From Phycisphaerae bacterium (GTDB lineage Bacteria; Planctomycetota; Phycisphaerae; SM23-33), in the NCBI GenBank assembly GCA_016929245.1, contig JAFGJE010000233.1, positions 1,883 to 65,882 of the forward strand: a stretch of DNA of 64,000 nucleotides. The letters are read 5' to 3'. The translations under genes and the position numbers were made by a program. This document shows positions 1 through 64,000 of the stretch, one piece after another. The first letter of the stretch is position 1. The number at the start of each line of letters is the position of its first letter. The notes under the pieces were generated by a model that was not told the DNA's origin, did not search any database, and was given only the letters and a program-made list of their open reading frames with translations.

Positions 1-465
1 CACAAATTCGACCCCATCGTACGGGCGATTTCCTCCGTGGCGATGCAGACGCATATGCTGGCTTTAAACGCCTCCGTGGAAGCCGTCCACGCCGGGGATA
101 TCGGGAAGGGATTCACTGTGGTCGCCGACGAGGTGAAAAAACTGGCGGAACGCTCAAAAGTGGAAGTGGCGAAAATCGGCCCGTACGCCGAGGAACTCGT
201 CAGCGCCTTCGCCACCATCGCGGAGAAAATTGCTCAGGCAAACAGCCAAAGTCATACGACGACGGAACTTACCCAGGAAATTCTGGAAGCGGCTATGCAA
301 ATCGCCCATGATACGGAAAAAGACATCGAGTCCGAGGAATTCCCACCGGTGGAACAAAAAGAGATCCGAAAAAATACCAAACCCGGTGAGTCAGAAAAAA
401 GAGCAACGGTAAAATGGAGAACGGAATCAAGCGTGGATGCAATACTGAAACAGGAAATGAAATAA
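1..465 (+). CDS. methyl-accepting chemotaxis protein, C-terminal signalling-domain fragment (5' end outside window)
   Basis: Translation contains the conserved MCP signalling motif [33 protein letters not shown]. The reading frame is open from base 1, so the gene is truncated by the window edge. Confidence 0.8.
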
Positions 466-873
466 GGAAGGATACGAATATTCCCTGTGCCTTTCTTCTC
501 TATAGAAGTATATATAAATTAAGTAGTAGATAGAGATAGAGAACGTGAGAAGTGTGAGAAACATTCTTTTGAAAGACGTAATTGCATGAGAAAGAACAAG
601 ATAGGAACGAAATACGCCGAAATTCAATCGTGAATATCCTGTTGATATTTCTGTATGTACTCCCGCAGGATATCCAGTGGATCTCACAAATCTTCAGGTC
701 GGATTCAGAAAACGATTATTACGAAACAAAATCGAATAACAATCAACACGCAGCCATAAACATATCCACACCTCGCGAAGAAAGGATTGTTGGTAATCCA
801 ACCCGCCTCCTCCAAACGAATCCGGTTATATCGGTACATCGATTCTGAAGGTAGCGTTTGAACGGAACAGGCG

Positions 874-1938
874 TTATTTCGACATATGTATGTCAGCGGA
901 AACGGGTTTATCTGGTTCGAACATGTTGATCAGGGCGAACGGCACGGTTAATTGCGTGGGAAACGGCAGGGGAGACTCGAAAATCTGGATCAATTGTCGC
1001 ACGGCTGCCATGGCAAGGCGTTCTCCCGACGTGGTAATCAGGGGGTAATTTCCAAGATGATACTTATCGATCAACTCGCGGGTGCTTCCGACGACGATGT
1101 TTCGGCTGTCGATGGGATTCCCGCGCATTTCTATGGCGTGGATGAATGATCTCGCTGTTCGCGCTTCGGGAACCAGGTAAGCGGTCGGAGGATTCGCCTG
1201 GGCCAGGAACGCGTCGGCCGCCGGTTCCCCGCCCGCGAAATCCTTTCCCGCCACGTGGATCCAGTCGGCCTCTGCCGGTAGGGAATGGTTCGCCAGCCCC
1301 AGACGATATCCCTCCAGCCAGAGCGAATAATACAGACCCTCCGGCAGGGTTTCGCAAACGAAACCGATACGCCGATGTCCCTGCTTCACGAGGTATTCGA
1401 CCGCGATTTTCCCCATGGTCAGATAGTCATAATCGACAATGTTTCCCTTGATCTTCGATACATTCGACTCTTTGTGCTGGTAATGCCCGATGGCGACATA
1501 GGGAATCGAACAACTTTCCAGCCAATCGAGAAGATTTTCTTTAACGTATCCCGTCACGATCAGACCGTCCACCCCCTTGGCAAAAGAGGAAACCTTTTCG
1601 CAGGCGTCGTCGGCCTTGTCGGGCTCGAGGGAAGCCATTTCGAATCGCATTCCCTGGGACGAGATATTCGCCGCCATGGTGTTGACGATCGTGGGATACA
1701 CCTCATGATGGTGAATGTTTCCGATCAGAAAAAAACCGATGCGCTTCAGTCCGCAGCGGACACCCGGTAAAGGCCGGACCCGCATCCGCTCCCGGCGGGG
1801 CGTATACCCAAGCTCCCGGCTGATTCGAATGACATCTTTTTTGGTCTTCTTGCTGATATTCGGATGATCCGAAAGGGCCATCGATACCGTGGACACGGAA
1901 CATTTACCTGCTTTGGCGATGTCTTTGAGTGTGATCAT
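874..1938 (-). CDS. LacI-family transcriptional regulator
   Basis: N-terminal HTH MITLKDIAKAGKCSVSTVSMALSDHPNIS followed by a periplasmic-binding-protein-like sugar-binding core. Divergent from the PEP-CTERM gene across an AT-rich promoter region. Confidence 0.85.
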   Translation of the reverse strand: MITLKDIAKAGKCSVSTVSMALSDHPNISKKTKKDVIRISRELGYTPRRERMRVRPLPGVRCGLKRIGFFLIGNIHHHEVYPTIVNTMAANISSQGMRFEMASLEPDKADDACEKVSSFAKGVDGLIVTGYVKENLLDWLESCSIPYVAIGHYQHKESNVSKIKGNIVDYDYLTMGKIAVEYLVKQGHRRIGFVCETLPEGLYYSLWLEGYRLGLANHSLPAEADWIHVAGKDFAGGEPAADAFLAQANPPTAYLVPEARTARSFIHAIEMRGNPIDSRNIVVGSTRELIDKYHLGNYPLITTSGERLAMAAVRQLIQIFESPLPFPTQLTVPFALINMFEPDKPVSADIHMSK

Positions 1939-2025
1939 GTACCTGCTTTATACAAACCAAGGACGGCGAATTCAAATCATTAACTACTTCAGTATACTCC
2001 GACTTTTACCATGATGCAAGAACGA

Positions 2026-2041
2026 ATTTGAAATTTCAAAT
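2026..2041. promoter_or_regulatory. 16-bp perfect palindrome ATTTGAAATTTCAAAT in the divergent lacI / PEP-CTERM intergenic region, candidate operator
   Basis: Perfect dyad of TG-N6-CA type read directly from the sequence. It lies about 90 bp upstream of the lacI start and about 190 bp upstream of the PEP-CTERM gene. Confidence 0.25.
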
Positions 2042-2232
2042 ATTTTTATATCCTCTTTATATAAATATATTTGCGTCTATATTTGTTCTTTTATATCAGT
2101 ATTATTTGAATAAAATAATTGAATATATATTTGATTTTTACTTGATTTTCAATCAACGTGGGGTATGATATGGGAGTTGCGGAAGGTCAAAGAAGGACGT
2201 TTACCCAATTCATTCGAGAAAGGAGAAAGACG

Positions 2233-3024
2233 ATGGAAATGGCAAAGAAACTGGCGATGATGGTTCTAACCATTGCGGCCATGAGCGCCTGTGCGAACGC
2301 GACAATGTTGATCAATGAGGATTTCAGTGGTACTGCCGGTGATGCCTTCGATACCACCGGGTGGACGACATGGGCTTTGGGCAATCGTTGGTATACCGAC
2401 AGTTCTCTCGCCGAAAACACCGAGAAGATACTTAGTCTCAAGTATTCCACGAATGGCACGATGGGTCACGCGGGCAGTACGGCAAATCCCGCGGCCATGG
2501 GAATCGTGAATGCCCAGGCTTTCAGCGGAACCGATACAGTCATTACATTTCGGAGCACCCATGATGTCTATGAGTGCGGAGCCATTATTTTCAACTACCA
2601 GGACAAGGACAATTACTACATCTTTGGCGCAAGAAGCATGGATACAGGGATTAACTCCGTGAGTGCCAGCGGGGCCTTATTCCGAAAAGTGGTCGACGGC
2701 ACACCCACCACGATTGCGACGTTTGAAAACCCCCAATGGGACGCCTATGGAGAATTTAAGGGAGTGAATCCGGACGGCGTGACGGTGACGGTCGCGGTGG
2801 ACGGTTCGGATTTCGAATTCAGTATTTCTCGAGCCGACAAGACCACGTTGACCTATACCGCCAGTGATGCGACGTTCGCCAGCGGCGGACAAGCGGGTTT
2901 TATTCTGCAGTCCAAAGTCAACCACAACGTCGCCGATTTATTTACAGTGGTTCCCGAACCGGCGACGATGCTGCTGCTGGCCGGTGGGGCCATGGGTGTG
3001 CTGATTCACAGGAAAGGTCGGTAA
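2233..3024 (+). CDS. PEP-CTERM sorting-domain protein with N-terminal beta-sandwich (lectin/glucanase-like) domain
   Basis: Signal peptide MEMAKKLAMMVLTIAAMSACANA. C-terminus VPEPATMLLLAGGAMGVLIHRKGR is a PEP motif followed by a TM helix and basic tail. AAGGAG Shine-Dalgarno sits 8 nt before the ATG at 2233. The track ORF starts further upstream, at 2158. Confidence 0.8.
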   Translation: MEMAKKLAMMVLTIAAMSACANATMLINEDFSGTAGDAFDTTGWTTWALGNRWYTDSSLAENTEKILSLKYSTNGTMGHAGSTANPAAMGIVNAQAFSGTDTVITFRSTHDVYECGAIIFNYQDKDNYYIFGARSMDTGINSVSASGALFRKVVDGTPTTIATFENPQWDAYGEFKGVNPDGVTVTVAVDGSDFEFSISRADKTTLTYTASDATFASGGQAGFILQSKVNHNVADLFTVVPEPATMLLLAGGAMGVLIHRKGR

Positions 3025-3104
3025 GCGTATAATGTTACTGTAGAGCAACATATCGGACGGCGGCGATTGTGTGTGCGACAACATTTTCTGGTATATCCCT
3101 GAAT

Positions 3105-3227
3105 TGTCATCCTGAGCGTGGCGAGTCTTCGAGCGAAGTCGAAGGATCTTACGCCTGCAAACGTGTGAGATTCTTCGACTTCGTCGCAGGTTCGCCACGC
3201 TCACAAGCGACTCCGCTCAGAATGACA
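3105..3227. repeat. large palindromic repeat element, copy 1 (TGTCATCCTGAGCG ... CGCTCAGAATGACA termini with nested inner hairpin)
   Basis: 14-bp terminal inverted repeats with one mismatch. Inner stem CGAAGTCGAAGGATC / GAGATTCTTCGACTTCG. A related copy lies at 61246-61341. The track ORF 3069-3272 (translation ...CHPERGESS...) is the spurious reading of this element. Confidence 0.6.
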
Positions 3228-3336
3228 ACTATGGGGGCGCCGGAAAAAATTGTCAAACACCGGCGATTTTAATCTGCCGCTGTCCAATGGATATGCGCCT
3301 TGCCAAAAGGACCGGAGCTGACAGAAGAACAAACGA

Positions 3337-4101
3337 ATGAATTCATCACGAAACAGGGCATTTACGTTGATAGAACTTCTCGTTGTGATCGCGATTCTTT
3401 CGCTGTTGGTCTCCATTTTACTGCCGTCTCTGACCTCCGCCAAAGAGTTAGCCCGTCAGGTGCAGTGCATGACGCAACTCCACACGATCGGCATGGCGGA
3501 GAATTATTATATCCAGGACCATAACGAACAGATTATTTACACCCGCGGCGAATATTTCACCCCGTACTGTTCCTTTTGGGCTTCGTTTATCTGGGAACAA
3601 ATGCACGGCAATCTCACCCAGATTCATCAGAACGACATTCGCCTGGATTCCGTGGAATTTCTGCGCTGCCCGACTACACCTTCGGACGGTTATCAAGGCT
3701 GGGCCGATTCTCCGCGAGGCGGGCAGCCGCGCCTGCCCTATACTACGTCTGGTATTTCGTATGAAGGCATTACGTATGCACGAAATTCATTTCATTATCC
3801 TAATGTTCTTTATGCGGATTCCAGGAACCCTGACCCTCAGACGATGGTTTCGATTAACGACTTCCAGGCTCCGGGGGATACCCCGGATGTTACAAATGGG
3901 CTCCATTTTCATGCCACCACGTGGACTCGTAATTGGGATATAGATGAACCTTCGAAACGCGTCGGCGGTCAACGATGCGTCGATTATCGGCATGTGGGAT
4001 TGGATTCGTTGAATCTCCTTCTCTGGGACGGCCATGTGGACAACGTGAAGGAATCCGTTTGGGATAATTACCACATGACGATCAAAGACGATGAAGATTA
4101 A
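3337..4101 (+). CDS. prepilin-type N-terminal cleavage/methylation domain protein (DUF1559 / H-X9-DG family pseudopilin-like)
   Basis: N-terminus MNSSRNRAFTLIELLVVIAILSLLVSILLPSL is a class III signal peptide plus pilin-like helix. C-terminal ...LLLWDGHVDNV is an H-X9-DG-like motif. Confidence 0.85.
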   Translation: MNSSRNRAFTLIELLVVIAILSLLVSILLPSLTSAKELARQVQCMTQLHTIGMAENYYIQDHNEQIIYTRGEYFTPYCSFWASFIWEQMHGNLTQIHQNDIRLDSVEFLRCPTTPSDGYQGWADSPRGGQPRLPYTTSGISYEGITYARNSFHYPNVLYADSRNPDPQTMVSINDFQAPGDTPDVTNGLHFHATTWTRNWDIDEPSKRVGGQRCVDYRHVGLDSLNLLLWDGHVDNVKESVWDNYHMTIKDDED

Positions 4102-4173
4102 TAATTTCCCGAAATCCATTTTCCGACTCATCGCTCAGAAATATCAACTCGTACGGAAAGACGAAATACGATT

Positions 4174-6657
4174 ATGAAGCGTACATTCTATATTCTTGTC
4201 CTTGTATTGATGGCTTCTTCGCGGGTATGGGCGTTGGAATTCGTGGCCGACGCACAGCCGCGGACGGTGATCGTGATTCCAAACGAGCCGTTGGAAGTGG
4301 TTCAAGCGGCGGCGGAAGAGTTGCAATATCACATTCAAAAGGCGACCGGCGCGACACTGCCCATCGCCAAAGAATCCCAAAAGCCTGAAGCAAAAGGGTA
4401 CGTCTACCTGGGCTCAACCCAGGCGGCGAAGCAGGCGGCCTTGCTGAAAAGATTCAAGCCGAATGCATTTGTCATCAAAACCGCCGGCGATACCCTCTAT
4501 ATCGCCGGCGATGATTCCGCGGGAAAAGTGTTTGGTCTTTTAAGCGCCAACACTACCCGCGTTGGTACGCTCCTGGGAGTGTATGAATTTCTGGAAACAA
4601 AACTCGGGGTTCGCTGGCTGTGGCCGGGTGAAGTCGGAGAAGTAATTCCTCACAGAGAAACGATTCGCGTGGAGGACTTTATGCAAACCGGCGGAACCAG
4701 ACTCATAAACAGCCGTTTTAGAGACGGAAGGAACATGAATCTGAAAGCCGGCTGGACAAACGACGCCAATCGACTCAAGTTTCTGAACGAGCAGAGCCGT
4801 TGGCTGCGCCGCCATCGTTTCGCCATCGTCGAGGACGACACCAGTGGACACGCCTATACTCGTTATTGGAAAAGGTTCGGCATAACACATCCGGAATATT
4901 TCAATCAGCTTCCGGACGGTACAAGAAGGCCGGAGGGGTATAGCGGCAATATTTCCATGTGTGTTTCTCAGCCGAAGCTCTGGAAGCAAATCGTGCGGCA
5001 GTGGCGGCAGAGTCGCCAAAAAGGTTCGGCGCGGCGCTCTTTGCTTTGTATTGCGGAAAATGATACGTCGGGCAAATGCACCTGCCCGAATTGTATGGCC
5101 TGGGATGCGCCAGATCCCGATCTGAAATTCCCTTATCACCAGAGGCTGGAGCGGGCCCGTAAGGCATTCATGGAAAAAGACCCCGATTGGGTGAAATATC
5201 TTGGTTCCTTGTCCGACCGATACGCGAAGTTTTATTTGGAGGTCCAAAAGGAGGCAAGGAAATATGATCCGAAGATCAAGGTTCTCGCCTATGCCTACGG
5301 GAATTATCGAAAACCGCCCATCAAAACCAAACTAAATGACGGTATTATCATCAAGAATGTTCCAGGAATAAGTTTTTCCGCGCCGGCAGAAACCTGGACG
5401 AAGTTTCAGGACAATTGGAAGGACTGGCGTCAAACCGGATGCATTCAGGTTCTTCGGCCGAATTACACGCTTACCGGCCATAATATGCCTATAAACTACG
5501 CGAAAACATTCGGGAAACACTTCGCATTCGTCGCCCGAGAAGGGCTGTATGGAACGGACTTTGATTCGTTGACCGGCCAATATGCCGCTCAGGGATTATC
5601 CCTGTATACCATCGCTCGGATGAACCATCGCCCGGATTTGCCCGTCGAGGCGATCCTGAAGGAGTATTATGACGGCTTCGGGCCCGCGGCAGATGCGATT
5701 AAAGCCTATTGGGATTTCTGGCAGGATCTACCCCGGGAATTAACCTCGACAAAGAGAAATGCGATCCGCGCCAGAAAGAAGATTCCCCATTCGCAATGGC
5801 GTCAAACGTACTGGCGGAAATTTGTGCTTTTCACGCCGGAGCTTTTTACGCCCGAACGATTCGAGCTGGGCTATGCGTTATTGGAAAAAGCCCGGACCGC
5901 CGCGGGCGAGGATAAACGGGTTCTGGCGAAAATCGACTTTCTGAAAAAAGGTCTCCGTCACGCGGAATTGACCGTGCAGGCGCAGAAGGCGGTGGATCAA
6001 TATCAATATTTCAAAACCGGCGATATTCACTCGATCGTAGCGGCCGTGAAACAACTGGACGCCTACCGCCGCCGGATCGAACACCATGGCATTTCCAACA
6101 TGGGGCTTCTTCGTGCCTCGGAAGCATTGTTCTGGCCTTTCGCGGACATCGAAGTCGCCGAGAAATCCGCCAAGCCGTTGCCCGAAGTCTGGAAGTTCAA
6201 ATGGGACCCGGAGGATCAGGGTTTACAAGACGGCTGGGCGGCCAGGGAATATGACGACGAGGTGTGGGATTCCATACGTACGGATGCACCCTGGGAGTTA
6301 CAGCCCATCGGGGAGGCCTGGAAGCGCGCCCACGGACAGGACTATGATGGTTACGCCTGGTACAGAACTTCGTTCACAATCGAGCCTGGTGAGTCTTCGG
6401 ATCGCAAGCGAAAGGTCTTTCTTATTTTCGGAGCGGTGGACGAAGCCTGCGTGATTTGGGTAAACGGACAGAAGGTATTAGACAGGCCGTTTCCCTATCA
6501 GGACAACCGGAACTCCTGGCGGGAGCCGTTTACGGTGGAGATCACCCCATATGTTGTCGCCGGCGAAAACAGCCTAGCCGTTCGCGTGGAAGACCGCGGC
6601 GGGCAGGGTGGAATTTTCAAGCCGGTCTGGTTGTCCGTGATGAATGAAGGCAAATAA
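4174..6657 (+). CDS. secreted 827-aa glycoside-hydrolase-like protein with C-terminal galactose-binding-like jelly-roll domain (GH2 sugar-binding-domain type)
   Basis: Signal peptide MKRTFYILVLVLMASSRVWA. Cys cluster CTCPNCMAWD. C-terminal YDGYAWYRTSF...VFLIFGAVDEACVIWVNGQKV resembles the jelly-roll sugar-binding domain of family-2 beta-galactosidases. The N-terminal catalytic family is not assignable by eye. Confidence 0.65.
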   Translation: MKRTFYILVLVLMASSRVWALEFVADAQPRTVIVIPNEPLEVVQAAAEELQYHIQKATGATLPIAKESQKPEAKGYVYLGSTQAAKQAALLKRFKPNAFVIKTAGDTLYIAGDDSAGKVFGLLSANTTRVGTLLGVYEFLETKLGVRWLWPGEVGEVIPHRETIRVEDFMQTGGTRLINSRFRDGRNMNLKAGWTNDANRLKFLNEQSRWLRRHRFAIVEDDTSGHAYTRYWKRFGITHPEYFNQLPDGTRRPEGYSGNISMCVSQPKLWKQIVRQWRQSRQKGSARRSLLCIAENDTSGKCTCPNCMAWDAPDPDLKFPYHQRLERARKAFMEKDPDWVKYLGSLSDRYAKFYLEVQKEARKYDPKIKVLAYAYGNYRKPPIKTKLNDGIIIKNVPGISFSAPAETWTKFQDNWKDWRQTGCIQVLRPNYTLTGHNMPINYAKTFGKHFAFVAREGLYGTDFDSLTGQYAAQGLSLYTIARMNHRPDLPVEAILKEYYDGFGPAADAIKAYWDFWQDLPRELTSTKRNAIRARKKIPHSQWRQTYWRKFVLFTPELFTPERFELGYALLEKARTAAGEDKRVLAKIDFLKKGLRHAELTVQAQKAVDQYQYFKTGDIHSIVAAVKQLDAYRRRIEHHGISNMGLLRASEALFWPFADIEVAEKSAKPLPEVWKFKWDPEDQGLQDGWAAREYDDEVWDSIRTDAPWELQPIGEAWKRAHGQDYDGYAWYRTSFTIEPGESSDRKRKVFLIFGAVDEACVIWVNGQKVLDRPFPYQDNRNSWREPFTVEITPYVVAGENSLAVRVEDRGGQGGIFKPVWLSVMNEGK

Positions 6658-6738
6658 TCCCACAATCGGCCAAATGCTATGATAGATACAATAGACAGCA
6701 GACGCAATCATACGCCGCGCGGGAAGCGATGTATTACT

Positions 6739-7446
6739 ATGCGAGAGAAGACGACAAGAAAGGATGTTCGGCAGATTGAACTGCCTGAAGTGAAGCAAGG
6801 TTTCACCCTCATAGAATTATTGGTCGTGATCGCGATCCTTTCGCTGCTGGTCAGCATTCTTGTACCGAGTCTCACCAAGGCCAGGGAACTCGCCAAAATG
6901 GTCGTCTGTGAGACGCAGTTGCGGAATATCGGATACGCCCTGGGTTTTTATGCGGACGACAATGGGGAATATTTACCCTCCGGCCGCGTCAGGAGAAACA
7001 AGGGGTACTTCTGGTGGTGCCTGTTGTATCCGTATCTGGATTCCAGGGATTACGGGGATAACCATTGGCCCGACCTGGAGGTGTTTCTCTGTCCCACGCA
7101 GGAAGCGCATTACACGCCGGGATCGATTTGGTCTCACTGCGATTACGCCGACAGTTACTGGTTCGGGTATGATCGGGCGCCCAATTCGGCGCCGGCGCCG
7201 GAGTACGATCCCGCGCAGGCGAAGATTTCTCAGGTTCTCCATCCCGCCGATACCGCCTATGCCGTCGACTCGAAAAGCGGGGTCCTTGGCGGCCCGTATG
7301 TATACGGCGCCACGGATCCGCGCGCGGACTTTCGTCATCTCGACGGCGTGACGGCGAACCTGCTTTTCGTCGACGGGCACGTGGAAAATCTTGACTATAG
7401 CGAGGCGGCCGACGTCGACTTCGGCGAAGACAATATTCAACGATAG
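6739..7446 (+). CDS. prepilin-type N-terminal cleavage/methylation domain protein (DUF1559 / H-X9-DG family), second copy
   Basis: ...KQGFTLIELLVVIAILSLLVSILVPSLTKARE with C-terminal ...LLFVDGHVENLDY. Start chosen at the internal Met (MREKTT...). The track ORF begins at 6679. Confidence 0.8.
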   Translation: MREKTTRKDVRQIELPEVKQGFTLIELLVVIAILSLLVSILVPSLTKARELAKMVVCETQLRNIGYALGFYADDNGEYLPSGRVRRNKGYFWWCLLYPYLDSRDYGDNHWPDLEVFLCPTQEAHYTPGSIWSHCDYADSYWFGYDRAPNSAPAPEYDPAQAKISQVLHPADTAYAVDSKSGVLGGPYVYGATDPRADFRHLDGVTANLLFVDGHVENLDYSEAADVDFGEDNIQR

Positions 7447-7510
7447 GCCTTTTCAAAGGTCGGCACGGCCTTTTTGAGGTTCGCCACTTGCTCCAATATG
7501 AAAAGAAAGG

Positions 7511-8785
7511 ATGATTCCTGTGAGAGTACCTAAACAGCATTTCTCCTTCGTATGTCTGATGTGGATGTTTGCGGCGTCTTTGGGGTTCGCCGATCTGCCG
7601 GCTGTGAAAAACGTTGAAGCAAAAGACGGCCGGGTTCTGGTCAACGGTAAACCGTTTTTGCCCATCGGCGTCTACCACGCCGCCCATCATCACAAAGCCG
7701 TTCCCGAAGTGGCTGCCAAGGGATTCAACACCGTGCAAGTATTCGGCGGGACGCCGGAAGCATTAAAAGAAGATCTGGATAATGCGTATGCAAACGGCAT
7801 GTATGGTTTTGCGGCATTACACGGTCTTTGTGAAGATTTAACCCGGCTGGAAAAAATCGTGTTATTGAATCGCGACCATCCCGGTTTGCTGGTCTGGTAT
7901 CTGCATGACGAACCGAATTCGCGTGTCGGAGGTCCTGAATATAAAGACAAACCCAAACACGAACATCCGTATAAAAGGCCTCCGGAGAAACTCAAACCCG
8001 CGTATGACCTGATTAAAAAACTGGACCCCAAACATCCGATCTGGGTCAATCTTGCCCATGGATGGGTAAAGGATTACGTCGCCTATGCACCCATCTGCGA
8101 TATCCTTTCCGGTGACGTGTATCCCGTTCCCAAGTACGGCCTGGAATTTGTGGCAACCTATGTGAATCTTGCAAAGAAGGGTGGTGCGGGCAAAAAAGTC
8201 CTATGGTCGCCGCTCCAGATGTCCCCCGTCCGTCCCGACATGAAAGGCGACGATCGTCCCCCGACGATGAAGGAAGTTCATTGTGCGACGTATATGGCGA
8301 TCGCACACGGCACTACCGGCCTTATGTATTATGCGTTCAATGAAGAAGGATGGGAAGTGGAAGGCTGGCCTTGGTCGAACTGGCGCACCAGCACATCCGC
8401 CCCGGCCTACTGGGCGCAGTGGTCGGACCTGACAGCCGAGTTGAATTCCCTCGCACCGTTGCTCCTTTCGCCGACGATGATAACCAGAATCGGAATACGC
8501 GATTTCAAGAGTACCGACGAAAAGGACGCCGCTAAAAGATCCGACCTGCACCTGGCGTTGAAAAAAGGCAAGGAAAGCTACCTGTTGATCGCCGTGAACG
8601 GCAGCGACAAGACCATCACAGCCTCGATTACACTACCGGAAGAGGTGAGAAAAGCCGACACAACCGCGGCTGTACGTTTTGAGAACCGATTACAGCCGTT
8701 GAAAAACAACATCATTTCGGACCAGTTCGGTCCGCACGAAGTTCACCTGTATGAGATTCCGTTCGCAAGGCCTGTTTCCAGATAG
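7511..8785 (+). CDS. secreted putative glycoside hydrolase (TIM-barrel, cellulase-like superfamily)
   Basis: Signal peptide. Motifs FNTVQVFGG and LLVWYLHDEPN resemble the NEP catalytic-acid region of GH5/GH42-type (beta/alpha)8 hydrolases. Follows the second pseudopilin-like gene. Confidence 0.55.
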   Translation: MIPVRVPKQHFSFVCLMWMFAASLGFADLPAVKNVEAKDGRVLVNGKPFLPIGVYHAAHHHKAVPEVAAKGFNTVQVFGGTPEALKEDLDNAYANGMYGFAALHGLCEDLTRLEKIVLLNRDHPGLLVWYLHDEPNSRVGGPEYKDKPKHEHPYKRPPEKLKPAYDLIKKLDPKHPIWVNLAHGWVKDYVAYAPICDILSGDVYPVPKYGLEFVATYVNLAKKGGAGKKVLWSPLQMSPVRPDMKGDDRPPTMKEVHCATYMAIAHGTTGLMYYAFNEEGWEVEGWPWSNWRTSTSAPAYWAQWSDLTAELNSLAPLLLSPTMITRIGIRDFKSTDEKDAAKRSDLHLALKKGKESYLLIAVNGSDKTITASITLPEEVRKADTTAAVRFENRLQPLKNNIISDQFGPHEVHLYEIPFARPVSR

Positions 8786-8790
8786 TCTCG

Positions 8791-9861
8791 TCACTGTCGC
8801 AGAAGGCAGGCGTGTTGGTGGGTGGGGTCCTTGGTGGTCGGCTTTAAGGTAGGAATTTCACACGTGCAGCGTTTGACTACGCGGTGTGTTTTGCCTTCGA
8901 TGCGAATTTCGGACGTTTCGGCGGCGGACATGCCCTCGGCCTTTTGGCGCGTCAACGGGCAACGCGGGTGGAACGGGCAACCCGTCGGTGGATTGATCGG
9001 CGAGGGCACTTCCCCCGGCAGGCGGATGCGATTCTTGCCCGCGCCCGGCTGGGCTACCGGGACGGCGGAGACCAGCGCCTCGGTGTACGGATGCTGCAGC
9101 CGGCCCGATTGACCCAGGACGATCTCCTTACCGGCGACTTCCACGATCTTGCCCAGGTACATCACGGCAACGTCGTCGGCGAAATGCTCCACCACCGCCA
9201 GGTTGTGGGCGATGAAAAGGTAGCTTAATCCCAGTTCCTCCTGCAGGTCGCTTAACAGGTTGAGAATCTGGGCCTGGATCGACACGTCCAGCGCGCTGAC
9301 GGGTTCGTCGCAGACGATGAAGTCCGGCTGACTCGCCAGCGCCCGCGCGATACCGATGCGTTGCCGCTGCCCGCCGGAGAACTCGTGCGGGTAGCGGTTG
9401 ACGTATTCCGGGGCAAGCCCGACGCGCTGGAGCAGCTCCGCGACGCGATCACGACGCTCGGAGCGAGACAGCGAGAAATGCACCTTCAGCGGTTCGGCGA
9501 CGATCCCGCCGACCGTCATGCGCGGGTTCAGCGAACCGGCGGGGTCCTGGAAGATCATCTGCATCCGCCGGCGGAGTTTTTTTAACTTTCGGCTTGAGAG
9601 AGAAAATATATCTTGTCCATCGAATTGAGCCTGACCCGCCGTCGCGGGGATCAGACGCAGCAGCGTTCTGCCGACGGTAGTCTTGCCCGAACCGCTCTCG
9701 CCGACCAGTCCGAGTGTGCGGCCTCGCTGGAGCGAAAAGCTCACGCCGTCGACGGCCTTGACGACCTTGCCGTGACGCAGAAATCCCCCGCCGACCGGAA
9801 AGTGCGTCTTGAGGTCGCTGACCGTCAGGAGCAGGTTGTTGGTGGTGTCGATCATTATCAT
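8791..9861 (-). CDS. oligopeptide/dipeptide ABC transporter ATP-binding protein (OppF/DppF-like)
   Basis: Walker [13 protein letters not shown] signature LSGGQRQR, Walker B DEPVSALD, and the C-terminal oligopeptide-ABC TOBE-like extension ...GCPFHPRCP... Confidence 0.9.
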
Positions 9862-9985
9862 TCAATGTCGAATGACGAAATTCGAATGACGATTGAATAT
9901 TGAATAATCCAATAACGAAAAAATTCCGTCCTTTTTCGTTTTCGAGCATTCGATATTGATTCGTCATTTATCATTCGAAAATTCG
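9862..9985. repeat. AT-rich 124-bp intra-operon spacer carrying four copies (two direct, two inverted) of a GAATGACGA(A) motif
   Basis: TCGAATGACGAAATTCGAATGACGA ... TTCGTCATTTATCATTCGAAAATTCGTCATTCC lies between the two ABC ATPase genes. Local GC is far below the flanking coding DNA. Confidence 0.4.
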
Positions 9986-10981
9986 TCATTCCTTCGGATA
10001 TCCTTCCGCTTCCCAGCAGGCGACGCAATGGCCCGGCGCGATTTCGCGCAGGGGCGGTTCCTGGGTTTGGCATCGTTTTTTATCGCAGCCGACGCTACAG
10101 CGCGGGTGAAACTTACACCCGCTGGGGAAATGCAGCGGATTGGGCACGGTTCCGGGGATCGTCTTCAGCCGTTCCTTCGTCTCACCGAGTTTCGGCACCG
10201 ATTTCAGCAGGCCTCGCGTGTACGGATGCAACGGCTGGGCGAAAAGGTTTTCCACACTCGCGGTTTCGACGATCTTCGAGGCGTACATCACCGCCACCTG
10301 GTGGGCGGTCTGCGCGACGACGGCAAGATCGTGCGTGATCAGCAGAATCGACAGGCCTTCGTCGGCTTGCAATTGGTTCAACAGGTCGAGAATCTGCGCC
10401 TGGATCGTCACGTCGAGGGCCGTCGTCGGTTCGTCGGCGATCAGCAGCTTCGGGCTGCACGACAGCGCCATCGCGATCATGATGCGCTGCCTCATGCCGC
10501 CGGAAAGCTGGTGGGGATAGGCGTCCAACCGCCCGGCTGGTTCGGCGATGCCGACCTTTTTCAGCAGTTCCATCGCCAGCCCGCGCGCGTCGCCGGCCGA
10601 GAGCTTGCGGTGCAGGCGAATGGCTTCGATGATCTGGTTGCCGCACGTGAAGACGGGGTTCAGCGAGGTCATGGGTTCCTGGAAGACCATGCCCACCTGC
10701 CCGCCGCGCACCTGGCGCATCTGCTTTTCGGAATATCCCAGCAAATCCCGGCCTTGTAAAACCACCTCGCCGTTTTCGATCCGCCCCGGCGGGCAGGGCA
10801 CGAGCCGCAGGATCGAAAACGCGGTAACGCTCTTCCCGCAGCCGCTCTCACCCACCAGCGCGAACGTTTTCGCCGCCGGAACGTCAAAACTCACCCCATC
10901 CACCGCGCGCAGAACACCGTCGTCCGTATGGAAACACGTCCGCAAATCGCGCACGGACAGCAGTGGTTCGCCAGGGATCAT
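9986..10981 (-). CDS. oligopeptide/dipeptide ABC transporter ATP-binding protein (OppD/DppD-like)
   Basis: [17 protein letters not shown]..., Walker A GESGCGKS, signature LSGGMRQR, C-terminal ...GCKFHPRC.... The true ATG at 10979-10981 overlaps the TGA of the upstream permease as ATGA. The 611-aa track ORF is an artefactual 5' extension. Confidence 0.9.
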
Positions 10982-11886
10982 ATCTGTTTGGTTTCCTTCG
11001 GGTCCAGGGCGATGCGCAGCCCTTCGCCGGTGATGTAAAACGCCAGCGTCGTGATAAAAATCGCCACGCCCGGGAACACGATCAGCCACCAGGCGTCGAG
11101 GATGTATTGTTTCCCGCCGGCGATGATGTTCCCCCAACTCGGATCGGGCGGCTGCACGCCGAAACCGAGGTAACTCAGCGACGCTTCGGAGAGAATCGCG
11201 CCGGCGACGCCCAATACGGCGCTGACGAGCACCGGCGGCAGTGCGTTGGGCAGAATATGACGAAAGACGATCCGCAGGTGTCCCGTACCCGTGGCGCGGG
11301 CCGCCTGGACGTAATCCATTTCGCGAAGGGTAAGGAACTCCGCCCGCACCAGCCGCGACGTGCCCATCCAACCGGTCAGGCCGATGATGGTCGCGACGTG
11401 CCAGATACTGGGTCGAAGCAAGGCCGCCACCGTCAGGATCAGGAAAAACGTCGGGATGCACATCATCATATCCACGAATCGCATGATGATCGTGTCCACC
11501 CATCCGCCGAAGTATCCGCTGATCGACCCGATAACCGTTCCGATGCAGATACTGATTCCGACAGCCAGGAAACCGATCAAAAGCGAAACGTGTGCGCCAA
11601 GCAGCACGCGGGACAGAACGTCCCGTCCCAGGTCGTCGGTGCCCAGCGGATGTTCCCAGCAGGGGGCGATTAACTGGGAAGGTGGATTGGGTTTTATCGG
11701 ATCGAACGGAATGTGAATCCCTCCCGAATTGAGCGACCAGTATCCCATACCGCCGACGAACAGCACCACCAAGACCACCAGCGCAATAACGGCGGGACGA
11801 TTCTTTCGGAATCGCCGCCACACGCTCGAGCGCAAAATCGTCGGCGCCTGGGTCAATCGCATGGTTGTCGCGGTTTCGTCGCTCAT
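10978..11886 (-). CDS. peptide ABC transporter permease (OppC/DppC-like)
   Basis: Six-TM BPD-transporter inner-membrane component with the conserved EAA-region motif ...[21 protein letters not shown].... Confidence 0.9.
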
Positions 11887-11904
11887 ATTCGTTCGTATCG
11901 GTTC

Positions 11905-12879
11905 CTACTCCAGTCGCACGCGCGGGTCCACCACGGCGTACAGAACATCCGCGATCAGGTTGCCCAGCAGCACCAGCACGGAACTGATCGTCAGGGAGAC
12001 CATAATCACGGGCATGTCCCGTTCGAGGATCGCCTGATACGTCAGCCGTCCCATACCGGGATATCCGAAAATCTGTTCGATAATCACCGATCCGCCGAGG
12101 AAGGCCGGCAGCAGGTATCCGATGAAGGTGATGATCGGGCGAAGGCTGTTTCGCAGCGCGTGTTTATAGACGACCCGGCTTTCCGGAAGTCCCTTCGCGC
12201 GCGCGGTGCGGATGTAATCCTCGTTCATCGCTTCGACCATCGACGCGCGCATGTAGCGGCTTTGGACAGCCACCCCGCCCAGCGCCAGCGTCAACGCCGG
12301 CAGGAATACGTGCCACAACCGGTCCGCCAGCGCGGCGTACCACGTGGCGTATTCCACACCGAAGGTGTGCGTGCCCAGTACCGGCAGGTGCCACACCTTC
12401 ACGATCACCAGCACGAGCATATACGCCACCCAGAACGTCGGCAGGGAAATCAACGCGAAGGACAGGATACTGACTCCCCGGTCCTGCCAGCGTCCTTTCT
12501 TTTTCGCGGCGTAGATCCCCAGGGGAATCGAACCGGCGTAGCTGATGATGAAGGCCATCACGCTCAACGCCAGCGTCGCCGGGGCGCGGGAGAGCACCTT
12601 TCGCAAAGCCGACTCGTTGTCTTTGAAACTGGCCAGATCGCCCGTGAACATGTCCCGCATCATGTAGAGATATTGCATATAGAGGGGTTTGTCGAAGTGG
12701 AACTGTTTGGAAATCATCTCGCGGATTTTGGGATTCAGTTCCGGGTTCATTTCGCTGCCCGGCAAGGCCATCTGTCCGCCGGGGGCGAGATTGATGACGA
12801 AAAAGCTCACGATCGAAATTCCGATCAGCAGCGGAATCGAAAGCAGCAGTCGTCGTAGTATGAACCGGATCATTTCCAA
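11905..12879 (-). CDS. peptide ABC transporter permease (OppB/DppB-like)
   Basis: [34 protein letters not shown]... is the typical OppB N-terminus. EAA loop ...[22 protein letters not shown].... Confidence 0.9.
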
Positions 12880-12886
12880 TATTCCG

Positions 12887-15043
12887 TCAGGGGGTGCGTT
12901 GCGGCATCATCGCCGCCGGCGCCCACCAGGGCATGTAAAAATCGTAACCGTTCAGGCCGGCTTTGGTGTTGCGGATGGGTTCGGTGATCCACGTTCCCGG
13001 ATGATCCTCATCGGGCCGTCGAACCACGTACATGTCGCGGTACAAGGCGAAGGAAGGCTTGCCTTCCAGCAGAAACAGGTACGGCTGATCGCGATAAATG
13101 ATTTCCTCGATTCGACGCGACAATTCCGCCAGCCGGTCTTTCTCAAACGTCGTGCGAATCTCCTCGGTGATTTTGTCCACTTCCGGGTTGGAATACGAAC
13201 AGAAATTCAGGCCCGGCGGTTCAATCTGCGAACTGTTCCAGAGTTGATACCGGTCGAGATTTCGTGGGATGAACCATCCCAGAATGCAGGCGTCGAACTG
13301 TTGCGTGTTGATATAGGTGTTGATAAAGACCGCCCATTCGTAAACGGCGGTATTGACCTTGATGCCCAACTGTCGCAGGTCGTCCTGCACGAGCATCTGA
13401 ATCAGCGCCCGCATGGGATTGCCGTGATTCGTGATCAGCGTGAATTCAAACGGCTGCCCGTTTTTGTCGAGAATTCCGTCGCCGTCGGTGTCCGCCCACC
13501 CGGCTTCGGCGAGAAGCGCCTTGGCGCGTTCGGGATCGAACGGAATGGGTTTAATGTCTTTATTGGAAAACCAGTACACGTCGGGAATCGGTCCAGTACT
13601 CGGCCGCGCCCAGCCGTAATAGACGTACCGAATGATTCGATTCGTATCCACCGCATGCGCCAGGGCGCGACGTACACGAACGTCCCTGAACATGGGTTTT
13701 TTCATATTCCAGCCGATGTAGAGATATCCCCGCGCCCAACGGCGGAACAACTGAAAACGATCCTGCTGGGCCTCGTACCGCTTTACCTGATGGAACATCA
13801 GTTGCGTGGTATCGAAACCGTGTTCCTGAAAGGCGATTTCGTTGACGAATGAGTCCGGGATCACGCGATACACGACGGCAGGAAGATTCGGCGCGCCTTC
13901 GTAATAGTCCGAGTTGGCGACCAGGCGCACGAATTCGTTTCGCTTCCACTCGGCGAATCGAAACGGTCCGGAGCCGACAGGTTTGGAATTGTAATGGTCC
14001 GCCCACCACTGGGGACTTTTCCCGGCCAGGATATGTTTGGGAATCAGCGCCATCGCCGACCAACTGTTCAGACAATCGACGTACGGCTTACGGTAGGTGA
14101 CGATCAACGTATAGGGATCGACGGTTTTGACATCCTTGACCAACCAGTAGGAACTGGCGCGCGGCGAACGGTACTGCGGGTCGACGATGCTGCGATAGGT
14201 GAATTCCGCGTCAGCGGCGGTGAGGGGCGCGCCGTCGTGCCAGCGAACATCCTTTCGCAGCTTGAACGTGATGATCGGTTCGTTCAGCAACGCCTCATCG
14301 AGAGTATCCATGATTTCGACGACCGCGGCGTCCTTGGCCCCGAAACGTTCGACGACGGCTTTGTGAAATCCCTCCACGTTTCCGAAGAGTGACACGCTGA
14401 GCATCGAATCGTTGATGGGAAACGCTTCATGGACGAACACGTCTTTTCGTTCCGTCGCCAGCGCGCGCAAGGCCTGCTTCACACCTTTCGTGTCGGCTTT
14501 CGTTCCTCCGGGAAGCGTTTTGCTCTCGTCGTGCACGATCGTCAGGATCGACACGGGCAGGAAAGCGGAACGGTTGACGATTTGAAACAATTTTGTTTCG
14601 TATCCCGTGCCGGCGGCGTCCTGTCCGTTGGGGTCGACAAATTCGAACAGCAGCATTCGCCCGTCCTGTCGGCAGGACGCGAGTTTCATGTCTTTCCATT
14701 GTTCCCGGGCGGCCTGAAGGATCGTCAGTGTTTTTTCCGCGTCCGCGGGAGTGTGACAAAAGGCGGTGGATCGCTGCGTCAGTTGAAACGTCTCGGCGAC
14801 CGCTCCTTCGAGATTCTGATGTTCATCCGAGCCGATCAGGGCGTTGAACAGGAACGCTTCGACTTCCGAGGCGGAGATGGTCTGAGAGAGGATGGGATTC
14901 AACGAATCCGGTTCGCCGATGGTCCCCAGGACAAGCTGCTGTTCCCGATGGGAAACGTTGTGTTCCCGAACCACGAACATCGCCGCGCCGATCCCGCAGG
15001 CTAGTAGAAGAAGCGGAACGATAAGCAGGGTTCGGACCAACAT
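12887..15043 (-). CDS. ABC transporter substrate-binding protein, family 5 (OppA-like), 718 aa with a large internal insertion
   Basis: Signal/anchor MLVRTLLIVPLLLLACGIGA. Motifs of SBP_bac_5 include ...FKLRKDVRWHDGAPLTAADAEFTYRSI.... About 170 extra residues interrupt the N-terminal lobe. It is the first gene of the minus-strand transporter operon. Confidence 0.85.
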   Translation of the reverse strand: MLVRTLLIVPLLLLACGIGAAMFVVREHNVSHREQQLVLGTIGEPDSLNPILSQTISASEVEAFLFNALIGSDEHQNLEGAVAETFQLTQRSTAFCHTPADAEKTLTILQAAREQWKDMKLASCRQDGRMLLFEFVDPNGQDAAGTGYETKLFQIVNRSAFLPVSILTIVHDESKTLPGGTKADTKGVKQALRALATERKDVFVHEAFPINDSMLSVSLFGNVEGFHKAVVERFGAKDAAVVEIMDTLDEALLNEPIITFKLRKDVRWHDGAPLTAADAEFTYRSIVDPQYRSPRASSYWLVKDVKTVDPYTLIVTYRKPYVDCLNSWSAMALIPKHILAGKSPQWWADHYNSKPVGSGPFRFAEWKRNEFVRLVANSDYYEGAPNLPAVVYRVIPDSFVNEIAFQEHGFDTTQLMFHQVKRYEAQQDRFQLFRRWARGYLYIGWNMKKPMFRDVRVRRALAHAVDTNRIIRYVYYGWARPSTGPIPDVYWFSNKDIKPIPFDPERAKALLAEAGWADTDGDGILDKNGQPFEFTLITNHGNPMRALIQMLVQDDLRQLGIKVNTAVYEWAVFINTYINTQQFDACILGWFIPRNLDRYQLWNSSQIEPPGLNFCSYSNPEVDKITEEIRTTFEKDRLAELSRRIEEIIYRDQPYLFLLEGKPSFALYRDMYVVRRPDEDHPGTWITEPIRNTKAGLNGYDFYMPWWAPAAMMPQRTP

Positions 15044-15087
15044 GTTTCCTTATGACGAAAGGGGCTCTTGAATTTGTACGTGTACCA

Positions 15088-16212
15088 CTATTCGCCCGCG
15101 GCGGAGGATTCTTTCACGCCTTTGGCTTTCAGGGCTTCGGCCCAGTGGACCAGGACGGCTTCCAGGACCGCCGCTCCTCGGGCGGGGACGTTGATTTTGG
15201 GGTTCAGTTTCTTCGCGAGGAATTCGTGTTTCGTGTCCGCCAGGAGGTTGAGGGTTTTTTCGCAGACGGATAACAACGTCGAACACGATTCCAGCAGGTC
15301 GGTACTGGTGGTGGAATTCTGCCACACCCGATCGTACCTCTGGGCGACGGCGGCGGACAGGTCGAACAGCATCTGCAGGCAGAGCGTCAGGGACTTGGCG
15401 TCTTTGGGATCGGCGCGTTTGAGGTCTTCCCCGATGCTCCCCAGCGCCGCGACGGCTGTCCGCAGCGCCGCGAGCAGTTCGACATTTTTGGATTTGGCTT
15501 TCTCCACCTGTCGGCAGCGAGACGCCCAGGAGCCTTGCAGCGCTTCCAGGAAGGCCTTGTCCGCCTGGAGGCGGAGCTTTTCGTTCACGTTTCCCTCGAT
15601 CTTTTGGAGGTTCATCACCTCATAGACGGCCGAGAGCAGGATCGGATTGGTTTCGGAGGCGACGGCTTTTTTCACGGCTTCCAGCAGCGGTTGAAGCTGC
15701 CTGGCTGTGCCGTTGAGCAGGTTCTTCCGCATCCGATCGTATCCCTGCCAGCCGATATAGCGCAAGCCTTCATTTTTGTCGGCGATCAGCATCTGCAGCG
15801 CCGGCTGCATCTGTGGCGGATCCATTTTCGTCAGCGTCAGGGCGGCGTTGATCCGTTTGAGCAATACGAAGGAATCGTCGTCGGAAAACGCCTTTCCATT
15901 CAGGACGTCCGTGTACTGCTTAAGGGTTTCCTCGGCGAAGGCCTGTTGATAGTACGGACTGGGATACAGCAGGTAGTCGCCCAGCAGTTTTTCCCCGGAA
16001 TGTTGAATCTCCGTTTCGCTTTTGGCCAACAGGAGACTCTCCTTCCACCAGTCGATACGGGCGTCGATCTGCTTGCGGTGGATGTCCAGGAGTTCCTCTT
16101 CCAGCAGGGGTTCGGGGATGACGATGGCGGGGGGAATTGCCGGGGCGGATGTCGCCGAAACCGCCACGCACACGAACATCAGAAGCAGCGTCTTTTTCAA
16201 AATATTCAGCAT
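15088..16212 (-). CDS. hypothetical secreted all-alpha protein
   Basis: Signal peptide MLNILKKTLLLMFVCVAVSATSA. Coding-like codon usage. Lies directly upstream of, and co-oriented with, the peptide ABC transporter. No recognisable domain. Confidence 0.55.
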   Translation of the reverse strand: MLNILKKTLLLMFVCVAVSATSAPAIPPAIVIPEPLLEEELLDIHRKQIDARIDWWKESLLLAKSETEIQHSGEKLLGDYLLYPSPYYQQAFAEETLKQYTDVLNGKAFSDDDSFVLLKRINAALTLTKMDPPQMQPALQMLIADKNEGLRYIGWQGYDRMRKNLLNGTARQLQPLLEAVKKAVASETNPILLSAVYEVMNLQKIEGNVNEKLRLQADKAFLEALQGSWASRCRQVEKAKSKNVELLAALRTAVAALGSIGEDLKRADPKDAKSLTLCLQMLFDLSAAVAQRYDRVWQNSTTSTDLLESCSTLLSVCEKTLNLLADTKHEFLAKKLNPKINVPARGAAVLEAVLVHWAEALKAKGVKESSAAGE

Positions 16213-16276
16213 TCCGTATCGTTCCTTCCACGCGAATGGTATCCCCCGGCGCGGCCGGCTGTCAACCCTCGGCCTT

Positions 16277-17182
16277 TCACGCGAACAGCGCCTCGACGAA
16301 GCTGTCGGGATCGAAGTGTTCCACGTCTTCGTAGCTTTCGCCCAGGCCCACGAATTTCACGGGCAGATTCACCTCGTTTCGGATGGCTACCACGATCCCG
16401 CCCTTGGCGGTACCGTCGAGTTTCGCCAGGAAGATGCCCGTCACGTCGATGGCGGACTGGAAGGCTTTGGCTTGCTGGATCGCGTTCTGCCCGGTCACGG
16501 CGTCCAGCACGAGCAGCACTTCGTGGGGCGCGCCGGGGATTTTCCGGGCGACCACGTCGCGGATTTTCGTCAGTTCGCGCATGAGGTGATCCTGCGTGTG
16601 CAGGCGTCCGGCGGTGTCGATCAGCAGCACGTCGGCCTGTCGCGCGACGGCGGCGTCGCAGGCGTCGTACACGACGGCTCCCGGATCGGCGCCGGAACCT
16701 TTGACGATGTCGCATCCGATCCGATCGGACCAGATCGTCAATTGTTCCACCGCCGCGGCGCGGAAGGTGTCGGCGGCTGCCAGAACCACTTTTTTCCCTT
16801 CCTGGTGAAACTGGTACGCCAGCTTGGCGATGGAGGTGGTTTTACCCGCTCCGTTGATCCCCGCGACCAGGATTACCGTCGGTCCGTCGGGCGCGAAATG
16901 CACGCCGCGATCGGACGAAGGCCAGTAGGTCTTCAACTCGGATTTGAGAAATTCCAGCACGTCTTCGCCCCCGGCGATGCGTCCGTCGGCATGGGCGGCC
17001 TGGAGATCCTCGCGGATGCGCGTCGCCGACTTAACGCCGATGTCGGCCTGGATGAGCGTCGCCTCGAGCTCCTCCAGCAACTCCGCGTCGATTCCGCGCC
17101 CCGTCAGCAGCGCCCGCAACCCTCCGACGAATCGTTCCTTCGTTCGGCTAAGTCCCTTCAGCAGTTTTTTCAATAACGCCAT
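16277..17182 (-). CDS. ftsY: signal recognition particle-docking protein FtsY (NG domain only)
   Basis: [18 protein letters not shown]..., GTPase motifs [15 protein letters not shown], and the C-terminal ...FVGLGE.... The track ORF has an arginine-rich spurious 140-aa N-terminal extension. Confidence 0.9.
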
Positions 17183-17304
17183 TTCCAGCTTCCTGAATGT
17201 CCGGTGAGTCCGAAGGGACGTATCATACCGAAACCGCCGGGAAAGGGGAAACGGAAACGACAGGGAAGAAAACGTCCTCCACACGCCGCGGAGAGGGTTT
17301 GAGC

Positions 17305-17898
17305 CTATTCCACGTCCAGATTGTATTCCACAATCTGCAGTCCGGTGACTTCCTCGAATTCCATTCGTCCGCCGACCAGGTTCTTTAATTGACGGGTCAT
17401 CTCCTGGTGGACTTCCTGTTTCGTATCCGCCGAAACGCGATGATCCAGGTCGGGAGAATATTCGTGGTAGGTTCCGTTTTTCTTCCAGGAAATACCGTGA
17501 AGATACAACTTGGAACGCGTCACTTCCTCGATCCAGGGAGATTCGATCTGTCGCGGAACGATGTCGCGGATTTCCGCCGGACGCAGCGGTTTCCGGAAAC
17601 ACTGGTTGATCCCCGCGCGCATGCTTTCAAAGGCAACCTCGCTGGACAACCCGGCGCTGACCAGAAGAATGGGAATCTCCTTGTACAAAGGATCTTCGCG
17701 AAGCCGTCGGGCGAAATCGATGCCGTTGCCGTCGTCCAGCAGATAATCGGTGATGACCATGTCGATCGGACCGTCGGCGAGGATTTCCTCGGCGTCCAGG
17801 ATCGTCGCGGCGCTGAAAACCTGCACGACGTCCTTGAGCATTCGCTCCATCATGCGCAAAGCCATCAGGCTGTCGTCGAGATAAAGAACTCGTTTCAT
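17305..17898 (-). CDS. response regulator, CheY-like receiver domain plus C-terminal domain of unknown function (~75 aa)
   Basis: MKRVLYLDDS...DMVITDYLLDDGNGIDFARRLRE...ILLVSA... is a REC domain with the phospho-acceptor Asp. GGAAAGGAAG ribosome-binding site before the ATG at 17898. The track ORF is extended to a GTG upstream. Confidence 0.75.
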   Translation of the reverse strand: MKRVLYLDDSLMALRMMERMLKDVVQVFSAATILDAEEILADGPIDMVITDYLLDDGNGIDFARRLREDPLYKEIPILLVSAGLSSEVAFESMRAGINQCFRKPLRPAEIRDIVPRQIESPWIEEVTRSKLYLHGISWKKNGTYHEYSPDLDHRVSADTKQEVHQEMTRQLKNLVGGRMEFEEVTGLQIVEYNLDVE

Positions 17899-18071
17899 GG
17901 AAGTCTTCCTTTCCATTCGATGAGAACGACAGCGTACGGGATACCCGGAAGAATCAGTTTCCCCGGAAATCCCCTCTTTGTCAACTTCGGTTTCATGGAA
18001 CGATATCTTTGGGAAATCTTTTCCGATCAAGACCACCCCGTGATGAATCCAACAGATTTACCGCAAGCGAC

Positions 18072-18635
18072 TTAAAACAACAGTACAAATTCACAGTTCC
18101 CCCCTTTTCCGCGCAGGGGGGACGGTATCGCCGCTCGCGGCGCGTATCCTTCCGAGGCGAGACGTTGCATCACCTCACGGGCGATATCGTTCGCTTGTTC
18201 ATCGCGTAAAGGAGCGTAAGGTTTTTTCCCGCCCTGCAGCTTGGTCAACTCGAAGTGCGGTTTGAGCAGGGAAAGAATTCGTCCGTTCTCGTTGCACCAT
18301 CGTTTGGCGGCGGGGAGAATCTGCTCCTGGGGCGTCCAGGCGACATCGATCACCACCAGGTCCACCGGCTGGGGCGGTTCGACGTACAAAGCGTTGGTTC
18401 GCTCCATCACCACGACGCGCGAATCCTGCCGCAACGTCCAGGCCAGCGCGCCGTATCCCGTGTCCACGGCGAAAACCTTCACCGCGCCGTGTCGGAGCAG
18501 GCAGTCGGTGAACCCACCGAGATTCGCTCCGAAGTCCGCGCAGATGCACCCAGCCGGGTTCACGTCAAACGCGCGCAGCGCCGCTTCGAGCTTCTCTCCC
18601 GCACGGGACACGTACTTACGCTCCGATTCCGCCAT
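18072..18635 (-). CDS. TlyA/FtsJ-like SAM-dependent rRNA 2'-O-methyltransferase (no S4 domain)
   Basis: MAESERKYVSRAGEKLEAAL...CADFGANLGGFTDCLLRHGAVKVFAVDTG matches the TlyA methyltransferase core. The track ORF includes a spurious 112-aa N-terminal extension. Confidence 0.7.
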   Translation of the reverse strand: MAESERKYVSRAGEKLEAALRAFDVNPAGCICADFGANLGGFTDCLLRHGAVKVFAVDTGYGALAWTLRQDSRVVVMERTNALYVEPPQPVDLVVIDVAWTPQEQILPAAKRWCNENGRILSLLKPHFELTKLQGGKKPYAPLRDEQANDIAREVMQRLASEGYAPRAAIPSPLRGKGGNCEFVLLF

Positions 18636-18737
18636 AAGGTCAGTATATACAAAAAACCGTCGTATTTCGCCCGGTGGGAAATACTTTCCCGGTGCGGCGC
18701 GTTGACTTTGACGGCCTGACGACGTAGAACAAGGAAC

Positions 18738-19556
18738 GTGGAATGGGTGGTACAACTCGGCGCCGGTGCTGTCCGGTGGCTGGACGATTTCGGGGCGTTC
18801 TGCCGGTTCTGCGGCCGTACGTTCGCCTGGATCGCCGCGGTCGTTTCGTCTCGACGGGGGTGGCGGGAGATTCTCTACCAGTTTTACCAGGTGGGAACGC
18901 GCTCCGTACCGGTGGTGATGGTCACGGGAGTGTTCGTTGGGGCGGTATTGGCGGTCCAGTCGGTACAGCAATTTAAAGCCATCGGCATGATCAGCCAGAT
19001 GGGCGCGATCGTGAACCTTTCGGTGCTTCGGGAACTCGGGCCGATCCTCGCGGGACTCGTGCTGGCCGGGCGCGTCGGCGGCGGGCAGACCGCGGAGCTG
19101 GGCACGATGCGCGTCACGGAACAGATCGAAGCCTTACGCGCCATCGGCGCCGACCCGATCCGCGTCCTGGTCGTGCCGCGTTTCCTCGCGTGCGTGCTGC
19201 TGATCCCGGTTCTGACGCTGTACGCGAGTTTCATGGGCATCCTGGGCGGATACATCGTCAGCGTGCACCTCTACGGCGCCAACGGCGCGGAATTCTGGTC
19301 CATCGCCGCCCGGAGCGTGCTGATTTCGGATGTTTTCTACGGGCCGATCAAATGCCTGTTCTTCGGCGGGGCGACCAGCCTGATCTGCTGTTACAAGGGA
19401 TTCACCTGTCAGCCTGGCGCCGCCGGCGTGGGACGGGCCTGCACCGAAAGCTTCGTCGCCAGCTGCATGGCGATCATCACGCTGGACTTCTTCCTCGGCA
19501 TGACGCTCAATACGATCATCATGATCCTCTGGGGCGTACAGATTGTGCTGGTGTAA
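18738..19556 (+). CDS. mlaE: MlaE-family ABC transporter permease (phospholipid/lipid-asymmetry maintenance)
   Basis: ...EILYQFYQVGTRSVPVVMVTGVFVGAVLAVQS...RVTEQIEALRAIGADPIRVLVVPRFLA... is the diagnostic MlaE/Ttg2B permease sequence. AAGGAA ribosome-binding site. Confidence 0.9.
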   Translation: MEWVVQLGAGAVRWLDDFGAFCRFCGRTFAWIAAVVSSRRGWREILYQFYQVGTRSVPVVMVTGVFVGAVLAVQSVQQFKAIGMISQMGAIVNLSVLRELGPILAGLVLAGRVGGGQTAELGTMRVTEQIEALRAIGADPIRVLVVPRFLACVLLIPVLTLYASFMGILGGYIVSVHLYGANGAEFWSIAARSVLISDVFYGPIKCLFFGGATSLICCYKGFTCQPGAAGVGRACTESFVASCMAIITLDFFLGMTLNTIIMILWGVQIVLV

Positions 19557-19558
19557 TC

Positions 19559-19822
19559 GTGATCAAACCCATCGAAAACTGGCTGGAACGTCATAAGAAT
19601 CCCACGAGCTTCTGGCTTCACATGATCGGGATTCCCGCGTGTTTTGTCGTGACACCCGTGTTGCTGTTCCTGCGACAATGGTGGCTGGCGGCGGTAATGT
19701 TCGTCGGCGGGTACATCCTGCAATTCCTCGGCCATCTCATCGAGGGAAACCGCTCCGGCGAAGAACTGTTCCTGCGCCGCATTCTGGGACGAGAACGAAA
19801 TCCCACCCGAAAAATAAACTGA
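19559..19822 (+). CDS. DUF962 (Mpo1-like) small membrane protein
   Basis: GTG start 3 nt after the mlaE stop. (M)IKPIENWLERHKNPTSFWLHMIGIPACFVVTPVLLF... matches the DUF962 N-terminal signature (W..H.NP.N...H..GIP). The upstream part of track ORF 19190-19822 overlaps mlaE out of frame and is rejected. Confidence 0.6.
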   Translation: MIKPIENWLERHKNPTSFWLHMIGIPACFVVTPVLLFLRQWWLAAVMFVGGYILQFLGHLIEGNRSGEELFLRRILGRERNPTRKIN

Positions 19823-20082
19823 CGTTTTCCTCCCACAGGAAAAATAGGCGATCCACCGTTTGGGAGTATTTCTTAATAACGCTTCCTGTCCGCAACATTA
19901 TCGGACTAAATCGAATCGTCTCTCCCTGGAAATATCCATAACCACTTTATATAAAAAGACATGCGCCTATCTCTTTTGTTTTCAGGAATATAGGGGTTCT
20001 TCGAGCGACCCCATACGCCGCAAATCGCTTAAATACATGTAAATAAAAAAGTTAAAAAAATTTTAATCTTTGGTTCCTTTCA

Positions 20083-20111
20083 TTGACAGGAAGGAATCCG
20101 GTCTGTATACT
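20083..20111 (+). promoter_or_regulatory. consensus sigma70-type promoter TTGACA-N17-TATACT preceded by an A/T-rich UP-like tract
   Basis: TTGACA at 20083-20088, 17-bp spacer, TATACT at 20106-20111. Upstream AAATAAAAAAGTTAAAAAAATTTTAATC tract. No protein-coding gene follows. Confidence 0.5.
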
Positions 20112-20117
20112 GCGCCA

Positions 20118-20239
20118 TTCGGTCGCTGGGTAAAACTCAACATTCTCGCTCAGGTGCATACTGAGCGTTTCAAAATCGGCTGTTTATCTAGCCGTGGCAG
20201 TCTCCGGCTCGCAGTTTCTGTGGGTCGGAGATTTTTTTT
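20118..20239 (+). ncRNA. candidate ~120-nt small RNA (promoter-to-terminator transcription unit, no credible ORF)
   Basis: The predicted transcription start (~20118) to the terminator U-tract (20239) encloses an internal hairpin GCTCAGgtgcataCTGAGC. The track ORF 20070-20267 runs through the terminator. It lies between convergent protein genes. Confidence 0.4.
20201..20239 (+). terminator. Rho-independent terminator (UCUCCG-N18-CGGAGA stem followed by U8)
   Basis: TCTCCGgctcgcagtttctgtgggTCGGAGA followed by TTTTTTTT, read directly from the sequence. Confidence 0.55.
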
Positions 20240-20537
20240 CATTCCATGTGATTTTGATATCCCGTGATATAGCAAATCGCTATGAACGCTCAGGAAGCAA
20301 CGATTGATTCCGTCAACCTTAACGCCCTTTCCTCCCCGGTTCTTTTTCGAGACGACGCCACGACGGCGTATCGGGATCGACGGCGGTGCTGTTTCGTTCT
20401 CCTTCCAACGAAGTCGGTGCACCGATCCGCGATCCTGGCGTGACGAAGGCGTTCTTACCCTGGGGCGGACGTCCTGTCCTGGAGCGATGAACTCTAAATC
20501 TGGTCCTGGCCGACGGCGGAATAATACGCGTTTCCGT

Positions 20538-22280
20538 TCACGCCAGCACGGCTTGGAGCGCCTGTGAGACCGACGCCAGCTCGAAGGGTTTCTGGAGATA
20601 CCCCGCGAGGGCGGCATCGGAGAACCGTTCAGCCGCGACTTCCCGGCTGTATCCGGAACACAGGATCACGCGCGCATCGGGCCTGACGTTCCGCAAGGCT
20701 TCCAGCGTGTCCTGTCCGTCCATCGCCGGCATGGACATATCCAGCAGGACGGCGAGAATTTCGTCTTTCCGTCGCGCGAATTGCTCCAGCGCTTCCGGGC
20801 CGTTGTTCGCGAGGATGGTGTCGAAGCCCAGCCGCTGGAGCATCATGTCGGCTACCCCCAACACGGACGGTTCATCGTCCACGACCATCACGAGTCCCCG
20901 TCCTTTCCATAATGTCGCTTTCCCGTTGGTGTCTTCGCGGGGAGTTTCCACCTTGTCGTCGCAAGCGGGCAGATACAGACGGAAGGAGGTTCCCACCCCC
21001 GGTGAGCTTTGAACCCGGATCGCGCCTTTATGGGCGCGAACGATTCCCAGGACGGCCGAGAGACCTAATCCCCGCCCCGTGAATTTCGTCGTGAAAAACG
21101 GTTCAAACATTTTCGTGAGGGTATCCGCGTCCATCCCAATACCCGTATCGGAAACCTCCAGCGTGACGTATTGTCCCTCATCCAGGTGTTCGCCGAGATA
21201 CATCTGGTGAATTTCTTCTCGCGAAAGGTCTTCGACATCGGTGCGAATATGGATGAAACCGGAGTTGTTTCCGACGGCTTCGGAGGCGTTGGTGATCAGA
21301 TTCATCAGCACCTGGCGGAGTTGCGTCATGTCGGCGCGGACGGCGGGAAGACGGTTCGTCAACTGATACCGCAACTGGGCCTTTCGCGTGACGCTGGTCC
21401 ACAGCAGCGAGGCCGTCTCGGAAATGAGTTTGTTCAGGTGAACCGGCTGAATATGGAACTGGGCTTTTCCGGCGTAAGCGAGCATCTGCTTGGTCAGTTC
21501 CGTCGCGCGAAGGGCGCAATTTCGGATGGACTCGACGCACTCCCGGGTGGGGGTCGTTTCGGGCAGGTCCCGCAGCGCCAGATCGGCGTTGCCCAGCACG
21601 CCCACGAGAAGATTGTTGAAGTCGTGCGCGATCCCGCCGGCCAACACCCCCAGACTCTGGAGTTTTTCCGTGTCCCGGAGATGTTCTTCGAACAGTTCCC
21701 GTTCCTGTTCATCCCGTTTTCGCTCGGTGATGTCCGAACCGACGCCGCACAATCCGATCGGGTTGCCCCTTTCATCGCGCATGATCCAGGTGTGACAATC
21801 GACGAATTTCTCCTGGCCGTCGGAACAACGATTCACCACCTCGCCGTGCCACGTGCCTTTGTCCAGCGTCTCCCGAATCATTTCCTTCTGCGTGGCGCCG
21901 CGAGACGGATCGCAGCCGTAGATGTCCACCGTCTTGCCGATCAATTCTTCGCGCGCGTATTTGAAAAACTCCACGGCGGCGTCGTTGACATAGGTGATGC
22001 GTCCCTCGAGATCCGTCGCCGTGATGGTGTCCCGGATGTGGTTGAGGATCAAGGACTGCAGGCGGAGTTTTTCGTCGGCATCGTGAAGTTCCCGCGTGAG
22101 ACGCTGAAGCGCTTCCCGCACGTTCCTCGGGGGGGAACCGATCTTGTGGAACGTTTCGTCCAGAACATCCAGAAAGGATGGGGATGGACTGTGGTTCCGT
22201 TCCGCGTCCTCCGTGAACAACGCCGTCGCGTACTCATCCGATGAGTGGCGACTCCGGGCGGAGGATTCCTCAATCGCCAT
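20538..22280 (-). CDS. hybrid sensor histidine kinase / response regulator (PAS - HisKA - HATPase_c - REC)
   Basis: PAS region ...AVEFFKYAREELIGKTVDIYG.... H-box GIAHDFNNLL. G-boxes ...DTGIGMD...GRGLGLSAV.... C-terminal receiver ...VMVVDDEP...LLDMSMPAMDG.... Confidence 0.9.
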   Translation of the reverse strand: MAIEESSARSRHSSDEYATALFTEDAERNHSPSPSFLDVLDETFHKIGSPPRNVREALQRLTRELHDADEKLRLQSLILNHIRDTITATDLEGRITYVNDAAVEFFKYAREELIGKTVDIYGCDPSRGATQKEMIRETLDKGTWHGEVVNRCSDGQEKFVDCHTWIMRDERGNPIGLCGVGSDITERKRDEQERELFEEHLRDTEKLQSLGVLAGGIAHDFNNLLVGVLGNADLALRDLPETTPTRECVESIRNCALRATELTKQMLAYAGKAQFHIQPVHLNKLISETASLLWTSVTRKAQLRYQLTNRLPAVRADMTQLRQVLMNLITNASEAVGNNSGFIHIRTDVEDLSREEIHQMYLGEHLDEGQYVTLEVSDTGIGMDADTLTKMFEPFFTTKFTGRGLGLSAVLGIVRAHKGAIRVQSSPGVGTSFRLYLPACDDKVETPREDTNGKATLWKGRGLVMVVDDEPSVLGVADMMLQRLGFDTILANNGPEALEQFARRKDEILAVLLDMSMPAMDGQDTLEALRNVRPDARVILCSGYSREVAAERFSDAALAGYLQKPFELASVSQALQAVLA

Positions 22281-22460
22281 GGGAGCGCCTTTCTAAAAAA
22301 ATATACAAACACCCCCTACGGGGCGAGTCATCACGTCCCCCGATTCAACAGTAATTCTAGGCAACGGGAGAACCGCGAGAAAAGGGAATTCGGAAAGTTT
22401 TTTCCGGCGCGAAGCGCACGGCATGGAATCGGCATGGTAGAAAAAGCGGCGAGGGATCGT

Positions 22461-23894
22461 TCAGCCGTTCTTTTCCTGGATGCGTTTTCGGATCGCTTCC
22501 AGGCGCGCCCGAACGTCCTTGTAATTGAAATCGATCTGCGCGAGACGCGATAATTGTTCCTGGGCCTGCTCGAGTTTACCGAGTTGTTCATAGCATAAAC
22601 CCAGGTTGTATCGAATGTCCTTGGAGCGATCTTCGGAGACGTCGCCCTGGAGAACGCGCTCGAAGGTGTCGATCGCCTCCTGCCACCATTCCTTGCGCAT
22701 GAACGCCTGCCCGAGGTAGTTCATCACCACCACGAACCGGCGCGGATCGCGCTGGGCCTGCTGGAGATATCCGATCGCGTCGTCGTACTCGCCCGCGAGG
22801 AACAGCCGGCGGCCCAGTTCGTATTTCAACGACAGGTCGGTCGGGTAGTTCGTCGCTCGTTCGCGGTATTCCCGCACCTCGAAGGTGAGTTGCTCCCGGG
22901 CGGCCTGGGTGGCGCCGTCCTTGTCGCCGGCGTCCTTGAGTTTGCGAAAGCGCCGGCTCATCTGGCGAATCTTGACGTCGCCGACGCGCATCTTGAACTG
23001 ATACGCTTTGGTGTCCTGGAAGGCCTTGTTCAACACGTCGATCGCCTGGTTCTCGTACGACTCGTCCTCAAATTTCAGCAGCGCATCGACGTAGCCGTTG
23101 ATCTTGCCCGGAACGGTGGGGGCTTCCAGGTAATCCTGTTCGGCTTTGGCGATCTGTTGCCTGAGAAATTCCTCATCCTTCACGAGCATGTCTTTCTGGA
23201 TCAGCTCTTTCTGCTTGTCCAGATCCTTCACGCCCTTGGTGAAGTCCCCCTCGACGCCGTATTGCCCCTTCTGCAGGGTGTACTCCGCGCCCAGGTCACC
23301 CAGGCGGTTTTCGAGTTCCGGATCGTTCGGCGCCGCCGTGAGCGCCAGGTTACAAGCCTGGACGGCCAGGTCGAAATGCTTCGCGCCGGCCATCCCGTCC
23401 ATGATCACCGTGCAGACGCGGCGATTGGGTTTGCGAGCTTTTTTTTGACTTTCCAGCATGATCTCGCCGATCCAGCGGATGACCTCGCGGTTGCCCACTT
23501 CGAGGGCGGATTTGAGGAACATTTCCATCAGCGCCTCCGAACCGGGATCCTTCGCCAGCAGGTAGCCGGCGTTGGCCAGGTTCACGGCGGGTTCTTTTCC
23601 GGGTTTATGCTTGCGACGATCCCCCATTCCCGCGGCTTTTCCGCCCTGCATTTTGCGCTTCAGCGCCACGTCGCGCAGTTTCTTATGGCCTCGCTCCATT
23701 TCATCCGGATCGAGCTTCAATCCCTCGGAATACAACTCGATCGCGAAATCCCAGTTGCCCGTACCGGCCACTTCGTCGGCGCGGTCGAAAAACACCTTGG
23801 CTTTCCTGGCCTTTTTGGCTTGTTCCTCGACCTCCTGGGGATCCAGCCCGTTGGATTCGTCTTCGATTTTGATGTCCTGTTCGCCTTCAGCCAT
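22461..23894 (-). CDS. TPR-repeat protein
   Basis: Start MAEGEQDIKIED... lies at an internal ATG; the first 29 aa of the track ORF are rejected. Multiple TPR-like helical repeats (...WWQEAIDTFERVL..., ...LGLCYEQLGKLEQAQEQL...). Confidence 0.7.
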   Translation of the reverse strand: MAEGEQDIKIEDESNGLDPQEVEEQAKKARKAKVFFDRADEVAGTGNWDFAIELYSEGLKLDPDEMERGHKKLRDVALKRKMQGGKAAGMGDRRKHKPGKEPAVNLANAGYLLAKDPGSEALMEMFLKSALEVGNREVIRWIGEIMLESQKKARKPNRRVCTVIMDGMAGAKHFDLAVQACNLALTAAPNDPELENRLGDLGAEYTLQKGQYGVEGDFTKGVKDLDKQKELIQKDMLVKDEEFLRQQIAKAEQDYLEAPTVPGKINGYVDALLKFEDESYENQAIDVLNKAFQDTKAYQFKMRVGDVKIRQMSRRFRKLKDAGDKDGATQAAREQLTFEVREYRERATNYPTDLSLKYELGRRLFLAGEYDDAIGYLQQAQRDPRRFVVVMNYLGQAFMRKEWWQEAIDTFERVLQGDVSEDRSKDIRYNLGLCYEQLGKLEQAQEQLSRLAQIDFNYKDVRARLEAIRKRIQEKNG

Positions 23895-24105
23895 TGCAGC
23901 GCCTTTATCCTGTCCACGGAACTGACGTTCGACCGGCCGGTCAGAACCGACGCGAGCGTTCTTATCACCACGTTGTCTCAACGACGACGCCTCGATCCAC
24001 AGGCCCGACGCCGTTCCTCAAGAGAATCAATGTACACAACCCGAAGCAAACGAGCAAGGGGTTTAACCGCCGTTGGCGGAAGGGAAATCCATTCGACGGG
24101 GCGAA

Positions 24106-25500
24106 TTACTTCCGGGATTTTCGGATGGGTGTGGGACCGGGCGTGGTGATGGTCTCCGGCGGGACCGTGGGATCCGTCAGGCGCGTGGCGGGAACCGTCG
24201 TTGGATTTGGTTTCGTCGCGGGAGGCGCTGGTGTCGTCGTCGGGGTTTGGACGGGAGGCTTGGGCGCGGGCGAACTATCTTTCGTCACGGTTTTCGGTTC
24301 CGTGAGGGATAAGAATTTCTCCGGCGGGGTGTCCAAGGGAACGGAAAGTTTCACGATGGTTTCGGTGGTTTGGAAGCGCGGGGAAATGATCTCCAGTCCC
24401 TTTCCCGCCAGGTTCGATTGCACCACGGTGGTATATACGTCCGCGCGAACGGGGATTTGTTTTTCCCCCCCCGGGCCGGGAAGCAGCACCTTGCGCTTCA
24501 GACCCTCTCTACCGTCCGTGGCGATGGTATAGTCCAGCGCAGCCACGTCGCCCAAACCTTCCCCGCGAGGTTCGATCAGCAGCGCCTCCACCCGCCAGCC
24601 GAGTCCTTCGATGGGCGTGATCCGAAACCCCGGAAATTCAGGATCAGCCTGGGGAAAATATTCCGGCTTCCAGCCGAGTTTCCGCGCCGCGTCGATCACG
24701 GCGTCGTATTGCTCGCGGGTTCGTAAAACCACACCGCCGGGATACCGAAGGAGCACCAGTTCCTCCGCCTTTTCGGCTGAATCGATCGGCGCAAAGGCGC
24801 CGCCGAAACAAGTCGGCTGCCAAATCTGCCCTTCCGGTTCCGTCAGCACCGTCTCGGGCGACGCCCCGCGCGGAGAGACGCGATAGGCCCGCACATCCCG
24901 CTTCGGTTGCAGATGAACGGTGCGAATCTTCATTCGACGGGCGTCGATGGTGTTGTCCGAGGGATAATCCAGGAGAATGGAATTCAGCACGGGGGAATAG
25001 GCGTTTTGAATGTGTCCCTGATCGTCGGTTGTCAAGACCAGCGGTGTGCGCGTCGGCCAACTCGCGCCGAGGTGTTTTTCAACGGCGTGGTCGAACAGAA
25101 CGCCCATCACCCATACGACGAAGGTTTTCCCGCGCGGGAGGTTTTTGGCGGTTTCCAGTTCTTCGTAATCCACGTCCAGCCGACAGTCCGTCCAGCGCGC
25201 GGGGTGTGGTTTTTCGGGGAGAAACAGGTGATTCCAGCGTTTCATGAACACTTTTCCGTCCGGCCGAATCAGCGGAACCGCCTGACTGAGGCGAAACTCC
25301 ATGTCCAGCGCCACCCAGCGATGCGGCGGTCCTTCCACCTGGAAGGCCGATCGCACGACGACGTACCCCGGTTCGGGCGTGTAGACGTCGTTGCGCAAAT
25401 ATTCCACCGTGACCGGAGGGGGGGTTTTCGCGGGTTCCTCCGCGTGAAGAGGATACCCCGGCGGGAATATCATCAGGATGGCGCAGAGACGAAAGCGCAT
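24106..25500 (-). CDS. secreted hypothetical protein with C-terminal Pro/Thr-rich low-complexity tail
   Basis: AAGGTGA ribosome-binding site then ATG (MRFRLCAILMIFPPGYPLHA, signal peptide). C-terminus ...PKPPVQTPTTTPAPPATKPNPTTVPATRLTDPTVPPETITTPGPTP. Confidence 0.65.
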   Translation of the reverse strand: MRFRLCAILMIFPPGYPLHAEEPAKTPPPVTVEYLRNDVYTPEPGYVVVRSAFQVEGPPHRWVALDMEFRLSQAVPLIRPDGKVFMKRWNHLFLPEKPHPARWTDCRLDVDYEELETAKNLPRGKTFVVWVMGVLFDHAVEKHLGASWPTRTPLVLTTDDQGHIQNAYSPVLNSILLDYPSDNTIDARRMKIRTVHLQPKRDVRAYRVSPRGASPETVLTEPEGQIWQPTCFGGAFAPIDSAEKAEELVLLRYPGGVVLRTREQYDAVIDAARKLGWKPEYFPQADPEFPGFRITPIEGLGWRVEALLIEPRGEGLGDVAALDYTIATDGREGLKRKVLLPGPGGEKQIPVRADVYTTVVQSNLAGKGLEIISPRFQTTETIVKLSVPLDTPPEKFLSLTEPKTVTKDSSPAPKPPVQTPTTTPAPPATKPNPTTVPATRLTDPTVPPETITTPGPTPIRKSRK

Positions 25501-25532
25501 TTTGGAATTCACCTTTCGGAACCCGCGGGTTC

Positions 25533-26792
25533 CTATTCTTCATCGTCTTCGTCGGGGAGCTTCTTGACGCGGAGTTTGGTAATCTTTCGTTCGTCGGCGT
25601 TTTGGATGGTGAATTCCGCGCCCTGGGCGGTGAAGGTTTCTCCCGAATGCGGTATGTACCCCAGTTCCGCGACGGCGAATCCGGCGACCGTGTCGTAATC
25701 CTCGTCCTCGGGCAATTCCAGGTCGAGTTCGTCGTTGAGTTCGTCCACGCGCAGTCGGCCGTCCACTTCCAGCGTGGTTTCGTTAATACGCCGCACCTGC
25801 TGTTCCTCGGCGCGGTCGTACTCGTCGGAAATCTCACCGACGATTTCCTCCAGCACGTCCTCGATACTGACCAGTCCCGCCGTCCCGCCGTATTCGTCCA
25901 GCACGATCGCCAGGTGCACCTTGCGGCTTTTGAATTCGCGCAGCAGATCGTCCAGGGGTTTGGTTTCCGGCACGAAATAGGGTTTCCGAACGAGACTCTC
26001 CAGCGTCGGAGCGTCGTCCTTCCCGACGTGCTGGAGCAGGTCCTTGGCGTAGAGGATGCCGATGATATCGTCGAGATTCTCCCGGTAGACCGGCACGCGC
26101 GTATGGCCGGCCTGGTGGATCTGGGCGGCGGCTTGGGCCCAGGGGGTTTCCGCGGGCAGGGCGAACATATCGGTTCGCGGGGTCATGATCTCCGCGGCGT
26201 CGGTGTCGCCGAATTCCATGACCGATTCGATCATGTCCACCTCGTCGGCGTCGACGGCGCCTTCGGCTTGACCTTCCGAAGCCGCCTGGAGGATTTCCTG
26301 TTTGGCGGCTTCGTCCTCGTCTTTTTCGCGGTGCCCGCTTAAGCGACGGATCGGCACGTCGAACACCCGCATGATCAGGACGACCGGAGAGAAAATGAAT
26401 CGCACCACCAGCAGAATCGGAAGCACCACCGCCAGGATTTTCTCCGCCGCCGCGTCCGCCCAGGCGTGCGGGATCCCCACGCTCAGAACGGCGATAACTC
26501 CCCCTGCCACACCGACGGCGGCGGCAAGATGAGTCCAATCAAGGATATCCTCGCAGAACAGGTGCACCACCGCCGCCACCAGCACCAGGTTCGCCAGGCT
26601 GCGACAGAGCGTCAGCGTCAGGCGCATCGCTTCCAGGTGGGTGTCCAGGCTCGCGAGCCTGCGCTGCTTCCGCCCCGAGCCGAGAAGTTCCTCCAGCCGG
26701 GCGCGGCTGAAGGATCGCAGGGAAAAACTGCTTAACGCAAAAAAGCCCGAAAGAATCGCCGCCGCGACGGCGACCCATAGTGCAGGGTCCAC
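25533..26792 (-). CDS. CNNM/CorC-HlyC family Mg2+/Co2+ transporter (DUF21 - CBS pair - CorC_HlyC)
   Basis: DUF21 TM region ...ILSGFFALSSFSLRSFSRARLEEL.... CBS pair ...AEIMTPRTDMFAL...HTRVPVY.... C-terminal transporter-associated domain. Start set at the GTG preceded by AAGGAG; the ATG 16 codons upstream has no ribosome-binding site. Confidence 0.8.
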   Translation of the reverse strand: MDPALWVAVAAAILSGFFALSSFSLRSFSRARLEELLGSGRKQRRLASLDTHLEAMRLTLTLCRSLANLVLVAAVVHLFCEDILDWTHLAAAVGVAGGVIAVLSVGIPHAWADAAAEKILAVVLPILLVVRFIFSPVVLIMRVFDVPIRRLSGHREKDEDEAAKQEILQAASEGQAEGAVDADEVDMIESVMEFGDTDAAEIMTPRTDMFALPAETPWAQAAAQIHQAGHTRVPVYRENLDDIIGILYAKDLLQHVGKDDAPTLESLVRKPYFVPETKPLDDLLREFKSRKVHLAIVLDEYGGTAGLVSIEDVLEEIVGEISDEYDRAEEQQVRRINETTLEVDGRLRVDELNDELDLELPEDEDYDTVAGFAVAELGYIPHSGETFTAQGAEFTIQNADERKITKLRVKKLPDEDDEE

Positions 26793-26901
26793 GGTATTGG
26801 TACTCCTTAAGTTGTTTATCCTATTGTACGCACAGTACATCGGAGCGAACAGCCCCGCGGAAAGAGAATTTTTTCCGTAAATGTTTCTGATATACGGTGC
26901 G

Positions 26902-28278
26902 TTAAACCGCCGCTTCCGCGACGGCCCGGGCGACGACGGCGTGGGTGGCGGGGTCCATCATTTCCGGAAGTAGATCCTTACCGGTCACCAGGTTCGCCAG
27001 GGCGTGAGAGGCCGCCATCATCATCGCGAAGGTGATTTTTTCCGCTCGAACGTTCATGGCGCCTCGGAAAATTCCCGGATACGCGATGGCGTTGTTCATC
27101 GCCCTGCCGTCCGCGTAAATGGCTGCCCCCGCCTCCAGGGCGTCCGGTTTGGAAATCTCGCTGACGGGATTCGCCAGCGGGAACAGGATGGGCTTCTTTC
27201 CCATCGAACGGACCATGTCCCGCGAGACGATGTTCGGCTGGCTGCACCCGATAAACAGGTCCGCGCCCTTCATCGCGTCGGCGAGGGTTCCGGTGAGATT
27301 TTCTTTGTTGGTTCGTTCGGCCAGGGCGATTTTTTCCTCGTTCAGGCCGTCCCTGCCTCGTGAGACGATCCCTTTCGAGTCGCACAGAATCACGTCGCCG
27401 ATCCCCGCTTCCTGAAGCAGGTCGGTAATCCCCGTGCCCGAAGCGCCCGCGCCGCTGATGGCGCAGCGGATGTTTTCCATTTTCTTACCGACTTTTTTCA
27501 ACGCGCTGTACAATCCCGCCAGGACAATCGTTCCCGTGCCGTGCTGGTCGTCGTGCATCACGGGGATGGGAAGTTTCGCGTCCAGTTCGCGGGTGATTTT
27601 GAAACATTCCGGGGCCTTGACGTCCTCCACCTGGATCGCGCCGAACGTCGGTGCGATTTTCGCGACGGTTTCGATGAACTCGTCCGGATCGTGCGTGTCC
27701 ACAAGAATCGGGACGGCGGAGATTTGCGCGAAGTTATAGAAGATCGCGCTCTTACCTTCCATCACCGGCATGCCGGCGACGTTGCCGATGTCACCCAGAC
27801 CGAGAATCGCCGTTCCGTTGGTGACGATGGCGACGGTGTTGTGGATGTTCGTAAATTCATACGCCAGCTCGGGATCGGCCTGGATGGCTTTGCAGACGCG
27901 CGCCACGCCCGGGGTATAGACGATGCGCAGATCGGTGTTGGACTCGATGGGGGGGGCGACCATCTCACATGCCCCGCCGCGGTGGGCTTCCATCGCCACG
28001 TCGATTACTTCGAGGATTTCAATTCCCTCGATCCCTTCGGCGGCCTTTCTCGCGGCGGCCATCTGATCGTCCCCGGTGGTAAACAGCGTCATGCGGCAGA
28101 TCAGATCGTCGGTGTCCTCGTCGATCTCGTCGACGCCCACGTCCGTGACGCGCGCACCCGTTTCCCGCACCGCGTGGATCAGCGAACCTTTCGGGTCGGC
28201 CTGCCCGATCACGCGAAACACCATCTCGAAAACAATCGGCCTGCCCAGCCGATCCTGCCATGCCTGCAACGATCCCAT
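26902..28278 (-). CDS. NAD(P)-dependent malic enzyme with N-terminal ACT domain
   Basis: ACT-like N-terminus, then malic-enzyme core ...RIVYTPGVARVCKAIQ..., ...GTGTIVLAGLYSALK..., and NAD site ...ISGAGASGTGI.... Confidence 0.9.
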   Translation of the reverse strand: MGSLQAWQDRLGRPIVFEMVFRVIGQADPKGSLIHAVRETGARVTDVGVDEIDEDTDDLICRMTLFTTGDDQMAAARKAAEGIEGIEILEVIDVAMEAHRGGACEMVAPPIESNTDLRIVYTPGVARVCKAIQADPELAYEFTNIHNTVAIVTNGTAILGLGDIGNVAGMPVMEGKSAIFYNFAQISAVPILVDTHDPDEFIETVAKIAPTFGAIQVEDVKAPECFKITRELDAKLPIPVMHDDQHGTGTIVLAGLYSALKKVGKKMENIRCAISGAGASGTGITDLLQEAGIGDVILCDSKGIVSRGRDGLNEEKIALAERTNKENLTGTLADAMKGADLFIGCSQPNIVSRDMVRSMGKKPILFPLANPVSEISKPDALEAGAAIYADGRAMNNAIAYPGIFRGAMNVRAEKITFAMMMAASHALANLVTGKDLLPEMMDPATHAVVARAVAEAAV

Positions 28279-28706
28279 GATCTATATCCTTTCACTGCGT
28301 AGGAAATACAGGCCGACCATTATAGCGATTCCAACGTCGGCGTCCATGGGGCGGTGAAGATGGATGAAAAACGCGTTGATAATGGAAATTGGAGTGTTGT
28401 TTTGACATAATATGTAATATCGATACTTTCGTGACGTTTATCGATATTAGAGCACCCATCAAAAAACAAAGGTTTTGATGACATGTTCGCCCAATAAATA
28501 CTTAAAATACAAGGAGTTAAAAAATTACATTCTTTAACTGTCACGACAGGAAATACGACCATTAGAAGATGGATACGCCCGTCAGCTACTCCGCAACGTC
28601 ATCCGGTGGAATATGTACTCTTCATCACGACATAATGATGATTCGGCGGAAACAAAATTTCTATCAGAGAAAGTCGTAATATCATTTTCGGAGAAAGGAT
28701 TTTGGG

Positions 28707-30218
28707 ATGAAGAATAAGATAAACTATTGGAGTACGATATCCTGGATTCTACTCATGACTACTTTCATTGAAAATTCCGCCTATAGCCAACAGCCCCCCG
28801 TCAAAATCGGCCACTATCACAATTTGTTCGTCGACGACTTTTTTATTTCGTCTATGAGTAACCTCGAGCGGAAGGTACATCAGCCCACCCGGCACGAGAA
28901 GAATCCACTGATCGGCGCCACCGGGCCGTGGGAGGAACTGCCGACCGGGCCATGGGAGGGTGTTCTCTTTCCGGTCATCCAGCGCGATGAAAGAACGGGC
29001 AAGTTTCGTGCGTGGTACGCGGGAGCCTGCAGGTATACCTTACCGTCGGGCGTGTCGGCCCGGTTTCCGGGGTGCTATGCCGAGTCGAATGACGGACTGA
29101 CCTGGGTAAAGCCCAAACTCGGGCTGCATTCCTTCAACGGCTCGAAGGACAATAATATCATCATCCCGGGCGGGAATATCTGGGGCGTCATCGAGGAGCC
29201 CGACGATCCGAATCCGAACCGGCGTTACAAGGCGATGGTGTGGCATGAGCCGAAATACGTGCCCGTCGAAGGATATTTTATCTACACGTCACCCGACGGG
29301 ATTCGCTGGACCCGCGAAACGCCGCTGGATAAACCCGTCATTCGTACCGTCGTCGGTTACAAAATCGACAGCGGCATCGGCGACACCAGTTCGTTCCGTT
29401 GGGATCCGATGTTGGGCAAATACGTGGGCGACGTGAAGCTCTTTCCCGGAAAGAAATTTCGTATCTTCGGACAGATCGAAAGCGACGACTTCGTGAACTG
29501 GACCAAACCGGTTGTCACGATTGAGCCTGACAAATATGACTTGCCGGACACGCAAATCTATCAGCATCGGGGTTTCAACTACGAAGGGCAATGGCTGGGC
29601 CTGGCTCGTATTTATCATGAAGATCTTACTTCCAGTTTCAAACAGACCAACGTCGAGCTGACCAGCAGCAGAGACGGCCGAACCTGGCAGCGCGTCGGAA
29701 CGCGAGGCCTCGGCGAGGGACGGCAGGAGTTCATGTCCGTCACGGACGACGAAATCTGGGACGGGAATTATCACGATCCCTGCCCTCCGATTCGGGTCGG
29801 TGACGAATTATGGATTTTCTATCGCAGCGTGCGACTTGGTAAGGACAAATCGGTCCTGCAATCGTATCATATCGGTTTGGCAACGTTGCGGCTGGACGGA
29901 TTCGTTTCACTCGACGCGGGGGATCAGCCCGGCACGATTACCACCGTACCGCTGGTATACAACGGCGAGGTGTTGACGGTCAACGCCGAGATCGCCGAGA
30001 ACGGCTACCTGAAAGCGGAATTGCAGGACGCCGCGGGGAACGTGTTGGACGGTTACCGCCTGAGCGATTGCAACAAAGTAACCGGTGACGACCTGGCGGC
30101 CCGGGTCGCCTGGAAACACCACGAACGGCTCCCCCAAAACGCGCCGCAAGGCCTGCGCCTGCGATTCGAACTGAAGAACGCTAAGCTCTATTCGTTCCGC
30201 ATTCAAAAATCGCGCTAA
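28707..30218 (+). CDS. secreted putative glycoside hydrolase (beta-propeller fold, GH32/43/130-like) with C-terminal beta-sandwich
   Basis: Signal peptide MKNKINYWSTISWILLMTTFIENSAYS. Repeated W/G-rich blade-like segments. C-terminal ...LRLDGFVSLDAGDQPGTITTVPL...GEVLTVNAE.... Family assignment is tentative. Confidence 0.5.
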   Translation: MKNKINYWSTISWILLMTTFIENSAYSQQPPVKIGHYHNLFVDDFFISSMSNLERKVHQPTRHEKNPLIGATGPWEELPTGPWEGVLFPVIQRDERTGKFRAWYAGACRYTLPSGVSARFPGCYAESNDGLTWVKPKLGLHSFNGSKDNNIIIPGGNIWGVIEEPDDPNPNRRYKAMVWHEPKYVPVEGYFIYTSPDGIRWTRETPLDKPVIRTVVGYKIDSGIGDTSSFRWDPMLGKYVGDVKLFPGKKFRIFGQIESDDFVNWTKPVVTIEPDKYDLPDTQIYQHRGFNYEGQWLGLARIYHEDLTSSFKQTNVELTSSRDGRTWQRVGTRGLGEGRQEFMSVTDDEIWDGNYHDPCPPIRVGDELWIFYRSVRLGKDKSVLQSYHIGLATLRLDGFVSLDAGDQPGTITTVPLVYNGEVLTVNAEIAENGYLKAELQDAAGNVLDGYRLSDCNKVTGDDLAARVAWKHHERLPQNAPQGLRLRFELKNAKLYSFRIQKSR

Positions 30219-30280
30219 ACTTTTCCGGAAAGTCGAATCGTATACGTCGGAAAAACGCGAAACACCCGGTGGATTTATTA

Positions 30281-30332
30281 ACACCGCCAAACGGCAAGCC
30301 GGAACAAGAATCGGCTTGCCGTTTGGCGGTGT
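30281..30332. repeat. conserved palindromic terminator-like element, copy 1 (ACACCGCCAAACGGCAAGCC-N12-GGCTTGCCGTTTGGCGGTGT)
   Basis: Perfect 20-bp inverted repeat with a 12-nt loop. Sits between the convergent hydrolase (+) and purH (-) genes. Confidence 0.6.
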
Positions 30333-30381
30333 TTGAAATACGGGGAACTACCCACTGTGTAATAATGAATATCGCTCTATA

Positions 30382-32010
30382 TCAATGGTTGAAATGTCTC
30401 GCGCCGGTGAAGATCATCGCCAGGCCCAGTTTGTCCGCGTAGGCGATGACGTCTTCGTCTTTCTTTCCGCCGCCGGGTTCGATGACGGCGGTGGCGCCGG
30501 CTTCTTTGGCCCAGTCGAGGCTGTCCGGGAATGGGAAAAACGCGTCGCTGGCGAGCACGCAACCGTTCAGGTCCACCTTGTCCCCGCCGCCGTACTGCTT
30601 GGCGATCTGGCCGGCGAGGAACGCGGAGTTCACGCGGCTCATCTGACCGGCTCCGGCGCCCAGCAGCGTCCGGTCTTTCGCCAGCACAATCGCGTTGGAC
30701 TTCACGTGCTTGCAGACCAACCAGGCGAATTTAAGGTCCGCCAGTTCCTGCTCGGAAGGTTGTCGCTTCGTGACGACCTTCCAGTCATCGGTGTTCAGGC
30801 CCAGCAGATCGCGATCCTGCACCAGCATTCCGCCGACGCAGTACTTAAGGAACCTTTCCTTGTTCCGTTTGCCGTCGAAGTCGCCGACTTCCAACAGCCG
30901 CACGTCCTGACCCCAGCCTTCGCGGGCCTGGATGGTTTCGATCGCGCCGTCCTCGAAGCTCGGTGCGATGACGATTTCGGCGAAGAATCCGCCGGCGCCG
31001 GCGTCTTTACCCCAGCGCTGGTACGTTTCGGTGATCGCCGCGGCAAGGTCCTTCGTGACCGGCCGATTGACCGCCACGATGCCGCCCATGCACGCGTTGA
31101 CGTCGCCGTAGTAGGCTTTGCGATACGCTTCGACCAGGTTCGCGTCGACCGCGCAGCCGGCGGGGTTGGCGTGCTTAATGATCGCGATGGCGGGATCGTC
31201 GAATTCCTTCACGAGCTCCAGCGCGCCGTTGGCGTCGAAGTAGTTGTTGTAGCTGATGGGTTTTCCGCCCAGAAGTTTCGCTCGGCCCATGCAGGGTTCG
31301 TTGGCGGCCTCCGAGGAAACGTAGAACGCGCCGGCCTGGTGGGGATTCTCGCCGTAGCGAAGCTCCTGGGATTTGGTATAGCTGAACGTCATCCGCTCGG
31401 GGAATTTCTCGTCAAGTTGCTCCGCGAGATACGTGCTGATGGCGGTGTCATACTGGGCCGTCAGGCTGAACGCCCGACGGGCGAACTTCCGCCGCAGCGC
31501 GAAGCTGGTTTCGCCGTTGCCGGCTTTCAATTCCGCGAGCAGTTCGTCGTACTGCGCCGTTTCGGTCACGACGGTGACGTACTTGTGATTCTTGGCGGCC
31601 GCCCGGACCATCGTCGGCCCGCCGATGTCGATCATCTCGACCGCCTCCGCGAGGGTCGTGCCTTCCTTCGCGATGACATCCGTGAAGGGATACAGCGACA
31701 CGACGACCAGGTCGAGGGGTTCCAGGCCGTATTTTTCGATGTCGGCCTGGTGCTCCGGATCGTCTCGCAGCGCGAGGATCGCGCCGTGAACTTTCGGATG
31801 CAGCGTCACCACGCGATGCCCCAGCATTTCCGGGAATCCCGTCCATTCCTGGACGTACCGCACGGGGATGCCCGCTTCTTCGATCTTCCCGGCTGTCCCG
31901 CCGGAGGAAATGATCTCCACGCCCATGTCCGCCAGCGCCCGGGCGAATTCCACGACGCCCGTCTTGTCAAATACGCTGATCAGCGCCCGCCGCACTCGTA
32001 CCGAATCCAT
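30382..32010 (-). CDS. purH: bifunctional AICAR transformylase / IMP cyclohydrolase PurH
   Basis: MDSVRVRRALISVFDKTGVVEFARALADMGVEIISSGGTA... and full-length colinear PurH motifs. Confidence 0.95.
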   Translation of the reverse strand: MDSVRVRRALISVFDKTGVVEFARALADMGVEIISSGGTAGKIEEAGIPVRYVQEWTGFPEMLGHRVVTLHPKVHGAILALRDDPEHQADIEKYGLEPLDLVVVSLYPFTDVIAKEGTTLAEAVEMIDIGGPTMVRAAAKNHKYVTVVTETAQYDELLAELKAGNGETSFALRRKFARRAFSLTAQYDTAISTYLAEQLDEKFPERMTFSYTKSQELRYGENPHQAGAFYVSSEAANEPCMGRAKLLGGKPISYNNYFDANGALELVKEFDDPAIAIIKHANPAGCAVDANLVEAYRKAYYGDVNACMGGIVAVNRPVTKDLAAAITETYQRWGKDAGAGGFFAEIVIAPSFEDGAIETIQAREGWGQDVRLLEVGDFDGKRNKERFLKYCVGGMLVQDRDLLGLNTDDWKVVTKRQPSEQELADLKFAWLVCKHVKSNAIVLAKDRTLLGAGAGQMSRVNSAFLAGQIAKQYGGGDKVDLNGCVLASDAFFPFPDSLDWAKEAGATAVIEPGGGKKDEDVIAYADKLGLAMIFTGARHFNH

Positions 32011-32116
32011 CGCTTTTATGTCCTTCCTGTTATCTTCCGAAAAAAAGAACCTTCATGAAAGCTGGTGGGACAGAGCCCCACCAGCCTTGGTGTTTGGGGA
32101 ACCCCAAAACCGTTTT

Positions 32117-33364
32117 CTATTTCGTCAGCATTTCCGCGGTCAGTCGCCCGGCCTTGGTGGGCCGAATGCAGAACAACTGTCCCGACCGCGTGGCGGTGTA
32201 GATCGCCGGCGCCCTGGTGTTCGGGGCGTAAAAATCGAAGCCGTCCAGCGGAACGACGACGTCCGTCTTTCCGGTGATTTCATTGACGAGATGCAGCTTC
32301 TTTTTCGCGTCCAGCACGTGGACCACGTTTTCCATAATCGACAATACCATTCGGCCTTCGGGCATCTTCCAGCGAACGTTCCCGTTGGTCACGTCGACGG
32401 CGTATAAGCCGTCGTTTTCGATGTACTGGAAAAGCGTCTTGTCGCCCATTTGCATCGGCCCGCCGACGGAACCCTTCACGACGACCGCCGGCCAAAGCGC
32501 CTTCCCGGTGGAAGGATGGAAGGCGTAAATACGGTTGTCGTTGCAGGCGAAAAACAATCCTTTTTCGTCCACGTGGCATTTTTCGGGGATCGAACCGTCG
32601 AACGTTCGCTGCCATTGCTTTTGGCCGTACTTCTCCACGCCGGCGCAGCGGAACAGTCCGTCCAGCGTGCTCATGAAGATATTCCGATTGTAATACGCCA
32701 TCGGCGCGGTGACATTCTGTCCGAGATATTCCTTCCAGATCAGGACGTTGGGCATGAGTTTGATCGCGCAATAATTCTTATCCGCGGTTCCGACGTAAAA
32801 CGACGTGCCGTCGCTGACGCCGGCGTCCGTGGCGATTCGGTCGGGGAAACGAACGTCCCGGTAGGTTTGGCCGTTTTTTCGATCCACGACCATCAGGTGC
32901 GTCATGCTGTTGACGAGAACGGCGTCGAATTCATCGAAGTCGGAGATCGTTTCCGGGTTGGCGATGTCGTTGATGGTGCCGATGCGTTTCGGCAGGCGCA
33001 TCCCCGGGACATGGGTGGGCTCGAAAATGCGATTGGTGTCATGTCCGACGCGCACGAACCATTTGGGATTTCCCACCGCCGCGTCCACCGCGCGGAGGCA
33101 GTGGGTGTTCGTGATGAGATACAGATTCTCCTCCAGGACGTACATGCGCGTGACGCGTTCTCCCCCGGCCAGCAGCATCTCCCGTTTCCAGTAATACTGC
33201 AGTCGAGCGGGCGCCAGATCGCTCGGTTGCGGATGGGCGGACACCGCCGGATGAACCGGTCGGCCTGGTTTGGGTTCCGCCGGCGCGGCGCGCCACAGCG
33301 TCGCCATCAACGCGAAAACCACCGCCGCGAGGACTGCGGGACGACGAAACAACTGCATTGTCAT
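32117..33364 (-). CDS. PQQ-like beta-propeller repeat protein (BamB-like fold), secreted
   Basis: GAGGAG ribosome-binding site 7 nt before the ATG of MTMQLFRRPAVLAAVVFALMATLWRAAPA (signal peptide). Repeated ...DG.LY..D..TG...W... blades. Confidence 0.7.
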   Translation of the reverse strand: MTMQLFRRPAVLAAVVFALMATLWRAAPAEPKPGRPVHPAVSAHPQPSDLAPARLQYYWKREMLLAGGERVTRMYVLEENLYLITNTHCLRAVDAAVGNPKWFVRVGHDTNRIFEPTHVPGMRLPKRIGTINDIANPETISDFDEFDAVLVNSMTHLMVVDRKNGQTYRDVRFPDRIATDAGVSDGTSFYVGTADKNYCAIKLMPNVLIWKEYLGQNVTAPMAYYNRNIFMSTLDGLFRCAGVEKYGQKQWQRTFDGSIPEKCHVDEKGLFFACNDNRIYAFHPSTGKALWPAVVVKGSVGGPMQMGDKTLFQYIENDGLYAVDVTNGNVRWKMPEGRMVLSIMENVVHVLDAKKKLHLVNEITGKTDVVVPLDGFDFYAPNTRAPAIYTATRSGQLFCIRPTKAGRLTAEMLTK

Positions 33365-33434
33365 GGGATGACTCCTCACTCCCGGCGAACGCGAAATTCC
33401 GGATGGGATTTCAACCGTCGCGCGCCGATTTCAT

Positions 33435-33755
33435 TTATGATTCCATTTTGACGTATTCGCTCAGGTCCACGTTATGATCCGTTTCAAACGCGCGCAGGCG
33501 ACGGATTCGCTCCAGATCGTCTTCGATCCGATGCGCCAGTTTGAAAATATAAGGCCGACCGGCCAGGCGGGCTTGCAGGTCCGCGACCATTTCATCCCAA
33601 CGGCCTTCGTACAACTCGTGCTTGAGGATCACCAGCATGCGCTCTTCATTTCCCAGCGCATCGACGAACCACTGCACGGGTCGGCCGGCTTCATCCGTGT
33701 CGGGCGCCACTGGAGAACCTCCGGCTGCCGATCCAAACTCACCGCGGGCGAACAC
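33435..33755 (-). CDS. hypothetical small protein (possibly shorter, starting at internal MLVILKHELYEGRW...)
   Basis: Open frame directly upstream of and co-oriented with the beta-propeller gene. No recognisable domain. Confidence 0.3.
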   Translation of the reverse strand: MFARGEFGSAAGGSPVAPDTDEAGRPVQWFVDALGNEERMLVILKHELYEGRWDEMVADLQARLAGRPYIFKLAHRIEDDLERIRRLRAFETDHNVDLSEYVKMES

Positions 33756-33971
33756 CGCCCCGGTATGGTAGTTCTACACTCTAGTGAAGCCCGCCGATCT
33801 TTGCAACCGATTTGTGGGCGGCCGGGCGGAGAGAGCTTTTCCCGCGTCGAAGGGAAGAGGCCTTTCAGGTTTTTTCAAAGAACTTTTCCTTCAGGTCCGA
33901 TATCCCTCCTGGACGATAAGGGTTTCATAGGATTGTATCCGCGCTCTGGATCATCGGACAAAGGAGCCGTC

Positions 33972-35483
33972 ATGTATCGTAAAACGATGCTGATCGGATG
34001 TGTTTTCGCTGCTGTACTGTTGTCTGCCTCGCCCCTGTCCGCCGGCGAAAATATTGAGGATCTCAAGGAGCAGGTTCGTCGGCTGAATCAAAGGCTGGAA
34101 AAAATCGAATCCGAAAAAACCCGGCGGATCGAGAAGGAAGAACTCGCCGGATTGATGAAGGAAATCCTGGACGAAGCCCAGGCCACCCCCGCCCTGCCGG
34201 ACTGGATGCGGAACCTGACGTTCTACGGCGATTTCCGCCTGCGATTCGAGCATCAAACGTTCCAGGGACGCCAGGGCGGCGGAACCACCGTCGCCAATCC
34301 GCGGGTCGGGGAACCGAAGGATCGTAATCGCATTCGCATGCGCCTGCGCTTCGGGTTCACCAAAACGTGGTGGGACGACCAGATGGAAGTCGGATTTCGA
34401 CTCTGTTCCGGAGACAATTCCCCCACTGGCGCGAACCAGACGATGACCGGCGACTTCTCCAAAAAGCCCATCTGGATCGACCTGATGTACGCCAAGTACA
34501 AACCCAACTGGGCCAAAGGCCTCGAAGTCGGCGGCGGTAAAGTGCTGAATCCCATCAAAACCCGCACGATGATCACCTGGGATTCCGGCCTGAATCCGGA
34601 AGGAATCTATATGGATTACGTCGCGCCGTTCTTCGGGGAATTCAAACCGTACGCCCAGATGGGGTTCTGGATGGTCAACGAAAACGGCACGCGCTCGGCA
34701 GCCGGGATGAATACCGGCGCGACCCTGCGGGACACGGTGATGTTCCATCAGGGGGCGGGTTTCGAGTGGAAGTTCATGGACGCGCTGGAATGGTTCTTCG
34801 GGATGACGTACTACGAATATAAAAACGTCGGCGCCTCCACGGGCGGTTTTATCGGGCGCTACGGCCCCGACGGGCAATGGGCGGACAACGGCCTGGGCGG
34901 ACAGACCCCCACGCAGAACGCCGCGGCGGCCACCCAGGCCTACGCGGCGGCGGATTTCCGCCAGTTGGAATTGACCACGAAAGTCGGATGGAAACTGGCG
35001 TTCCTGCCCACACCGCTGCAAAAATGGATGGCGTGGTTCACGTTCGTGCATAATTTCGAGGACGATTACAACGTGTGGAACAATCCCACCGTCCCCGCGC
35101 TGGGCGGAATCGGCGCGGACCGTCACTTCAAAAACGATCCCAATGCCTACGCCGCCGGATTCCAGGTCGGCGAAAACAGCAAGAAAAACGATATCTCCAT
35201 CGCCTACGCGTGCTACTACATCGAGTACGGATCGGTCGCGCAGGGCTTCGGCGACGGGGCGCTGGGCGGCCCGAACAGCAAGGGACATCTGCTCCAGGCG
35301 ATTTACAACATCGACGATTTCCTGACCGTCGGCGGCACGATGATCCTCTTCCAGCCGATCCATACCAACGACAATCCCGCCAACGCCAATAACGCCAACG
35401 CCGCCAACGGCCCGGCGGTGCTGTTCCCGCACAGCCAGGACCTCACCGCGACGTTCCGGCTGGAGCTGGTCTGGAAATTCTGA
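33972..35483 (+). CDS. putative outer-membrane porin (N-terminal coiled coil plus beta-barrel, C-terminal Phe)
   Basis: AAGGAG ribosome-binding site. Signal peptide MYRKTMLIGCVFAAVLLSASPLSA. Coiled-coil segment ...LKEQVRRLNQRLEKIESEK.... Aromatic/Gly-rich amphipathic strands ending ...FRLELVWKF. The antisense 493-aa track ORF is rejected. Confidence 0.65.
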   Translation: MYRKTMLIGCVFAAVLLSASPLSAGENIEDLKEQVRRLNQRLEKIESEKTRRIEKEELAGLMKEILDEAQATPALPDWMRNLTFYGDFRLRFEHQTFQGRQGGGTTVANPRVGEPKDRNRIRMRLRFGFTKTWWDDQMEVGFRLCSGDNSPTGANQTMTGDFSKKPIWIDLMYAKYKPNWAKGLEVGGGKVLNPIKTRTMITWDSGLNPEGIYMDYVAPFFGEFKPYAQMGFWMVNENGTRSAAGMNTGATLRDTVMFHQGAGFEWKFMDALEWFFGMTYYEYKNVGASTGGFIGRYGPDGQWADNGLGGQTPTQNAAAATQAYAAADFRQLELTTKVGWKLAFLPTPLQKWMAWFTFVHNFEDDYNVWNNPTVPALGGIGADRHFKNDPNAYAAGFQVGENSKKNDISIAYACYYIEYGSVAQGFGDGALGGPNSKGHLLQAIYNIDDFLTVGGTMILFQPIHTNDNPANANNANAANGPAVLFPHSQDLTATFRLELVWKF

Positions 35484-35520
35484 TCCTTTCGAAAATAAAC
35501 GAATACATCATCTGATGTTC

Positions 35521-35576
35521 CAACGACGCCAAACGGCAAGCCTCCACTGATATCGGCTTGCCGTTTGGCGTTGTTG
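35521..35576. repeat. conserved palindromic terminator-like element, copy 2
   Basis: CAACGACGCCAAACGGCAAGCC-tccactgatatc-GGCTTGCCGTTTGGCGTTGTTG followed by GAAAAAGAGG, 38 bp after the porin stop. Confidence 0.6.
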
Positions 35577-35684
35577 GAAAAAGAGGGGGATACAATGTCC
35601 GAAACTCGGTCGCAAGACACGCGCCGTGTAAAGCGGGAGGTTTTTTTTCTATCCGAATGATTATCCTTCGCAATTCATCATCGA

Positions 35685-35739
35685 TGCTCGAACCATTCCC
35701 GCCAGTCGTCGGGAAGATTGTACTGGGCGATGTGCGTCG
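35685..35739. repeat. 55-bp perfect direct repeat, left copy (duplicate of the MTAP gene 3' end) flanking the restriction-modification cassette
   Basis: TGCTCGAACCATTCCCGCCAGTCGTCGGGAAGATTGTACTGGGCGATGTGCGTCG is identical to 37736-37790. The reverse strand encodes ...LPDDWREWFEH. Confidence 0.85.
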
Positions 35740-35967
35740 GAAAGAACGTTCCTCAGACGTGCAAGGACGAAAAACAGGTTAGTTGACAATATTGGAATTG
35801 CCGGTTTCCACGCAAGAGGCTATAACATGGCTTATTCCGGTTTTCCCATTGTCAGTTCATATTTTAAAACCACATCCTCTGGGTGTTGATTCTTGAACTC
35901 GACGATGAGATATACGGTTGTTTGTATATTGATTCAGAATTAACTTCCTCAAAATTTTTTGAAAATA

Positions 35968-36687
35968 ATGTCGAAAATTCACCCGAAAATAAAAGCGCAA
36001 ATTGAAAAAGTCACCGGAAAGCGTTCTTTGGCTGTGATTCATCACATTGTGCAAAACGGTCGAATTACAACCGAAGAACTGAAGGAAATCTACGGATACA
36101 ATCACCCTCCACGCGCGGCGCGAGATGTCCGGGAACAAGGTGTGCCGTTGGATACTATCAAGGTTCGTGGTTCTGACGGCCGTCTTATTGCGGCGTATGT
36201 TTTCGGAGATCCTTCAAAAATAGAGCAACATAAACTCGGTGGTCGAAAAATATTTACAAAAGCATTCAAGAAACTACTTATCGAACAACAAGGATCGATT
36301 TGTGCCGTTACCGGTGAACCATTTCACCCGAGATACCTCTCGATTGATCATCGAATTCCTTACGAAGTGGCAGGAGATCAGATTTTCGGGGAAGACAATC
36401 CTTCGGCGTTTATGCTGATTTCCGCGGCGGCGCAGCGTCAAAAAAGTTGGTCCTGTGAGCAGTGCGAAAATTGGACCGAGGTAAAGAACCCGAAAATCTG
36501 TAAACGTTGTTACTGGGCTTTTCCTGAGAATTATAAGCATATTGCAATGGAGGAAAGGCGAAGGATCGAGATTGTCTGGATAGGATCGGATGAGGTGGCG
36601 GAATACGAACAATTACAAAAAACGTGCCGAAAAAACGGCGTGTCGCTGATTTTATTCATAAAACAGACAATGAAAAAAATTCTTTAA
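35968..36687 (+). CDS. HNH-family endonuclease, putative Type II restriction endonuclease
   Basis: Low-GC gene. N-terminal winged-helix-like segment, then an HNH core ...HPRYLSIDHRIPYEVAGD...N...C.QCENW...NPKICKRCYW... (His/Asn plus Cys4). Tail-to-tail 4-bp overlap with the Dam-class methyltransferase gene. Confidence 0.6.
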   Translation: MSKIHPKIKAQIEKVTGKRSLAVIHHIVQNGRITTEELKEIYGYNHPPRAARDVREQGVPLDTIKVRGSDGRLIAAYVFGDPSKIEQHKLGGRKIFTKAFKKLLIEQQGSICAVTGEPFHPRYLSIDHRIPYEVAGDQIFGEDNPSAFMLISAAAQRQKSWSCEQCENWTEVKNPKICKRCYWAFPENYKHIAMEERRRIEIVWIGSDEVAEYEQLQKTCRKNGVSLILFIKQTMKKIL

Positions 36688-37598
36688 TCAAATAATGTGC
36701 AAGTCCTTTGTCGCGTTTTTCGAAGAGGCAGCGGAATGGTTTTCAGTTTTTCGATCGCTGCGGGGGAAAGATACAAAGACTCATATGTATTATGACTCCG
36801 ACCAAGCAATGTGGCCTGCGTGGATCGACCAACAAGAATCTCACAATGGAATAAGTTGAGTGATTCAGGTAGTTTTTCACCGTAAGTCGTGTCTCCTGTA
36901 CGCCCATCATAACTTACGACGAAGGGAATTTGTTTCGCATTTAAAGCGTTTAATTCCTCAACGAATTCATCAAAAACAATACCCTTGACATATCGATTGT
37001 CTCGATTTCGACATACTCCCTGATATGGGGGATCCATATAGACAAAATCCGTCTTTTTTGTTTTACGAAGAACGGCTTTGAAATCACTCGTTGAAACCGT
37101 CGTTCTGTCACACAATACCTTGTGAACCAGGATGATATTATTCCTCATCGTGTCGGGTTTCATTCCAAGCCGTCGGTGATCCGGACTATTGTTAAATTCC
37201 CCGTTCCTGTTGTACCGAATCGCCGCTTTCACACAACGGGCCAGGAGAAAAAGGAAATCCGCCGGTTGCTGTGTGCGATTGAATTTATTTCGAACTAAAT
37301 TATAATATTCTTTTTCCCGTCCAAGTTGTTCCGTCCAGATTCGTTCATAATCATCCGCGAGAGCAAGAGGGGAAGTAAGAATACAATTCCATAACGAAAT
37401 AAGGGGTTGGTGCGCATCATTCAACCAAAAGGTTTCCGCCACTCCATTCCAGGCGGCCGCAACGGATATCGCAGCGGAACCCGCGAAGGGTTCCAGCAAA
37501 CGGCGCGTGCCTTTGGGAATACAGGAGAGAATAACGGAGGCCAGCTTTCGCTTGCTTCCTTGATACGGAAACGGTTGTGGAACGTTTCGTATTCGCAA
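36684..37598 (-). CDS. N6-adenine DNA methyltransferase, D12 (Dam) class
   Basis: ...PFPYQGSKRKLA...LLEPFAGSAAIS... is motif I. ...DFVYMDPPYQG... is motif IV (DPPY). Low GC relative to the surroundings. Confidence 0.9.
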   Translation of the reverse strand: MRIRNVPQPFPYQGSKRKLASVILSCIPKGTRRLLEPFAGSAAISVAAAWNGVAETFWLNDAHQPLISLWNCILTSPLALADDYERIWTEQLGREKEYYNLVRNKFNRTQQPADFLFLLARCVKAAIRYNRNGEFNNSPDHRRLGMKPDTMRNNIILVHKVLCDRTTVSTSDFKAVLRKTKKTDFVYMDPPYQGVCRNRDNRYVKGIVFDEFVEELNALNAKQIPFVVSYDGRTGDTTYGEKLPESLNLFHCEILVGRSTQATLLGRSHNTYESLYLSPAAIEKLKTIPLPLRKTRQRTCTLFD

Positions 37599-37728
37599 AA
37601 ACTTGTACTTCCTCTCCGCGTTATATTGTTGGAACTGTTTTTATCGCGTAATTATCATTTCGTGGAATCATCGGCTTTTGTCCGATTGTAACGTTTTTTG
37701 TGGAAAAATACACCCGTGATCAACTACG

Positions 37729-38604
37729 TCAACGGTGCTCGAACCATTCCCGCCAGTCGTCGGGAAGATTGTACTGGGCGATGTGCGTCGCCTGGGACGC
37801 CGCCGGGGCGTAAGTTTCCAGGTTCAACTCCGCCAAGCCGATCGCGAGATTCGCGGCGATGCGTCCCAGCGCCCCGGCCGGCCCGCCGCGACGGTCCGCG
37901 TCGGCAGGATCGTCCAGGTCCTTGAACAACCCCCCTCCCGTGAAAGGCTGTCGCCGGTTGCCCATCTCCGCGTACGCGGTGACGTAGCAGACGGCCGCGT
38001 ATCCCATCTGAAGCTCCCGCGCGAGAAACGGTTCGGGCAGGAACGTCCGCGTGACGATCTCCGCGCCGATCATCGAGAGCATGCGCACCTCCGCGGGGGT
38101 TTCCAGGCGCGGGCCTTCCCGCACGGCCGCCACCCCGGAGGTGTGATACACCAGCTTCATGTCCTGAAGCGTTCCCGCCAGCCGGCGGCGGAGTTCCTCG
38201 CAGAAGACGGGAAACTGTCGCAATCCCCCCAGCGGGGAATCCTCGAAGAACGTGCTCGCTCGCTGGTGCGTCTGGTCGATCACGTCGCTGAGGATGACCA
38301 GGTCGCCCTCGGTGATGTTGTGCGTAATCGCGGCGCCCGGTCCCCAGCCGAGGATGCAATGCACTCCGAGATCCTTCAGCGCGTAGAGATTCGCGCGGGC
38401 GTTGACGCGATGCGGCGCCGTTTTGTCCATGCCCGACGCCCGGCGCGCCAGCAGGTAATACGACGCTTCGTCGCCGCGGATATGAAAGACATCCCCGCTC
38501 TCGCCGTAGGGCGTCGCGCGACGACCCAGCGCCTGACCCTGGATCAGGCCGGCGGACCACTGGCGGTACATTTCGTCGTCGGCAATGCAGGCTAAGACAG
38601 CCAT
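37729..38604 (-). CDS. purine nucleoside phosphorylase family 2 protein, S-methyl-5'-thioadenosine (or thioinosine) phosphorylase-like
   Basis: MAVLACIADDEMY... then ...APHRVNARANLYALKDLGVHCILGWGPGAAI... matches the MTAP motif (H..P..VNYRANIWALKELGV). The track ORF has a 30-aa spurious N-terminal extension. Confidence 0.8.
   Translation of the reverse strand: MAVLACIADDEMYRQWSAGLIQGQALGRRATPYGESGDVFHIRGDEASYYLLARRASGMDKTAPHRVNARANLYALKDLGVHCILGWGPGAAITHNITEGDLVILSDVIDQTHQRASTFFEDSPLGGLRQFPVFCEELRRRLAGTLQDMKLVYHTSGVAAVREGPRLETPAEVRMLSMIGAEIVTRTFLPEPFLARELQMGYAAVCYVTAYAEMGNRRQPFTGGGLFKDLDDPADADRRGGPAGALGRIAANLAIGLAELNLETYAPAASQATHIAQYNLPDDWREWFEHR
37736..37790. repeat. 55-bp perfect direct repeat, right copy (native 3' end of the MTAP gene)
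   Basis: Identical to 35685-35739. Forms the last ~18 codons of the minus-strand MTAP-family gene. Confidence 0.85.
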
Positions 38605-38869
38605 CCAAACGTCCTCGCGCAAAAAAGGGATCGAACAACAATACAAGGGGATTATGAAACGCCGACCACCGAAATGCAAGGCGTCGTTATACAAGAAAGA
38701 TATCGCGGAATAGAATCCTCCGCGTGTTGGACGTCATGGCGCGAGGAAGTCGTCCCTGAAAAAATTTCCATACCCTATATTCATGGGCTGAAAATTTTGT
38801 TCGGGCGGGGTATAGTTTGCAGGGAATTCACGGAGGAACCCACAAAACCTTGCAAAACAGGACGGAACC

Positions 38870-39240
38870 ATGAAGCCCAAACGCCAGCCCCGCGACACGT
38901 TCGAACTCTTCCGATCCCGCTTCGATCCAATCCTCAATCCGGACCACGAATTGATCCGGTTGGCCCAGCAGATCGACGGACCCCGCTTCGAGACGGCCTT
39001 CGCGGATTATTATTCGCCGGATATGGGTGCGCCGGGCAAGGACCGCAAACGATACGAATTCGGCCAGAAGATATCGGTCGCCACGACGAATCGAAGCCAT
39101 TGGTTCCGTCGCCGCGGAGTTGTGCGAGGGGAATCCCTACGACGGCCATACGTTGGCCTCGACATTGCAAGCCGTCGAAACCAACACCGGCGTCGCGGTA
39201 CAAGAGGCACGACTCATTCGAGAAGAATATGGTTTATAAA
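38870..39240 (+). pseudogene. internally deleted/frameshifted IS5/IS1182-family transposase remnant
   Basis: One frame reads ...FELFRSRFDPILNPDHELIRLAQQIDGPRFETAFADYYSPDMGAPGKD..., the InsH-type N-terminal domain. Another frame reads ...EGNPYDGHTLASTLQAVETNTG..., a DDE-domain fragment. There is no intact ORF. Confidence 0.45.
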
Positions 39241-39435
39241 ATTGTTCAAGGCGTCCGCGTTGATGAATCCGCCCTTCGATGATTTTTGTATTTTCGTTTC
39301 TTTGACTTTCCGTTATGGCATGGTATCTTAACTCCCATGACAGGCCGTCGACGAAAAGAAACGCCGTTTCCGGCGTAGCCATTGACATTTTCAACGAATT
39401 TTATTTTGTGATAACTGTATAGAATAAATAAACTT

Positions 39436-39509
39436 ACCCCGGTAGCTCAGCAGGATAGAGCATCGGTTTCCTAAACCGAAGGTCAGAGGTTCGAGTCCTC
39501 TCCGGGGTA
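39436..39509 (+). tRNA. tRNA-Arg (anticodon CCT)
   Basis: Cloverleaf folded by hand. Acceptor ACCCCGG/CCGGGGT, D-arm GCTC/GAGC, anticodon stem TCGGT/ACCGA with loop TTCCTAA, T-arm AGAGG-TTCGAGT-CCTCT, discriminator A. CCA is not encoded. Confidence 0.9.
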
Positions 39510-39586
39510 ATACTTTGAATGAGAGGAATAGAAAAAAACGCGGCGGGAACGATTCCCGCCGCGCGAGGACTTGTTGGGGTTGTTTG

Positions 39587-40918
39587 CTAATTGATTTCCC
39601 GGAAATGCAGGCCGTGCTCCGTTAAGCGTTGTCGCATTTCGCTCAGGCTGGTTTGGCCGAAGTTCTTCTGACCGAGCAGTTCGGCTTCGGTCTTGGCGGC
39701 CAGTTCACCGAGGGTTCGGACGTTGAGTTGTTCCAGCACGCGCCGGGCGCGGACGGAAAAATCCACCTGTTCGATGGTCAGCGCCCGGGCGGCGGCATTG
39801 GGATCGTTCGGAAGCGACTCGGCTTCCTCCAGCAGGCCTGACAACTCGCCGGCGGTTTCGGATTCCTGTCCGAGGCGCAGGCCCTTGGCGGACAGCATGT
39901 CCTTGATCTCCTTCAGCGAGGTTTCGCCGAAGTTTTTGTATCCCAGCAGTTCGGCTTCGCTGGTGCGGACCAGGTCGCCGAGGGTCAGGATGTTCATTTT
40001 CTTGAGGCAGTTTCGCGCCCGCACGGACAGCTCGAAGTCCGTCACGGGGATGTCCAGGACGGCGTTTCGCTTGGCGATGCGACGGGCCTGGTCTTCGTCG
40101 TAGTACATATGGCGGGACGCCTGGGTGTCGCGCAGGAACAGCCGGGCGCGCGGGTGGTTCGGGTTGACCGCCAGCAGCCTCTTGAGGCACGCGATGGATT
40201 TTTCGTACTGTCCCACGTCCTCGTACAGCACCGCCAGGTTCAGCAGGGCGCTGGCGTAAATGGGAGGATGACTCAGGCAATCGCGGTACAGATCGATCGC
40301 TTCCTCCTCCTGGCCGTGCAGGTCGAGATAATACGCCAGGCGGAAGGAGGCTTCCGGATGGGCGGGATGCGCTTCGCGGGCCTGTTCATACAGCCGGGTC
40401 GCGTCCTCGCCGCGGCCGTCCAGTTCCGCCAGCAGGCCTTGCAGGTAGAAACCCGTCGCGGCGCCTTCGATCTGTTTTTCGATGGATTTAAGGGTTTTGG
40501 CGGCCTGGTCGGTCTGTCCGGCCAGCGCGAGGGTTTCGACGATCAGCGCGTCGCAGTCCGGTCCTTCCCAGCCTTTGGCTTTGGCGCGTTGAAAGGCCTC
40601 GAGCGCCTGGGCGTAGTTCTTTCGGGCGCGATGACATTGCCCGACGAAGAAATGCCGTTCCCGGTTGTCGGTGGCGTCGGCGAGAACCTCCAGCGCCTCG
40701 GGGAACCGACACAGCAGGTAGCGCAACATGCCGATCATCAGCGCCTTGGCGCCTTTGGGCGTGGGGTGGTTCGCTTCCAGATCCGCTAAAATCTGCCGGC
40801 AGCGATTGGACGCGTTCGGCGTGGCGCCCAGCGCCTCCAGCAATTCCTGATACTCCTGCATCGTCCATGCGTCCCTGGCCAGGATCGCATCCAATGTATC
40901 CAAAGCAGCCTGTTCCAT
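39587..40918 (-). CDS. TPR-repeat protein with two C-terminal RNA polymerase alpha-subunit CTD-like (helix-hairpin-helix) domains
   Basis: GAGGAGA ribosome-binding site before MEQAALDTLD.... TPR repeats in the N-terminal 280 aa. Two copies of the alphaCTD signature, ELSVRARNCLKKMNILTLGDLVRTSEAELLGYKNFGETSLKEIK and DFSVRARRVLEQLNVRTLGELAAKTEAELLGQKNFGQTSLSEMR. Confidence 0.8.
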   Translation of the reverse strand: MEQAALDTLDAILARDAWTMQEYQELLEALGATPNASNRCRQILADLEANHPTPKGAKALMIGMLRYLLCRFPEALEVLADATDNRERHFFVGQCHRARKNYAQALEAFQRAKAKGWEGPDCDALIVETLALAGQTDQAAKTLKSIEKQIEGAATGFYLQGLLAELDGRGEDATRLYEQAREAHPAHPEASFRLAYYLDLHGQEEEAIDLYRDCLSHPPIYASALLNLAVLYEDVGQYEKSIACLKRLLAVNPNHPRARLFLRDTQASRHMYYDEDQARRIAKRNAVLDIPVTDFELSVRARNCLKKMNILTLGDLVRTSEAELLGYKNFGETSLKEIKDMLSAKGLRLGQESETAGELSGLLEEAESLPNDPNAAARALTIEQVDFSVRARRVLEQLNVRTLGELAAKTEAELLGQKNFGQTSLSEMRQRLTEHGLHFREIN

Positions 40919-41088
40919 TGATCGTGTCTCCTCGTTATGCTCGTTGTCGTTCGGATTTCTTCTCCACGGCGAAATCAACAGCCGTATGGCGGATTGCCTT
41001 TACCGTGGAAATCGGTATTATAGTCACCCTGCCGGCGACTGCAATCCCATTTGCATCCTGTCGGGGCGTCGGCGGAGAAACAACAGGT

Positions 41089-42027
41089 ATGATCGAAACC
41101 GGAAAACCCGTGCACGTGGTGATCAATCCCCGCAGCGGATACGGGGGGCAGAAGCGTCTGCTGGGCGAATTGCGCCGGGAAATCCGCCTCGCGGGGTGGG
41201 AGGTCGTCGAATACGTCACCCAGGCGGTCGCCGACGCCACCCGGTACGCGAAGTCCATCGTATCAGACGCCGCCGCGGTCATCGCGTGGGGCGGCGACGG
41301 GACGGTCAACGAAGTCGCCAACGGTCTGGCGGGAACGAACGTGCCGCTGCTGGCGGTCCGCGCGGGTACGGAAAATCTGCTGGCCAAGGAATTGTCCATC
41401 CCCAAGCGCCCGATCGACCTGGTCGGGCTGCTGCTATCCGGCGAGATCATGTCCTGCGATATCGGGATGATCAACGGCCTGAGCTTTCACTCGATTCTCG
41501 GGGTGGGGTTCGACGCCGAAGTGGTTCGGCGCGTCAGCCAGACCCGAACGGGACATATTTCCCACCTGAGCTACTTTTGGCCGATCTGGCGGACGTTTTG
41601 GGAGCACGACTTTCCGCGCCTGTCCGTGCGGGCGGACGGTGAAAATCTATTCGAGGGGCGCGGACTGGTGTTCGTGGGCAATATCTCCCGGTACTCCACG
41701 GGACTTCGCATCTGTCGCGACGCCCGATTCGACGACGGGCTGCTGGACCTCGTGATCTTCGAGTGCGATCAACAGGCCCGGTTGTTACTGCACGCCACCT
41801 GGACGCTTCTGCGCCGGCATCCCTTGAAAGGCAACGTGATCTATCGACAGGCCAAGTCGATTCACGTGGAATCCGACGAACCCGTCCATTGCGAACTCGA
41901 CGGCGATCTCGGACCGACCACCCCGCTGGATATTTCCATTTCTCCGCATCGGATTCAACTGATCGTACCGTCGAATCCCACCGGTTGGCCCGGACCGATT
42001 TGGCCTTGGAAAGGAGCTCCCGTATGA
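41089..42027 (+). CDS. diacylglycerol/lipid kinase catalytic-domain protein (YegS/DagK family)
   Basis: MIETGKPVHVVINPRSGYG...VIAWGGDGTVNEVANGL... is the DAGK_cat GGDG motif. The track ORF has a spurious 74-aa N-terminal extension. Stop overlaps the kdsA ATG as ATGA. Confidence 0.85.
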   Translation: MIETGKPVHVVINPRSGYGGQKRLLGELRREIRLAGWEVVEYVTQAVADATRYAKSIVSDAAAVIAWGGDGTVNEVANGLAGTNVPLLAVRAGTENLLAKELSIPKRPIDLVGLLLSGEIMSCDIGMINGLSFHSILGVGFDAEVVRRVSQTRTGHISHLSYFWPIWRTFWEHDFPRLSVRADGENLFEGRGLVFVGNISRYSTGLRICRDARFDDGLLDLVIFECDQQARLLLHATWTLLRRHPLKGNVIYRQAKSIHVESDEPVHCELDGDLGPTTPLDISISPHRIQLIVPSNPTGWPGPIWPWKGAPV

Positions 42028-42863
42028 ACAAACCCGACCTTTGCATCATCGGCGACGTGACGTTCGGCGACGGTCGATTGGCGCTGATCTCCGGTCCCTG
42101 CATGGCTGAGAGTCTGGAGTTGTGCCTGTCCGTCGCTCATCATATGAAATCCCTGTGCGATCGGTTTGGTGTCGGATACGTTTTCAAGGCCAGTTTTGAT
42201 AAAGCCAATCGTTCCAGCACGGACAGTCATCGCGGGCCGGGCATGAAGGACGGTTTGGCGTGGCTGGCGAAGGTCGCCCGGGAGGTGCGCGTGCCCGTGT
42301 TGACGGACATTCATGAACCGCACCAGGCGGCGCCCGCGGCGGAGGTGGTGGATTGCCTGCAAATTCCCGCGTTTTTATGTCGCCAGACGGATTTACTGAT
42401 CGCGGCGGGGAAGACCGGAAAGGCGGTGAATATCAAGAAGGGACAATTCATGGCCCCCTGGGACATGAAACACGCCGTGGCGAAGGTTAACGCGTATATC
42501 AATCACGGAGTCGTCCTGACGGAACGGGGCACGTTTTTCGGGTACAATCGCCTGGTCACGGATTTACGTTCGATTCCGCAAATGCAGGAATTCGCCCCGG
42601 TGATCTTCGACGCGACGCATTCCGTCCAGCAGCCGGGCGGATTGGGCGCCGCCTCGGGAGGCGAGCGGGAATATGCCCCCCTCCTGGCGAAGGCGGCGTT
42701 GGCGGCCGGGGCGGACGGGCTGTTCATCGAAACCCATCCCGCGCCGGAAAAGGCGTTATCCGACGCCGCCAGCCAGATCGCCCTGAACGACATGGAAACC
42801 GTCCTGCAACAATGCGTGGCGGTCTTTGAAGCGGTTCGAGGAAACGAACCAAAGCGTTCGTGA
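42024..42863 (+). CDS. kdsA: 3-deoxy-8-phosphooctulonate (KDO-8-P) synthase
   Basis: MNKPDLCIIGDVTFGDGRLALISGPCMAES...VFKASFDKANRSS...IPAFLCRQTDLL...FDATHSVQQPGG.... AAAGGAG ribosome-binding site. The track ORF is 5'-extended. Confidence 0.95.
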   Translation: MNKPDLCIIGDVTFGDGRLALISGPCMAESLELCLSVAHHMKSLCDRFGVGYVFKASFDKANRSSTDSHRGPGMKDGLAWLAKVAREVRVPVLTDIHEPHQAAPAAEVVDCLQIPAFLCRQTDLLIAAGKTGKAVNIKKGQFMAPWDMKHAVAKVNAYINHGVVLTERGTFFGYNRLVTDLRSIPQMQEFAPVIFDATHSVQQPGGLGAASGGEREYAPLLAKAALAAGADGLFIETHPAPEKALSDAASQIALNDMETVLQQCVAVFEAVRGNEPKRS

Positions 42864-43071
42864 ATTCTTTGGAATTCCCACCGGAGGATTCCGAAGTAAA
42901 TTTGTTGAGGTATTTTGTTCGTTACGTCGTGTAAAATATAGAGTTGGACGAAGCGTGGTCGCCGAACCGCCGGTTCCCATATCCAGAACGAATCCCCGCG
43001 CTGCACGCGCGCCGGGAAAACGGTAACGGGGCACGCGAGCTTCACGTCCCGGATCAGGTCGGGCTCCATCC

Positions 43072-46000
43072 ATGGAAGAGATGAGTTGTATGTGTAAGCG
43101 AAGAATGTTGATCCTGTCGCCGCGAGGGGCTGGTGATGTCATGCTGCGCGTGCTGTTGTTGTGTGTCGTTCTGTTCTCGATAGGAGACAGGGGATTCGCC
43201 CAGAGCTTACCGACGGTTCCGATCCGTTCGCGCGTTCTGCACCTGGACTCGTATCATCACGACTCGTTATGGTCCGCAAGCCTGCATCATGGCATCGAGA
43301 TGATTCTGGGCAAAGACCCCAATATCGACCTTCGCCTGGAACATATGGACACGAAGTTTCTCTCGACCCCCGAGTATTTCGCGGACCTGGCGGATTTCTA
43401 CGGGAAGAAATACGGAAACACCCGCTTTAACGTCATCATCGCGTCGGACAACAACGCGTTGAATTTTCTACTCCAATATCGGGAACGGCTGTTTCCGGGC
43501 GTTCCGGTGGTGTTTTGCGGCATCAACAACTACACGCCTGAGATGCTCGAAGGGCAGGTCGGGTACACCGGCGTCGTCGAAGCGGTGGACGTTGGCCAAA
43601 CGCTCCTGATCGGACAACAGCTCTTTCCCCGCGCCAAAAGCCTGTTTGTCATCACGGACAAAACCACCACCGGACAGGTGAACAAGCAGTTGTTCCTTCA
43701 GGCGGTCCAGCAAACCATGTTCCCGATTCCCTTCACCATCCGCGAAGAATGGGACATGGAGAGTTTGCTGCGGGAGGTCGAAGCGCTGCCGGCGGATTCT
43801 CTCGTGTTGCGGCTGGCGTTGAATCGGGACAAGTACGGCTGTTTCGTGGACGAGATCGAGGGGATCGCCCGCGTGGCGCGACGATCCAAGGCGCCGGTGC
43901 TGACGTGTTGGGAATATACGATGAATACCGGCGTGTTGGGCGGGAAAGTCGTTAGCGGATTTCTGCAAGGTCTGGAAGCGGGACAGCTCGCGCGCCGGAT
44001 ATTAAACGGTGAGGCCGCCGACGGAATTCCCGTCAACACCGAAAGTCCCAATCGATACACCTTTGACGGAGAGGCGCTGCATCGATTCGGTGCGGACGTC
44101 TCCCGCTTGCCCGCCGGATCAAAGATCCTTTCTCCTCGGCCTTCGTTTTATCGGCGACACCGAGGCCTCCTTCTGGCGGCGGGCGCGTTGTTCGTCGGAT
44201 TGTCCCTGTTGGTTCTGTTTCTGCTGGCGTACATCCTGCGTCGCCGACGGAACGAAATACGACTCCAGCGGCGCGAGGCGCATTGGCGCATGCTGTACGA
44301 AGGACTGCCCGGATACAGTTACATCGTCAACGAGGAATGTCGAATCGAGGACGTCAACGAAGTTCTTTGTCAACTGACGGGATACACCCGGGAGGAATTG
44401 CTGGGCCAGTCCTGCCAAATGCTGTGTTCCGAATCGTCTGAAACGTGTCTGATCCAGGAAAAGGACGCGGAACCCTGCGTCAACGTGGAAGGCGTGATTT
44501 ACACGAAGGACGGCCGCGAAATTCCGGTGCTTCGCGGTTTTCGAAGGATTTCCCTGGATGAACGAAATGTGGTCATCGTGAATTTCCAGGACATCACCGC
44601 CCGCAAACGGGCGGAGGAATCTCTGCGGACATCCGAAGAGATGGAACGATTGTCGCGCGAACAACTGACGGATCTGCACGAAGTCATCGTGGACTTAACG
44701 ACCCAGCGCGACTGGGAGGGGCTTTGTCGACGAGCGGTCATCCTGGCCCATGAACGCCTGGGATTCGAGCGCGTCGGCATCTGGTTCAAAAGCGACGATC
44801 CGAATATCGTGTACGGTTCCTACGGGATCGACGAAAACGGCGAATTCCGCGACGAGCGGGGAAATCAATTGTCCATCGCCGGGGACGATCTGGTTCGGGA
44901 GGCGCTGCTGGAATCCTCGCCGAAAACCTATTATCGAATCCGAACGTTGTTCAACCATCTCGCCCAACCGGTCGGCAGGGGTCCCAACGCCGTCGCGACG
45001 CTCTGGAACGGGCACGAGGTGATCGGGTATATCTCCGCCGACTCCTTCCTCACGGGCAAGGAAATTTCCCCCGTGCAGCAACGGGTGCTGACCCTGCTCG
45101 CCGCGACGCTGGCGAACCTCATCACCGGCGTCAACGCCGAACGCGAACGCGTGCGACTGGCTTCGGCGATCGAACAGGCTTCCGAGGCGATCATCATCAC
45201 CGCCAACGACGGGACCGTCGAATACGTCAACCAGGGAATGACGAAAATTCTCGGATACGAAGCCGACGACGTGCTCGACCACAACATGAGCATTTTCTAT
45301 AACCGGCAGAATGATTCCGAGACGCTGGAGGAGATGTGCCGGGCCATGTACGAGGAACGCGCCTGGTTGAAGCGCATGGTGGTGCGGAAGAAGGACGACC
45401 AGGCGCTCGAGGTGGAAGTCAACCTCTCCCCCGTTCGTCATTCGCAGGGAGGCGTGACCCACTTCGTGCACATCCTGCGGGACGTGTCCAAGGAAATGCA
45501 ACTGGAAGCCCAGCTGCGACAGGCCGCCAAAATGGAAGCGATCGGCCGATTGGCCGGCGGGATCGCGCACGACTTCAACAACCAACTGACCGTGGTGCGC
45601 GGATACTGCGACCTGCTGATGCGCGACCTGGACGCCTCCAGCCCCGTGCGGGAATGCATCGAACAGGTGGACCACGCCACGCGACAGGCGTCCACCCTCA
45701 CCAGCGAACTGCTGTCCTTCAGCCGCAAGCAGATCTTAAAACCGCAGGTCGTCAATCCCAATCGGATCATCGAGGACATTCGCAAATCGCTGGGTCTGGT
45801 CGGCGAGGACATCCGCCTGAAACTGGAACTGCAGGAAGACGTCGGACACATTCGCGTCGATCCGAACCGGCTGGAACAGGCCGTGATGAACCTGACCATC
45901 AACGCCCGCGACGCCATGCCCAACGGCGGGGACCTCGTGATCCGCACCGTCAATATCGAACAACCCGACGACATCCTGGCGCTGCAGGCGAAGGGACGAC

Positions 46001-46662
46001 ACGAACCCATGGTGATGATCGAAGTGAAGGACACCGGCACGGGCATGGACGCCGCGACGACGGAGCAGATTTTCGAGCCGTTTTTCTCGACGAAGAAAAA
46101 AGGGCAGGGCACCGGCCTGGGCCTGGCGATGGTGTACGGATTCGTCCAGCAAAGCGACGGGCACATCCAGGTGAAAAGCACGCCGGGGGTGGGAACGTCG
46201 TTCCGGATGTACCTGCCGCGCGTGGCGGATCCCCTGGACGTCGAAACGCCCCTGCCGGAAACGCCCCCCGCCGAAAGAGGCAACGAAACGATTCTCGTCG
46301 TCGAGGACGACGCCACCGTCCGGCAGCTCGTGGTGCGCGTCCTGCGGGAACACGGATATACGGTGATCGAAACCGGCGTTCCGGAAGACGCGCCCGGCAT
46401 GGTGGATAAGTCCGAAAGGCCGATCGATCTGCTGGTCTCGGACGTCGTCATGCCCGGCACGAGCGGGCCGACGCTGGCGCGAATGCTTCAGCAGCGACAC
46501 AATAACCTGCGCGTCCTGTTCATCTCCGGATTCACCGACGAAAAAACGCTGCGGCGGGAAATTCATTTCGCCAAGGTGAACTTCCTCCAGAAACCCTTCG
46601 CCCCCGAAGAACTCTGCCACGCCGTAACCCGCGCCCTGCGAGGACAGGACAACCAGGAATGA
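43072..46662 (+). CDS. large hybrid sensor histidine kinase / response regulator with N-terminal periplasmic solute-binding-protein-like sensor, PAS/GAF modules, HisKA, HATPase_c and REC
   Basis: Signal/TM segment, then a periplasmic-binding-like region. PAS segments. H-box GIAHDFNNQLTVV. G-boxes ...DTGTGMD...GTGLGLAMV.... C-terminal receiver ...ILVVEDD...VSDVVMPG.... The start may be the internal Met at about 43141. Confidence 0.9.
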   Translation: MEEMSCMCKRRMLILSPRGAGDVMLRVLLLCVVLFSIGDRGFAQSLPTVPIRSRVLHLDSYHHDSLWSASLHHGIEMILGKDPNIDLRLEHMDTKFLSTPEYFADLADFYGKKYGNTRFNVIIASDNNALNFLLQYRERLFPGVPVVFCGINNYTPEMLEGQVGYTGVVEAVDVGQTLLIGQQLFPRAKSLFVITDKTTTGQVNKQLFLQAVQQTMFPIPFTIREEWDMESLLREVEALPADSLVLRLALNRDKYGCFVDEIEGIARVARRSKAPVLTCWEYTMNTGVLGGKVVSGFLQGLEAGQLARRILNGEAADGIPVNTESPNRYTFDGEALHRFGADVSRLPAGSKILSPRPSFYRRHRGLLLAAGALFVGLSLLVLFLLAYILRRRRNEIRLQRREAHWRMLYEGLPGYSYIVNEECRIEDVNEVLCQLTGYTREELLGQSCQMLCSESSETCLIQEKDAEPCVNVEGVIYTKDGREIPVLRGFRRISLDERNVVIVNFQDITARKRAEESLRTSEEMERLSREQLTDLHEVIVDLTTQRDWEGLCRRAVILAHERLGFERVGIWFKSDDPNIVYGSYGIDENGEFRDERGNQLSIAGDDLVREALLESSPKTYYRIRTLFNHLAQPVGRGPNAVATLWNGHEVIGYISADSFLTGKEISPVQQRVLTLLAATLANLITGVNAERERVRLASAIEQASEAIIITANDGTVEYVNQGMTKILGYEADDVLDHNMSIFYNRQNDSETLEEMCRAMYEERAWLKRMVVRKKDDQALEVEVNLSPVRHSQGGVTHFVHILRDVSKEMQLEAQLRQAAKMEAIGRLAGGIAHDFNNQLTVVRGYCDLLMRDLDASSPVRECIEQVDHATRQASTLTSELLSFSRKQILKPQVVNPNRIIEDIRKSLGLVGEDIRLKLELQEDVGHIRVDPNRLEQAVMNLTINARDAMPNGGDLVIRTVNIEQPDDILALQAKGRHEPMVMIEVKDTGTGMDAATTEQIFEPFFSTKKKGQGTGLGLAMVYGFVQQSDGHIQVKSTPGVGTSFRMYLPRVADPLDVETPLPETPPAERGNETILVVEDDATVRQLVVRVLREHGYTVIETGVPEDAPGMVDKSERPIDLLVSDVVMPGTSGPTLARMLQQRHNNLRVLFISGFTDEKTLRREIHFAKVNFLQKPFAPEELCHAVTRALRGQDNQE

Positions 46663-46669
46663 AAACGTT

Positions 46670-46688
46670 CGCGGGCATCCTGCCCGCG
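46670..46688. repeat. GC hairpin CGCGGGCAUCCUGCCCGCG 8 nt after the kinase stop codon (a near-identical copy lies at 63393-63411)
   Basis: 7-bp perfect stem with a 5-nt loop. No U-tract follows. Differs by one loop base from the hairpin at 63393. Confidence 0.35.
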
Positions 46689-46793
46689 CGTAACGAGTCG
46701 GCGCTCCGCGCGGAAGGAATCTTCCGAAGGGATCCCTGACGGACTTCCCCCCGCGTTTCGATTTAACTTTCCTTGTTGTACAATGGCAACGCC

Positions 46794-47666
46794 ATGAAAA
46801 TTCTCATCACCGCCGATCTGCATTACGACGTCCGTCGCTCGCGCGCCCCCGCCGAAGAGCTGGCCGGGCGCGTCGGCGACATGCGGGCCGACGCGCTGGT
46901 GCTGCTGGGGGATTCCGCCGGGGCGGACCTCGACGTGCTGCGTCAGTGCCTGCGAATGTTCGCCGATTTCCCGGGCCGAAAACTCCTCGTGCCGGGAAAC
47001 CACTGCCTGTGGTGTCACCGCGAGGAAACCTCCCTCCAACGCTACGAACAACTCATCCCCGCCGCGGCGAAGGAGGAAGGTTTTTCCGTCCTGGATCACG
47101 AACCGGCGATCCTGGGCGACACAGCCCTGGTGGGATCCATCGGCTGGTATGACTATTCCCTGCGGGAGGAGTCGTTGAACATTCCCATCGAGTTTTATCG
47201 GGAGAAAATTTCCCCCGGCGCGGCGAAGTATTACGGCGGTTATGACGAACTCCTCGCTAAATACGCCGACGTGCTGGGCGAGAGGCAATACGCGCTCGGG
47301 GCGCGGTGGATGGACGGCTGGCGCTGCCGGCTGGGCATGACGGACGAAGAATTTCTCCGGCGTCTGCTCGACACGCTCGAAACGCAACTGACGGATTGCG
47401 CCGTTCGCGCGGAACGCGTGATCGTGTTTCTACACCATCTGCCTTACGCGACTCTCGTTCCGAAGAACCGGCCCGACCATTTCGCCTTCGCGGCTGCTTA
47501 TATGGGTTCCGAACGACTGGGCGAACTGCTGCTGCGATACGAGAAGATCACCGACGTGTACTGCGCCCATTCCCACTGGCCGGGACGCATCCGTGTCGGG
47601 AATATGAACGTCGTGAACATCGGCAGCACGTATCGGTGGAAGAATCTTGAAATCCTGGAGGTGTAA
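46794..47666 (+). CDS. metallophosphoesterase (calcineurin-like phosphoesterase)
   Basis: MKILITADLHYD...LVLLGDSAG...LVPGNHC... are the metallophosphatase motifs (DxH, GD, GNH). Confidence 0.75.
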   Translation: MKILITADLHYDVRRSRAPAEELAGRVGDMRADALVLLGDSAGADLDVLRQCLRMFADFPGRKLLVPGNHCLWCHREETSLQRYEQLIPAAAKEEGFSVLDHEPAILGDTALVGSIGWYDYSLREESLNIPIEFYREKISPGAAKYYGGYDELLAKYADVLGERQYALGARWMDGWRCRLGMTDEEFLRRLLDTLETQLTDCAVRAERVIVFLHHLPYATLVPKNRPDHFAFAAAYMGSERLGELLLRYEKITDVYCAHSHWPGRIRVGNMNVVNIGSTYRWKNLEILEV

Positions 47667-47702
47667 TGTGGTATTCTGGAGACGTCCTATAGGATTCATT
47701 CC

Positions 47703-48758
47703 ATGATGAAACGTCGAACCGGTTTAACGATCATCGCCTTTCTGCTTGTGGTCGGCGCTTCGGCGCCGTCTCAGACAGCCGACGACGCCAAACGGGCGGA
47801 GGAACTTCGCGAACGATTTCTCCGGACCGTTCAGCCGACAGCCGACCAGGAAGTGCAACTCGACCGGATTTGGCTGACGCATCAACAGGCTTTGGCGAAC
47901 TGGCGACGTGAAAACGACCAGAAACTCCAGGCCGCGCAGAACCTGCAACTCGAAGCGCTAAAGACCGACGATCGCGACACCCTCCAGGCCGTCCGCGGGG
48001 AACTCCTGGCGCTGCTGGAATCCCGGCGACGATTACGGCAGTCGATGATGAACCAGATGGAGGAGGTGCTGACAGAACAGCAGTTCGCCAAAGCCCGAAA
48101 ACTCTTTCGTTCGTCACTCACCGGCGCGGAAACGTTGCGAGTGATGCAACAACTTCAGCTCTCCGACATCCAGAAGACGGAGATGAAGCGGATTCTCGAC
48201 AAGGCAGCCTTGGCATCCCGAAAGGAAGAGAATCCCGCCGACCGCGAGGCGATCATGGACGACGCGCTGGAGACCATCGAGCAAACCGTCCTGAGCGTCC
48301 CGCAGCGAACGGCGCTGCAGCGACGGATCGAGCAAGACCGTCAACAGAAGCGCCGACAGGAAATGCTCGGGAAAATGGAATTCACCGAGGAGCAAAAGGC
48401 GAAAATCCGGGCCATCCTCGCCGAGGCGCGGCAAAAAGCCGAACACGCGAAAACCTCCCCGGAAAAACAGGCCGTCCTCGCCGAAGCGCATCGCGTCATT
48501 CGCCGGGACGTCTGGACCGAAAAACAGCGCGAGCAGTTCACCCTCGCCCAGATCGAACGGCAGTGTCGACAATTGCGAACCCTCGGCCTGTCCGAAGCCC
48601 AGATCGCCCAGGCGGAAAAAATCCTCCTCGACGCCCATGTCAAAGCCCAGGCCGCCCCCCGCGACGAGGAAAAACGTCAAATCCTCCGCGACGCCCACGA
48701 AAAAATCCGCACACAGCTTTTACAAACGAACCAACGGGAACATCCCAACCCCCGATAA
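47703..48758 (+). CDS. periplasmic LTXXQ-motif repeat protein (Spy/CpxP-like)
   Basis: Signal peptide MMKRRTGLTIIAFLLVVGASAPS. At least six LTXXQ-like repeats (LTHQQ, LTEQQ, LSDIQ, FTEEQ, WTEKQ, LSEAQ) in a charged helical protein. Confidence 0.65.
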   Translation: MMKRRTGLTIIAFLLVVGASAPSQTADDAKRAEELRERFLRTVQPTADQEVQLDRIWLTHQQALANWRRENDQKLQAAQNLQLEALKTDDRDTLQAVRGELLALLESRRRLRQSMMNQMEEVLTEQQFAKARKLFRSSLTGAETLRVMQQLQLSDIQKTEMKRILDKAALASRKEENPADREAIMDDALETIEQTVLSVPQRTALQRRIEQDRQQKRRQEMLGKMEFTEEQKAKIRAILAEARQKAEHAKTSPEKQAVLAEAHRVIRRDVWTEKQREQFTLAQIERQCRQLRTLGLSEAQIAQAEKILLDAHVKAQAAPRDEEKRQILRDAHEKIRTQLLQTNQREHPNPR

Positions 48759-48836
48759 GCCCGTCCAAAACTCATTCAAAAAATACTTCGTGAAATTCGT
48801 GTAATTCGTGGACACCCTCCGGGTAGGATAGTCCTC

Positions 48837-49205
48837 ATGATCGCCCTTACGACATGGGAATATCGCCTGCTGCTGATCGCGGCCTTCGTTGCGGCGCTGA
48901 TTATCTCGGCGTTTCGGATGGCCCGGATCGCCGGGCGCATCGGGCGCTCCCGGTGGGTGTGGTTCTTCATCAGTCTGTTCTTTACCGCCATCCCCGCGAC
49001 GGTGGTATTCTGGCACGACCGCATGAAAAGCATCTCCGCCGGGTACTCGCAAAACGACGATGACACAAAATCACCCGGTAAAAAAAAATCCCCAGCCGTC
49101 GCAGGCCGATGCCCGCATTGCGGAGCGATTCTCACCGTCGCCGACCGGGCCGCGGGCAAGTGCCCGCGGTGCAAAATGATCCTGGAAGAAGGACACTACG
49201 CATGA
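48837..49205 (+). CDS. small membrane protein with C-terminal zinc-ribbon (CPHCG...CPRCK)
   Basis: Two predicted TM helices, then a Lys-rich linker and a CxxC-N13-CxxC motif. Stop overlaps the cinA ATG (ATGA). Confidence 0.5.
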   Translation: MIALTTWEYRLLLIAAFVAALIISAFRMARIAGRIGRSRWVWFFISLFFTAIPATVVFWHDRMKSISAGYSQNDDDTKSPGKKKSPAVAGRCPHCGAILTVADRAAGKCPRCKMILEEGHYA

Positions 49206-50455
49206 CGTCTCCCGCGAATCTTCGCGCGCGAATCCTGTCCGTCGGAAATGAACTGACGATGGGCCAGACCGTGGACACCAACAGCGCCTACCTCGCGCAA
49301 CAGTTGGCCGGCGTGGGGATCGAAACCATCGGTCATGAAACCGTCGGCGACAATCAACCCGCGATCGTCCAGGCCCTCCGCCGGGCGGCGGAACTGGCGG
49401 ACGTGGTGATTGTCAGCGGCGGGCTGGGGCCAACCCCCGACGACGTGACCCGCCAGGCGCTTGCCGAAGCAATGGGCGCACCCCTCGAACTCGACGAAGC
49501 AAGCCTGGCGAATATCGAAGCCTATTTCCGCAAGCGCAGCCGCACGATGACACCGAGTAACCGCGTCCAGGCGATGGTTCCCAAAGGCGCCGAACCGCTC
49601 CCCAACACGCGCGGGACGGCCCCGGGGATCGCCGCGAAGCTGGGCGAAGCGCAAGTGTTCGTCCTGCCGGGTGTGCCGTATGAAATGCGGGCGATGTTCG
49701 AGTTCGCCGTCGCGCCGCGATTACCCGCCGGGCGAGGCGTGATTTTGCATCGCATCGTCCGGCTGTTCGGAACCGGCGAATCGAACTTCGCCGAAATGCT
49801 CCGGGATCTGCTGACCGACGCCGGGCCTTTGGTCGTTGGAACGACGGTCGCGGCGGGCTTGGTGTCGATCCGCGTCCATTCCCGCGCCGAGACGCACGAA
49901 CAGGCCGAGCGCCAGGCGCAAAAACGAATCGAGCAGATTCTCCAATGTGTCGGCGAGCGGGCGCTGGGCGTGGGCGAAGAAGCGACGATGGAATCCGCCG
50001 TCGGAGCGCTGCTGCGGAAAACCGGCAAAACCCTCGCGACCGCGGAAAGCTGTACCGGCGGGTTGGTCGGGCAGATGATGACAGCCGTCCCGGGCGCGAG
50101 CGAATATTACCTCGGTGGAGTCGTCTCCTACGCCGACCGCGTGAAGGAAGAACAACTCGGCGTACCCGGCGATGTGCTCCGGCAGCACGGTGCCGTCAGC
50201 GAACCGGTCGCCAAGGCGATGGCTATCGGCGTGCGCGAACGGCTGGGAGCGGATTACGGAATCGCCATAACCGGCATCGCGGGACCGGCCGGAGGAACTG
50301 ACGAAAAACCGGTAGGCCTGGTCTACACCGCCCTGGCAGGTCCAAATGGAACCGCCGTCGAGAAACACCTTCTTTCGGGCGACCGCCCCATGATCCGCCT
50401 GCGAGCCGCCCTGGCGGCTTTAAATCCCCTCCGACTGCAACTGCTGAAACAATAA
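49202..50455 (+). CDS. cinA: competence/damage-inducible protein CinA (MoCF-binding domain plus C-terminal nicotinamide-nucleotide amidohydrolase PncC domain)
   Basis: ...RILSVGNELTMGQTVDTNSAYLAQQL...VVIVSGGLGPTPDDVT... is the N-terminal domain. ...TLATAESCTGGLVGQMMTAVPGASEYYLGGVVSYAD... is the CinA C-terminal domain. The track ORF is 5'-extended by 31 aa. Confidence 0.9.
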   Translation: MTSPANLRARILSVGNELTMGQTVDTNSAYLAQQLAGVGIETIGHETVGDNQPAIVQALRRAAELADVVIVSGGLGPTPDDVTRQALAEAMGAPLELDEASLANIEAYFRKRSRTMTPSNRVQAMVPKGAEPLPNTRGTAPGIAAKLGEAQVFVLPGVPYEMRAMFEFAVAPRLPAGRGVILHRIVRLFGTGESNFAEMLRDLLTDAGPLVVGTTVAAGLVSIRVHSRAETHEQAERQAQKRIEQILQCVGERALGVGEEATMESAVGALLRKTGKTLATAESCTGGLVGQMMTAVPGASEYYLGGVVSYADRVKEEQLGVPGDVLRQHGAVSEPVAKAMAIGVRERLGADYGIAITGIAGPAGGTDEKPVGLVYTALAGPNGTAVEKHLLSGDRPMIRLRAALAALNPLRLQLLKQ

Positions 50456-50512
50456 GGTTCGATAAGAATCCATACTTCGCATCCTGTATTTCACTATGTT
50501 ATTCATTCCATT

Positions 50513-50574
50513 TTCCAACACCGCCAAACGGCAAGCCGATTTGAATATCGGCTTGCCGTTTGGCGGTGTTGGAA
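50513..50574. repeat. conserved palindromic terminator-like element, copy 3 (perfect 25-bp arms)
   Basis: TTCCAACACCGCCAAACGGCAAGCC-gatttgaatatc-GGCTTGCCGTTTGGCGGTGTTGGAA followed by AAAGAGG. Lies 58 bp after the cinA stop. Confidence 0.6.
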
Positions 50575-51081
50575 AAAGAGGAAAATATTATTTTTCAGTC
50601 AACAGGTGTTGAAATGTGCGCAAAAAAAAGGCGACCCAGGTACAGCGGGATCGCCCTCTATTGAAAAAACCGCCTCGCGGGACGGGTTATTGCGGATGGG
50701 GAACGGAAAAGCGCCTTTCGGCGCGCAGTGGTACAGAAAAACGAAACCGTCCTATGTTCAGGGATTCAACCGCCTTCGGTACAACCAACTCTCACCGCCG
50801 GTGCGCCCTCCATAGCCGGTGTCCCTTTCGCCTCCAGAATCAAAAATCGCACGACTGCCCAACGTTTGTGCAATGCAACGGAGAACTCATTATACGCCAA
50901 AAGGGGATTTTGTCAAGGGAACTCATGCAATTCCTCGGAAATGTTCGATAGAAATACGGTAGGGTATCCGCGCCGTTCTCGGCCGGCGGAGGCCTTGTGT
51001 CGTGAATGAACGAGTATTCCGGTTTTGCGCGACGGGTGAGAAAATTCTCGCGCCGGACTGGACTTTTCCCGAAAGCGTGGT

Positions 51082-52518
51082 ATGAGAAACGGTATGGAGA
51101 CCGAACGAGAATCCCGGACGGATCAATCCTCGACGTCCTATCTAGGCCGTCGCGTGCACTTAATCGGTATCGGCGGATCGGGCATGAGGGGCTTGGCGCA
51201 GATGCTGCTCGACGCCGGCGCGGTCGTCAGCGGATCGGATTCCTGCGGGAACGGCTCGCTCCAGCGCCTGCGGGACGCCGGCGCGACGGTGGCTGTGGGC
51301 CAGGCGCCGGAGAATCTTCCCGACGGCTGCGAACTGGTCGTGTACACCGCGGCGGTCAGCGATCAGAATCCCGAACGGATCGCCGCGAAGCGACGCGGGA
51401 TCGAGGTGATCAAGTACGCCGAAATGCTCGGTAGGCTGATGCGGCGGAAGACCGGGCTGGCCGTCGCGGGAACGCACGGAAAGAGCACCACGACCGCGAT
51501 GGTCGCCTATGCCCTTCGCCAGGCCGGCGCGGATCCCAGCTTCATCGTCGGCGCGACGGTGGAACAACTCGGCGGACCCAGCGGCGCCGGCGCGGGCGAA
51601 CACTTCGTAGCCGAGGCCTGCGAGTTCGACCGCAGCTTCCTGAACCTTTCCCCGAAGTACGCCGCCATCCTGAACATCGAGGAAGACCACCTCGACTGCT
51701 ACCGCGACCTCGAGGCGATTATCGAAGCCTTCCGCGCGTTTACGTCCCGCGTCGGTTCCGACGGCGTGTTGATCGCCAACGGCGAGGACCGCAACGTCCT
51801 CGAAGCGACGCGCGACGCGCTGTGTGACGTGGAAACCTTCGGATTCACGGATGACTGTCATTGGCGGGGCGAGGTGCTCGGGGACGATCGAGGCCGGGTG
51901 CATCTGGTGATGTACAAAGCCGGCGAGGAATTTTGTCGCTTCACGGCCTCCTTGCCGGGTATGCACAATGCGTATAATTCCCTGGCGGCGGCGGGGTTGT
52001 TGTACCACGCGGGGTTGAAACCCAGCCAGATCGCCGAACACTTGGCGACCTTCGGCGGGGCGAAACGGCGCATGACGCTAAAAGCCCAGGACGGCGGGAT
52101 CACCGTGGTGGACGATTACGCCCATCATCCCACGGAAATCCAGGCCTCCCTGCGGGCGCTGCGGGATTATTATCGTCCCGAGCGGATGCTGTGCATCTTT
52201 CAGCCGCACCAGCACAGTCGCACCCGGTTTCTGCTGAAGGATTTCGCCGCGAGTTTCGCCCAGGCGGACGAAGTCATCCTGCCGGACATCTATTTCGTCC
52301 GCGACAGCGAAAAGGAAAAGGACCACATTTCCTCGAGTGACCTGGTCGCGCAGATTCGCATGCGCGGCGGGTCGGCGCGATACGAACCGACGTTCGAGGG
52401 AATTCTGGAATATATGAAAACCACACTTCGTGACGGCGACCTGGTGGTGACCATGGGCGCCGGGAACGTATGGGAACTGGCCGATGAACTTGTTCGATGG
52501 ATTCGAGAAGATCGTTAA
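51082..52518 (+). CDS. murC: UDP-N-acetylmuramate--L-alanine ligase MurC
   Basis: ...VHLIGIGGSGMRGLAQMLLDAGAVVSGSD...GTHGKSTTTAM... and colinear Mur ligase domains. Confidence 0.95.
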   Translation: MRNGMETERESRTDQSSTSYLGRRVHLIGIGGSGMRGLAQMLLDAGAVVSGSDSCGNGSLQRLRDAGATVAVGQAPENLPDGCELVVYTAAVSDQNPERIAAKRRGIEVIKYAEMLGRLMRRKTGLAVAGTHGKSTTTAMVAYALRQAGADPSFIVGATVEQLGGPSGAGAGEHFVAEACEFDRSFLNLSPKYAAILNIEEDHLDCYRDLEAIIEAFRAFTSRVGSDGVLIANGEDRNVLEATRDALCDVETFGFTDDCHWRGEVLGDDRGRVHLVMYKAGEEFCRFTASLPGMHNAYNSLAAAGLLYHAGLKPSQIAEHLATFGGAKRRMTLKAQDGGITVVDDYAHHPTEIQASLRALRDYYRPERMLCIFQPHQHSRTRFLLKDFAASFAQADEVILPDIYFVRDSEKEKDHISSSDLVAQIRMRGGSARYEPTFEGILEYMKTTLRDGDLVVTMGAGNVWELADELVRWIREDR

Positions 52519-53362
52519 AGAGAACGAACCCCTGGCGGCTCACACGTGGTTCCGCATCGGCGGGCCCGCGCGGTATTTTATCGAACCCGAAACGTTCGAC
52601 GATCTCTGCCGCGTCGTGAAACGCTGCCGGGAGAACGAAATTCCGATGTACGTCCTGGGCGGTGGGGCGAATCTGCTGGTCGCCGACGCGGGCGTGAAGG
52701 GCGCGGTGATCCGCCTGGCGGGGGAAGAGTTCCAGAAGGTGAAGTTCGACGACGCGAACCTGACCGTCGGCGCCGGCGCGGACATGGGCAAAATCGTCCT
52801 GCGCTGCGTCCGCGAGGGGCGCAGCGGTCTGGAAGGCCTAACGGGCGTGCCCGGTACGGTCGGCGGGTGCGTGCGCATGAACGCCGGCGGCGCGTTCGGC
52901 GACGTCGGTTCGACCATCGAATCCGTGACCGTGATGGACGAGGAGGGTAACACCTTCCAGCGGTTTCGGCCGGATTTGGCGTTCGCGTATCGAAGCACGA
53001 ATATCACCGCGAAGTTCATCCTATCTGCCACCTTCAGCATGGCCGACGACGACCCGCACCGGATCTTAAAGGAGATCAAGCAGATCTGGATGCACAAGAA
53101 GAACACCCAACCCTTAGCGGCCCGCAACGCCGGGTGCGTTTTTAAAAATCCGCGCGGTATGAGCGCCGGGGCGCTGATCGACAAAGCCGGGATGAAAGGG
53201 CGCCGCGTCGGCGGGGCGTACGTGTCGGAAAAACACGCTAATTTCATCCTCGCCGAGAAGGGCGCGACGGCCTTCGACGTGCTGCGACTGATCGATATGA
53301 TCCGCGACGCCGTGGCGCGGGAATTCAACGTGAACCTGGAAAAAGAAATCGAAGTGTGGTGA
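52484..53362 (+). CDS. murB: UDP-N-acetylenolpyruvoylglucosamine reductase MurB
   Basis: ...HTWFRIGGPARYFIEP...VLGGGANLLV... is the FAD-binding domain. ...GAYVSEKHANFIL... is the C-terminal domain. Overlaps the murC 3' end by 35 nt. Confidence 0.9.
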   Translation: MNLFDGFEKIVKENEPLAAHTWFRIGGPARYFIEPETFDDLCRVVKRCRENEIPMYVLGGGANLLVADAGVKGAVIRLAGEEFQKVKFDDANLTVGAGADMGKIVLRCVREGRSGLEGLTGVPGTVGGCVRMNAGGAFGDVGSTIESVTVMDEEGNTFQRFRPDLAFAYRSTNITAKFILSATFSMADDDPHRILKEIKQIWMHKKNTQPLAARNAGCVFKNPRGMSAGALIDKAGMKGRRVGGAYVSEKHANFILAEKGATAFDVLRLIDMIRDAVAREFNVNLEKEIEVW

Positions 53363-53380
53363 GTCGGTTGACGGGTTGAT

Positions 53381-53513
53381 TTGTTAACTGGTTAACTGGA
53401 AAAGCATTACAAATTTTTCTCGCAATAAAAGCTTTGGGAATTTTCCATATTGGTTTGATCATGAATTTCTGTATTTTTTCCCGGTTAACCAATGAACAAA
53501 GTAACCGGTTAAC
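53381..53513. promoter_or_regulatory. AT-rich intergenic region with four GTTAAC palindromes (tandem GTTAACTGGTTAACTGG; inverted GGTTAACC...AACCGGTTAAC) upstream of ddl
   Basis: Motif copies at about 53384, 53391, 53485 and 53508. Sharp GC drop relative to the flanking genes. Confidence 0.3.
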
Positions 53514-53645
53514 AGAATATAGGGTAAAACCTTTACACGGTTATTTCCGATAATAAACTATTAAGAAGCACCGCACGATCAGCCGCGTTGGGCTGCCGGG
53601 AGGAATGCAACGAACGCGTGCGGAAATACGGATGGGGTGATAGAC

Positions 53646-54617
53646 ATGGAAGTCTTTGAGATGACAGAAGCTGTGAAACGAGAGCTGTACGACATCACGG
53701 TGTTGATGGGAGGTCCGTCCAAAGAACGCGAGGTGAGTTTACTCAGCGGCGCCGCTGTCGCCAAAGCCCTGCAGGAAGCGGGTCATAAGGTCACGCGGGC
53801 CGACATCACCCCGCGGGACACCTCCGCGCTGGACCGTCCGGGTATGGACATCGCGTTTATCGCCCTGCACGGGGAGTTCGGCGAGTCCGGCGAGCTTCAA
53901 CAACTCTGCGAGGAGCGGGGTGTGCGATATACCGGTTCCCCGCCGCGCGCCAGCCGGCTGGGCATGGACAAAGCCGCCACCAAGCAACTCCTCCTTCGCT
54001 CCGACATCCACACGCCCGAATGGATGATTATCGAAAAATTTCACTCCCGCAAGGACGTGGATCGCTGGGTGAAGGAAATCGACCCGCCCGTGGTCGTCAA
54101 ACCCGTCAACGACGGTTCCAGCCTGGACGTGTACATCTGCCCCGACGCCGCCGGCCGGAATGAAGCCCTGGAAGAACTACTGGACACCTATGGCCGGGCG
54201 ATGCTCGAAGAGTATGTCGAAGGCAGGGAACTGACCGTCGGCATCCTCGGCAGGGCGGCGCTGCCGATTATTGAAATCGTCCCCTCGCGGAAATTCTTCG
54301 ATTACAAAGCCAAATACGCCGACGACTCCGGCACGGAATATATCATCAATCCGAATCTGCCCGACGACGTCGCCCGACGCGTGAAGGTCGACGCGATCAA
54401 GGCCCACGACATTCTCGGCTGTCGGGATTTTTCGCGCGTGGACTTCATTCTCGATCACGAAAACGTTCCGCAATTCCTGGAGATCAACACGATTCCGGGA
54501 TTCACGAGTCACTCCCTCGTGCCGATGGCCGCCCGCCAGTTGGGCATCGGTATGCCCGACCTGTGCGATCGGATCGTCCGCATGGCGATGGAACGACAAA
54601 TGTGCCCCAGCGCGTAA
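53646..54617 (+). CDS. ddl: D-alanine--D-alanine ligase
   Basis: ...ITVLMGGPSKEREVSLLSGAAVAKAL... then the ATP-grasp core ...ELTVGILG.... The track ORF starts at a GTG at 53637. The ATG at 53646 or 53661 is more likely. Confidence 0.9.
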   Translation: MEVFEMTEAVKRELYDITVLMGGPSKEREVSLLSGAAVAKALQEAGHKVTRADITPRDTSALDRPGMDIAFIALHGEFGESGELQQLCEERGVRYTGSPPRASRLGMDKAATKQLLLRSDIHTPEWMIIEKFHSRKDVDRWVKEIDPPVVVKPVNDGSSLDVYICPDAAGRNEALEELLDTYGRAMLEEYVEGRELTVGILGRAALPIIEIVPSRKFFDYKAKYADDSGTEYIINPNLPDDVARRVKVDAIKAHDILGCRDFSRVDFILDHENVPQFLEINTIPGFTSHSLVPMAARQLGIGMPDLCDRIVRMAMERQMCPSA

Positions 54618-54696
54618 GACGCTTCTCACGTTACTTTCCACCCATATCGGATACCCGGCGCTTTATTCTTTTCGTGTTGGTTTTTATGATACTTCC

Positions 54697-55854
54697 ATGA
54701 CCGACGACAAAAATCCGTCCGCGACGGATGCTTTCCATTCCCCCGTCGTGGATCGCGTTCGGAATGATCCCGAACCGAATCGCTGGATTCTCCCGCGGGG
54801 GGAATTGGTTTTACCGCGCGTGTTCGGATTCTGCCGCGGGGTGAAACGCGCCTTGGCGCTGGCGGCCCGCGCGACCGATGAACACGCGCGTCGCGTCGCG
54901 CCAGGTCGACTGGTTCTGCTGGGGGAGATCATCCACAATCCCTGGGTCAACGCCTACTTCCAAAATCGCGGCGTGACCATTCTGACCCGCCCGCAACGGC
55001 AGGACGTTGAAGAACATGTCACGAGCGAAGATTGCGCGATTATCCCCGCGTTCGGCGTGCCGTTGCCCATCGAGCGACGCCTGCGCGACATCGGCTGTCA
55101 GATCGTGGACTGCACCTGCGGCGACGTGCGACGCTTATGGACCTGGAGCGAGCAGGCGGCCCGCGACGGATACGGCGTGATCGTGTTCGGCCGTTCGGAG
55201 CACGACGAAACCGTCGTGACGAAAAGTCGCCTCACCGAAGCGGGCGGGGTGTATCTGGTGCTCGAGACCCTTCCGCAGGTGGAAACATTTGGAACCATGC
55301 TCCGCAATGGAGTCCGTGACGCGGAATTTCAGGCGTCGTTTTCCCCCTCGACCACGAACGCCGAGAGTATGAAGGCCTTTGAGACGCTCGCCCAGGTCAG
55401 CCAGACGACCATGCTTTATCATCACACCCAGCGCGTGCGGGAGATTCTCACAGCCGCGTACTCTGCCCGTTTTGGGGAGACGGCGGCGGAACGACTGCGA
55501 TTTCAACCCACCGTCTGCCGTGCCACGCAGGACCGGCAGGACGCTGCCGTCGAGTTGTGTCAGTCCCGGTGCGATCTGGTGATCGTCGTGGGGGGATTCG
55601 GTTCGTCCAACACGCGCCACCTGCACGAACTGGCCCGCCGGTACGCGCCGGCGTATCTCATCGAAAACGCCGAAGCGATCCAGTCGGCGGAGCAGCTGCA
55701 GGCCTACAACCGTCAAGCCGACGCCGCCGAAACGATCCGCGACTGGTTGCCGAATAAGCGACCCCTTCACGTCGGTCTGCTGGCCGGCGCGTCCAGCCCG
55801 GAAATCGTCATCGGACAGGTGCTCCAGCGCCTCGCGGAATTCCTCACCCATTGA
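54697..55854 (+). CDS. ispH: 4-hydroxy-3-methylbut-2-enyl diphosphate reductase IspH/LytB (with insertions, 385 aa)
   Basis: Three Cys-containing motifs typical of IspH (...FGFCRGVKRAL..., ...DCTCGDVRRLW..., ...VVGGFGSSNTRHL...) and ...IIHNPWV.... Confidence 0.85.
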   Translation: MTDDKNPSATDAFHSPVVDRVRNDPEPNRWILPRGELVLPRVFGFCRGVKRALALAARATDEHARRVAPGRLVLLGEIIHNPWVNAYFQNRGVTILTRPQRQDVEEHVTSEDCAIIPAFGVPLPIERRLRDIGCQIVDCTCGDVRRLWTWSEQAARDGYGVIVFGRSEHDETVVTKSRLTEAGGVYLVLETLPQVETFGTMLRNGVRDAEFQASFSPSTTNAESMKAFETLAQVSQTTMLYHHTQRVREILTAAYSARFGETAAERLRFQPTVCRATQDRQDAAVELCQSRCDLVIVVGGFGSSNTRHLHELARRYAPAYLIENAEAIQSAEQLQAYNRQADAAETIRDWLPNKRPLHVGLLAGASSPEIVIGQVLQRLAEFLTH

Positions 55855-55866
55855 GCAAAAGTCAAT

Positions 55867-56835
55867 TTATTCCCAGATCACATCCCCAGCCGGGAATACC
55901 GGGCCGTCGGTGCAGCAGAGTTTATACGACCAGCCTTGTTCGCCGGCGTCGCGGATTTTCACCACGCAGGACTGGCAGGTGCCCATACCGCAGGCCATGT
56001 GACGCTCGAGCGAGAGGTAACATTCGATATCCCGCGCGATGCAGATTTCACCCACGCGCCGCATCATGACTTCCGGGCCGCAGGAATAGACGACCAGTTG
56101 ATTCCCGGCTGCAGCGCCTGAATCCAGCCATTGCTCGAACGCCTGGGTGATGAATCCTTTGACGCCCAACGAACCGTCGTCGGTGGTCAAAACCGTTGGT
56201 GTCTCAGCCTGGGCGAATTCCGCTGTGCAAAGGGTGGGCGTTCCATCCGTCGCCGCCGGCTGGACGCCTTTCGCCAACGGCAGCAATTCCCTGCTTCGCG
56301 CCCCGCAGAAGGCTGTCGCTTTTTTCCCCGCCTCCTGAAGCGCGTGAGCGAGATAGATCATCGGCGGAATTCCCACGCCTCCACCGACCAGCGCGGCGGC
56401 GGGTTTGGCGTCGATGATCGGCAGGGGATGTCCTAACGGACCGAGAACGGACAGCTCCTGTCCCGCCCGGACATTCGCCAGCCGGCGCGTTCCCGCACCG
56501 ACCGTGCGGTAGAGGATTTCCAGTTCCACCGCGCCCGCGTCGTCGCGGCGTCCCGCCAGCGACAAAGGCCTGCGCAGCAGCGGTTCGGTTCCCATAAGTT
56601 CCGGCTGGGTGAATTGCGGCGGTTTATTTTCGGGCCAATCGACGACGGCTGCGCCGAGTTGCGGCGCGGGGGGACGACACTGCAACTGCACGAACTGCCC
56701 CGCCCGACTGGGCGGAAACTCCGTCAATCGCAGCCGTAAGCGATAATGCTCATCACAAACGGCGTCGTTGGCAGCCACCGTCGCTACATACACACCCCGC
56801 GAGGATAAGGTTTCATTGCACATGATCCGCATCAT
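55867..56835 (-). CDS. FAD/NAD(P)-binding oxidoreductase with C-terminal 2Fe-2S cluster (PyrK-like dihydroorotate dehydrogenase electron-transfer subunit family)
   Basis: Ferredoxin-reductase-like fold. C-terminal Cys cluster ...CGMGTCQSCVV.... Confidence 0.7.
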   Translation of the reverse strand: MMRIMCNETLSSRGVYVATVAANDAVCDEHYRLRLRLTEFPPSRAGQFVQLQCRPPAPQLGAAVVDWPENKPPQFTQPELMGTEPLLRRPLSLAGRRDDAGAVELEILYRTVGAGTRRLANVRAGQELSVLGPLGHPLPIIDAKPAAALVGGGVGIPPMIYLAHALQEAGKKATAFCGARSRELLPLAKGVQPAATDGTPTLCTAEFAQAETPTVLTTDDGSLGVKGFITQAFEQWLDSGAAAGNQLVVYSCGPEVMMRRVGEICIARDIECYLSLERHMACGMGTCQSCVVKIRDAGEQGWSYKLCCTDGPVFPAGDVIWE

Positions 56836-56956
56836 ACCAAAGACAATATGACTTTGCGCGGTGGGAATCTTTTCACTCCGCGCATTTACTCAAGAATTAA
56901 TCTCGACAGTCGGGTGCCGTGGTTCGCGGAGCGCAGCGGAGCAACCACGGCACCCT

Positions 56957-58006
56957 TTAATGACGCACGGTGGCGGTGGCTGCCAGTCCCAGATCGGAAG
57001 TCCGCCCCGCCTGGAGATAGTGATACCCCAATCCGGCGATCATAGCCGCGTTGTCGGTGCAGTATTTCAAAGGAGGACGTCGCAATGTGCAGCCGAGTTT
57101 CTTCGCCAGTGTTTCCGCGGCCGCGCGCAGGGCGGAGTTGGCCGCCACGCCGCCGCCCAGGAGAATCGTCTTCGCGCCGGTCTGTTGGACGGCCCGTCGG
57201 ATTTTCGTCGTCAGCACCTCCACGACCGCCTGCTGAAAGCTCGCGGCGATGTCGTGAATTTCCTGCCGCGAAAAATGCTCCAGCCCGCGCGGATGATCGT
57301 ATTGCATACCCGGCACGCCGTTGACGTGGTACAGCACGGCTGTCTTGATTCCGCTGAAACTGAAATCCAGCGATTGCCCTTTCAAGAGCGTTCGCGGAAA
57401 ACGAACCGCGGCGGGATCGCCTTCTTTCGCGGCCCGGTCGATCACGGGCCCACCGGGGTATCCCAGTTGCAGAATACTGGCGACCTTGTCGAATGCCTCC
57501 CCGGCGGCGTCGTCGATGGTCGTGCCGAGAAGGTTCATCTCGATCGGCCCGGTGCAATGATACAGGGACGTGTGTCCGCCGCTGGCGATCAGCGCCACGG
57601 CGGGGTAGTTGATGGGTTCCTCGTCCAGCGCCGGCGCGCAGGCGTGGGCGTAGACGTGGTTGACGCCCACGAGCGGAACGTCCCAGACCCACGCGAGCGT
57701 CTTGGCGGCCATCAGCCCCACCAGCAGCGACCCGATCAATCCCGGCTGATGCGTCACCGCGACGGCGGAGATGTCCCCGGGATCCACGCCGCCGGCCTGC
57801 AGCGCCTCGGCGATGACGGAATTGATCTGCTCCACGTGGGCGCGGGACGCCAGTTCCGGAACGACCCCGCCGAAACGGGTGTGCAGGTCGATCTGACTGG
57901 CGACGGCGTTGGCGAGCACCTCGCGTCCGTCGCGCACCAGGGCGCAGGCGGCTTCGTCGCAACTGCTTTCCACCCCCAGGAGAATCGTATGGTTTGGAGG
58001 TGTCAT
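56957..58006 (-). CDS. tsaD: tRNA N6-adenosine threonylcarbamoyltransferase TsaD (Kae1/YgjD)
   Basis: ...ILLGVESSCDEAACALV...NHVYAHA...SGGHTSLY...VSGGVAANSALR... are all TsaD hallmarks. Overlapping 499-aa and 378-aa track ORFs are rejected. Confidence 0.95.
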   Translation of the reverse strand: MTPPNHTILLGVESSCDEAACALVRDGREVLANAVASQIDLHTRFGGVVPELASRAHVEQINSVIAEALQAGGVDPGDISAVAVTHQPGLIGSLLVGLMAAKTLAWVWDVPLVGVNHVYAHACAPALDEEPINYPAVALIASGGHTSLYHCTGPIEMNLLGTTIDDAAGEAFDKVASILQLGYPGGPVIDRAAKEGDPAAVRFPRTLLKGQSLDFSFSGIKTAVLYHVNGVPGMQYDHPRGLEHFSRQEIHDIAASFQQAVVEVLTTKIRRAVQQTGAKTILLGGGVAANSALRAAAETLAKKLGCTLRRPPLKYCTDNAAMIAGLGYHYLQAGRTSDLGLAATATVRH

Positions 58007-59418
58007 TTCGTGTTTTTATCATCCGTTTTCGCGCGGCGTTCCTGTTGCTCCAGTTTTTTGCGATACGCCTCCTCGGCGCGACGATTCTTCGCCGCCAGGG
58101 CGTCGAGAATCGCTTCCATGTCCCTGGGTTTGTTCAGCAGCGCCTCGGCCATCATCAGTTGCGGGTCGGCGTTCCAGGCCCGGGGCGGCGGGGAAGATTG
58201 TGTCGCCGGACGCGTCGTCGAGGATTTCTCCGGGCGCGGCAGGACGCATAATTCCCGGCGCCGTTTTCGGATGGCTGTCGCCTGGTCGTCGCGGAGTTTC
58301 AGCGTCACCTGTGGAGCGACGCCCCATTCCTTCGCGCCGCGTCGTCGCTGGATCGGCTGATCCGGCGGGACGAGGAACTCCGCGGTCGTCAGATGGATCT
58401 GCCCCAGCTCATTCGGCAGGCGGATCATGGTCTGCACGCACCCCTTGCCGCGCGTTCGCCGGCCCAGAAGAACCGCCCGGGTGTTGGCCGCCAGCGCCCC
58501 GGCGACGATCTCCGCCGCGGACGTGGTTTTCTCGTCGATCAGCACGACCATCGGCACGTCGGCGTAGGGGGTGTCGGCGTGGGCGCGATGCGTTTGCCGT
58601 TCCTCGTCCCGCGCCAGAACATGCACGATCGAACCGTCGCGAAGGAACAGGTCCGCCACAGCCACCCCGTCGGACAACACCCCGCCGGGATTGTCGCGCA
58701 GGTCCAGAACGATCCCGTGAATCTCCCCCAGGCTCCGAAGGACGTTTCCCAATTGCCGGGCGGTGTCGGAGCAGAATTCGGGAATCCGCAGGTAGTACAC
58801 CCCGACTTTTTCCCCCAGCCGATACTGCCACATCCCCGTCGCGTCGCGCTGCAGGCCTTGCACGGTCTCGACGGGATACGCTTCGGGCGTCAGCCGCACC
58901 GGTCGCGATTGGCCGGTGTCGGCGTCCAGAATCGTCAACGCGACGCTTTGACCCTTCCGCGGCGAAAGGAAGGAACGAATCTCTTTCGGCGCGAGGGTTT
59001 GAATCGCCTTCTCGTTGATGGCCGTGACGCGGTCGCCGCGAAACAGCCGGGCCTTGTGGGCCGGGGAATCGGGCCGCGGGCCGAGGATGAGAAGCCCTTT
59101 CTCGTCGAGCGTCCATTCCAGTCCCAGATCCCGCCCGGCCCCCAGAATGCGGTCCGTCAGCGCCTGGGCGTTTTCGTGCGATACATACGTGGAGAATTCA
59201 TCGAGCCTGCCTACCATCCCACGAACGGCGGATCGCTGGAGTTCCTTCGCGTCGACGGGTTGATAATACTGCTCGCGGATCACGCGGTACGTCTGCTCGA
59301 CCGGCCCGAATTCGCCCCGCCCGCCGACGCGCGGCACGCGGGGCTGGCGCCAGACCAGCAGCAGCACAGCCGCCATCGCCAGCAGGATCGCGATCCAGAT
59401 AAGGTTTCGTCTCGGCAT
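58003..59418 (-). CDS. carboxy-terminal processing protease (S41 family, CtpA/Prc-like) with PDZ domain
   Basis: N-terminal TM anchor. ...LDLRDNPGGVLSDGVAVADLF... plus ...EKTTSAAEIVAGAL...RTRGKG... is the S41 catalytic Ser/Lys region. Confidence 0.85.
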   Translation of the reverse strand: MPRRNLIWIAILLAMAAVLLLVWRQPRVPRVGGRGEFGPVEQTYRVIREQYYQPVDAKELQRSAVRGMVGRLDEFSTYVSHENAQALTDRILGAGRDLGLEWTLDEKGLLILGPRPDSPAHKARLFRGDRVTAINEKAIQTLAPKEIRSFLSPRKGQSVALTILDADTGQSRPVRLTPEAYPVETVQGLQRDATGMWQYRLGEKVGVYYLRIPEFCSDTARQLGNVLRSLGEIHGIVLDLRDNPGGVLSDGVAVADLFLRDGSIVHVLARDEERQTHRAHADTPYADVPMVVLIDEKTTSAAEIVAGALAANTRAVLLGRRTRGKGCVQTMIRLPNELGQIHLTTAEFLVPPDQPIQRRRGAKEWGVAPQVTLKLRDDQATAIRKRRRELCVLPRPEKSSTTRPATQSSPPPRAWNADPQLMMAEALLNKPRDMEAILDALAAKNRRAEEAYRKKLEQQERRAKTDDKNTK

Positions 59419-59646
59419 GGGAGGGAAGTTCCTGTAGGAAGGATGCTAGCAAAAAGCCCCCCAATGGGCAAGTTGCGCCACAATCTGTTTTTTGACCACA
59501 GAGGCACAGGGGACACAGAGTCAAGAAGGCAGAAGATAGAAGCTGGGAGTTAGAATTCGTCCGCTTATTCAGAGCTCAATATGAAGCTCCCGGCTTCTAA
59601 CTTCTTGTTTTCCTCCGTGATCTCTGTGCCTCTGTGGTTAAAGTTT

Positions 59647-61056
59647 TTATTGCGGCGCGTGCATGTACCCCGGGGCCGCCTGCACGAAGCGGGTGCATTC
59701 CGGGCGGAAGACCAGGTCCACGATCCCCGTCGGGCCGTTTCGCTGTTTTTCGATTATCAATTTCGTCAGGCCCGTCGCTTCGTAGGTGTCCTCACCGCGG
59801 TGATAATAATCCTCGTTGTGCAGCAGCGCCACGACGTCGGCGTCCTGCTCGATCGATCCCGATTCCCGCAGGTCGCTCATGCGCGGCACGTGCGTGGGGC
59901 GGTCGGCTGGGCCTCGGTTGAGCTGGGCCGCCAGCACCACCGGGATATCCAGTTCGCGCGCCAGGGCCTTCATCGAACGGCTCATCGTGGCGATCTGTTC
60001 CTGGCGGTTGTCCGCCCGGCCGTAATAGGTCATCAACTGAAGATAGTCGATAAACACCGCCTGGATGTCGAATTGGCTTTTCATGCGCCGGGCTTTGGCG
60101 CGAAGTTGCAGCGGGGTCAGCGTGGAGGAATCGTCGATCAGCAGCGGCGCCTGCTCCAGCGCTCCCGCGGCCGTCTGAAGCTCCGTCCAGTCCTCCGGGG
60201 AAATCGTCGTCCGGCGCAGATTCCGCAGATTGAATTGCGCATGGCTGGCGAGCAGTCGCTGGGTAACCTGCATCTTGGACATTTCCAGCGAGAAAAACGC
60301 GATGGGCCGTTTGTCCACCACGGACATGTATTCGGAAATGTTCAGCAGCAGCGCGGTTTTGCCCATGGAAGGCCGAGCCGCCAGGATGATCATTTCGCCG
60401 CGCTGGAACCCAGCCGTCAGTTCATCCAGTTGCGTGAACCCGGTCGCCAGGCCGGTGATGGCTTTGCCTTCGTGCTCCTGGAGAAGCTCGAACGTCGAAT
60501 GCAGCAGTTCCTTCAGGCTGGTCGTTTCTCCGGTGATCTGCTGCTGGGCGATCTCGAAGATCTGCTGCTCCGCGCGGTCGACGACGGCCTGGGCTTCGTC
60601 GGGCGAGTCGTAGGCCTCCTCCAGGATATCCCGGCTGACGCGAATCAGGCTTCGCAGAAGGGCCTTGTCGCGGACGATGGCGGCGTAGTATTCGACGTTG
60701 CTTACCCCCGGCACGCCTTCGGCGACGGTGACGAGATACTCCACGCCCCCGACGGCATCGAGCTGTTTCGTGCGTTCCAGTTCCGCGCGCAGGGAGACCA
60801 GGTCGATGGGTTTACCCCGGTCGCGCATCGTCAGGAGGGTGTCGTAGAGGATCACGTGCGCTGGGCAGTGGAAGTATTCGCTTCGGAGAAACTGCACGAC
60901 GACGTCGATGCAGACGGCGTCGAGGATCATCGCACCCAGGACGCAGGCTTCGGCTTCCACGGAACTGGGCACGACGCGGGCCAGTTCGTCGTCGAGGCGC
61001 ACCGGAGCCCGATCCGATGTGTATTGCCCAGTCGATTGGATGTCCATAGCCATCAA
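59647..61056 (-). CDS. dnaB: replicative DNA helicase DnaB
   Basis: N-terminal ...SVEAEACVLGAMILD.... Walker A ...ARPSMGKTALLLNI.... RecA-like C-terminal domain. The antisense 558-aa track ORF is rejected. Confidence 0.95.
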   Translation of the reverse strand: MMAMDIQSTGQYTSDRAPVRLDDELARVVPSSVEAEACVLGAMILDAVCIDVVVQFLRSEYFHCPAHVILYDTLLTMRDRGKPIDLVSLRAELERTKQLDAVGGVEYLVTVAEGVPGVSNVEYYAAIVRDKALLRSLIRVSRDILEEAYDSPDEAQAVVDRAEQQIFEIAQQQITGETTSLKELLHSTFELLQEHEGKAITGLATGFTQLDELTAGFQRGEMIILAARPSMGKTALLLNISEYMSVVDKRPIAFFSLEMSKMQVTQRLLASHAQFNLRNLRRTTISPEDWTELQTAAGALEQAPLLIDDSSTLTPLQLRAKARRMKSQFDIQAVFIDYLQLMTYYGRADNRQEQIATMSRSMKALARELDIPVVLAAQLNRGPADRPTHVPRMSDLRESGSIEQDADVVALLHNEDYYHRGEDTYEATGLTKLIIEKQRNGPTGIVDLVFRPECTRFVQAAPGYMHAPQ

Positions 61057-61245
61057 GCGCCCTCCGTAGCATCAACATTCCGTCGGATCAGCCATTCCCT
61101 CGTGGACGTCACCGGCGGGGAGATTTCTCTTTTGTTGTTATTGAACGAAGACACTACGATATTCGCATCCGACGAAAATTGCAAGAACTCCATAGTCCAT
61201 CGCGGGAAGAAAGTGAGTGAGAATCTCTATTGTGAGTACCCTATA

Positions 61246-61341
61246 CTGTCATCCTGAGCGGAGCGAAGCGGAGTCGAAAGACCTTACGCCCACCTACCCG
61301 TGAGGTCCTTCGACTCCGCTGCGCTCCGCTCAGGATGACAG
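61246..61341. repeat. large palindromic repeat element, copy 2 (CTGTCATCCTGAGCGGAGCGAAGCGGAGTCGAA ... TTCGACTCCGCTGCGCTCCGCTCAGGATGACAG)
   Basis: 33-bp arms with one mismatch around a ~30-nt centre. Same TGTCATCCTGAGCG termini as the element at 3105-3227. Sits in the divergent dnaB / DUF721 intergenic region. Confidence 0.6.
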
Positions 61342-61491
61342 CGAGAACGCGTTAATCCTTCCTGGCGATTCCATTTACGCTTTCTTCTTGACCGTGCCGA
61401 TATTTCTGATATCCTCCCTTCCTGAGCAGTTCGGGCGGTTGGAACGGGTTGTTTTTCGTGAAACCCCCGTTATTTTCGGGAGACGCCTGTC

Positions 61492-61875
61492 ATGGACGAC
61501 GCACAACTTCAGACCATCTGGCAGCAGCGACGGGTGGATTCCGGCGCGACTCCGCTGGGGGCGGTTCTGGGTGCGTTCATGAAGCATCACCTCGGCCGGC
61601 GCGTCAAACAGTTGAGCGAACTGGCGATTCTCTGGGACGAAATCATCCCCGCCGACCTTCGTCGCCACACCGCGCTGGACCATTTTCAACGCGGGGTATT
61701 GACGGTGATGGTGGACTCTGCCTCCCATCGTTTCCAATTGCAAACCCTTCTGCGCGACGGATTGCTTAAGGCGATTCGGCAACGATTCACCGGCGCGTTG
61801 GATCGAATCCGCCTTGTTCCGGGGCAATTCTACACCGTCGACGCGGAAACCGGCCGACAACGCTACGAAGTGTAA
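61492..61875 (+). CDS. DUF721-domain protein (DciA-like putative replicative-helicase loader)
   Basis: ...AILWDEIIPADLRRHTALDHFQRGVLTVMVDSASHRFQLQTLLRDGLLKAIRQRF...DRIRL matches the DUF721 consensus (W.EvvG...a.ht.p..l.dGvL.V.vdSs.w..eL...). The antisense track ORF 61375-62007 is rejected. Confidence 0.6.
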   Translation: MDDAQLQTIWQQRRVDSGATPLGAVLGAFMKHHLGRRVKQLSELAILWDEIIPADLRRHTALDHFQRGVLTVMVDSASHRFQLQTLLRDGLLKAIRQRFTGALDRIRLVPGQFYTVDAETGRQRYEV

Positions 61876-61893
61876 GGAACGAGACGTTTTTCC

Positions 61894-61949
61894 AAACAGC
61901 GCCGCGCGGCAAGCCGATATCGATATCGGCTTACCGCGCGGCGCTGTTG
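61894..61949. repeat. conserved palindromic terminator-like element, copy 4 (variant arms CAGCGCCGCGCGGCAAGCC / GGCTTACCGCGCGGCGCTG)
   Basis: Same architecture, 12-nt loop GATATCGATATC, and trailing GTTGAAAAAA. Lies 19 bp after the DUF721 gene stop. Confidence 0.55.
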
Positions 61950-62178
61950 AAAAAATACCTCGTCGTCCCTGAAAAAGTCGTTTATGCGGCGGAAGGCGCC
62001 AGCGCAAAAGAAAGCAGCCGCGGCAGCTTTAGGGGGTTAATCTGGGGACACCATGGAATGGTCCGAGGTTAAGCGAATTGGGGTGATAAAGAAGATTTTC
62101 TTTTACGGCGAAATGAGTGGAAAACACTTAGAGCCTGTCCCCCGTTAATCCGCAGAAAACGAGATTTCCCCATATTTC

Positions 62179-62218
62179 GTTTAGGAAACCGATGCTCTAT
62201 CCTGCTGAGCTACCGGGG
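62179..62218 (-). pseudogene. partial inverted copy of the tRNA-Arg(CCT) 5' half (positions ~2-41)
   Basis: The reverse complement reads CCCCGGTAGCTCAGCAGGATAGAGCATCGGTTTCCTAAAC. This is 40/40 identical to the tRNA at 39436 up to the anticodon stem, then diverges. Confidence 0.6.
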
Positions 62219-62352
62219 CGGGTTTCTTCGTAACAATATGTTGAAGCAAGAAAGATACCACGATCTGACGGGAAATTACATCAGGAAAATCCTGCCGGCC
62301 GGTTTATGACTCTAGTAAAGATCAAATCGTAACGGGAAATGGGGAATTACAG

Positions 62353-62736
62353 ATGCCGTATTGTCAGGTAAAGGCCCGGGCGGTAAAATATTCGTGGCGA
62401 ACCGGCGGAAAGGATCCAACCGTGACCACGCAAAAATTACTTCAGGAGATTAAAACACGACTCCTCGAAACTCATGGCCGGCGTTTGCGCGGTGTGGTTT
62501 TGTATGGTTCCGAAGTACGCGGTGACGCCGGGCTTGATAGCGACGTCGATGTGTTGGTGCTTCTGGATGATCCCATCGACTATGGCCGGGATTTGGAAAC
62601 CAACCTGGATGCTCTGTATTCTCTTTCGCTGGAACTCGGGCGACGAATCAGCGCGAAGCCCGTATCGGCCCGGCAATATGAAACGATCGATTGTCCACTC
62701 TATCGGGAAGCACATCGGGAAGGTGTTGCGGCATGA
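62353..62736 (+). CDS. nucleotidyltransferase-domain protein (MNT-type antitoxin)
   Basis: ...LRGVVLYGSEVRGDAGLDSDVDVLVLLDD... is the minimal nucleotidyltransferase motif (GS-x9-13-DxD). Confidence 0.8.
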   Translation: MPYCQVKARAVKYSWRTGGKDPTVTTQKLLQEIKTRLLETHGRRLRGVVLYGSEVRGDAGLDSDVDVLVLLDDPIDYGRDLETNLDALYSLSLELGRRISAKPVSARQYETIDCPLYREAHREGVAA

Positions 62737-63116
62737 AGGAATTCGCCGCCGTGGAATGGGATCGCGCACAACGGACATTGGACTCCGCCCGACACCTTTT
62801 GGACACCGATTCTGACTCATCGGCATCATGGGCATACTATGCGGCATTTCATGCTCTCACCGCCTTGTTCGGATTGCGAGGCCAAACCTTCACAAAACAT
62901 TCGGCTCTTCGCGCCGCTCTTCATCGGGACTTGATTCAACAGGGAATCATCGAAAAAAAATTGGGCAAAGATTACGACTACCTGATGGACCTTCGCGAAA
63001 CGGGAGACTACGGGGGTGTTACACAAGTTTCCGAGGAAGATGCGCAACGGGCCATCGTAAAAGCTCAACTTGTTATCAATGCCGTTGCCGCTGCTTGTCC
63101 AGATGTAATGAAGTAG
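62733..63116 (+). CDS. HEPN-domain protein (toxin partner of the MNT gene)
   Basis: MKEFAAVEWDRAQRTLDSARHLL...SASWAYYAAFHALTALF... is an all-alpha HEPN-like fold. Start overlaps the MNT stop (ATGA). The track ORF is extended upstream to 62691. Confidence 0.7.
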   Translation: MKEFAAVEWDRAQRTLDSARHLLDTDSDSSASWAYYAAFHALTALFGLRGQTFTKHSALRAALHRDLIQQGIIEKKLGKDYDYLMDLRETGDYGGVTQVSEEDAQRAIVKAQLVINAVAAACPDVMK

Positions 63117-63342
63117 CATCTTCGATAAGTTCAACCACAAATAGATGAACGTTCCTAATGAATCCCAGAGACATGCCGGGGAATATCCTTCCATCGTCCT
63201 TTTTGATTCTTCTTGGTTCGAAATTCATCATCAAACGATTTGTTTCCTCCCGGTTCCGGAGGAACCGGAAGGCAAACCGGGATGGTTGAATTAACCGTCA
63301 CGATTTTACAGGCGTTCCTCGCCGTGTCGTTTCACCCTCTGC

Positions 63343-63372
63343 TTGTCTGCGCGATTCCCGCGGGACTATAAT
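63343..63372 (+). promoter_or_regulatory. putative sigma70 promoter TTGTCT-N18-TATAAT
   Basis: TATAAT at about 63367-63372 with TTGTCT 18 bp upstream. Precedes the twin-hairpin leader. Confidence 0.35.
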
Positions 63373-63392
63373 ATTAGAATGATAGATCGTGT

Positions 63393-63451
63393 CGCGGGCA
63401 TCTTGCCCGCGAGTGCCGAGAGCATCTTGCTCTCGGAATGGCCTTTTTTTT
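63393..63451 (+). terminator. twin hairpins with identical CAUCUUG loops followed by U8 (candidate attenuator or short sRNA terminator)
   Basis: CGCGGGcatcttgCCCGCG, then CCGAGAGcatcttgCTCTCGG, then aatggcc and TTTTTTTT (about 63444-63451). Lies 47 bp upstream of the next ATG. Confidence 0.4.
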
Positions 63452-63497
63452 CGCGGTTCTGGGGTTTGGATTGTTTGGAAACAGAAAGGGTAGTCCC

Positions 63498-64000
63498 ATG
63501 AAAAAAGTATTGATGGTGCTGGGCATTGTGTTTCTCGTGTTGATCGCGGCGGTTGTCGCCCTGATGGTCTGGGCGCACGGCGCCGGCGAGGAGCGGCAGG
63601 AGGAATTCTTCCAGGCGGCCGGAACCGGCGACCCGCAAAAACTCCTGTCCCTGTGCGATCCTGCCTTGGCGGACGACCTGGATGTTCCGGTCCTCAAGAT
63701 GTGGATGGACGGCCTGAATCGGCAGCTGGGCCCGTACAAGGGGCTCTCGAAGGCGAATTTCAGCACCTCCTCGAATACGACCAACGGAAGGAAGTTCGTC
63801 GAGAGCAAAGGGACGGCCTTGTTCGAGAAGGGCGAGGCGCAGGTGGAAATGCAAAGCGTCAACGGCAAGATCACCGCTTTCAGGGTGACCAGCGAGAAGC
63901 TTCAGCCGAAGGATTGGTTCACCAAACCGCCGGCGGAGTTTTATTATCAAAAAGGCGAAAAGATGATTACTCTCCTGCTGACGGGCAAGGAAGCCGACGC
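63498..64000 (+). CDS. membrane-anchored hypothetical protein (3' end outside window)
   Basis: AAAGGG ribosome-binding site. MKKVLMVLGIVFLVLIAAVVALMVWA (N-terminal TM), then a soluble domain. The frame is open to the window end, which is why it is absent from the ORF track. GC3-rich codon usage like the host genes. Confidence 0.55.
   Translation, partial: MKKVLMVLGIVFLVLIAAVVALMVWAHGAGEERQEEFFQAAGTGDPQKLLSLCDPALADDLDVPVLKMWMDGLNRQLGPYKGLSKANFSTSSNTTNGRKFVESKGTALFEKGEAQVEMQSVNGKITAFRVTSEKLQPKDWFTKPPAEFYYQKGEKMITLLLTGKEAD

Follow-up and report, generated by a model that had tools for sequence, protein, structure and literature searches.

Insertion of restriction-modification (R-M) genes with a long target duplication was reportedly described by Nobusato et al. 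in 2000. Furuta, Abe and Kobayashi (2010; PMC2853133) treated such events as a class, recognised by a direct, non-dispersed duplication of more than 30 bp around an insert of less than 20 kb that holds both the R and the M gene and no mobility genes. The Type II system NTHI1459/1460 of H. influenzae 86-028NP is one example. Here we describe a locus in a metagenome-assembled genome (MAG) of Phycisphaerae (Planctomycetota), a host group that was not in their survey. The analysis covered a 64-kb stretch of DNA, which we refer to as the window.

We propose, with a probability of roughly 0.7, that a Type II R-M cassette of 1,989 bp from a lower-GC source entered the Phycisphaerae chromosome directly after the stop codon of an MTAP gene and left a 62-nt duplication. 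The likeness to NTHI1459/1460 (PMC2853133) is close: in both cases the R and M genes have no other mobile gene beside them, the insert stays well under 20 kb and is lower in GC than the genome, and the repeats, which overlap a host gene at its 3' end, are nearly but not fully identical and measure 46 bp in H. influenzae and 55/62 bp in the window. The two loci differ in that the mismatches are here synonymous and confined to the stop-codon edge, and in that a second genome carries other cargo at the same gene end. Moreover, the cases of Furuta et al. (PMC2853133) were established by alignment with conspecific empty sites, whereas our searches found no conspecific genome.

Anatomy of the duplicated gene end

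The insertion target (37729..38607, strand -) encodes an MTAP-family purine nucleoside phosphorylase of 292 aa, which matches PF01048 and, below its cut-off, TIGR01694. The protein is identical (100%) to one from a Phycisphaerae MAG at NCBI (P0121). Its C-terminus, ...DWREWFEHR*, agrees with those of homologues, and the right-hand repeat is therefore the true 3' end of the gene, as the original prediction had held. That prediction rested on a perfect 55-bp direct repeat, which we recovered at 35685-35739 and 37736-37790. Exactly two copies occur, against none expected (100 shuffles), in a count that covers the 64-kb window. The full duplication is longer: it spans 62 nt (35678-35739 and 37729-37790) and comprises the last 20 MTAP codons and the stop codon. 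Both copies translate to ...FEHR-stop. They differ by two mismatches, both synonymous third-position changes within the 7 nt that adjoin the perfect block at its stop-codon end, so that the repeats are identical over the 55-bp core and not over the full 62 nt.

The gene-attached copy (37729..37790, strand -) supplies the functional last 20 codons and stop of MTAP and terminates in CAC CGT TGA. The orphan copy (35678..35739, strand -) terminates in CAT CGA TGA and is followed by a host-type flank. The terminal codons are CAT CGN in all six relatives compared; the orphan CAT CGA agrees with that state and the gene-attached copy is derived. This ancestral look is confined to the last 7 nt of the orphan, which carries the window-specific codons AAT CTT CCC GAC GAC. 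Two post hoc and weak tests bear on this pattern: the probability that both substitutions fall in the terminal 7 of 62 nt is about 0.013-0.026, and six of nine differences between gene and orphan copies, pooled with those of a syntenic relative (L017), lie at third codon positions (P = 0.042). The view that the repeats are identical and mark a recent, simple target duplication is thus too simple, given the 7 additional nucleotides, the two synonymous differences and an orphan with ancestral-looking codons.

Beyond the orphan stop codon, the first 16 nt agree with the native MTAP-downstream sequence of another relative (L018) at 9/16 positions when both are read from the same offset (P about 0.013). 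An unstranded palindromic hairpin with 25-bp arms (35518..35579) follows between the orphan repeat and a putative porin gene. Further copies at 50511-50581 and 30280-30338 in the window place it in a host repeat family, which indicates that the left flank is native DNA. The porin gene (Porin_5; PF16930, 5.5e-37; 33972..35483, strand +) likely starts from the signal-peptide-like MYRKTML and has a host-like GC3 of 0.78.

The bracketed insert of 1,989 bp is AT-rich, with a GC content of 0.435 against 0.576 (0.40-0.45 within the insert and about 0.58-0.66 in the flanks). GC3 is 0.42 in the cassette genes and 0.77-0.83 (about 0.8) in host genes. These drops confirm the compositional contrast noted earlier, and horizontal acquisition of the cassette from a lower-GC source is supported. 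The gene content also agrees with the prediction of a sole convergent pair with a 4-bp overlap and no integrase or transposase: the only two real genes in the interval encode the nuclease and the methyltransferase, neither of which is a recombinase or transposase, and their stop codons overlap in TTAA at 36684-36687. At the distal end of the insert, the AT-rich, non-coding leader of the nuclease gene (35740..35967, strand +) contains neither a terminal inverted repeat nor a controller-protein open reading frame and resembles neither other parts of the window nor the sequence of L001, which holds a related cassette; a weak promoter-like site lies at 35940-35969. The non-coding leader of the methyltransferase gene (37599..37728, strand -) forms the MTAP-proximal end. 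A promoter-like TTGACG-16-TATTTT, recognised by consensus match only, lies at 37732-37705 on strand -, and its -35 hexamer is built from the variant repeat codons CGT TGA followed by CG.

Possible routes of arrival

Within the window, the locus has the internal features of the class of Furuta et al. 2010 (PMC2853133): a non-dispersed direct duplication of 55 bp (perfect) or 62 bp (with two mismatches) around 1,989 bp that hold R and M as their two genes and no mobility gene. It had originally been placed in this mode, and we keep the assignment because no recombinase lies in the unit. Integration would have left one copy of the 62-nt duplication to complete MTAP and the other as an orphan next to the DNA that had originally followed the gene. 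The favoured step would be recombination of the chromosomal MTAP end with incoming DNA already bearing an MTAP end, which could be a circle that a donor released by recombination between its repeats, or else a piece of DNA from a related strain. We consider such recombination the most likely route, ahead of de novo duplication at a staggered break; the position of both synonymous mismatches at the stop-codon end, with the ancestral state in the orphan and the derived state in the gene, argues for it.

An empty site in related genomes, suggested as a check, was sought by MTAP protein scans of genome and metagenome contigs, an exact-protein look-up and a homologue search, and these yielded neither a genome nor a contig of the same species in which the site is present in single copy. 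In the same searches the MTAP protein formed a singleton cluster whose nearest relatives are 76-80% identical. Insertion, as opposed to another rearrangement, is thus what we infer rather than observe, as are the direction and timing of the event. No cassette follows MTAP in the relatives L015, L017 and L018/L019, whose DNA does not align collinearly over the site. In L017 the synteny MTAP ... PQQ-propeller - purH is conserved, with other genes in between. There, a different cargo, DUF1622, is bracketed by a decayed 36-nt copy of that genome's own MTAP end; the unit has 562 bp and no recombinase, and its duplication also stops at the stop codon. The inner boundary of the duplication differs (20 codons in the window, about 10 in L017). 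The flanks of the two orphan copies look alike by eye, a resemblance that is not significant (p = 0.43).

Both genes at this position in a relative without duplication had been named as evidence against the prediction, and this was found in part. Another Phycisphaerae MAG (L001) carries a 77%-identical cassette, with gene order and orientation as in the window, at a distance of 1.4 kb from the 3' end of MTAP and without repeats; alignment scores for an MTAP-end remnant beside it are at background. Such proximity hints that cassette and locus have been associated for longer. No flanking repeats surround the pair in L001, L003, L004, L022 and L023, and imperfect long repeats flank it only in L021, L024 and L038. 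It follows that the duplication is not intrinsic to the cassette.

Alternatively, it is possible, with a probability well below even, that the cassette is a minimal mobile unit that lacks a recombinase and carries its own copy of the MTAP end. Recombination between the repeats would free a 2,051-bp circle, which would re-enter similar MTAP ends by a single crossover. Kobayashi's group is said to have proposed an 'invade, amplify, release' life cycle for R-M systems.

We regard as doubtful a further possibility, that the unit is the remnant or satellite of an integrase-driven element for which the MTAP 3' end serves as attachment site. The gene end on the element would then be attP-like, the tyrosine recombinase would have been lost or act in trans, and the 55-bp block would be the crossover identity segment. 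Indeed, relatives of the pair adjoin tyrosine recombinase genes in L021, L025, L028/L029 and L032, and in L021 the pair and two integrase genes lie between 113-nt repeats derived from the 3' end of an integrase gene, in a tandem array with a second element. As in integrative elements that target tRNA or protein genes, direct repeats cover the 3' end of a restored target gene, the insert-side copy completes the gene, the displaced end lies on the far side and homology stops at the gene end. The duplication stops exactly at the MTAP stop, with synonymous variants in the gene copy and ancestral codons and native flank at the displaced copy, and the DUF1622 cargo of L017 is bracketed in the same way. 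Unlike such elements, however, the unit measures 2 kb and contains no recombinase, and no homologue of the L021 integrases was found in the 64-kb window. The L017 unit, at just 562 bp, likewise lacks a recombinase, the unequal inner boundaries are unlike a fixed att core, and L001 has no orphan MTAP end.

It is unlikely that the cassette is an old resident, linked to MTAP before the lineages of the window and L001 split, with the 55-bp identity kept or recently made by gene conversion. Such a history would fit the matching order and orientation of the genes in L001, at 1.4 kb from MTAP, and the similar divergence of cassette (74.6% nucleotide identity) and MTAP (78.9%) between the two genomes. 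A conversion tract ending short of the edge is expected to leave window-specific codons and an ancestral last 7 nt in the orphan, and in L017 an orphan MTAP end has survived in decayed form. Against long residence, GC3 is 0.40-0.49 in both cassettes and about 0.8 in both hosts. Moreover, other relatives at the same MTAP distance have no cassette, the star-like MTAP identities do not show the window and L001 to be sisters, and L001 has no orphan copy.

The source is a metagenome-assembled genome, and the outer junctions rest on one assembly. In an independent assembly of run SRR13394437 by Logan, the cassette and its two junctions with the repeat are recovered at 100% identity. The short-k contig L012 of that assembly, which consists of exactly the cassette and 30 nt of the repeat on either side, is equally compatible with an integrated copy and with a 2,051-bp circle. 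It is nevertheless very unlikely that a separate circular or tandem molecule of 2,051 bp sharing the MTAP-end segment, possibly from another cell line, was threaded into the chromosome during assembly, even if the two variant bases would then just tag the element's own copy. In a sister MAG of the same sample (L001/L007), contigs bear names of the form k87_..., and if the window comes from that k87 assembly, k-mers longer than the 62-nt repeat imply that the joins needed real spanning reads. Furthermore, a free 2-kb circle has no replication gene.

Identity of the two enzymes

The restriction endonuclease candidate (35968..36687, strand +; 239 aa) has a predicted winged helix at about residues 1-80, followed by an HNH-type beta-beta-alpha-metal core (IDHRIPYEVAGD at 126-137, FMLIS at 148-152 and AQRQKSW at 155-161) and a CxxC...CxxC zinc ribbon at 163-181. 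Both folds come from a structure prediction (pLDDT-89 model) and a fold search. Its best PADLOC model is REase_II, matched at 4.5e-48 across nearly the whole profile. In contrast, neither Pfam nor NCBIfam gives a nuclease family, and PDB sequences return just a weak winged-helix match and no detectably similar solved restriction enzyme. The description as an HNH nuclease with a winged-helix-like N-terminus is thus upheld by the predicted folds and lacks a Pfam HNH match. The family numbers more than 2,700 homologues, and the candidate retains the invariant D127-H128 together with the cysteine pairs. The usual last His/Asn of the HNH motif appears to be replaced, with Q156 and N168 invariant. 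A truncated or inactive nuclease without REBASE homologues would have counted against the prediction; both genes are intact and the family is very large. As a separate gene with a PADLOC match, a predicted nuclease fold and conserved putative catalytic residues, the candidate has the features of a Type II R-M endonuclease.

KpnI, Hpy99I, PacI and NlaIII are HNH-type Type II restriction enzymes that combine a beta-beta-alpha-metal core with structural zinc-binding cysteines and a methyltransferase partner. The candidate shares these features with them. It differs in that its top fold matches include no solved restriction enzyme and in that the last metal-ligand position seems to be Gln/Asn instead of His.

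The methyltransferase gene (36684..37598, strand -) encodes a D12/alpha-class N6-adenine DNA methyltransferase of 304 aa with matches to PF02086 (2e-37) and, as its best match, PADLOC MTase_II (4e-86). It carries both the SAM-binding motif I (EPFAGSAA, 36-43) and a catalytic (D/N)PP(Y/F) motif IV (DPPY, 189-192). The DPPY motif had been predicted correctly, whereas the predicted strict FxGxG is actually FAGSA. The label 'Dam-class' holds at the family level, where the TIGR00571 dam subfamily is passed (121 against a cut-off of 115), and does not establish GATC specificity. A Dam (GATC) orthologue was indeed rejected: the E. coli Dam equivalog NF008152 is failed (51 bits against 441), and matches to the PDB relatives DpnM, T4 Dam and E. 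coli Dam do not go beyond 1e-9 to 1e-5. The enzyme shares with these the D12 fold, motif order, DPPY catalytic motif and PYxGSK N-terminal motif, and differs in that its best match is a separate PADLOC Type II methyltransferase model.

Nuclease and methyltransferase genes are adjacent in 23 of the 24 loci examined, which cover several phyla, two small plasmids and viral contigs (16/17) in convergent and tandem layouts. The identities of the two proteins fall in step (77/76, 74/73, 67/64 and 61/62%), as expected of linked and co-inherited R-M genes. Relatives were found on 17 IMG/VR contigs, and a search of GenBank phages gave no match. Apparent truncations of the methyltransferase in L002 and L003 are gene-calling artefacts with intact reading frames. 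We read the two genes as a putative cognate Type II R-M pair; counts of 4-mer palindromes in cassette and host gave no usable signal for guessing the recognition site. Judging from family membership, the D12/alpha-class enzyme would methylate adenine N6 in a specific sequence and the winged-helix/HNH protein would cut that sequence when unmethylated. The pair may then provide defence against foreign DNA and make its own loss costly to the cell.

The winged-helix/HNH Type IV enzymes SruGXI, HpaD253I and HhaH883I (Helbrecht et al. 2024; PMC11037411), compared here by description, also place an N-terminal winged helix before an HNH domain, but they are stand-alone, mostly haloarchaeal and cut Dam-methylated DNA. 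Of such enzymes, 87% lack a methyltransferase gene at a distance of up to three genes, and Dam occurs in only 1.75% of the genomes that carry them (PMC11037411). The family described here is instead bacterial, plasmid- or virus-borne and nearly always found beside a D12 methyltransferase. It is therefore highly improbable that our candidate is an m6A-dependent Type IV enzyme like SruGXI/HpaD253I with a neighbouring methyltransferase that is not its protective partner: domain order and size (224-283 aa) are shared, but an intact, co-diverging D12 methyltransferase adjoins it in 23/24 loci, the best PADLOC model is a Type II REase, and DpnI and HhiV4I are absent among the best 50-60 fold matches.

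Significance for R-M movement

We regard the locus as a clean further instance of a known mode of R-M entry and otherwise as an ordinary defence-gene islet. It extends the pattern of long target duplication to Planctomycetota. How R-M systems move without a recombinase of their own is not settled, and clean examples with sharp junctions are raw material for this question. The second genome with different cargo at the same gene end is a useful feature of the case. In addition, the two marker bases tell the gene-attached from the orphan repeat, and reads from the same sample could thereby separate integrated, empty and circular forms. If the cassette were a mobile unit with its own MTAP end, the 'invade, amplify, release' cycle would have been caught in nature, and the MTAP 3' end would serve repeatedly as a docking site for unrelated cargos, namely the R-M pair here, DUF1622 in L017 and perhaps the L001 cassette. 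Finally, our results draw attention to a large, uncharacterised family of winged-helix/HNH restriction enzymes that is paired with a Dam-family methylase in 23/24 loci and that shares the architecture of m6A-dependent enzymes but presumably has the opposite methylation preference.

Anatomy of the cassette and its repeats

The 55-mer TGCTCGAACC...GTGCGTCG is present in exactly two copies in the 64-kb window, at 35685-35739 and 37736-37790, where none would be expected by chance. The insert between the repeats is 1,989 bp long (35740-37728) and presents a GC content of 0.435 against 0.576 for the whole window, with a GC3 of 0.42 relative to 0.77-0.83 in neighbouring genes. Only two of its ORFs are real genes, a nuclease gene (35968-36687, plus strand, 239 aa) and a methyltransferase gene (36684-37598, minus strand, 304 aa), which converge and share TTAA at their overlapping stop codons. 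Repeat positions, composition and ORFs bear out the original prediction of a low-GC convergent gene pair between two repeats. The repeat had been described as a perfect 55-bp sequence; this core is indeed exact in both copies, but the full repeat extends to 62 nt (35678-35739 and 37729-37790, as determined with a repeat finder) and includes two mismatches.

On the minus strand, the right copy corresponds to the final 20 codons and the stop of an MTAP-family phosphorylase gene (37729-38607, minus strand, PF01048), and the left copy is an orphan MTAP fragment whose reading frame is preserved. Both copies encode ...THIAQYNLPDDWREWFEHR-stop, and the two mismatches, CAC/CAT (His) and CGT/CGA (Arg), are synonymous. 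The left junction, from the orphan end into the cassette, reads TCATCGA + 55-mer + GAAAGAAC; the right junction, from the cassette into MTAP, reads CTACGTCAACGG + 55-mer + CCTGGGAC. An empty site with the native end would read TCATCGA + 55-mer + CCTGGGAC, and a circle or tandem copy TCAACGG + 55-mer + GAAAGAAC. Across the MTAP stop, the variant codons CGT TGA followed by CG form a TTGACG hexamer located 16 nt from TATTTT, upstream of the methyltransferase gene (37705-37732; a consensus match only). The native MTAP end (CGA TGA TG) does not contain this hexamer. This site could be a promoter brought by, or selected for, the cassette.

A predicted nuclease and its methyltransferase partner

The 304-aa protein matched PF02086 (2e-37) and passed a broad dam subfamily model; it fell below the E. 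coli Dam equivalog and presented weak similarity to DpnM, T4 Dam and E. coli Dam. Its motif I is FAGSA and not FxGxG as previously suggested. These matches identify it as a predicted D12/alpha-class N6-adenine DNA methyltransferase, for which the label "Dam-family" is warranted and GATC specificity is not.

The 239-aa protein did not match any Pfam nuclease model and yielded only a sub-threshold winged-helix match, and no solved structure was found by sequence search. It presented an almost full-length match to the PADLOC Type II restriction enzyme model PDLC03566 (4.5e-48), and the partner methyltransferase matched MTase_II of the same resource (4e-86). The AlphaFold model of the nuclease, generated with 28 homologues as input (pLDDT 89), consists of an N-terminal winged helix and a beta-beta-alpha core, which superposes on the HNH domains of the Gme nicking enzyme, Cas9, phage GVE2 HNH, Cap5 and ZRANB3. 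We found 2,785 matches to this family, frequently with more than 50% identity in Acinetobacter, Rahnella, Corynebacterium, Achromobacter and Anaerolineales. The family-invariant residues D127-H128, Q156-R157, K159-W161, N168 and the CxxC...CxxC pair are all present in the window nuclease.

A D12 methyltransferase gene directly adjoins the nuclease gene in 23 of the 24 loci examined, which include a 5.1-kb Aeromonas plasmid, a 7-kb Hymenobacter plasmid and IMG/VR contigs (16/17 for the latter). The pair is either convergent with the identical TTAA overlap or arranged in tandem, M then R, and the identities of nuclease and methyltransferase drop in parallel (77/76, 74/73, 67/64 and 61/62%). Apparently truncated methyltransferases in two contigs were gene-calling artefacts. 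wH-HNH proteins of the same size have recently been described as methyl-adenine-dependent Type IV enzymes, which stand alone and avoid Dam-carrying genomes (PMC11037411), whereas the family of the window sits beside a methyltransferase. Because this is the opposite of the stand-alone, Dam-avoiding pattern, we read the two genes as a putative classical Type II restriction-modification pair. Palindrome counts gave no indication of the recognition sequence. On the Aeromonas plasmid (pWP2-W18-CRE-05_9, 1386-3365), a small helix-turn-helix regulator gene, similar to a controller (C) protein, overlaps the nuclease start; no controller-like ORF was found in the 228-bp leader of the window cassette.

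Probable insertion at the MTAP 3' end and mobility of the pair

The hairpin of the left flank (35518-35579, 25-bp arms) belongs to a repeat family with further copies in the window, and the porin gene left of the insertion has a host-like GC3; on these grounds, the left flank is host DNA. Long palindromic hairpins with 25-nt arms were observed at gene ends at 35518-35579, 50511-50581 and 30280-30338, and their appearance suggests a REP-like element of the host or a bidirectional terminator.

The window originates from a Phycisphaerae MAG, and clustering at 90% leaves its MTAP protein as a singleton. We did not find an empty site among MTAP relatives in genome and metagenome contig collections, the nearest being 76-80% identical. 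The relatives that are readable beyond the MTAP stop (L015, L017 and L018/L019) present other genes immediately after it; L020, whose contig stops 29 nt past the stop codon, is uninformative on this point. L017, a syntenic relative (JGI 3300063170, Ga0599220_0004803), shares with the window the gene order MTAP ... small ORF - PQQ-propeller - purH, with a DUF1622 gene, a Cys-rich ORF and an acetyltransferase in place of the cassette and porin. Within this clade, the DNA that follows MTAP is thus variable. Run SRR13394437 was also assembled independently in Logan, which yielded a contig of 2,056 bp that matches 35710-37765 without differences. It spans the cassette and, on either side, 30 nt of the repeat, the extent expected for a k=31 graph breaking in a 55-bp repeat. 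This contig confirms the inner junctions; an integrated copy and a circle fit it alike. We interpret the locus as a genuine Type II restriction-modification cassette, clearly delimited and acquired by horizontal transfer, at the 3' end of MTAP.

Among the family loci examined, the pair presented no fixed ends or family-wide flanking repeats. It is carried on small plasmids and viral contigs, and tyrosine recombinase genes adjoin it in five loci. One contig, L021 (ENA ERZ27248180, k141_1468205, 63-9045), contains two elements in tandem, each opening with a tyrosine recombinase gene pair. These elements are separated by 113-nt repeats of an integrase 3' end, which bracket the pair and two integrase genes; the HNH/methyltransferase pair lies in one element and a TPR_MalT/DUF4062 pair in the other. 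No homologues of the L021 integrases were found within the 64-kb window. The sole mobility relic near the cassette is a truncated IS5-family transposase (38870-39331) between the MTAP start and tRNA-Arg, which shares 51-54% identity with the ISGlo4/ISRsp18 transposases over its first 55 aa and whose remainder is unrelated. The DciA-MTAP linkage, present in four relatives, is absent in the window. The tRNA-Arg(CCT) gene (39435-39510) is located 0.8 kb upstream of MTAP, and its 5' half recurs, inverted, as a perfect 40-nt copy at 62179-62218, 22.7 kb away; this copy ends in the anticodon loop, its first base is G instead of A, and its flanking ORFs had no Pfam match. An integration or inversion event at the tRNA gene might have left this fragment behind.

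Related arrangements and possible origin of the duplication

L017 has its own decayed orphan MTAP end. The copy (2457-2492; 29/36 nt) is found 562 bp beyond the gene end (1895-1930) and brackets a single DUF1622 gene (1993-2430), the sole gene of the 562-bp unit (1895-2492 including both copies). Its significance was E 0.03 with tblastn over all comparison loci and E 0.008 with blastn-short inside the locus. The duplication terminates at the stop codon in both L017 and the window, and its inner boundary differs (20 codons in the window vs ~10 in L017). Counting the window, nine MTAP loci were examined, and only these two presented orphan ends. The L017 unit adds a different cargo found at this gene end.

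In L001, another Phycisphaerae MAG locus (GCA_016931655.1, JAFGEJ010000200.1, 7627-11535; an identical contig, L002, comes from run SRR13394437), a cassette that matches the window's in gene order and orientation is found at a distance of 1.4 kb from the 3' end of MTAP; the two nucleases share 77% identity. Between this cassette and MTAP is a GC-rich ORF of 346 aa, and we found no trace of flanking repeats or a second MTAP end at this cassette. DNA divergence figures relative to the window are similar for the cassette (74.6%) and MTAP (78.9%). Both cassettes have a GC3 of 0.40-0.49, compared with ~0.8 in their hosts, and third-base identity in their conserved codons is only ~0.53. This proximity might reflect either an old cassette-MTAP linkage or an independent arrival at a favoured place.

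The MTAP gene ends in CAT CGN stop in 6/6 relatives. In the window, the orphan copy presents CAT CGA and the gene-attached copy the derived CAC CGT. Both differences fall within 7 nt at the stop-codon edge of the 62-nt repeat (P ~0.013-0.026 for two random substitutions), and 6/9 gene-vs-orphan differences pooled over the window and L017 are at third codon positions (P = 0.042), statistics that are post hoc and based on small numbers. The pattern better fits an origin of one repeat copy from a different functional MTAP allele, which we consider a lead and not a result. A different allele would imply recombination with DNA already bearing an MTAP end, possibly a circle released from a repeat-flanked copy or, alternatively, a fragment from a related strain or a surrogate end borne by the element. 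The same pattern would also result from an old orphan whose gene conversion tract ended before the edge. A new duplication that then accumulated random mutations fits less well.

Insertions of R-M systems with long target duplication have already been described, with sequence-internal criteria of R and M in the insert, an insert <20 kb, a duplication >30 bp and no mobility gene (Furuta et al. 2010); all four are found at the window locus. It closely resembles the H. influenzae Type II case, in which a 46-bp repeat over a gene 3' end (44/46 identical) flanks a low-GC insert (Furuta et al. 2010). The known class was defined by empty-site comparison, the window locus by its sequence-internal features. 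The window locus appears to be one more example. A hypothetical cycle of invasion, amplification via repeats and release is also described there (Furuta et al. 2010). Two features complicate this reading: the L001 cassette near MTAP and the second cargo with MTAP-end duplication in L017. If true, the MTAP end acting as a recurrent docking site, or the existence of empty and circular forms, would raise the interest of this locus.

Follow-up and report, generated by a model that had tools for sequence, protein, structure and literature searches.

An inverted copy of the 5′ half of a tRNA-Arg(CCU) gene lies downstream of the intact gene in the window, that is, the whole stretch of 64,000 nucleotides analyzed here. 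The explanation that best accounts for the observations jointly, and that we consider probable, is that this half-tRNA is a scar or stump at the junction of an approximately 22.7-kb inversion that also cut an insertion sequence (IS). The inversion is bounded by both tRNA copies, as follows from two independent lines, synteny with relatives and an IS split between the two junctions. The half-tRNA is most likely a rearrangement scar of an ordinary kind rather than a trace left by a mobile island.

Table 1. Features at the two junctions and between them (positions in the window)
Feature	Coordinates	Strand	Basis or remark
PNP_UDP_1 (phosphorylase) gene	37729–38604	−	PF01048
Decayed IS5-family IS, 5′ part	38747–39236	+	NCBIfam NF033578, tblastn, terminal repeat
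AT-rich stretch U, between IS 5′ part and intact tRNA	39237–39435	+	
Intact tRNA-Arg(CCU) gene, anticodon CCT in DNA	39436–39509	+	ARAGORN; Rfam RF00005, 70.9 bits
Repeat copy R, tRNA positions 2–41 within the intact gene	39437–39476	+	40/40 identity
Inverted segment, 22,702 nt	39477–62178		Housekeeping genes
DciA gene	61492–61875	+	PF05258
REP-like perfect palindrome	61888–61955		Families D1 and I13
Spacer beside half-tRNA	61960–62178	−	Outer edge is the IS terminal repeat
Half-tRNA R′, tRNA-Arg(CCU) positions 1–41, truncated 5′ half	62179–62219	−	Right inversion junction
Own 5′ flank of half-tRNA	62220–62260	−	Weakly resembles the intact gene's 5′ flank
MNT/HEPN two-gene cassette, candidate type VII toxin-antitoxin	62422–63116	+	Pfam

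The intact tRNA-Arg gene and its inverted half

The left junction of the inversion is the site of the intact tRNA-Arg(CCU) gene, which as assembled has a perfect A1-U72 acceptor pair. By BLAST, 39437–39476 and 62179–62218 are identical over 40 of 40 nt in inverted orientation, as the first-pass annotation had reported. Position 1 is A in the intact gene and G in the half-tRNA, and the identity ends within the 3′ strand of the anticodon stem. The half-tRNA is an end fragment (5′ end, positions 1/2–41) and not an internal piece; 3′ of position 41, similarity between the two copies is absent. Upstream, their 5′ flanks agree at 18 of 40 right-anchored positions (p about 0.013). The present 5′ flank of the intact gene is stretch U, in which searches for IS, tRNA, or other homology detected none. 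With up to 3 mismatches allowed, no separate tRNA 3′ half was found elsewhere in the window, and no 3′-half remnant lies beside the 5′ part of the IS.

A 36-mer of the tRNA 5′ half is matched exactly at just two sites of the window, 39441–39476 (+) and 62179–62214 (−), compared with 0.00 expected in shuffled sequence. In the JGI metagenomes, it is confined to three intact tRNA-Arg(CCT) genes, and intact genes with the identical 36-mer in unrelated organisms have differing T arms. A dispersed repeat, which the first-pass annotation had raised as a different origin for the duplicated segment, is not what the 40-mer represents: it forms a single pair in the window, and the JGI copies lie within intact tRNA genes. 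No tandem tRNA-Arg genes occur at the three foreign tRNA-Arg loci, and no locus homologous to the half-tRNA region was found in any collection searched.

The split insertion sequence and the inverted segment

Next to the PNP_UDP_1 gene lies the 5′ part of a decayed IS5-family element. Its left terminal repeat, AAGTCGTCCCTGAA at 38747–38760, matches the ends of ISGlo4 at 13 of 14 positions. The transposase begins at an ATG at 38870, and its fragments span 38870–39194: residues 1–56 are fused to residues ~277–298, followed by a frameshift and then by residues 305–327 (possibly to ~340). In the NCBIfam search, these fragments match positions 2–48 (E 4.6e-14) and 298–331 (E 2.4e-4) of the NF033578 profile, and tblastn with the ISGlo4 transposase gives 54% identity for residues 1–56. 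Based on these matches, the element carries an IS5-family DDE transposase, in fragments only.

The other terminal repeat of the IS is located at 61962–61976, with the IS interior to its right. The core of the repeat, GTCGTCCCTGAA, occurs only twice in the 64 kb, at 38749 and at 61962–61973, both on the plus strand; it also matches both ends of ISGlo4, where the two copies are on opposite strands. Moreover, the 15 nt at 38749–38763 are matched exactly at the outer edge of the spacer. Terminal inverted repeats are present at both ends of the decayed element, and the inversion has turned these ends so that they now point the same way. On its minus strand, the spacer bears weak matches to the transposase C-terminus in collinear order, and a stop codon precedes the repeat by 5 nt; the HSPs for the C-terminus are KRKSSLSP (E 0.86) and NPLKLPRLLSFAL (E 16). 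No assignment was obtained for the 75–100 nt of the spacer closest to the half-tRNA. Apart from the IS end, the spacer at 61960–62178 shows no similarity to relatives or to the rest of the window and no NCBIfam match. The two IS parts (484 and 217 nt) and a 660-nt internal deletion add up to approximately one IS, the length of ISGlo4 being 1469 nt. Neither a second IS5 copy nor the missing part of the transposase was detected in the window by tblastn or NCBIfam.

Similar to the ISGlo4-like IS5 elements (NF033578; NC_010815.1, 17239–18567), the element here has the transposase N-terminus, a GNPYDGHTL core, and the terminal repeat. In contrast to ISGlo4, it is dead; besides the deletion and the frameshift, its C-terminus is barely recognizable and its parts are 23 kb apart. 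This IS5-family element, absent from the first-pass annotation, is the mobile DNA actually involved at the locus.

Outside the two IS ends lie the halves of the spacer that separates DciA from PNP in relatives. On one side, the ancestral spacer persists upstream of PNP to about 38699, including the conserved block CGCCTTGCA...GTTTCATAATC; on the DciA side, a remnant persists at 61876–61887. Therefore, the spacer was cut at a single point. The REP-like palindrome, one of four dispersed copies, starts 13 nt past the DciA stop and abuts the IS end. When the IS is rebuilt, its flanks read ...GCGCGAGGA/IRL and IRR/GAGGTATT..., with GAGG on both sides at a two-base offset and no clear target-site duplication.

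In all five relatives' loci counted, outgroup included (L085, L094, L095, and the outgroup pair L092/L093), DciA (+) is followed by PNP_UDP_1 (+) after a gap of 37–100 nt that contains no tRNA. The outgroup pair has the order dnaN-DciA-PNP near dnaA, and the PNP_UDP_1 of the window is 79% identical to that of L085 by tblastx. In the window, DciA adjoins the half-tRNA and PNP adjoins the intact tRNA, on opposite strands and 23 kb apart, with PurH-PQQ-PNP at 30.4–38.6 kb on the strand opposite to DciA. A synteny comparison had been proposed as the check for an inversion bounded by the tRNA copies, and it does reveal one, with the DciA-PNP pair split across the two junctions. In the nearest relative genome, the DciA-PNP adjacency is also broken, which indicates that this region does rearrange.

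The inverted segment runs from a TPR/RpoA-CTD gene through MurC-MurB-Ddl-IspH-TsaD-DnaB to DciA, and it also contains DAHP synthase, a hybrid histidine kinase, CinA, an S41 protease, and an ORF (47703–48758) without a Pfam match. Its content is collinear with the core genes of relatives, and its GC content (~0.6) equals that of the rest of the window; the earlier description of the interval as core DNA rather than an island is thus borne out. The flanks (35.9–39.3 kb and 62.3–64 kb) hold an R-M pair, PNP, IS debris, MNT/HEPN, and DUF3887. Un-inverting 39477–62178 reassembles the IS and brings back the ancestral order of genes. In relatives, no tRNA-Arg was found beside the TPR gene or beside DUF3887, and the ancestral state on the tRNA side is one that we infer because none of the relatives compared combines the un-inverted order with the IS. 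The ancestral neighbors of dnaB were also sought beside the intact tRNA, with a negative result; the BamD-like and LptE-like genes of L002 have no counterpart in the window.

Origin of the half-tRNA

An IS5-family element inserted at one point of the DciA-PNP spacer, beside the REP palindrome. Later, an inversion occurred with one breakpoint inside this element, at approximately transposase residue 340, and the other at the tRNA-Arg(CCU) locus. The inversion brought DciA and the IS 3′ end beside the truncated 5′ half of tRNA-Arg and left PNP and the IS 5′ part next to the intact gene. Since un-inversion rebuilds the IS as well as the gene order, the half-tRNA is probably the scar of the inversion junction. 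It is probably the stump of a second tRNA-Arg(CCU) copy, with G1 and its own tRNA-type 5′ flank, that would have been located just upstream of the surviving copy. The same illegitimate inversion would have cut this second copy at about position 41, and its 3′ half would have been lost. Since the 5′ halves of tRNAs hardly vary between taxa, the stump would still be identical to the intact gene at 40 of 40 positions. On this explanation, the half-tRNA has no function of its own, and the locus implies no novel mechanism or system. An inversion through a staggered break, which would create a 40-nt duplication, was ruled out: it predicts that the IS edge is joined directly to tRNA position 2, whereas these are separated by 204 nt of unrelated DNA, and the 5′ flanks of the two copies differ from each other.

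Bacterial genomes are known to rearrange through chromosomal inversions whose breakpoints fall in insertion sequences or repeated genes. Similar to these, a core segment here has the reverse orientation of that in relatives, an IS5-family element contains one of the breakpoints, and short inverted repeats are found at both junctions. In contrast, one IS was cut internally, without recombination between two inverted IS copies, and the junction repeat is the 40-nt tRNA 5′ half, not an IS or an rrn operon. The window offers a cleanly resolved case of the reshuffling of replication-gene order (dnaN-DciA-PNP, dnaB) in an uncultured Phycisphaerae lineage.

The same end state would result if homologous recombination between pre-existing inverted 40-bp tRNA repeats had flipped the segment, in an event that may be reversible. 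In the original orientation, the half-tRNA with its 204-nt flank would have been inside the IS between DciA and PNP, and the intact tRNA, with G1·U72, would have been beside MNT/HEPN. The repeats are exactly at both junctions with full identity, un-inverting exactly between them gives correctly facing IS ends in the DciA-PNP spacer, and a tRNA-Arg(CCU) with G1·U72 occurs naturally in L083. However, this account requires an earlier, unexplained placing of the tRNA 5′ half and its flank in the transposase gene; the AATATGG common to both internal IS edges, considered as a possible target duplication, is not significant (p 0.06). Moreover, 40 bp is close to the lower limit for efficient RecA-dependent recombination, and we consider this course of events unlikely. 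An extension of it, in which the 40-bp inverted tRNA-Arg halves form a recombination switch, RecA flips the 22.7-kb segment, and both orientations coexist, is very doubtful. Such a switch would alternately join the single 3′ half to either 5′ half, and the 5′ halves differ at position 1 (A1-U72 or G1·U72) and in their promoter regions. The coexisting orientations would adjust either the decoding of AGG or the direction in which the segment is replicated. The tRNA-Arg(CCU) gene here may be the only one of the cell, and the flipped, origin-proximal segment would carry dnaB, murC-murB-ddl, ispH, and tsaD.

The first-pass annotation regarded the duplicated tRNA segment as the usual scar of tRNA-targeted integration. 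In Islander, such integration usually leaves a 3′ fragment that points in the same direction as the gene, with an integrase inside the interval; 3′ fragments occur in 3760 of 3919 islands and 5′ fragments in 159 (4%), and pairs in opposite orientation are false positives that serve as a control (PMC4383910). The expected configuration places a 5′ fragment upstream of the tDNA or a 3′ fragment downstream, with an interval of 2–200 kb, and the anticodon loop or region is a known crossover sublocation (PMC4383910). Similar to this signature, the window has, in one replicon, a complete tRNA gene together with a fragment from its end, and this fragment stops at the anticodon region. In contrast, it comes from the 5′ half; it is on the minus strand, whereas the gene is on the plus strand, and it lies 22.7 kb downstream of the 3′ end of the gene. 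The length of the interval fits, but its content is housekeeping genes, and the junctions carry IS halves, not att-flanked island DNA. The annotated ORFs contained neither an integrase nor a recombinase; they covered the window from ~36 kb onward and comprised those of at least 100 aa between the copies (39.6–61.9 kb), except two of ~110 aa (48720–49052 and 50616–50951), and those flanking each copy (35.9–42 kb and 61.5–64 kb). Of the proposed course, integration followed by inversion or decay, the inversion stands on synteny and the split IS, and the integration is not supported by the Islander comparison.

It appears very unlikely that an MNT/HEPN element used the tRNA-Arg 5′ half as its att site and that inversion and decay removed the integrase. 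This would fit a fragment that is a genuine gene end and terminates in the anticodon stem, the existence of islands with 5′ fragments, and the GC content of 0.51–0.54 around 62–63.5 kb, which is lower than elsewhere; in L082, an integrase-looking ORF just 3′ of a tRNA-Arg(CCT) may mark an integration site, and the source contig continues for about 3.4 kb past the window. Apart from the lack of an integrase among the annotated ORFs, both Islander filters reject the pair because of the opposite orientation and the 5′ fragment downstream of the gene. Furthermore, after un-inverting, the fragment and the gene are 204 nt apart or have IS debris between them, the viral contigs searched for the 36-mer as a possible attP contain none, the MNT/HEPN homolog of another genome has no tRNA piece, and the mobile DNA at both junctions is an IS.

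The chance that the inversion is an assembly artefact, with the wrong flanks joined across the 40-nt repeat and the partial copy still real, is very slim. The source is a metagenome-assembled contig of 67,427 nt, connectivity across the repeat comes from this one MAG assembly, and independent Logan contigs of the same strain (k=31) break at or near both copies. However, the repeat is shorter than the final k-mers and read lengths of the usual metagenome assemblers, and the names of the sister MAG contigs (k87_) suggest k=87. In addition, the assembled intact gene has its perfect acceptor pair, and the nearest relative also has a broken DciA-PNP adjacency. There is only a negligible chance that the locus encodes a functional RNA, either an intron-interrupted or split tRNA-Arg or a small RNA running from the tRNA 5′ half to the REP terminator. 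Group I introns of bacterial tRNAs sit near the anticodon loop, where the identity stops here; the 40 nt are perfectly conserved, the half-tRNA has its own tRNA-like 5′ flank, and the REP hairpin with a T-run follows 223 nt downstream. In contrast, ARAGORN calls one tRNA only in the window, Rfam at E<=10 calls neither a tRNA nor a group I intron at 61950–62360, and no other Rfam family is matched at E<=1 or E<=10. Moreover, the window lacks a 3′ half that could complete the tRNA, folding with the REP excluded is no better than in shuffled sequence (z −0.09 and −0.8), the downstream sequence carries the IS end, and a homologous locus is present in no collection searched.

The MNT/HEPN pair beside the half-tRNA

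The overlapping nucleotidyltransferase/HEPN pair described in the first-pass annotation is real, although its use there as a sign of an island is not upheld. The NTP_transf_2 protein (PF01909, E 6e-8) is encoded at 62353–62736, with a likelier start at the GTG at 62422, as in the homolog of L008, and the HEPN protein (PF05168, E 2e-17) at 62733–63116, with the ATGA overlap at 62733–62736. The pair behaves as a free-standing cassette: its sole homolog in the fetched loci, that of L008, has no adjacent tRNA piece and has REP-like repeats on both sides. The cassette is independent and lineage-specific, has no mechanistic tie to the tRNA fragment, and sits in a rearrangement-prone gap. Where part of a tRNA gene adjoins a toxin-antitoxin pair, the arrangement mimics an island boundary, and an automated island finder or a reader judging by eye would conclude wrongly at this locus, which is an inversion junction.

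Similar to the MntA/HepT pairs of type VII, a small nucleotidyltransferase gene overlaps a HEPN gene by ATGA, and the distribution among relatives is patchy; in type VII systems, the antitoxin AMPylates a toxin that is an RNase. In contrast to MntA/HepT, the HEPN protein of this candidate pair belongs to the PF05168 type, and the MNT protein scores below the cut-off of the NCBIfam MntA equivalog (30.2 bits versus 60). The HEPN protein has no match in NCBIfam or PADLOC, and the cassette matches PADLOC PDC-S09 with an E of 5e-26. By eye and unaligned, the HEPN protein has the residues R88-x4-Y93 and R49-x6-H56, the HepT motif being Rx4-6H.

The partial tRNA-Arg copy

The partial copy of tRNA-Arg(CCU) at 62179-62219 on the minus strand (half-tRNA) is an ordinary rearrangement scar; besides what is probably a truncated gene copy of the tRNA, it involves a dead IS5 element and a REP palindrome. 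It is a fresh instance of an already known kind of feature, and the MNT/HEPN cassette beside it is unrelated. As the first-pass annotation had claimed, the 5' half of the intact gene recurs on the opposite strand: BLAST aligned 39437-39476 with 62179-62218 at 40/40 identity, and a 36-mer of this half has exactly two matches in the window (39441-39476, plus; 62179-62214, minus), where chance predicts none. The half-tRNA corresponds to tRNA positions 1-41, that is, the acceptor 5' strand, the D arm, the anticodon 5' stem and loop, and two further bases, with G at position 1 versus A in the intact gene. Nothing is shared beyond ...CCTAAAC, and the only 3' half found in the window is that of the intact gene. 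The only JGI metagenome occurrences of the 36-mer are in three intact tRNA-Arg(CCU) genes; these belong to other organisms and have different T arms and flanks. The repeat is thus not a dispersed one, which the annotation had named as fatal to its reading. Moreover, the 5' half is evidently strongly conserved across taxa, so the 40-nt identity alone is no proof of recent duplication in this genome.

Because identity stops near the anticodon loop, an intron-containing or split tRNA was considered. Rfam searches of the half-tRNA region at E<=1 and E<=10 returned neither a group I intron nor a tRNA, nor any other credible hit. The region downstream folds strongly (z -6.4) owing entirely to the REP-like palindrome at 61888-61955; without it, the half-tRNA and spacer (61960-62178) fold as shuffled sequences do (z -0.09 and -0.8). 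Together with the missing 3' half, these results make a functional RNA scarcely conceivable.

Synteny and the split insertion sequence

The window is from a Phycisphaerae bacterium, whose closest DnaB relative is 87% identical. In L085, a relative's locus with a DciA 77% identical, a single strand reads DciA, PNP_UDP_1 and, further on, PQQ propeller and PurH; in the window, PNP, the PQQ protein and PurH lie at 30.4-38.6 kb on the strand opposite to DciA. DciA and PNP are likewise neighbours, only 37-100 nt apart and with no tRNA between them, in L094/L095 (77%) and the more distant L092/L093 (64%). In this outgroup the order is dnaN-DciA-PNP, near dnaA; the two genes thus lay side by side ancestrally. 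By alignment, the PNP-proximal part of the ancestral spacer is kept to about 38699, with a conserved CGCCTTGCA...GTTTCATAATC block, and on the DciA side only about 10 nt remain between the stop codon and the REP palindrome. These remnants indicate that the spacer was opened essentially at a single site. Near the left junction, the window is collinear from 46.6 kb down to 39.59 kb with L088 and the closest relative's genome; the match breaks off precisely at the stop codon of the TPR/RpoA-CTD gene, and neither of the two has a tRNA after this gene. The DUF3887 gene in the right flank has other neighbours in relatives.

Coordinates of the main features in the window
Feature	Position	Strand	Remarks
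IS remnant left end	38747-38760	+	AAGTCGTCCCTGAA, compared with ISGlo4 terminal repeat
tRNA-Arg(CCU), intact	39436-39509	+	sole tRNA in the window by ARAGORN and Rfam
DciA	61492-61875		same orientation as in L085
PNP	37729-38604		strand opposite to DciA, 23 kb away
REP-like family	30274-30340, 35516-35582, 50511-50577, 61889-61955		near-perfect palindromes, arms of ~30 nt
REase	35959-36687	+	PADLOC REase_II, E 5e-48
Dam-type methyltransferase	36687-37598	-	

A decayed IS5-family transposase lies within the ~830 nt that separate PNP from the intact tRNA. It matches NCBIfam NF033578 at profile positions 2-48 (E 4.6e-14) and, in a different frame, at 298-331; tblastn with the transposase of ISGlo4, an IS5-family element, places residues 1-56, 277-298 and 305-327 at 38870-39194, which implies a 660-nt internal deletion. 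The terminal inverted repeat of ISGlo4 is TAGTCGTCCCTGAA. The core GTCGTCCCTGAA of the remnant's left end has exactly one further copy in the window (61962-61973), which adjoins the REP palindrome directly and forms the outer edge of the spacer abutting the half-tRNA. Both copies lie on the plus strand, whereas the two ends of ISGlo4 lie on opposite strands, as in an intact IS. Read on the minus strand, the spacer shows weak collinear traces of the C-terminal part of the transposase (E 0.86 and 16), with a stop codon that precedes the terminal repeat by 5 nt; a profile search for C-terminal transposase fragments in the spacer was negative, leaving the terminal repeat as its only firm IS evidence. 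The parts (484 and 217 nt) and the internal deletion make up roughly one IS, and each of its ends is flanked on the outside by one half of the DciA-PNP spacer. Un-inverting 39477-62178 brings the ends face to face around a single-point insertion in that spacer and also restores the ancestral gene order, so one breakpoint lay within an IS inserted beside the REP. The tRNA-Arg locus holds the other breakpoint, and the junctions coincide exactly with the two tRNA copies.

Collectively, synteny and the split insertion sequence show that the inversion is real, as the annotation had proposed as one possibility. The window derives from one MAG contig (67,427 nt, locus tags JXA11_). Logan contigs obtained independently for this strain have the same sequence but end at or near both repeat copies, so that connectivity across the 40-nt repeat is that of the MAG assembly alone.

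DciA belongs to the DnaB-loader family (PF05258). Its divergent pairing with dnaB (59647-61875) occurs only in this genome; relatives carry dnaN-DciA-PNP close to dnaA, and their dnaB stands beside BamD-like and LptE-like genes. The pairing is a rearrangement product, not conserved synteny. An inverted repeat with 43-nt arms (CTGTCATCCTGAGCGGAGCG...) between the two genes (61246-61341) marks another synteny breakpoint; the closest relative's genome has a related element upstream of DciA (L086 211-350), where the neighbour is tRNA-Ser, not dnaB. In about 20 Phycisphaerae relatives (L004-L039), tRNA-Gln(TTG) lies ~5.5 kb upstream of dnaB at a conserved distance; here this synteny is broken, and the equivalent position would fall outside the window.

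Origin of the duplicated half

The first-pass annotation took the half-tRNA for the usual scar of tRNA-targeted integration, followed by inversion or decay; the inversion stands, and the integration does not. In the Islander signature, an integrase lies between a tRNA gene and an end fragment of it, the fragment is a 5' piece upstream or a 3' piece downstream of the gene in the same orientation (opposite pairs being the false-positive control), and the length is 2-200 kb; 3' fragments mark 3760 islands and 5' fragments 159 (PMC4383910). The present pair shares only the end fragment and the nominal length; it departs in orientation and configuration, with a 5' half oriented opposite to the gene, and no integrase was found among the ORFs annotated between and beside the copies. 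Moreover, the annotated ORFs in the 22.7 kb between the copies are housekeeping only, bearing out the earlier view that this is no simple island; viral contigs lack the 36-mer, and the MNT/HEPN homologue in L008 has no tRNA piece. A classical integration scar is therefore very improbable.

The half-tRNA has its own 5' flank, whose resemblance to that of the intact gene is weak yet non-random (18/40 anchored matches, p 0.013); 3' of position 41 there is none. This flank and the G1/A1 difference fit a second gene copy that was truncated better than they fit a bare att core. In the favoured history, two tRNA-Arg(CCU) 5' regions would once have stood in tandem beside MNT/HEPN. One illegitimate inversion would have fused position ~41 of the upstream one to the IS interior, with loss of its 3' half, of which no remnant was found. 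Such a history agrees with the orientation, the split IS and the distinct flanks; it also fits the perfect identity, as selection would have acted on both copies until the inversion. Homologous recombination between pre-existing 40-bp inverted repeats, the main rival, would give the same end state but requires that a tRNA half had earlier entered the transposase gene by an unexplained event, and we consider it unlikely. A staggered-break origin of the duplication is contradicted by 204 nt of unrelated DNA between the IS edge and the intact tRNA. The internal IS edges share AATATGG, a match that falls short of significance (p 0.06).

Neighbouring repeats and cassettes

The palindrome at the inversion junction belongs to a dispersed family of four copies, each 13-56 nt after a stop codon and REP-like or bidirectional-terminator-like. 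The copy flush with the IS end suggests insertion of the IS beside a REP.

Next to the half-tRNA, PF01909 nucleotidyltransferase and PF05168 HEPN genes overlap by ATGA, as first annotated. Their only homologue among the fetched loci (L008; 81% and 65% amino acid identity) is flanked by ~56-nt direct REP-like palindromic repeats (1543-1600 and 2419-2476), suggesting that such TA pairs move as small repeat-flanked cassettes; the window pair behaves as a stand-alone one. By eye, the HEPN protein (62733-63116) has R88-ETGD-Y93, as does the L008 homologue, where HEPN RNases have Rx4-6H, and a separate R49-x6-H56; the toxin may be atypical or inactive.

A 2-kb low-GC cassette (35678-37790; ~43.5% vs ~60%) encodes a complete Type II restriction-modification pair. 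Its flanking 62-nt direct repeats (35678-35739 and 37729-37790; 97% identical) duplicate the 3' end of PNP_UDP_1, and the unit looks like an insertion with a long target duplication. In L082, a metagenomic locus, a tRNA-Arg(CCT) with the same 5' half (2340-2500) is followed ~160 nt downstream by an ORF with a P4-type-integrase-like N-terminus, which could be a classical 3'-side island of another organism. Finally, the leader of the DUF3887 gene (63343-63460; gene from 63498), whose elements are not conserved in L090 or L091, has a promoter-like TTGTCT-18-TATAAT, then two tandem hairpins (9-bp stems, both with a GCATCTTGC centre) and a run of eight T; the hairpins could form a terminator or attenuator.
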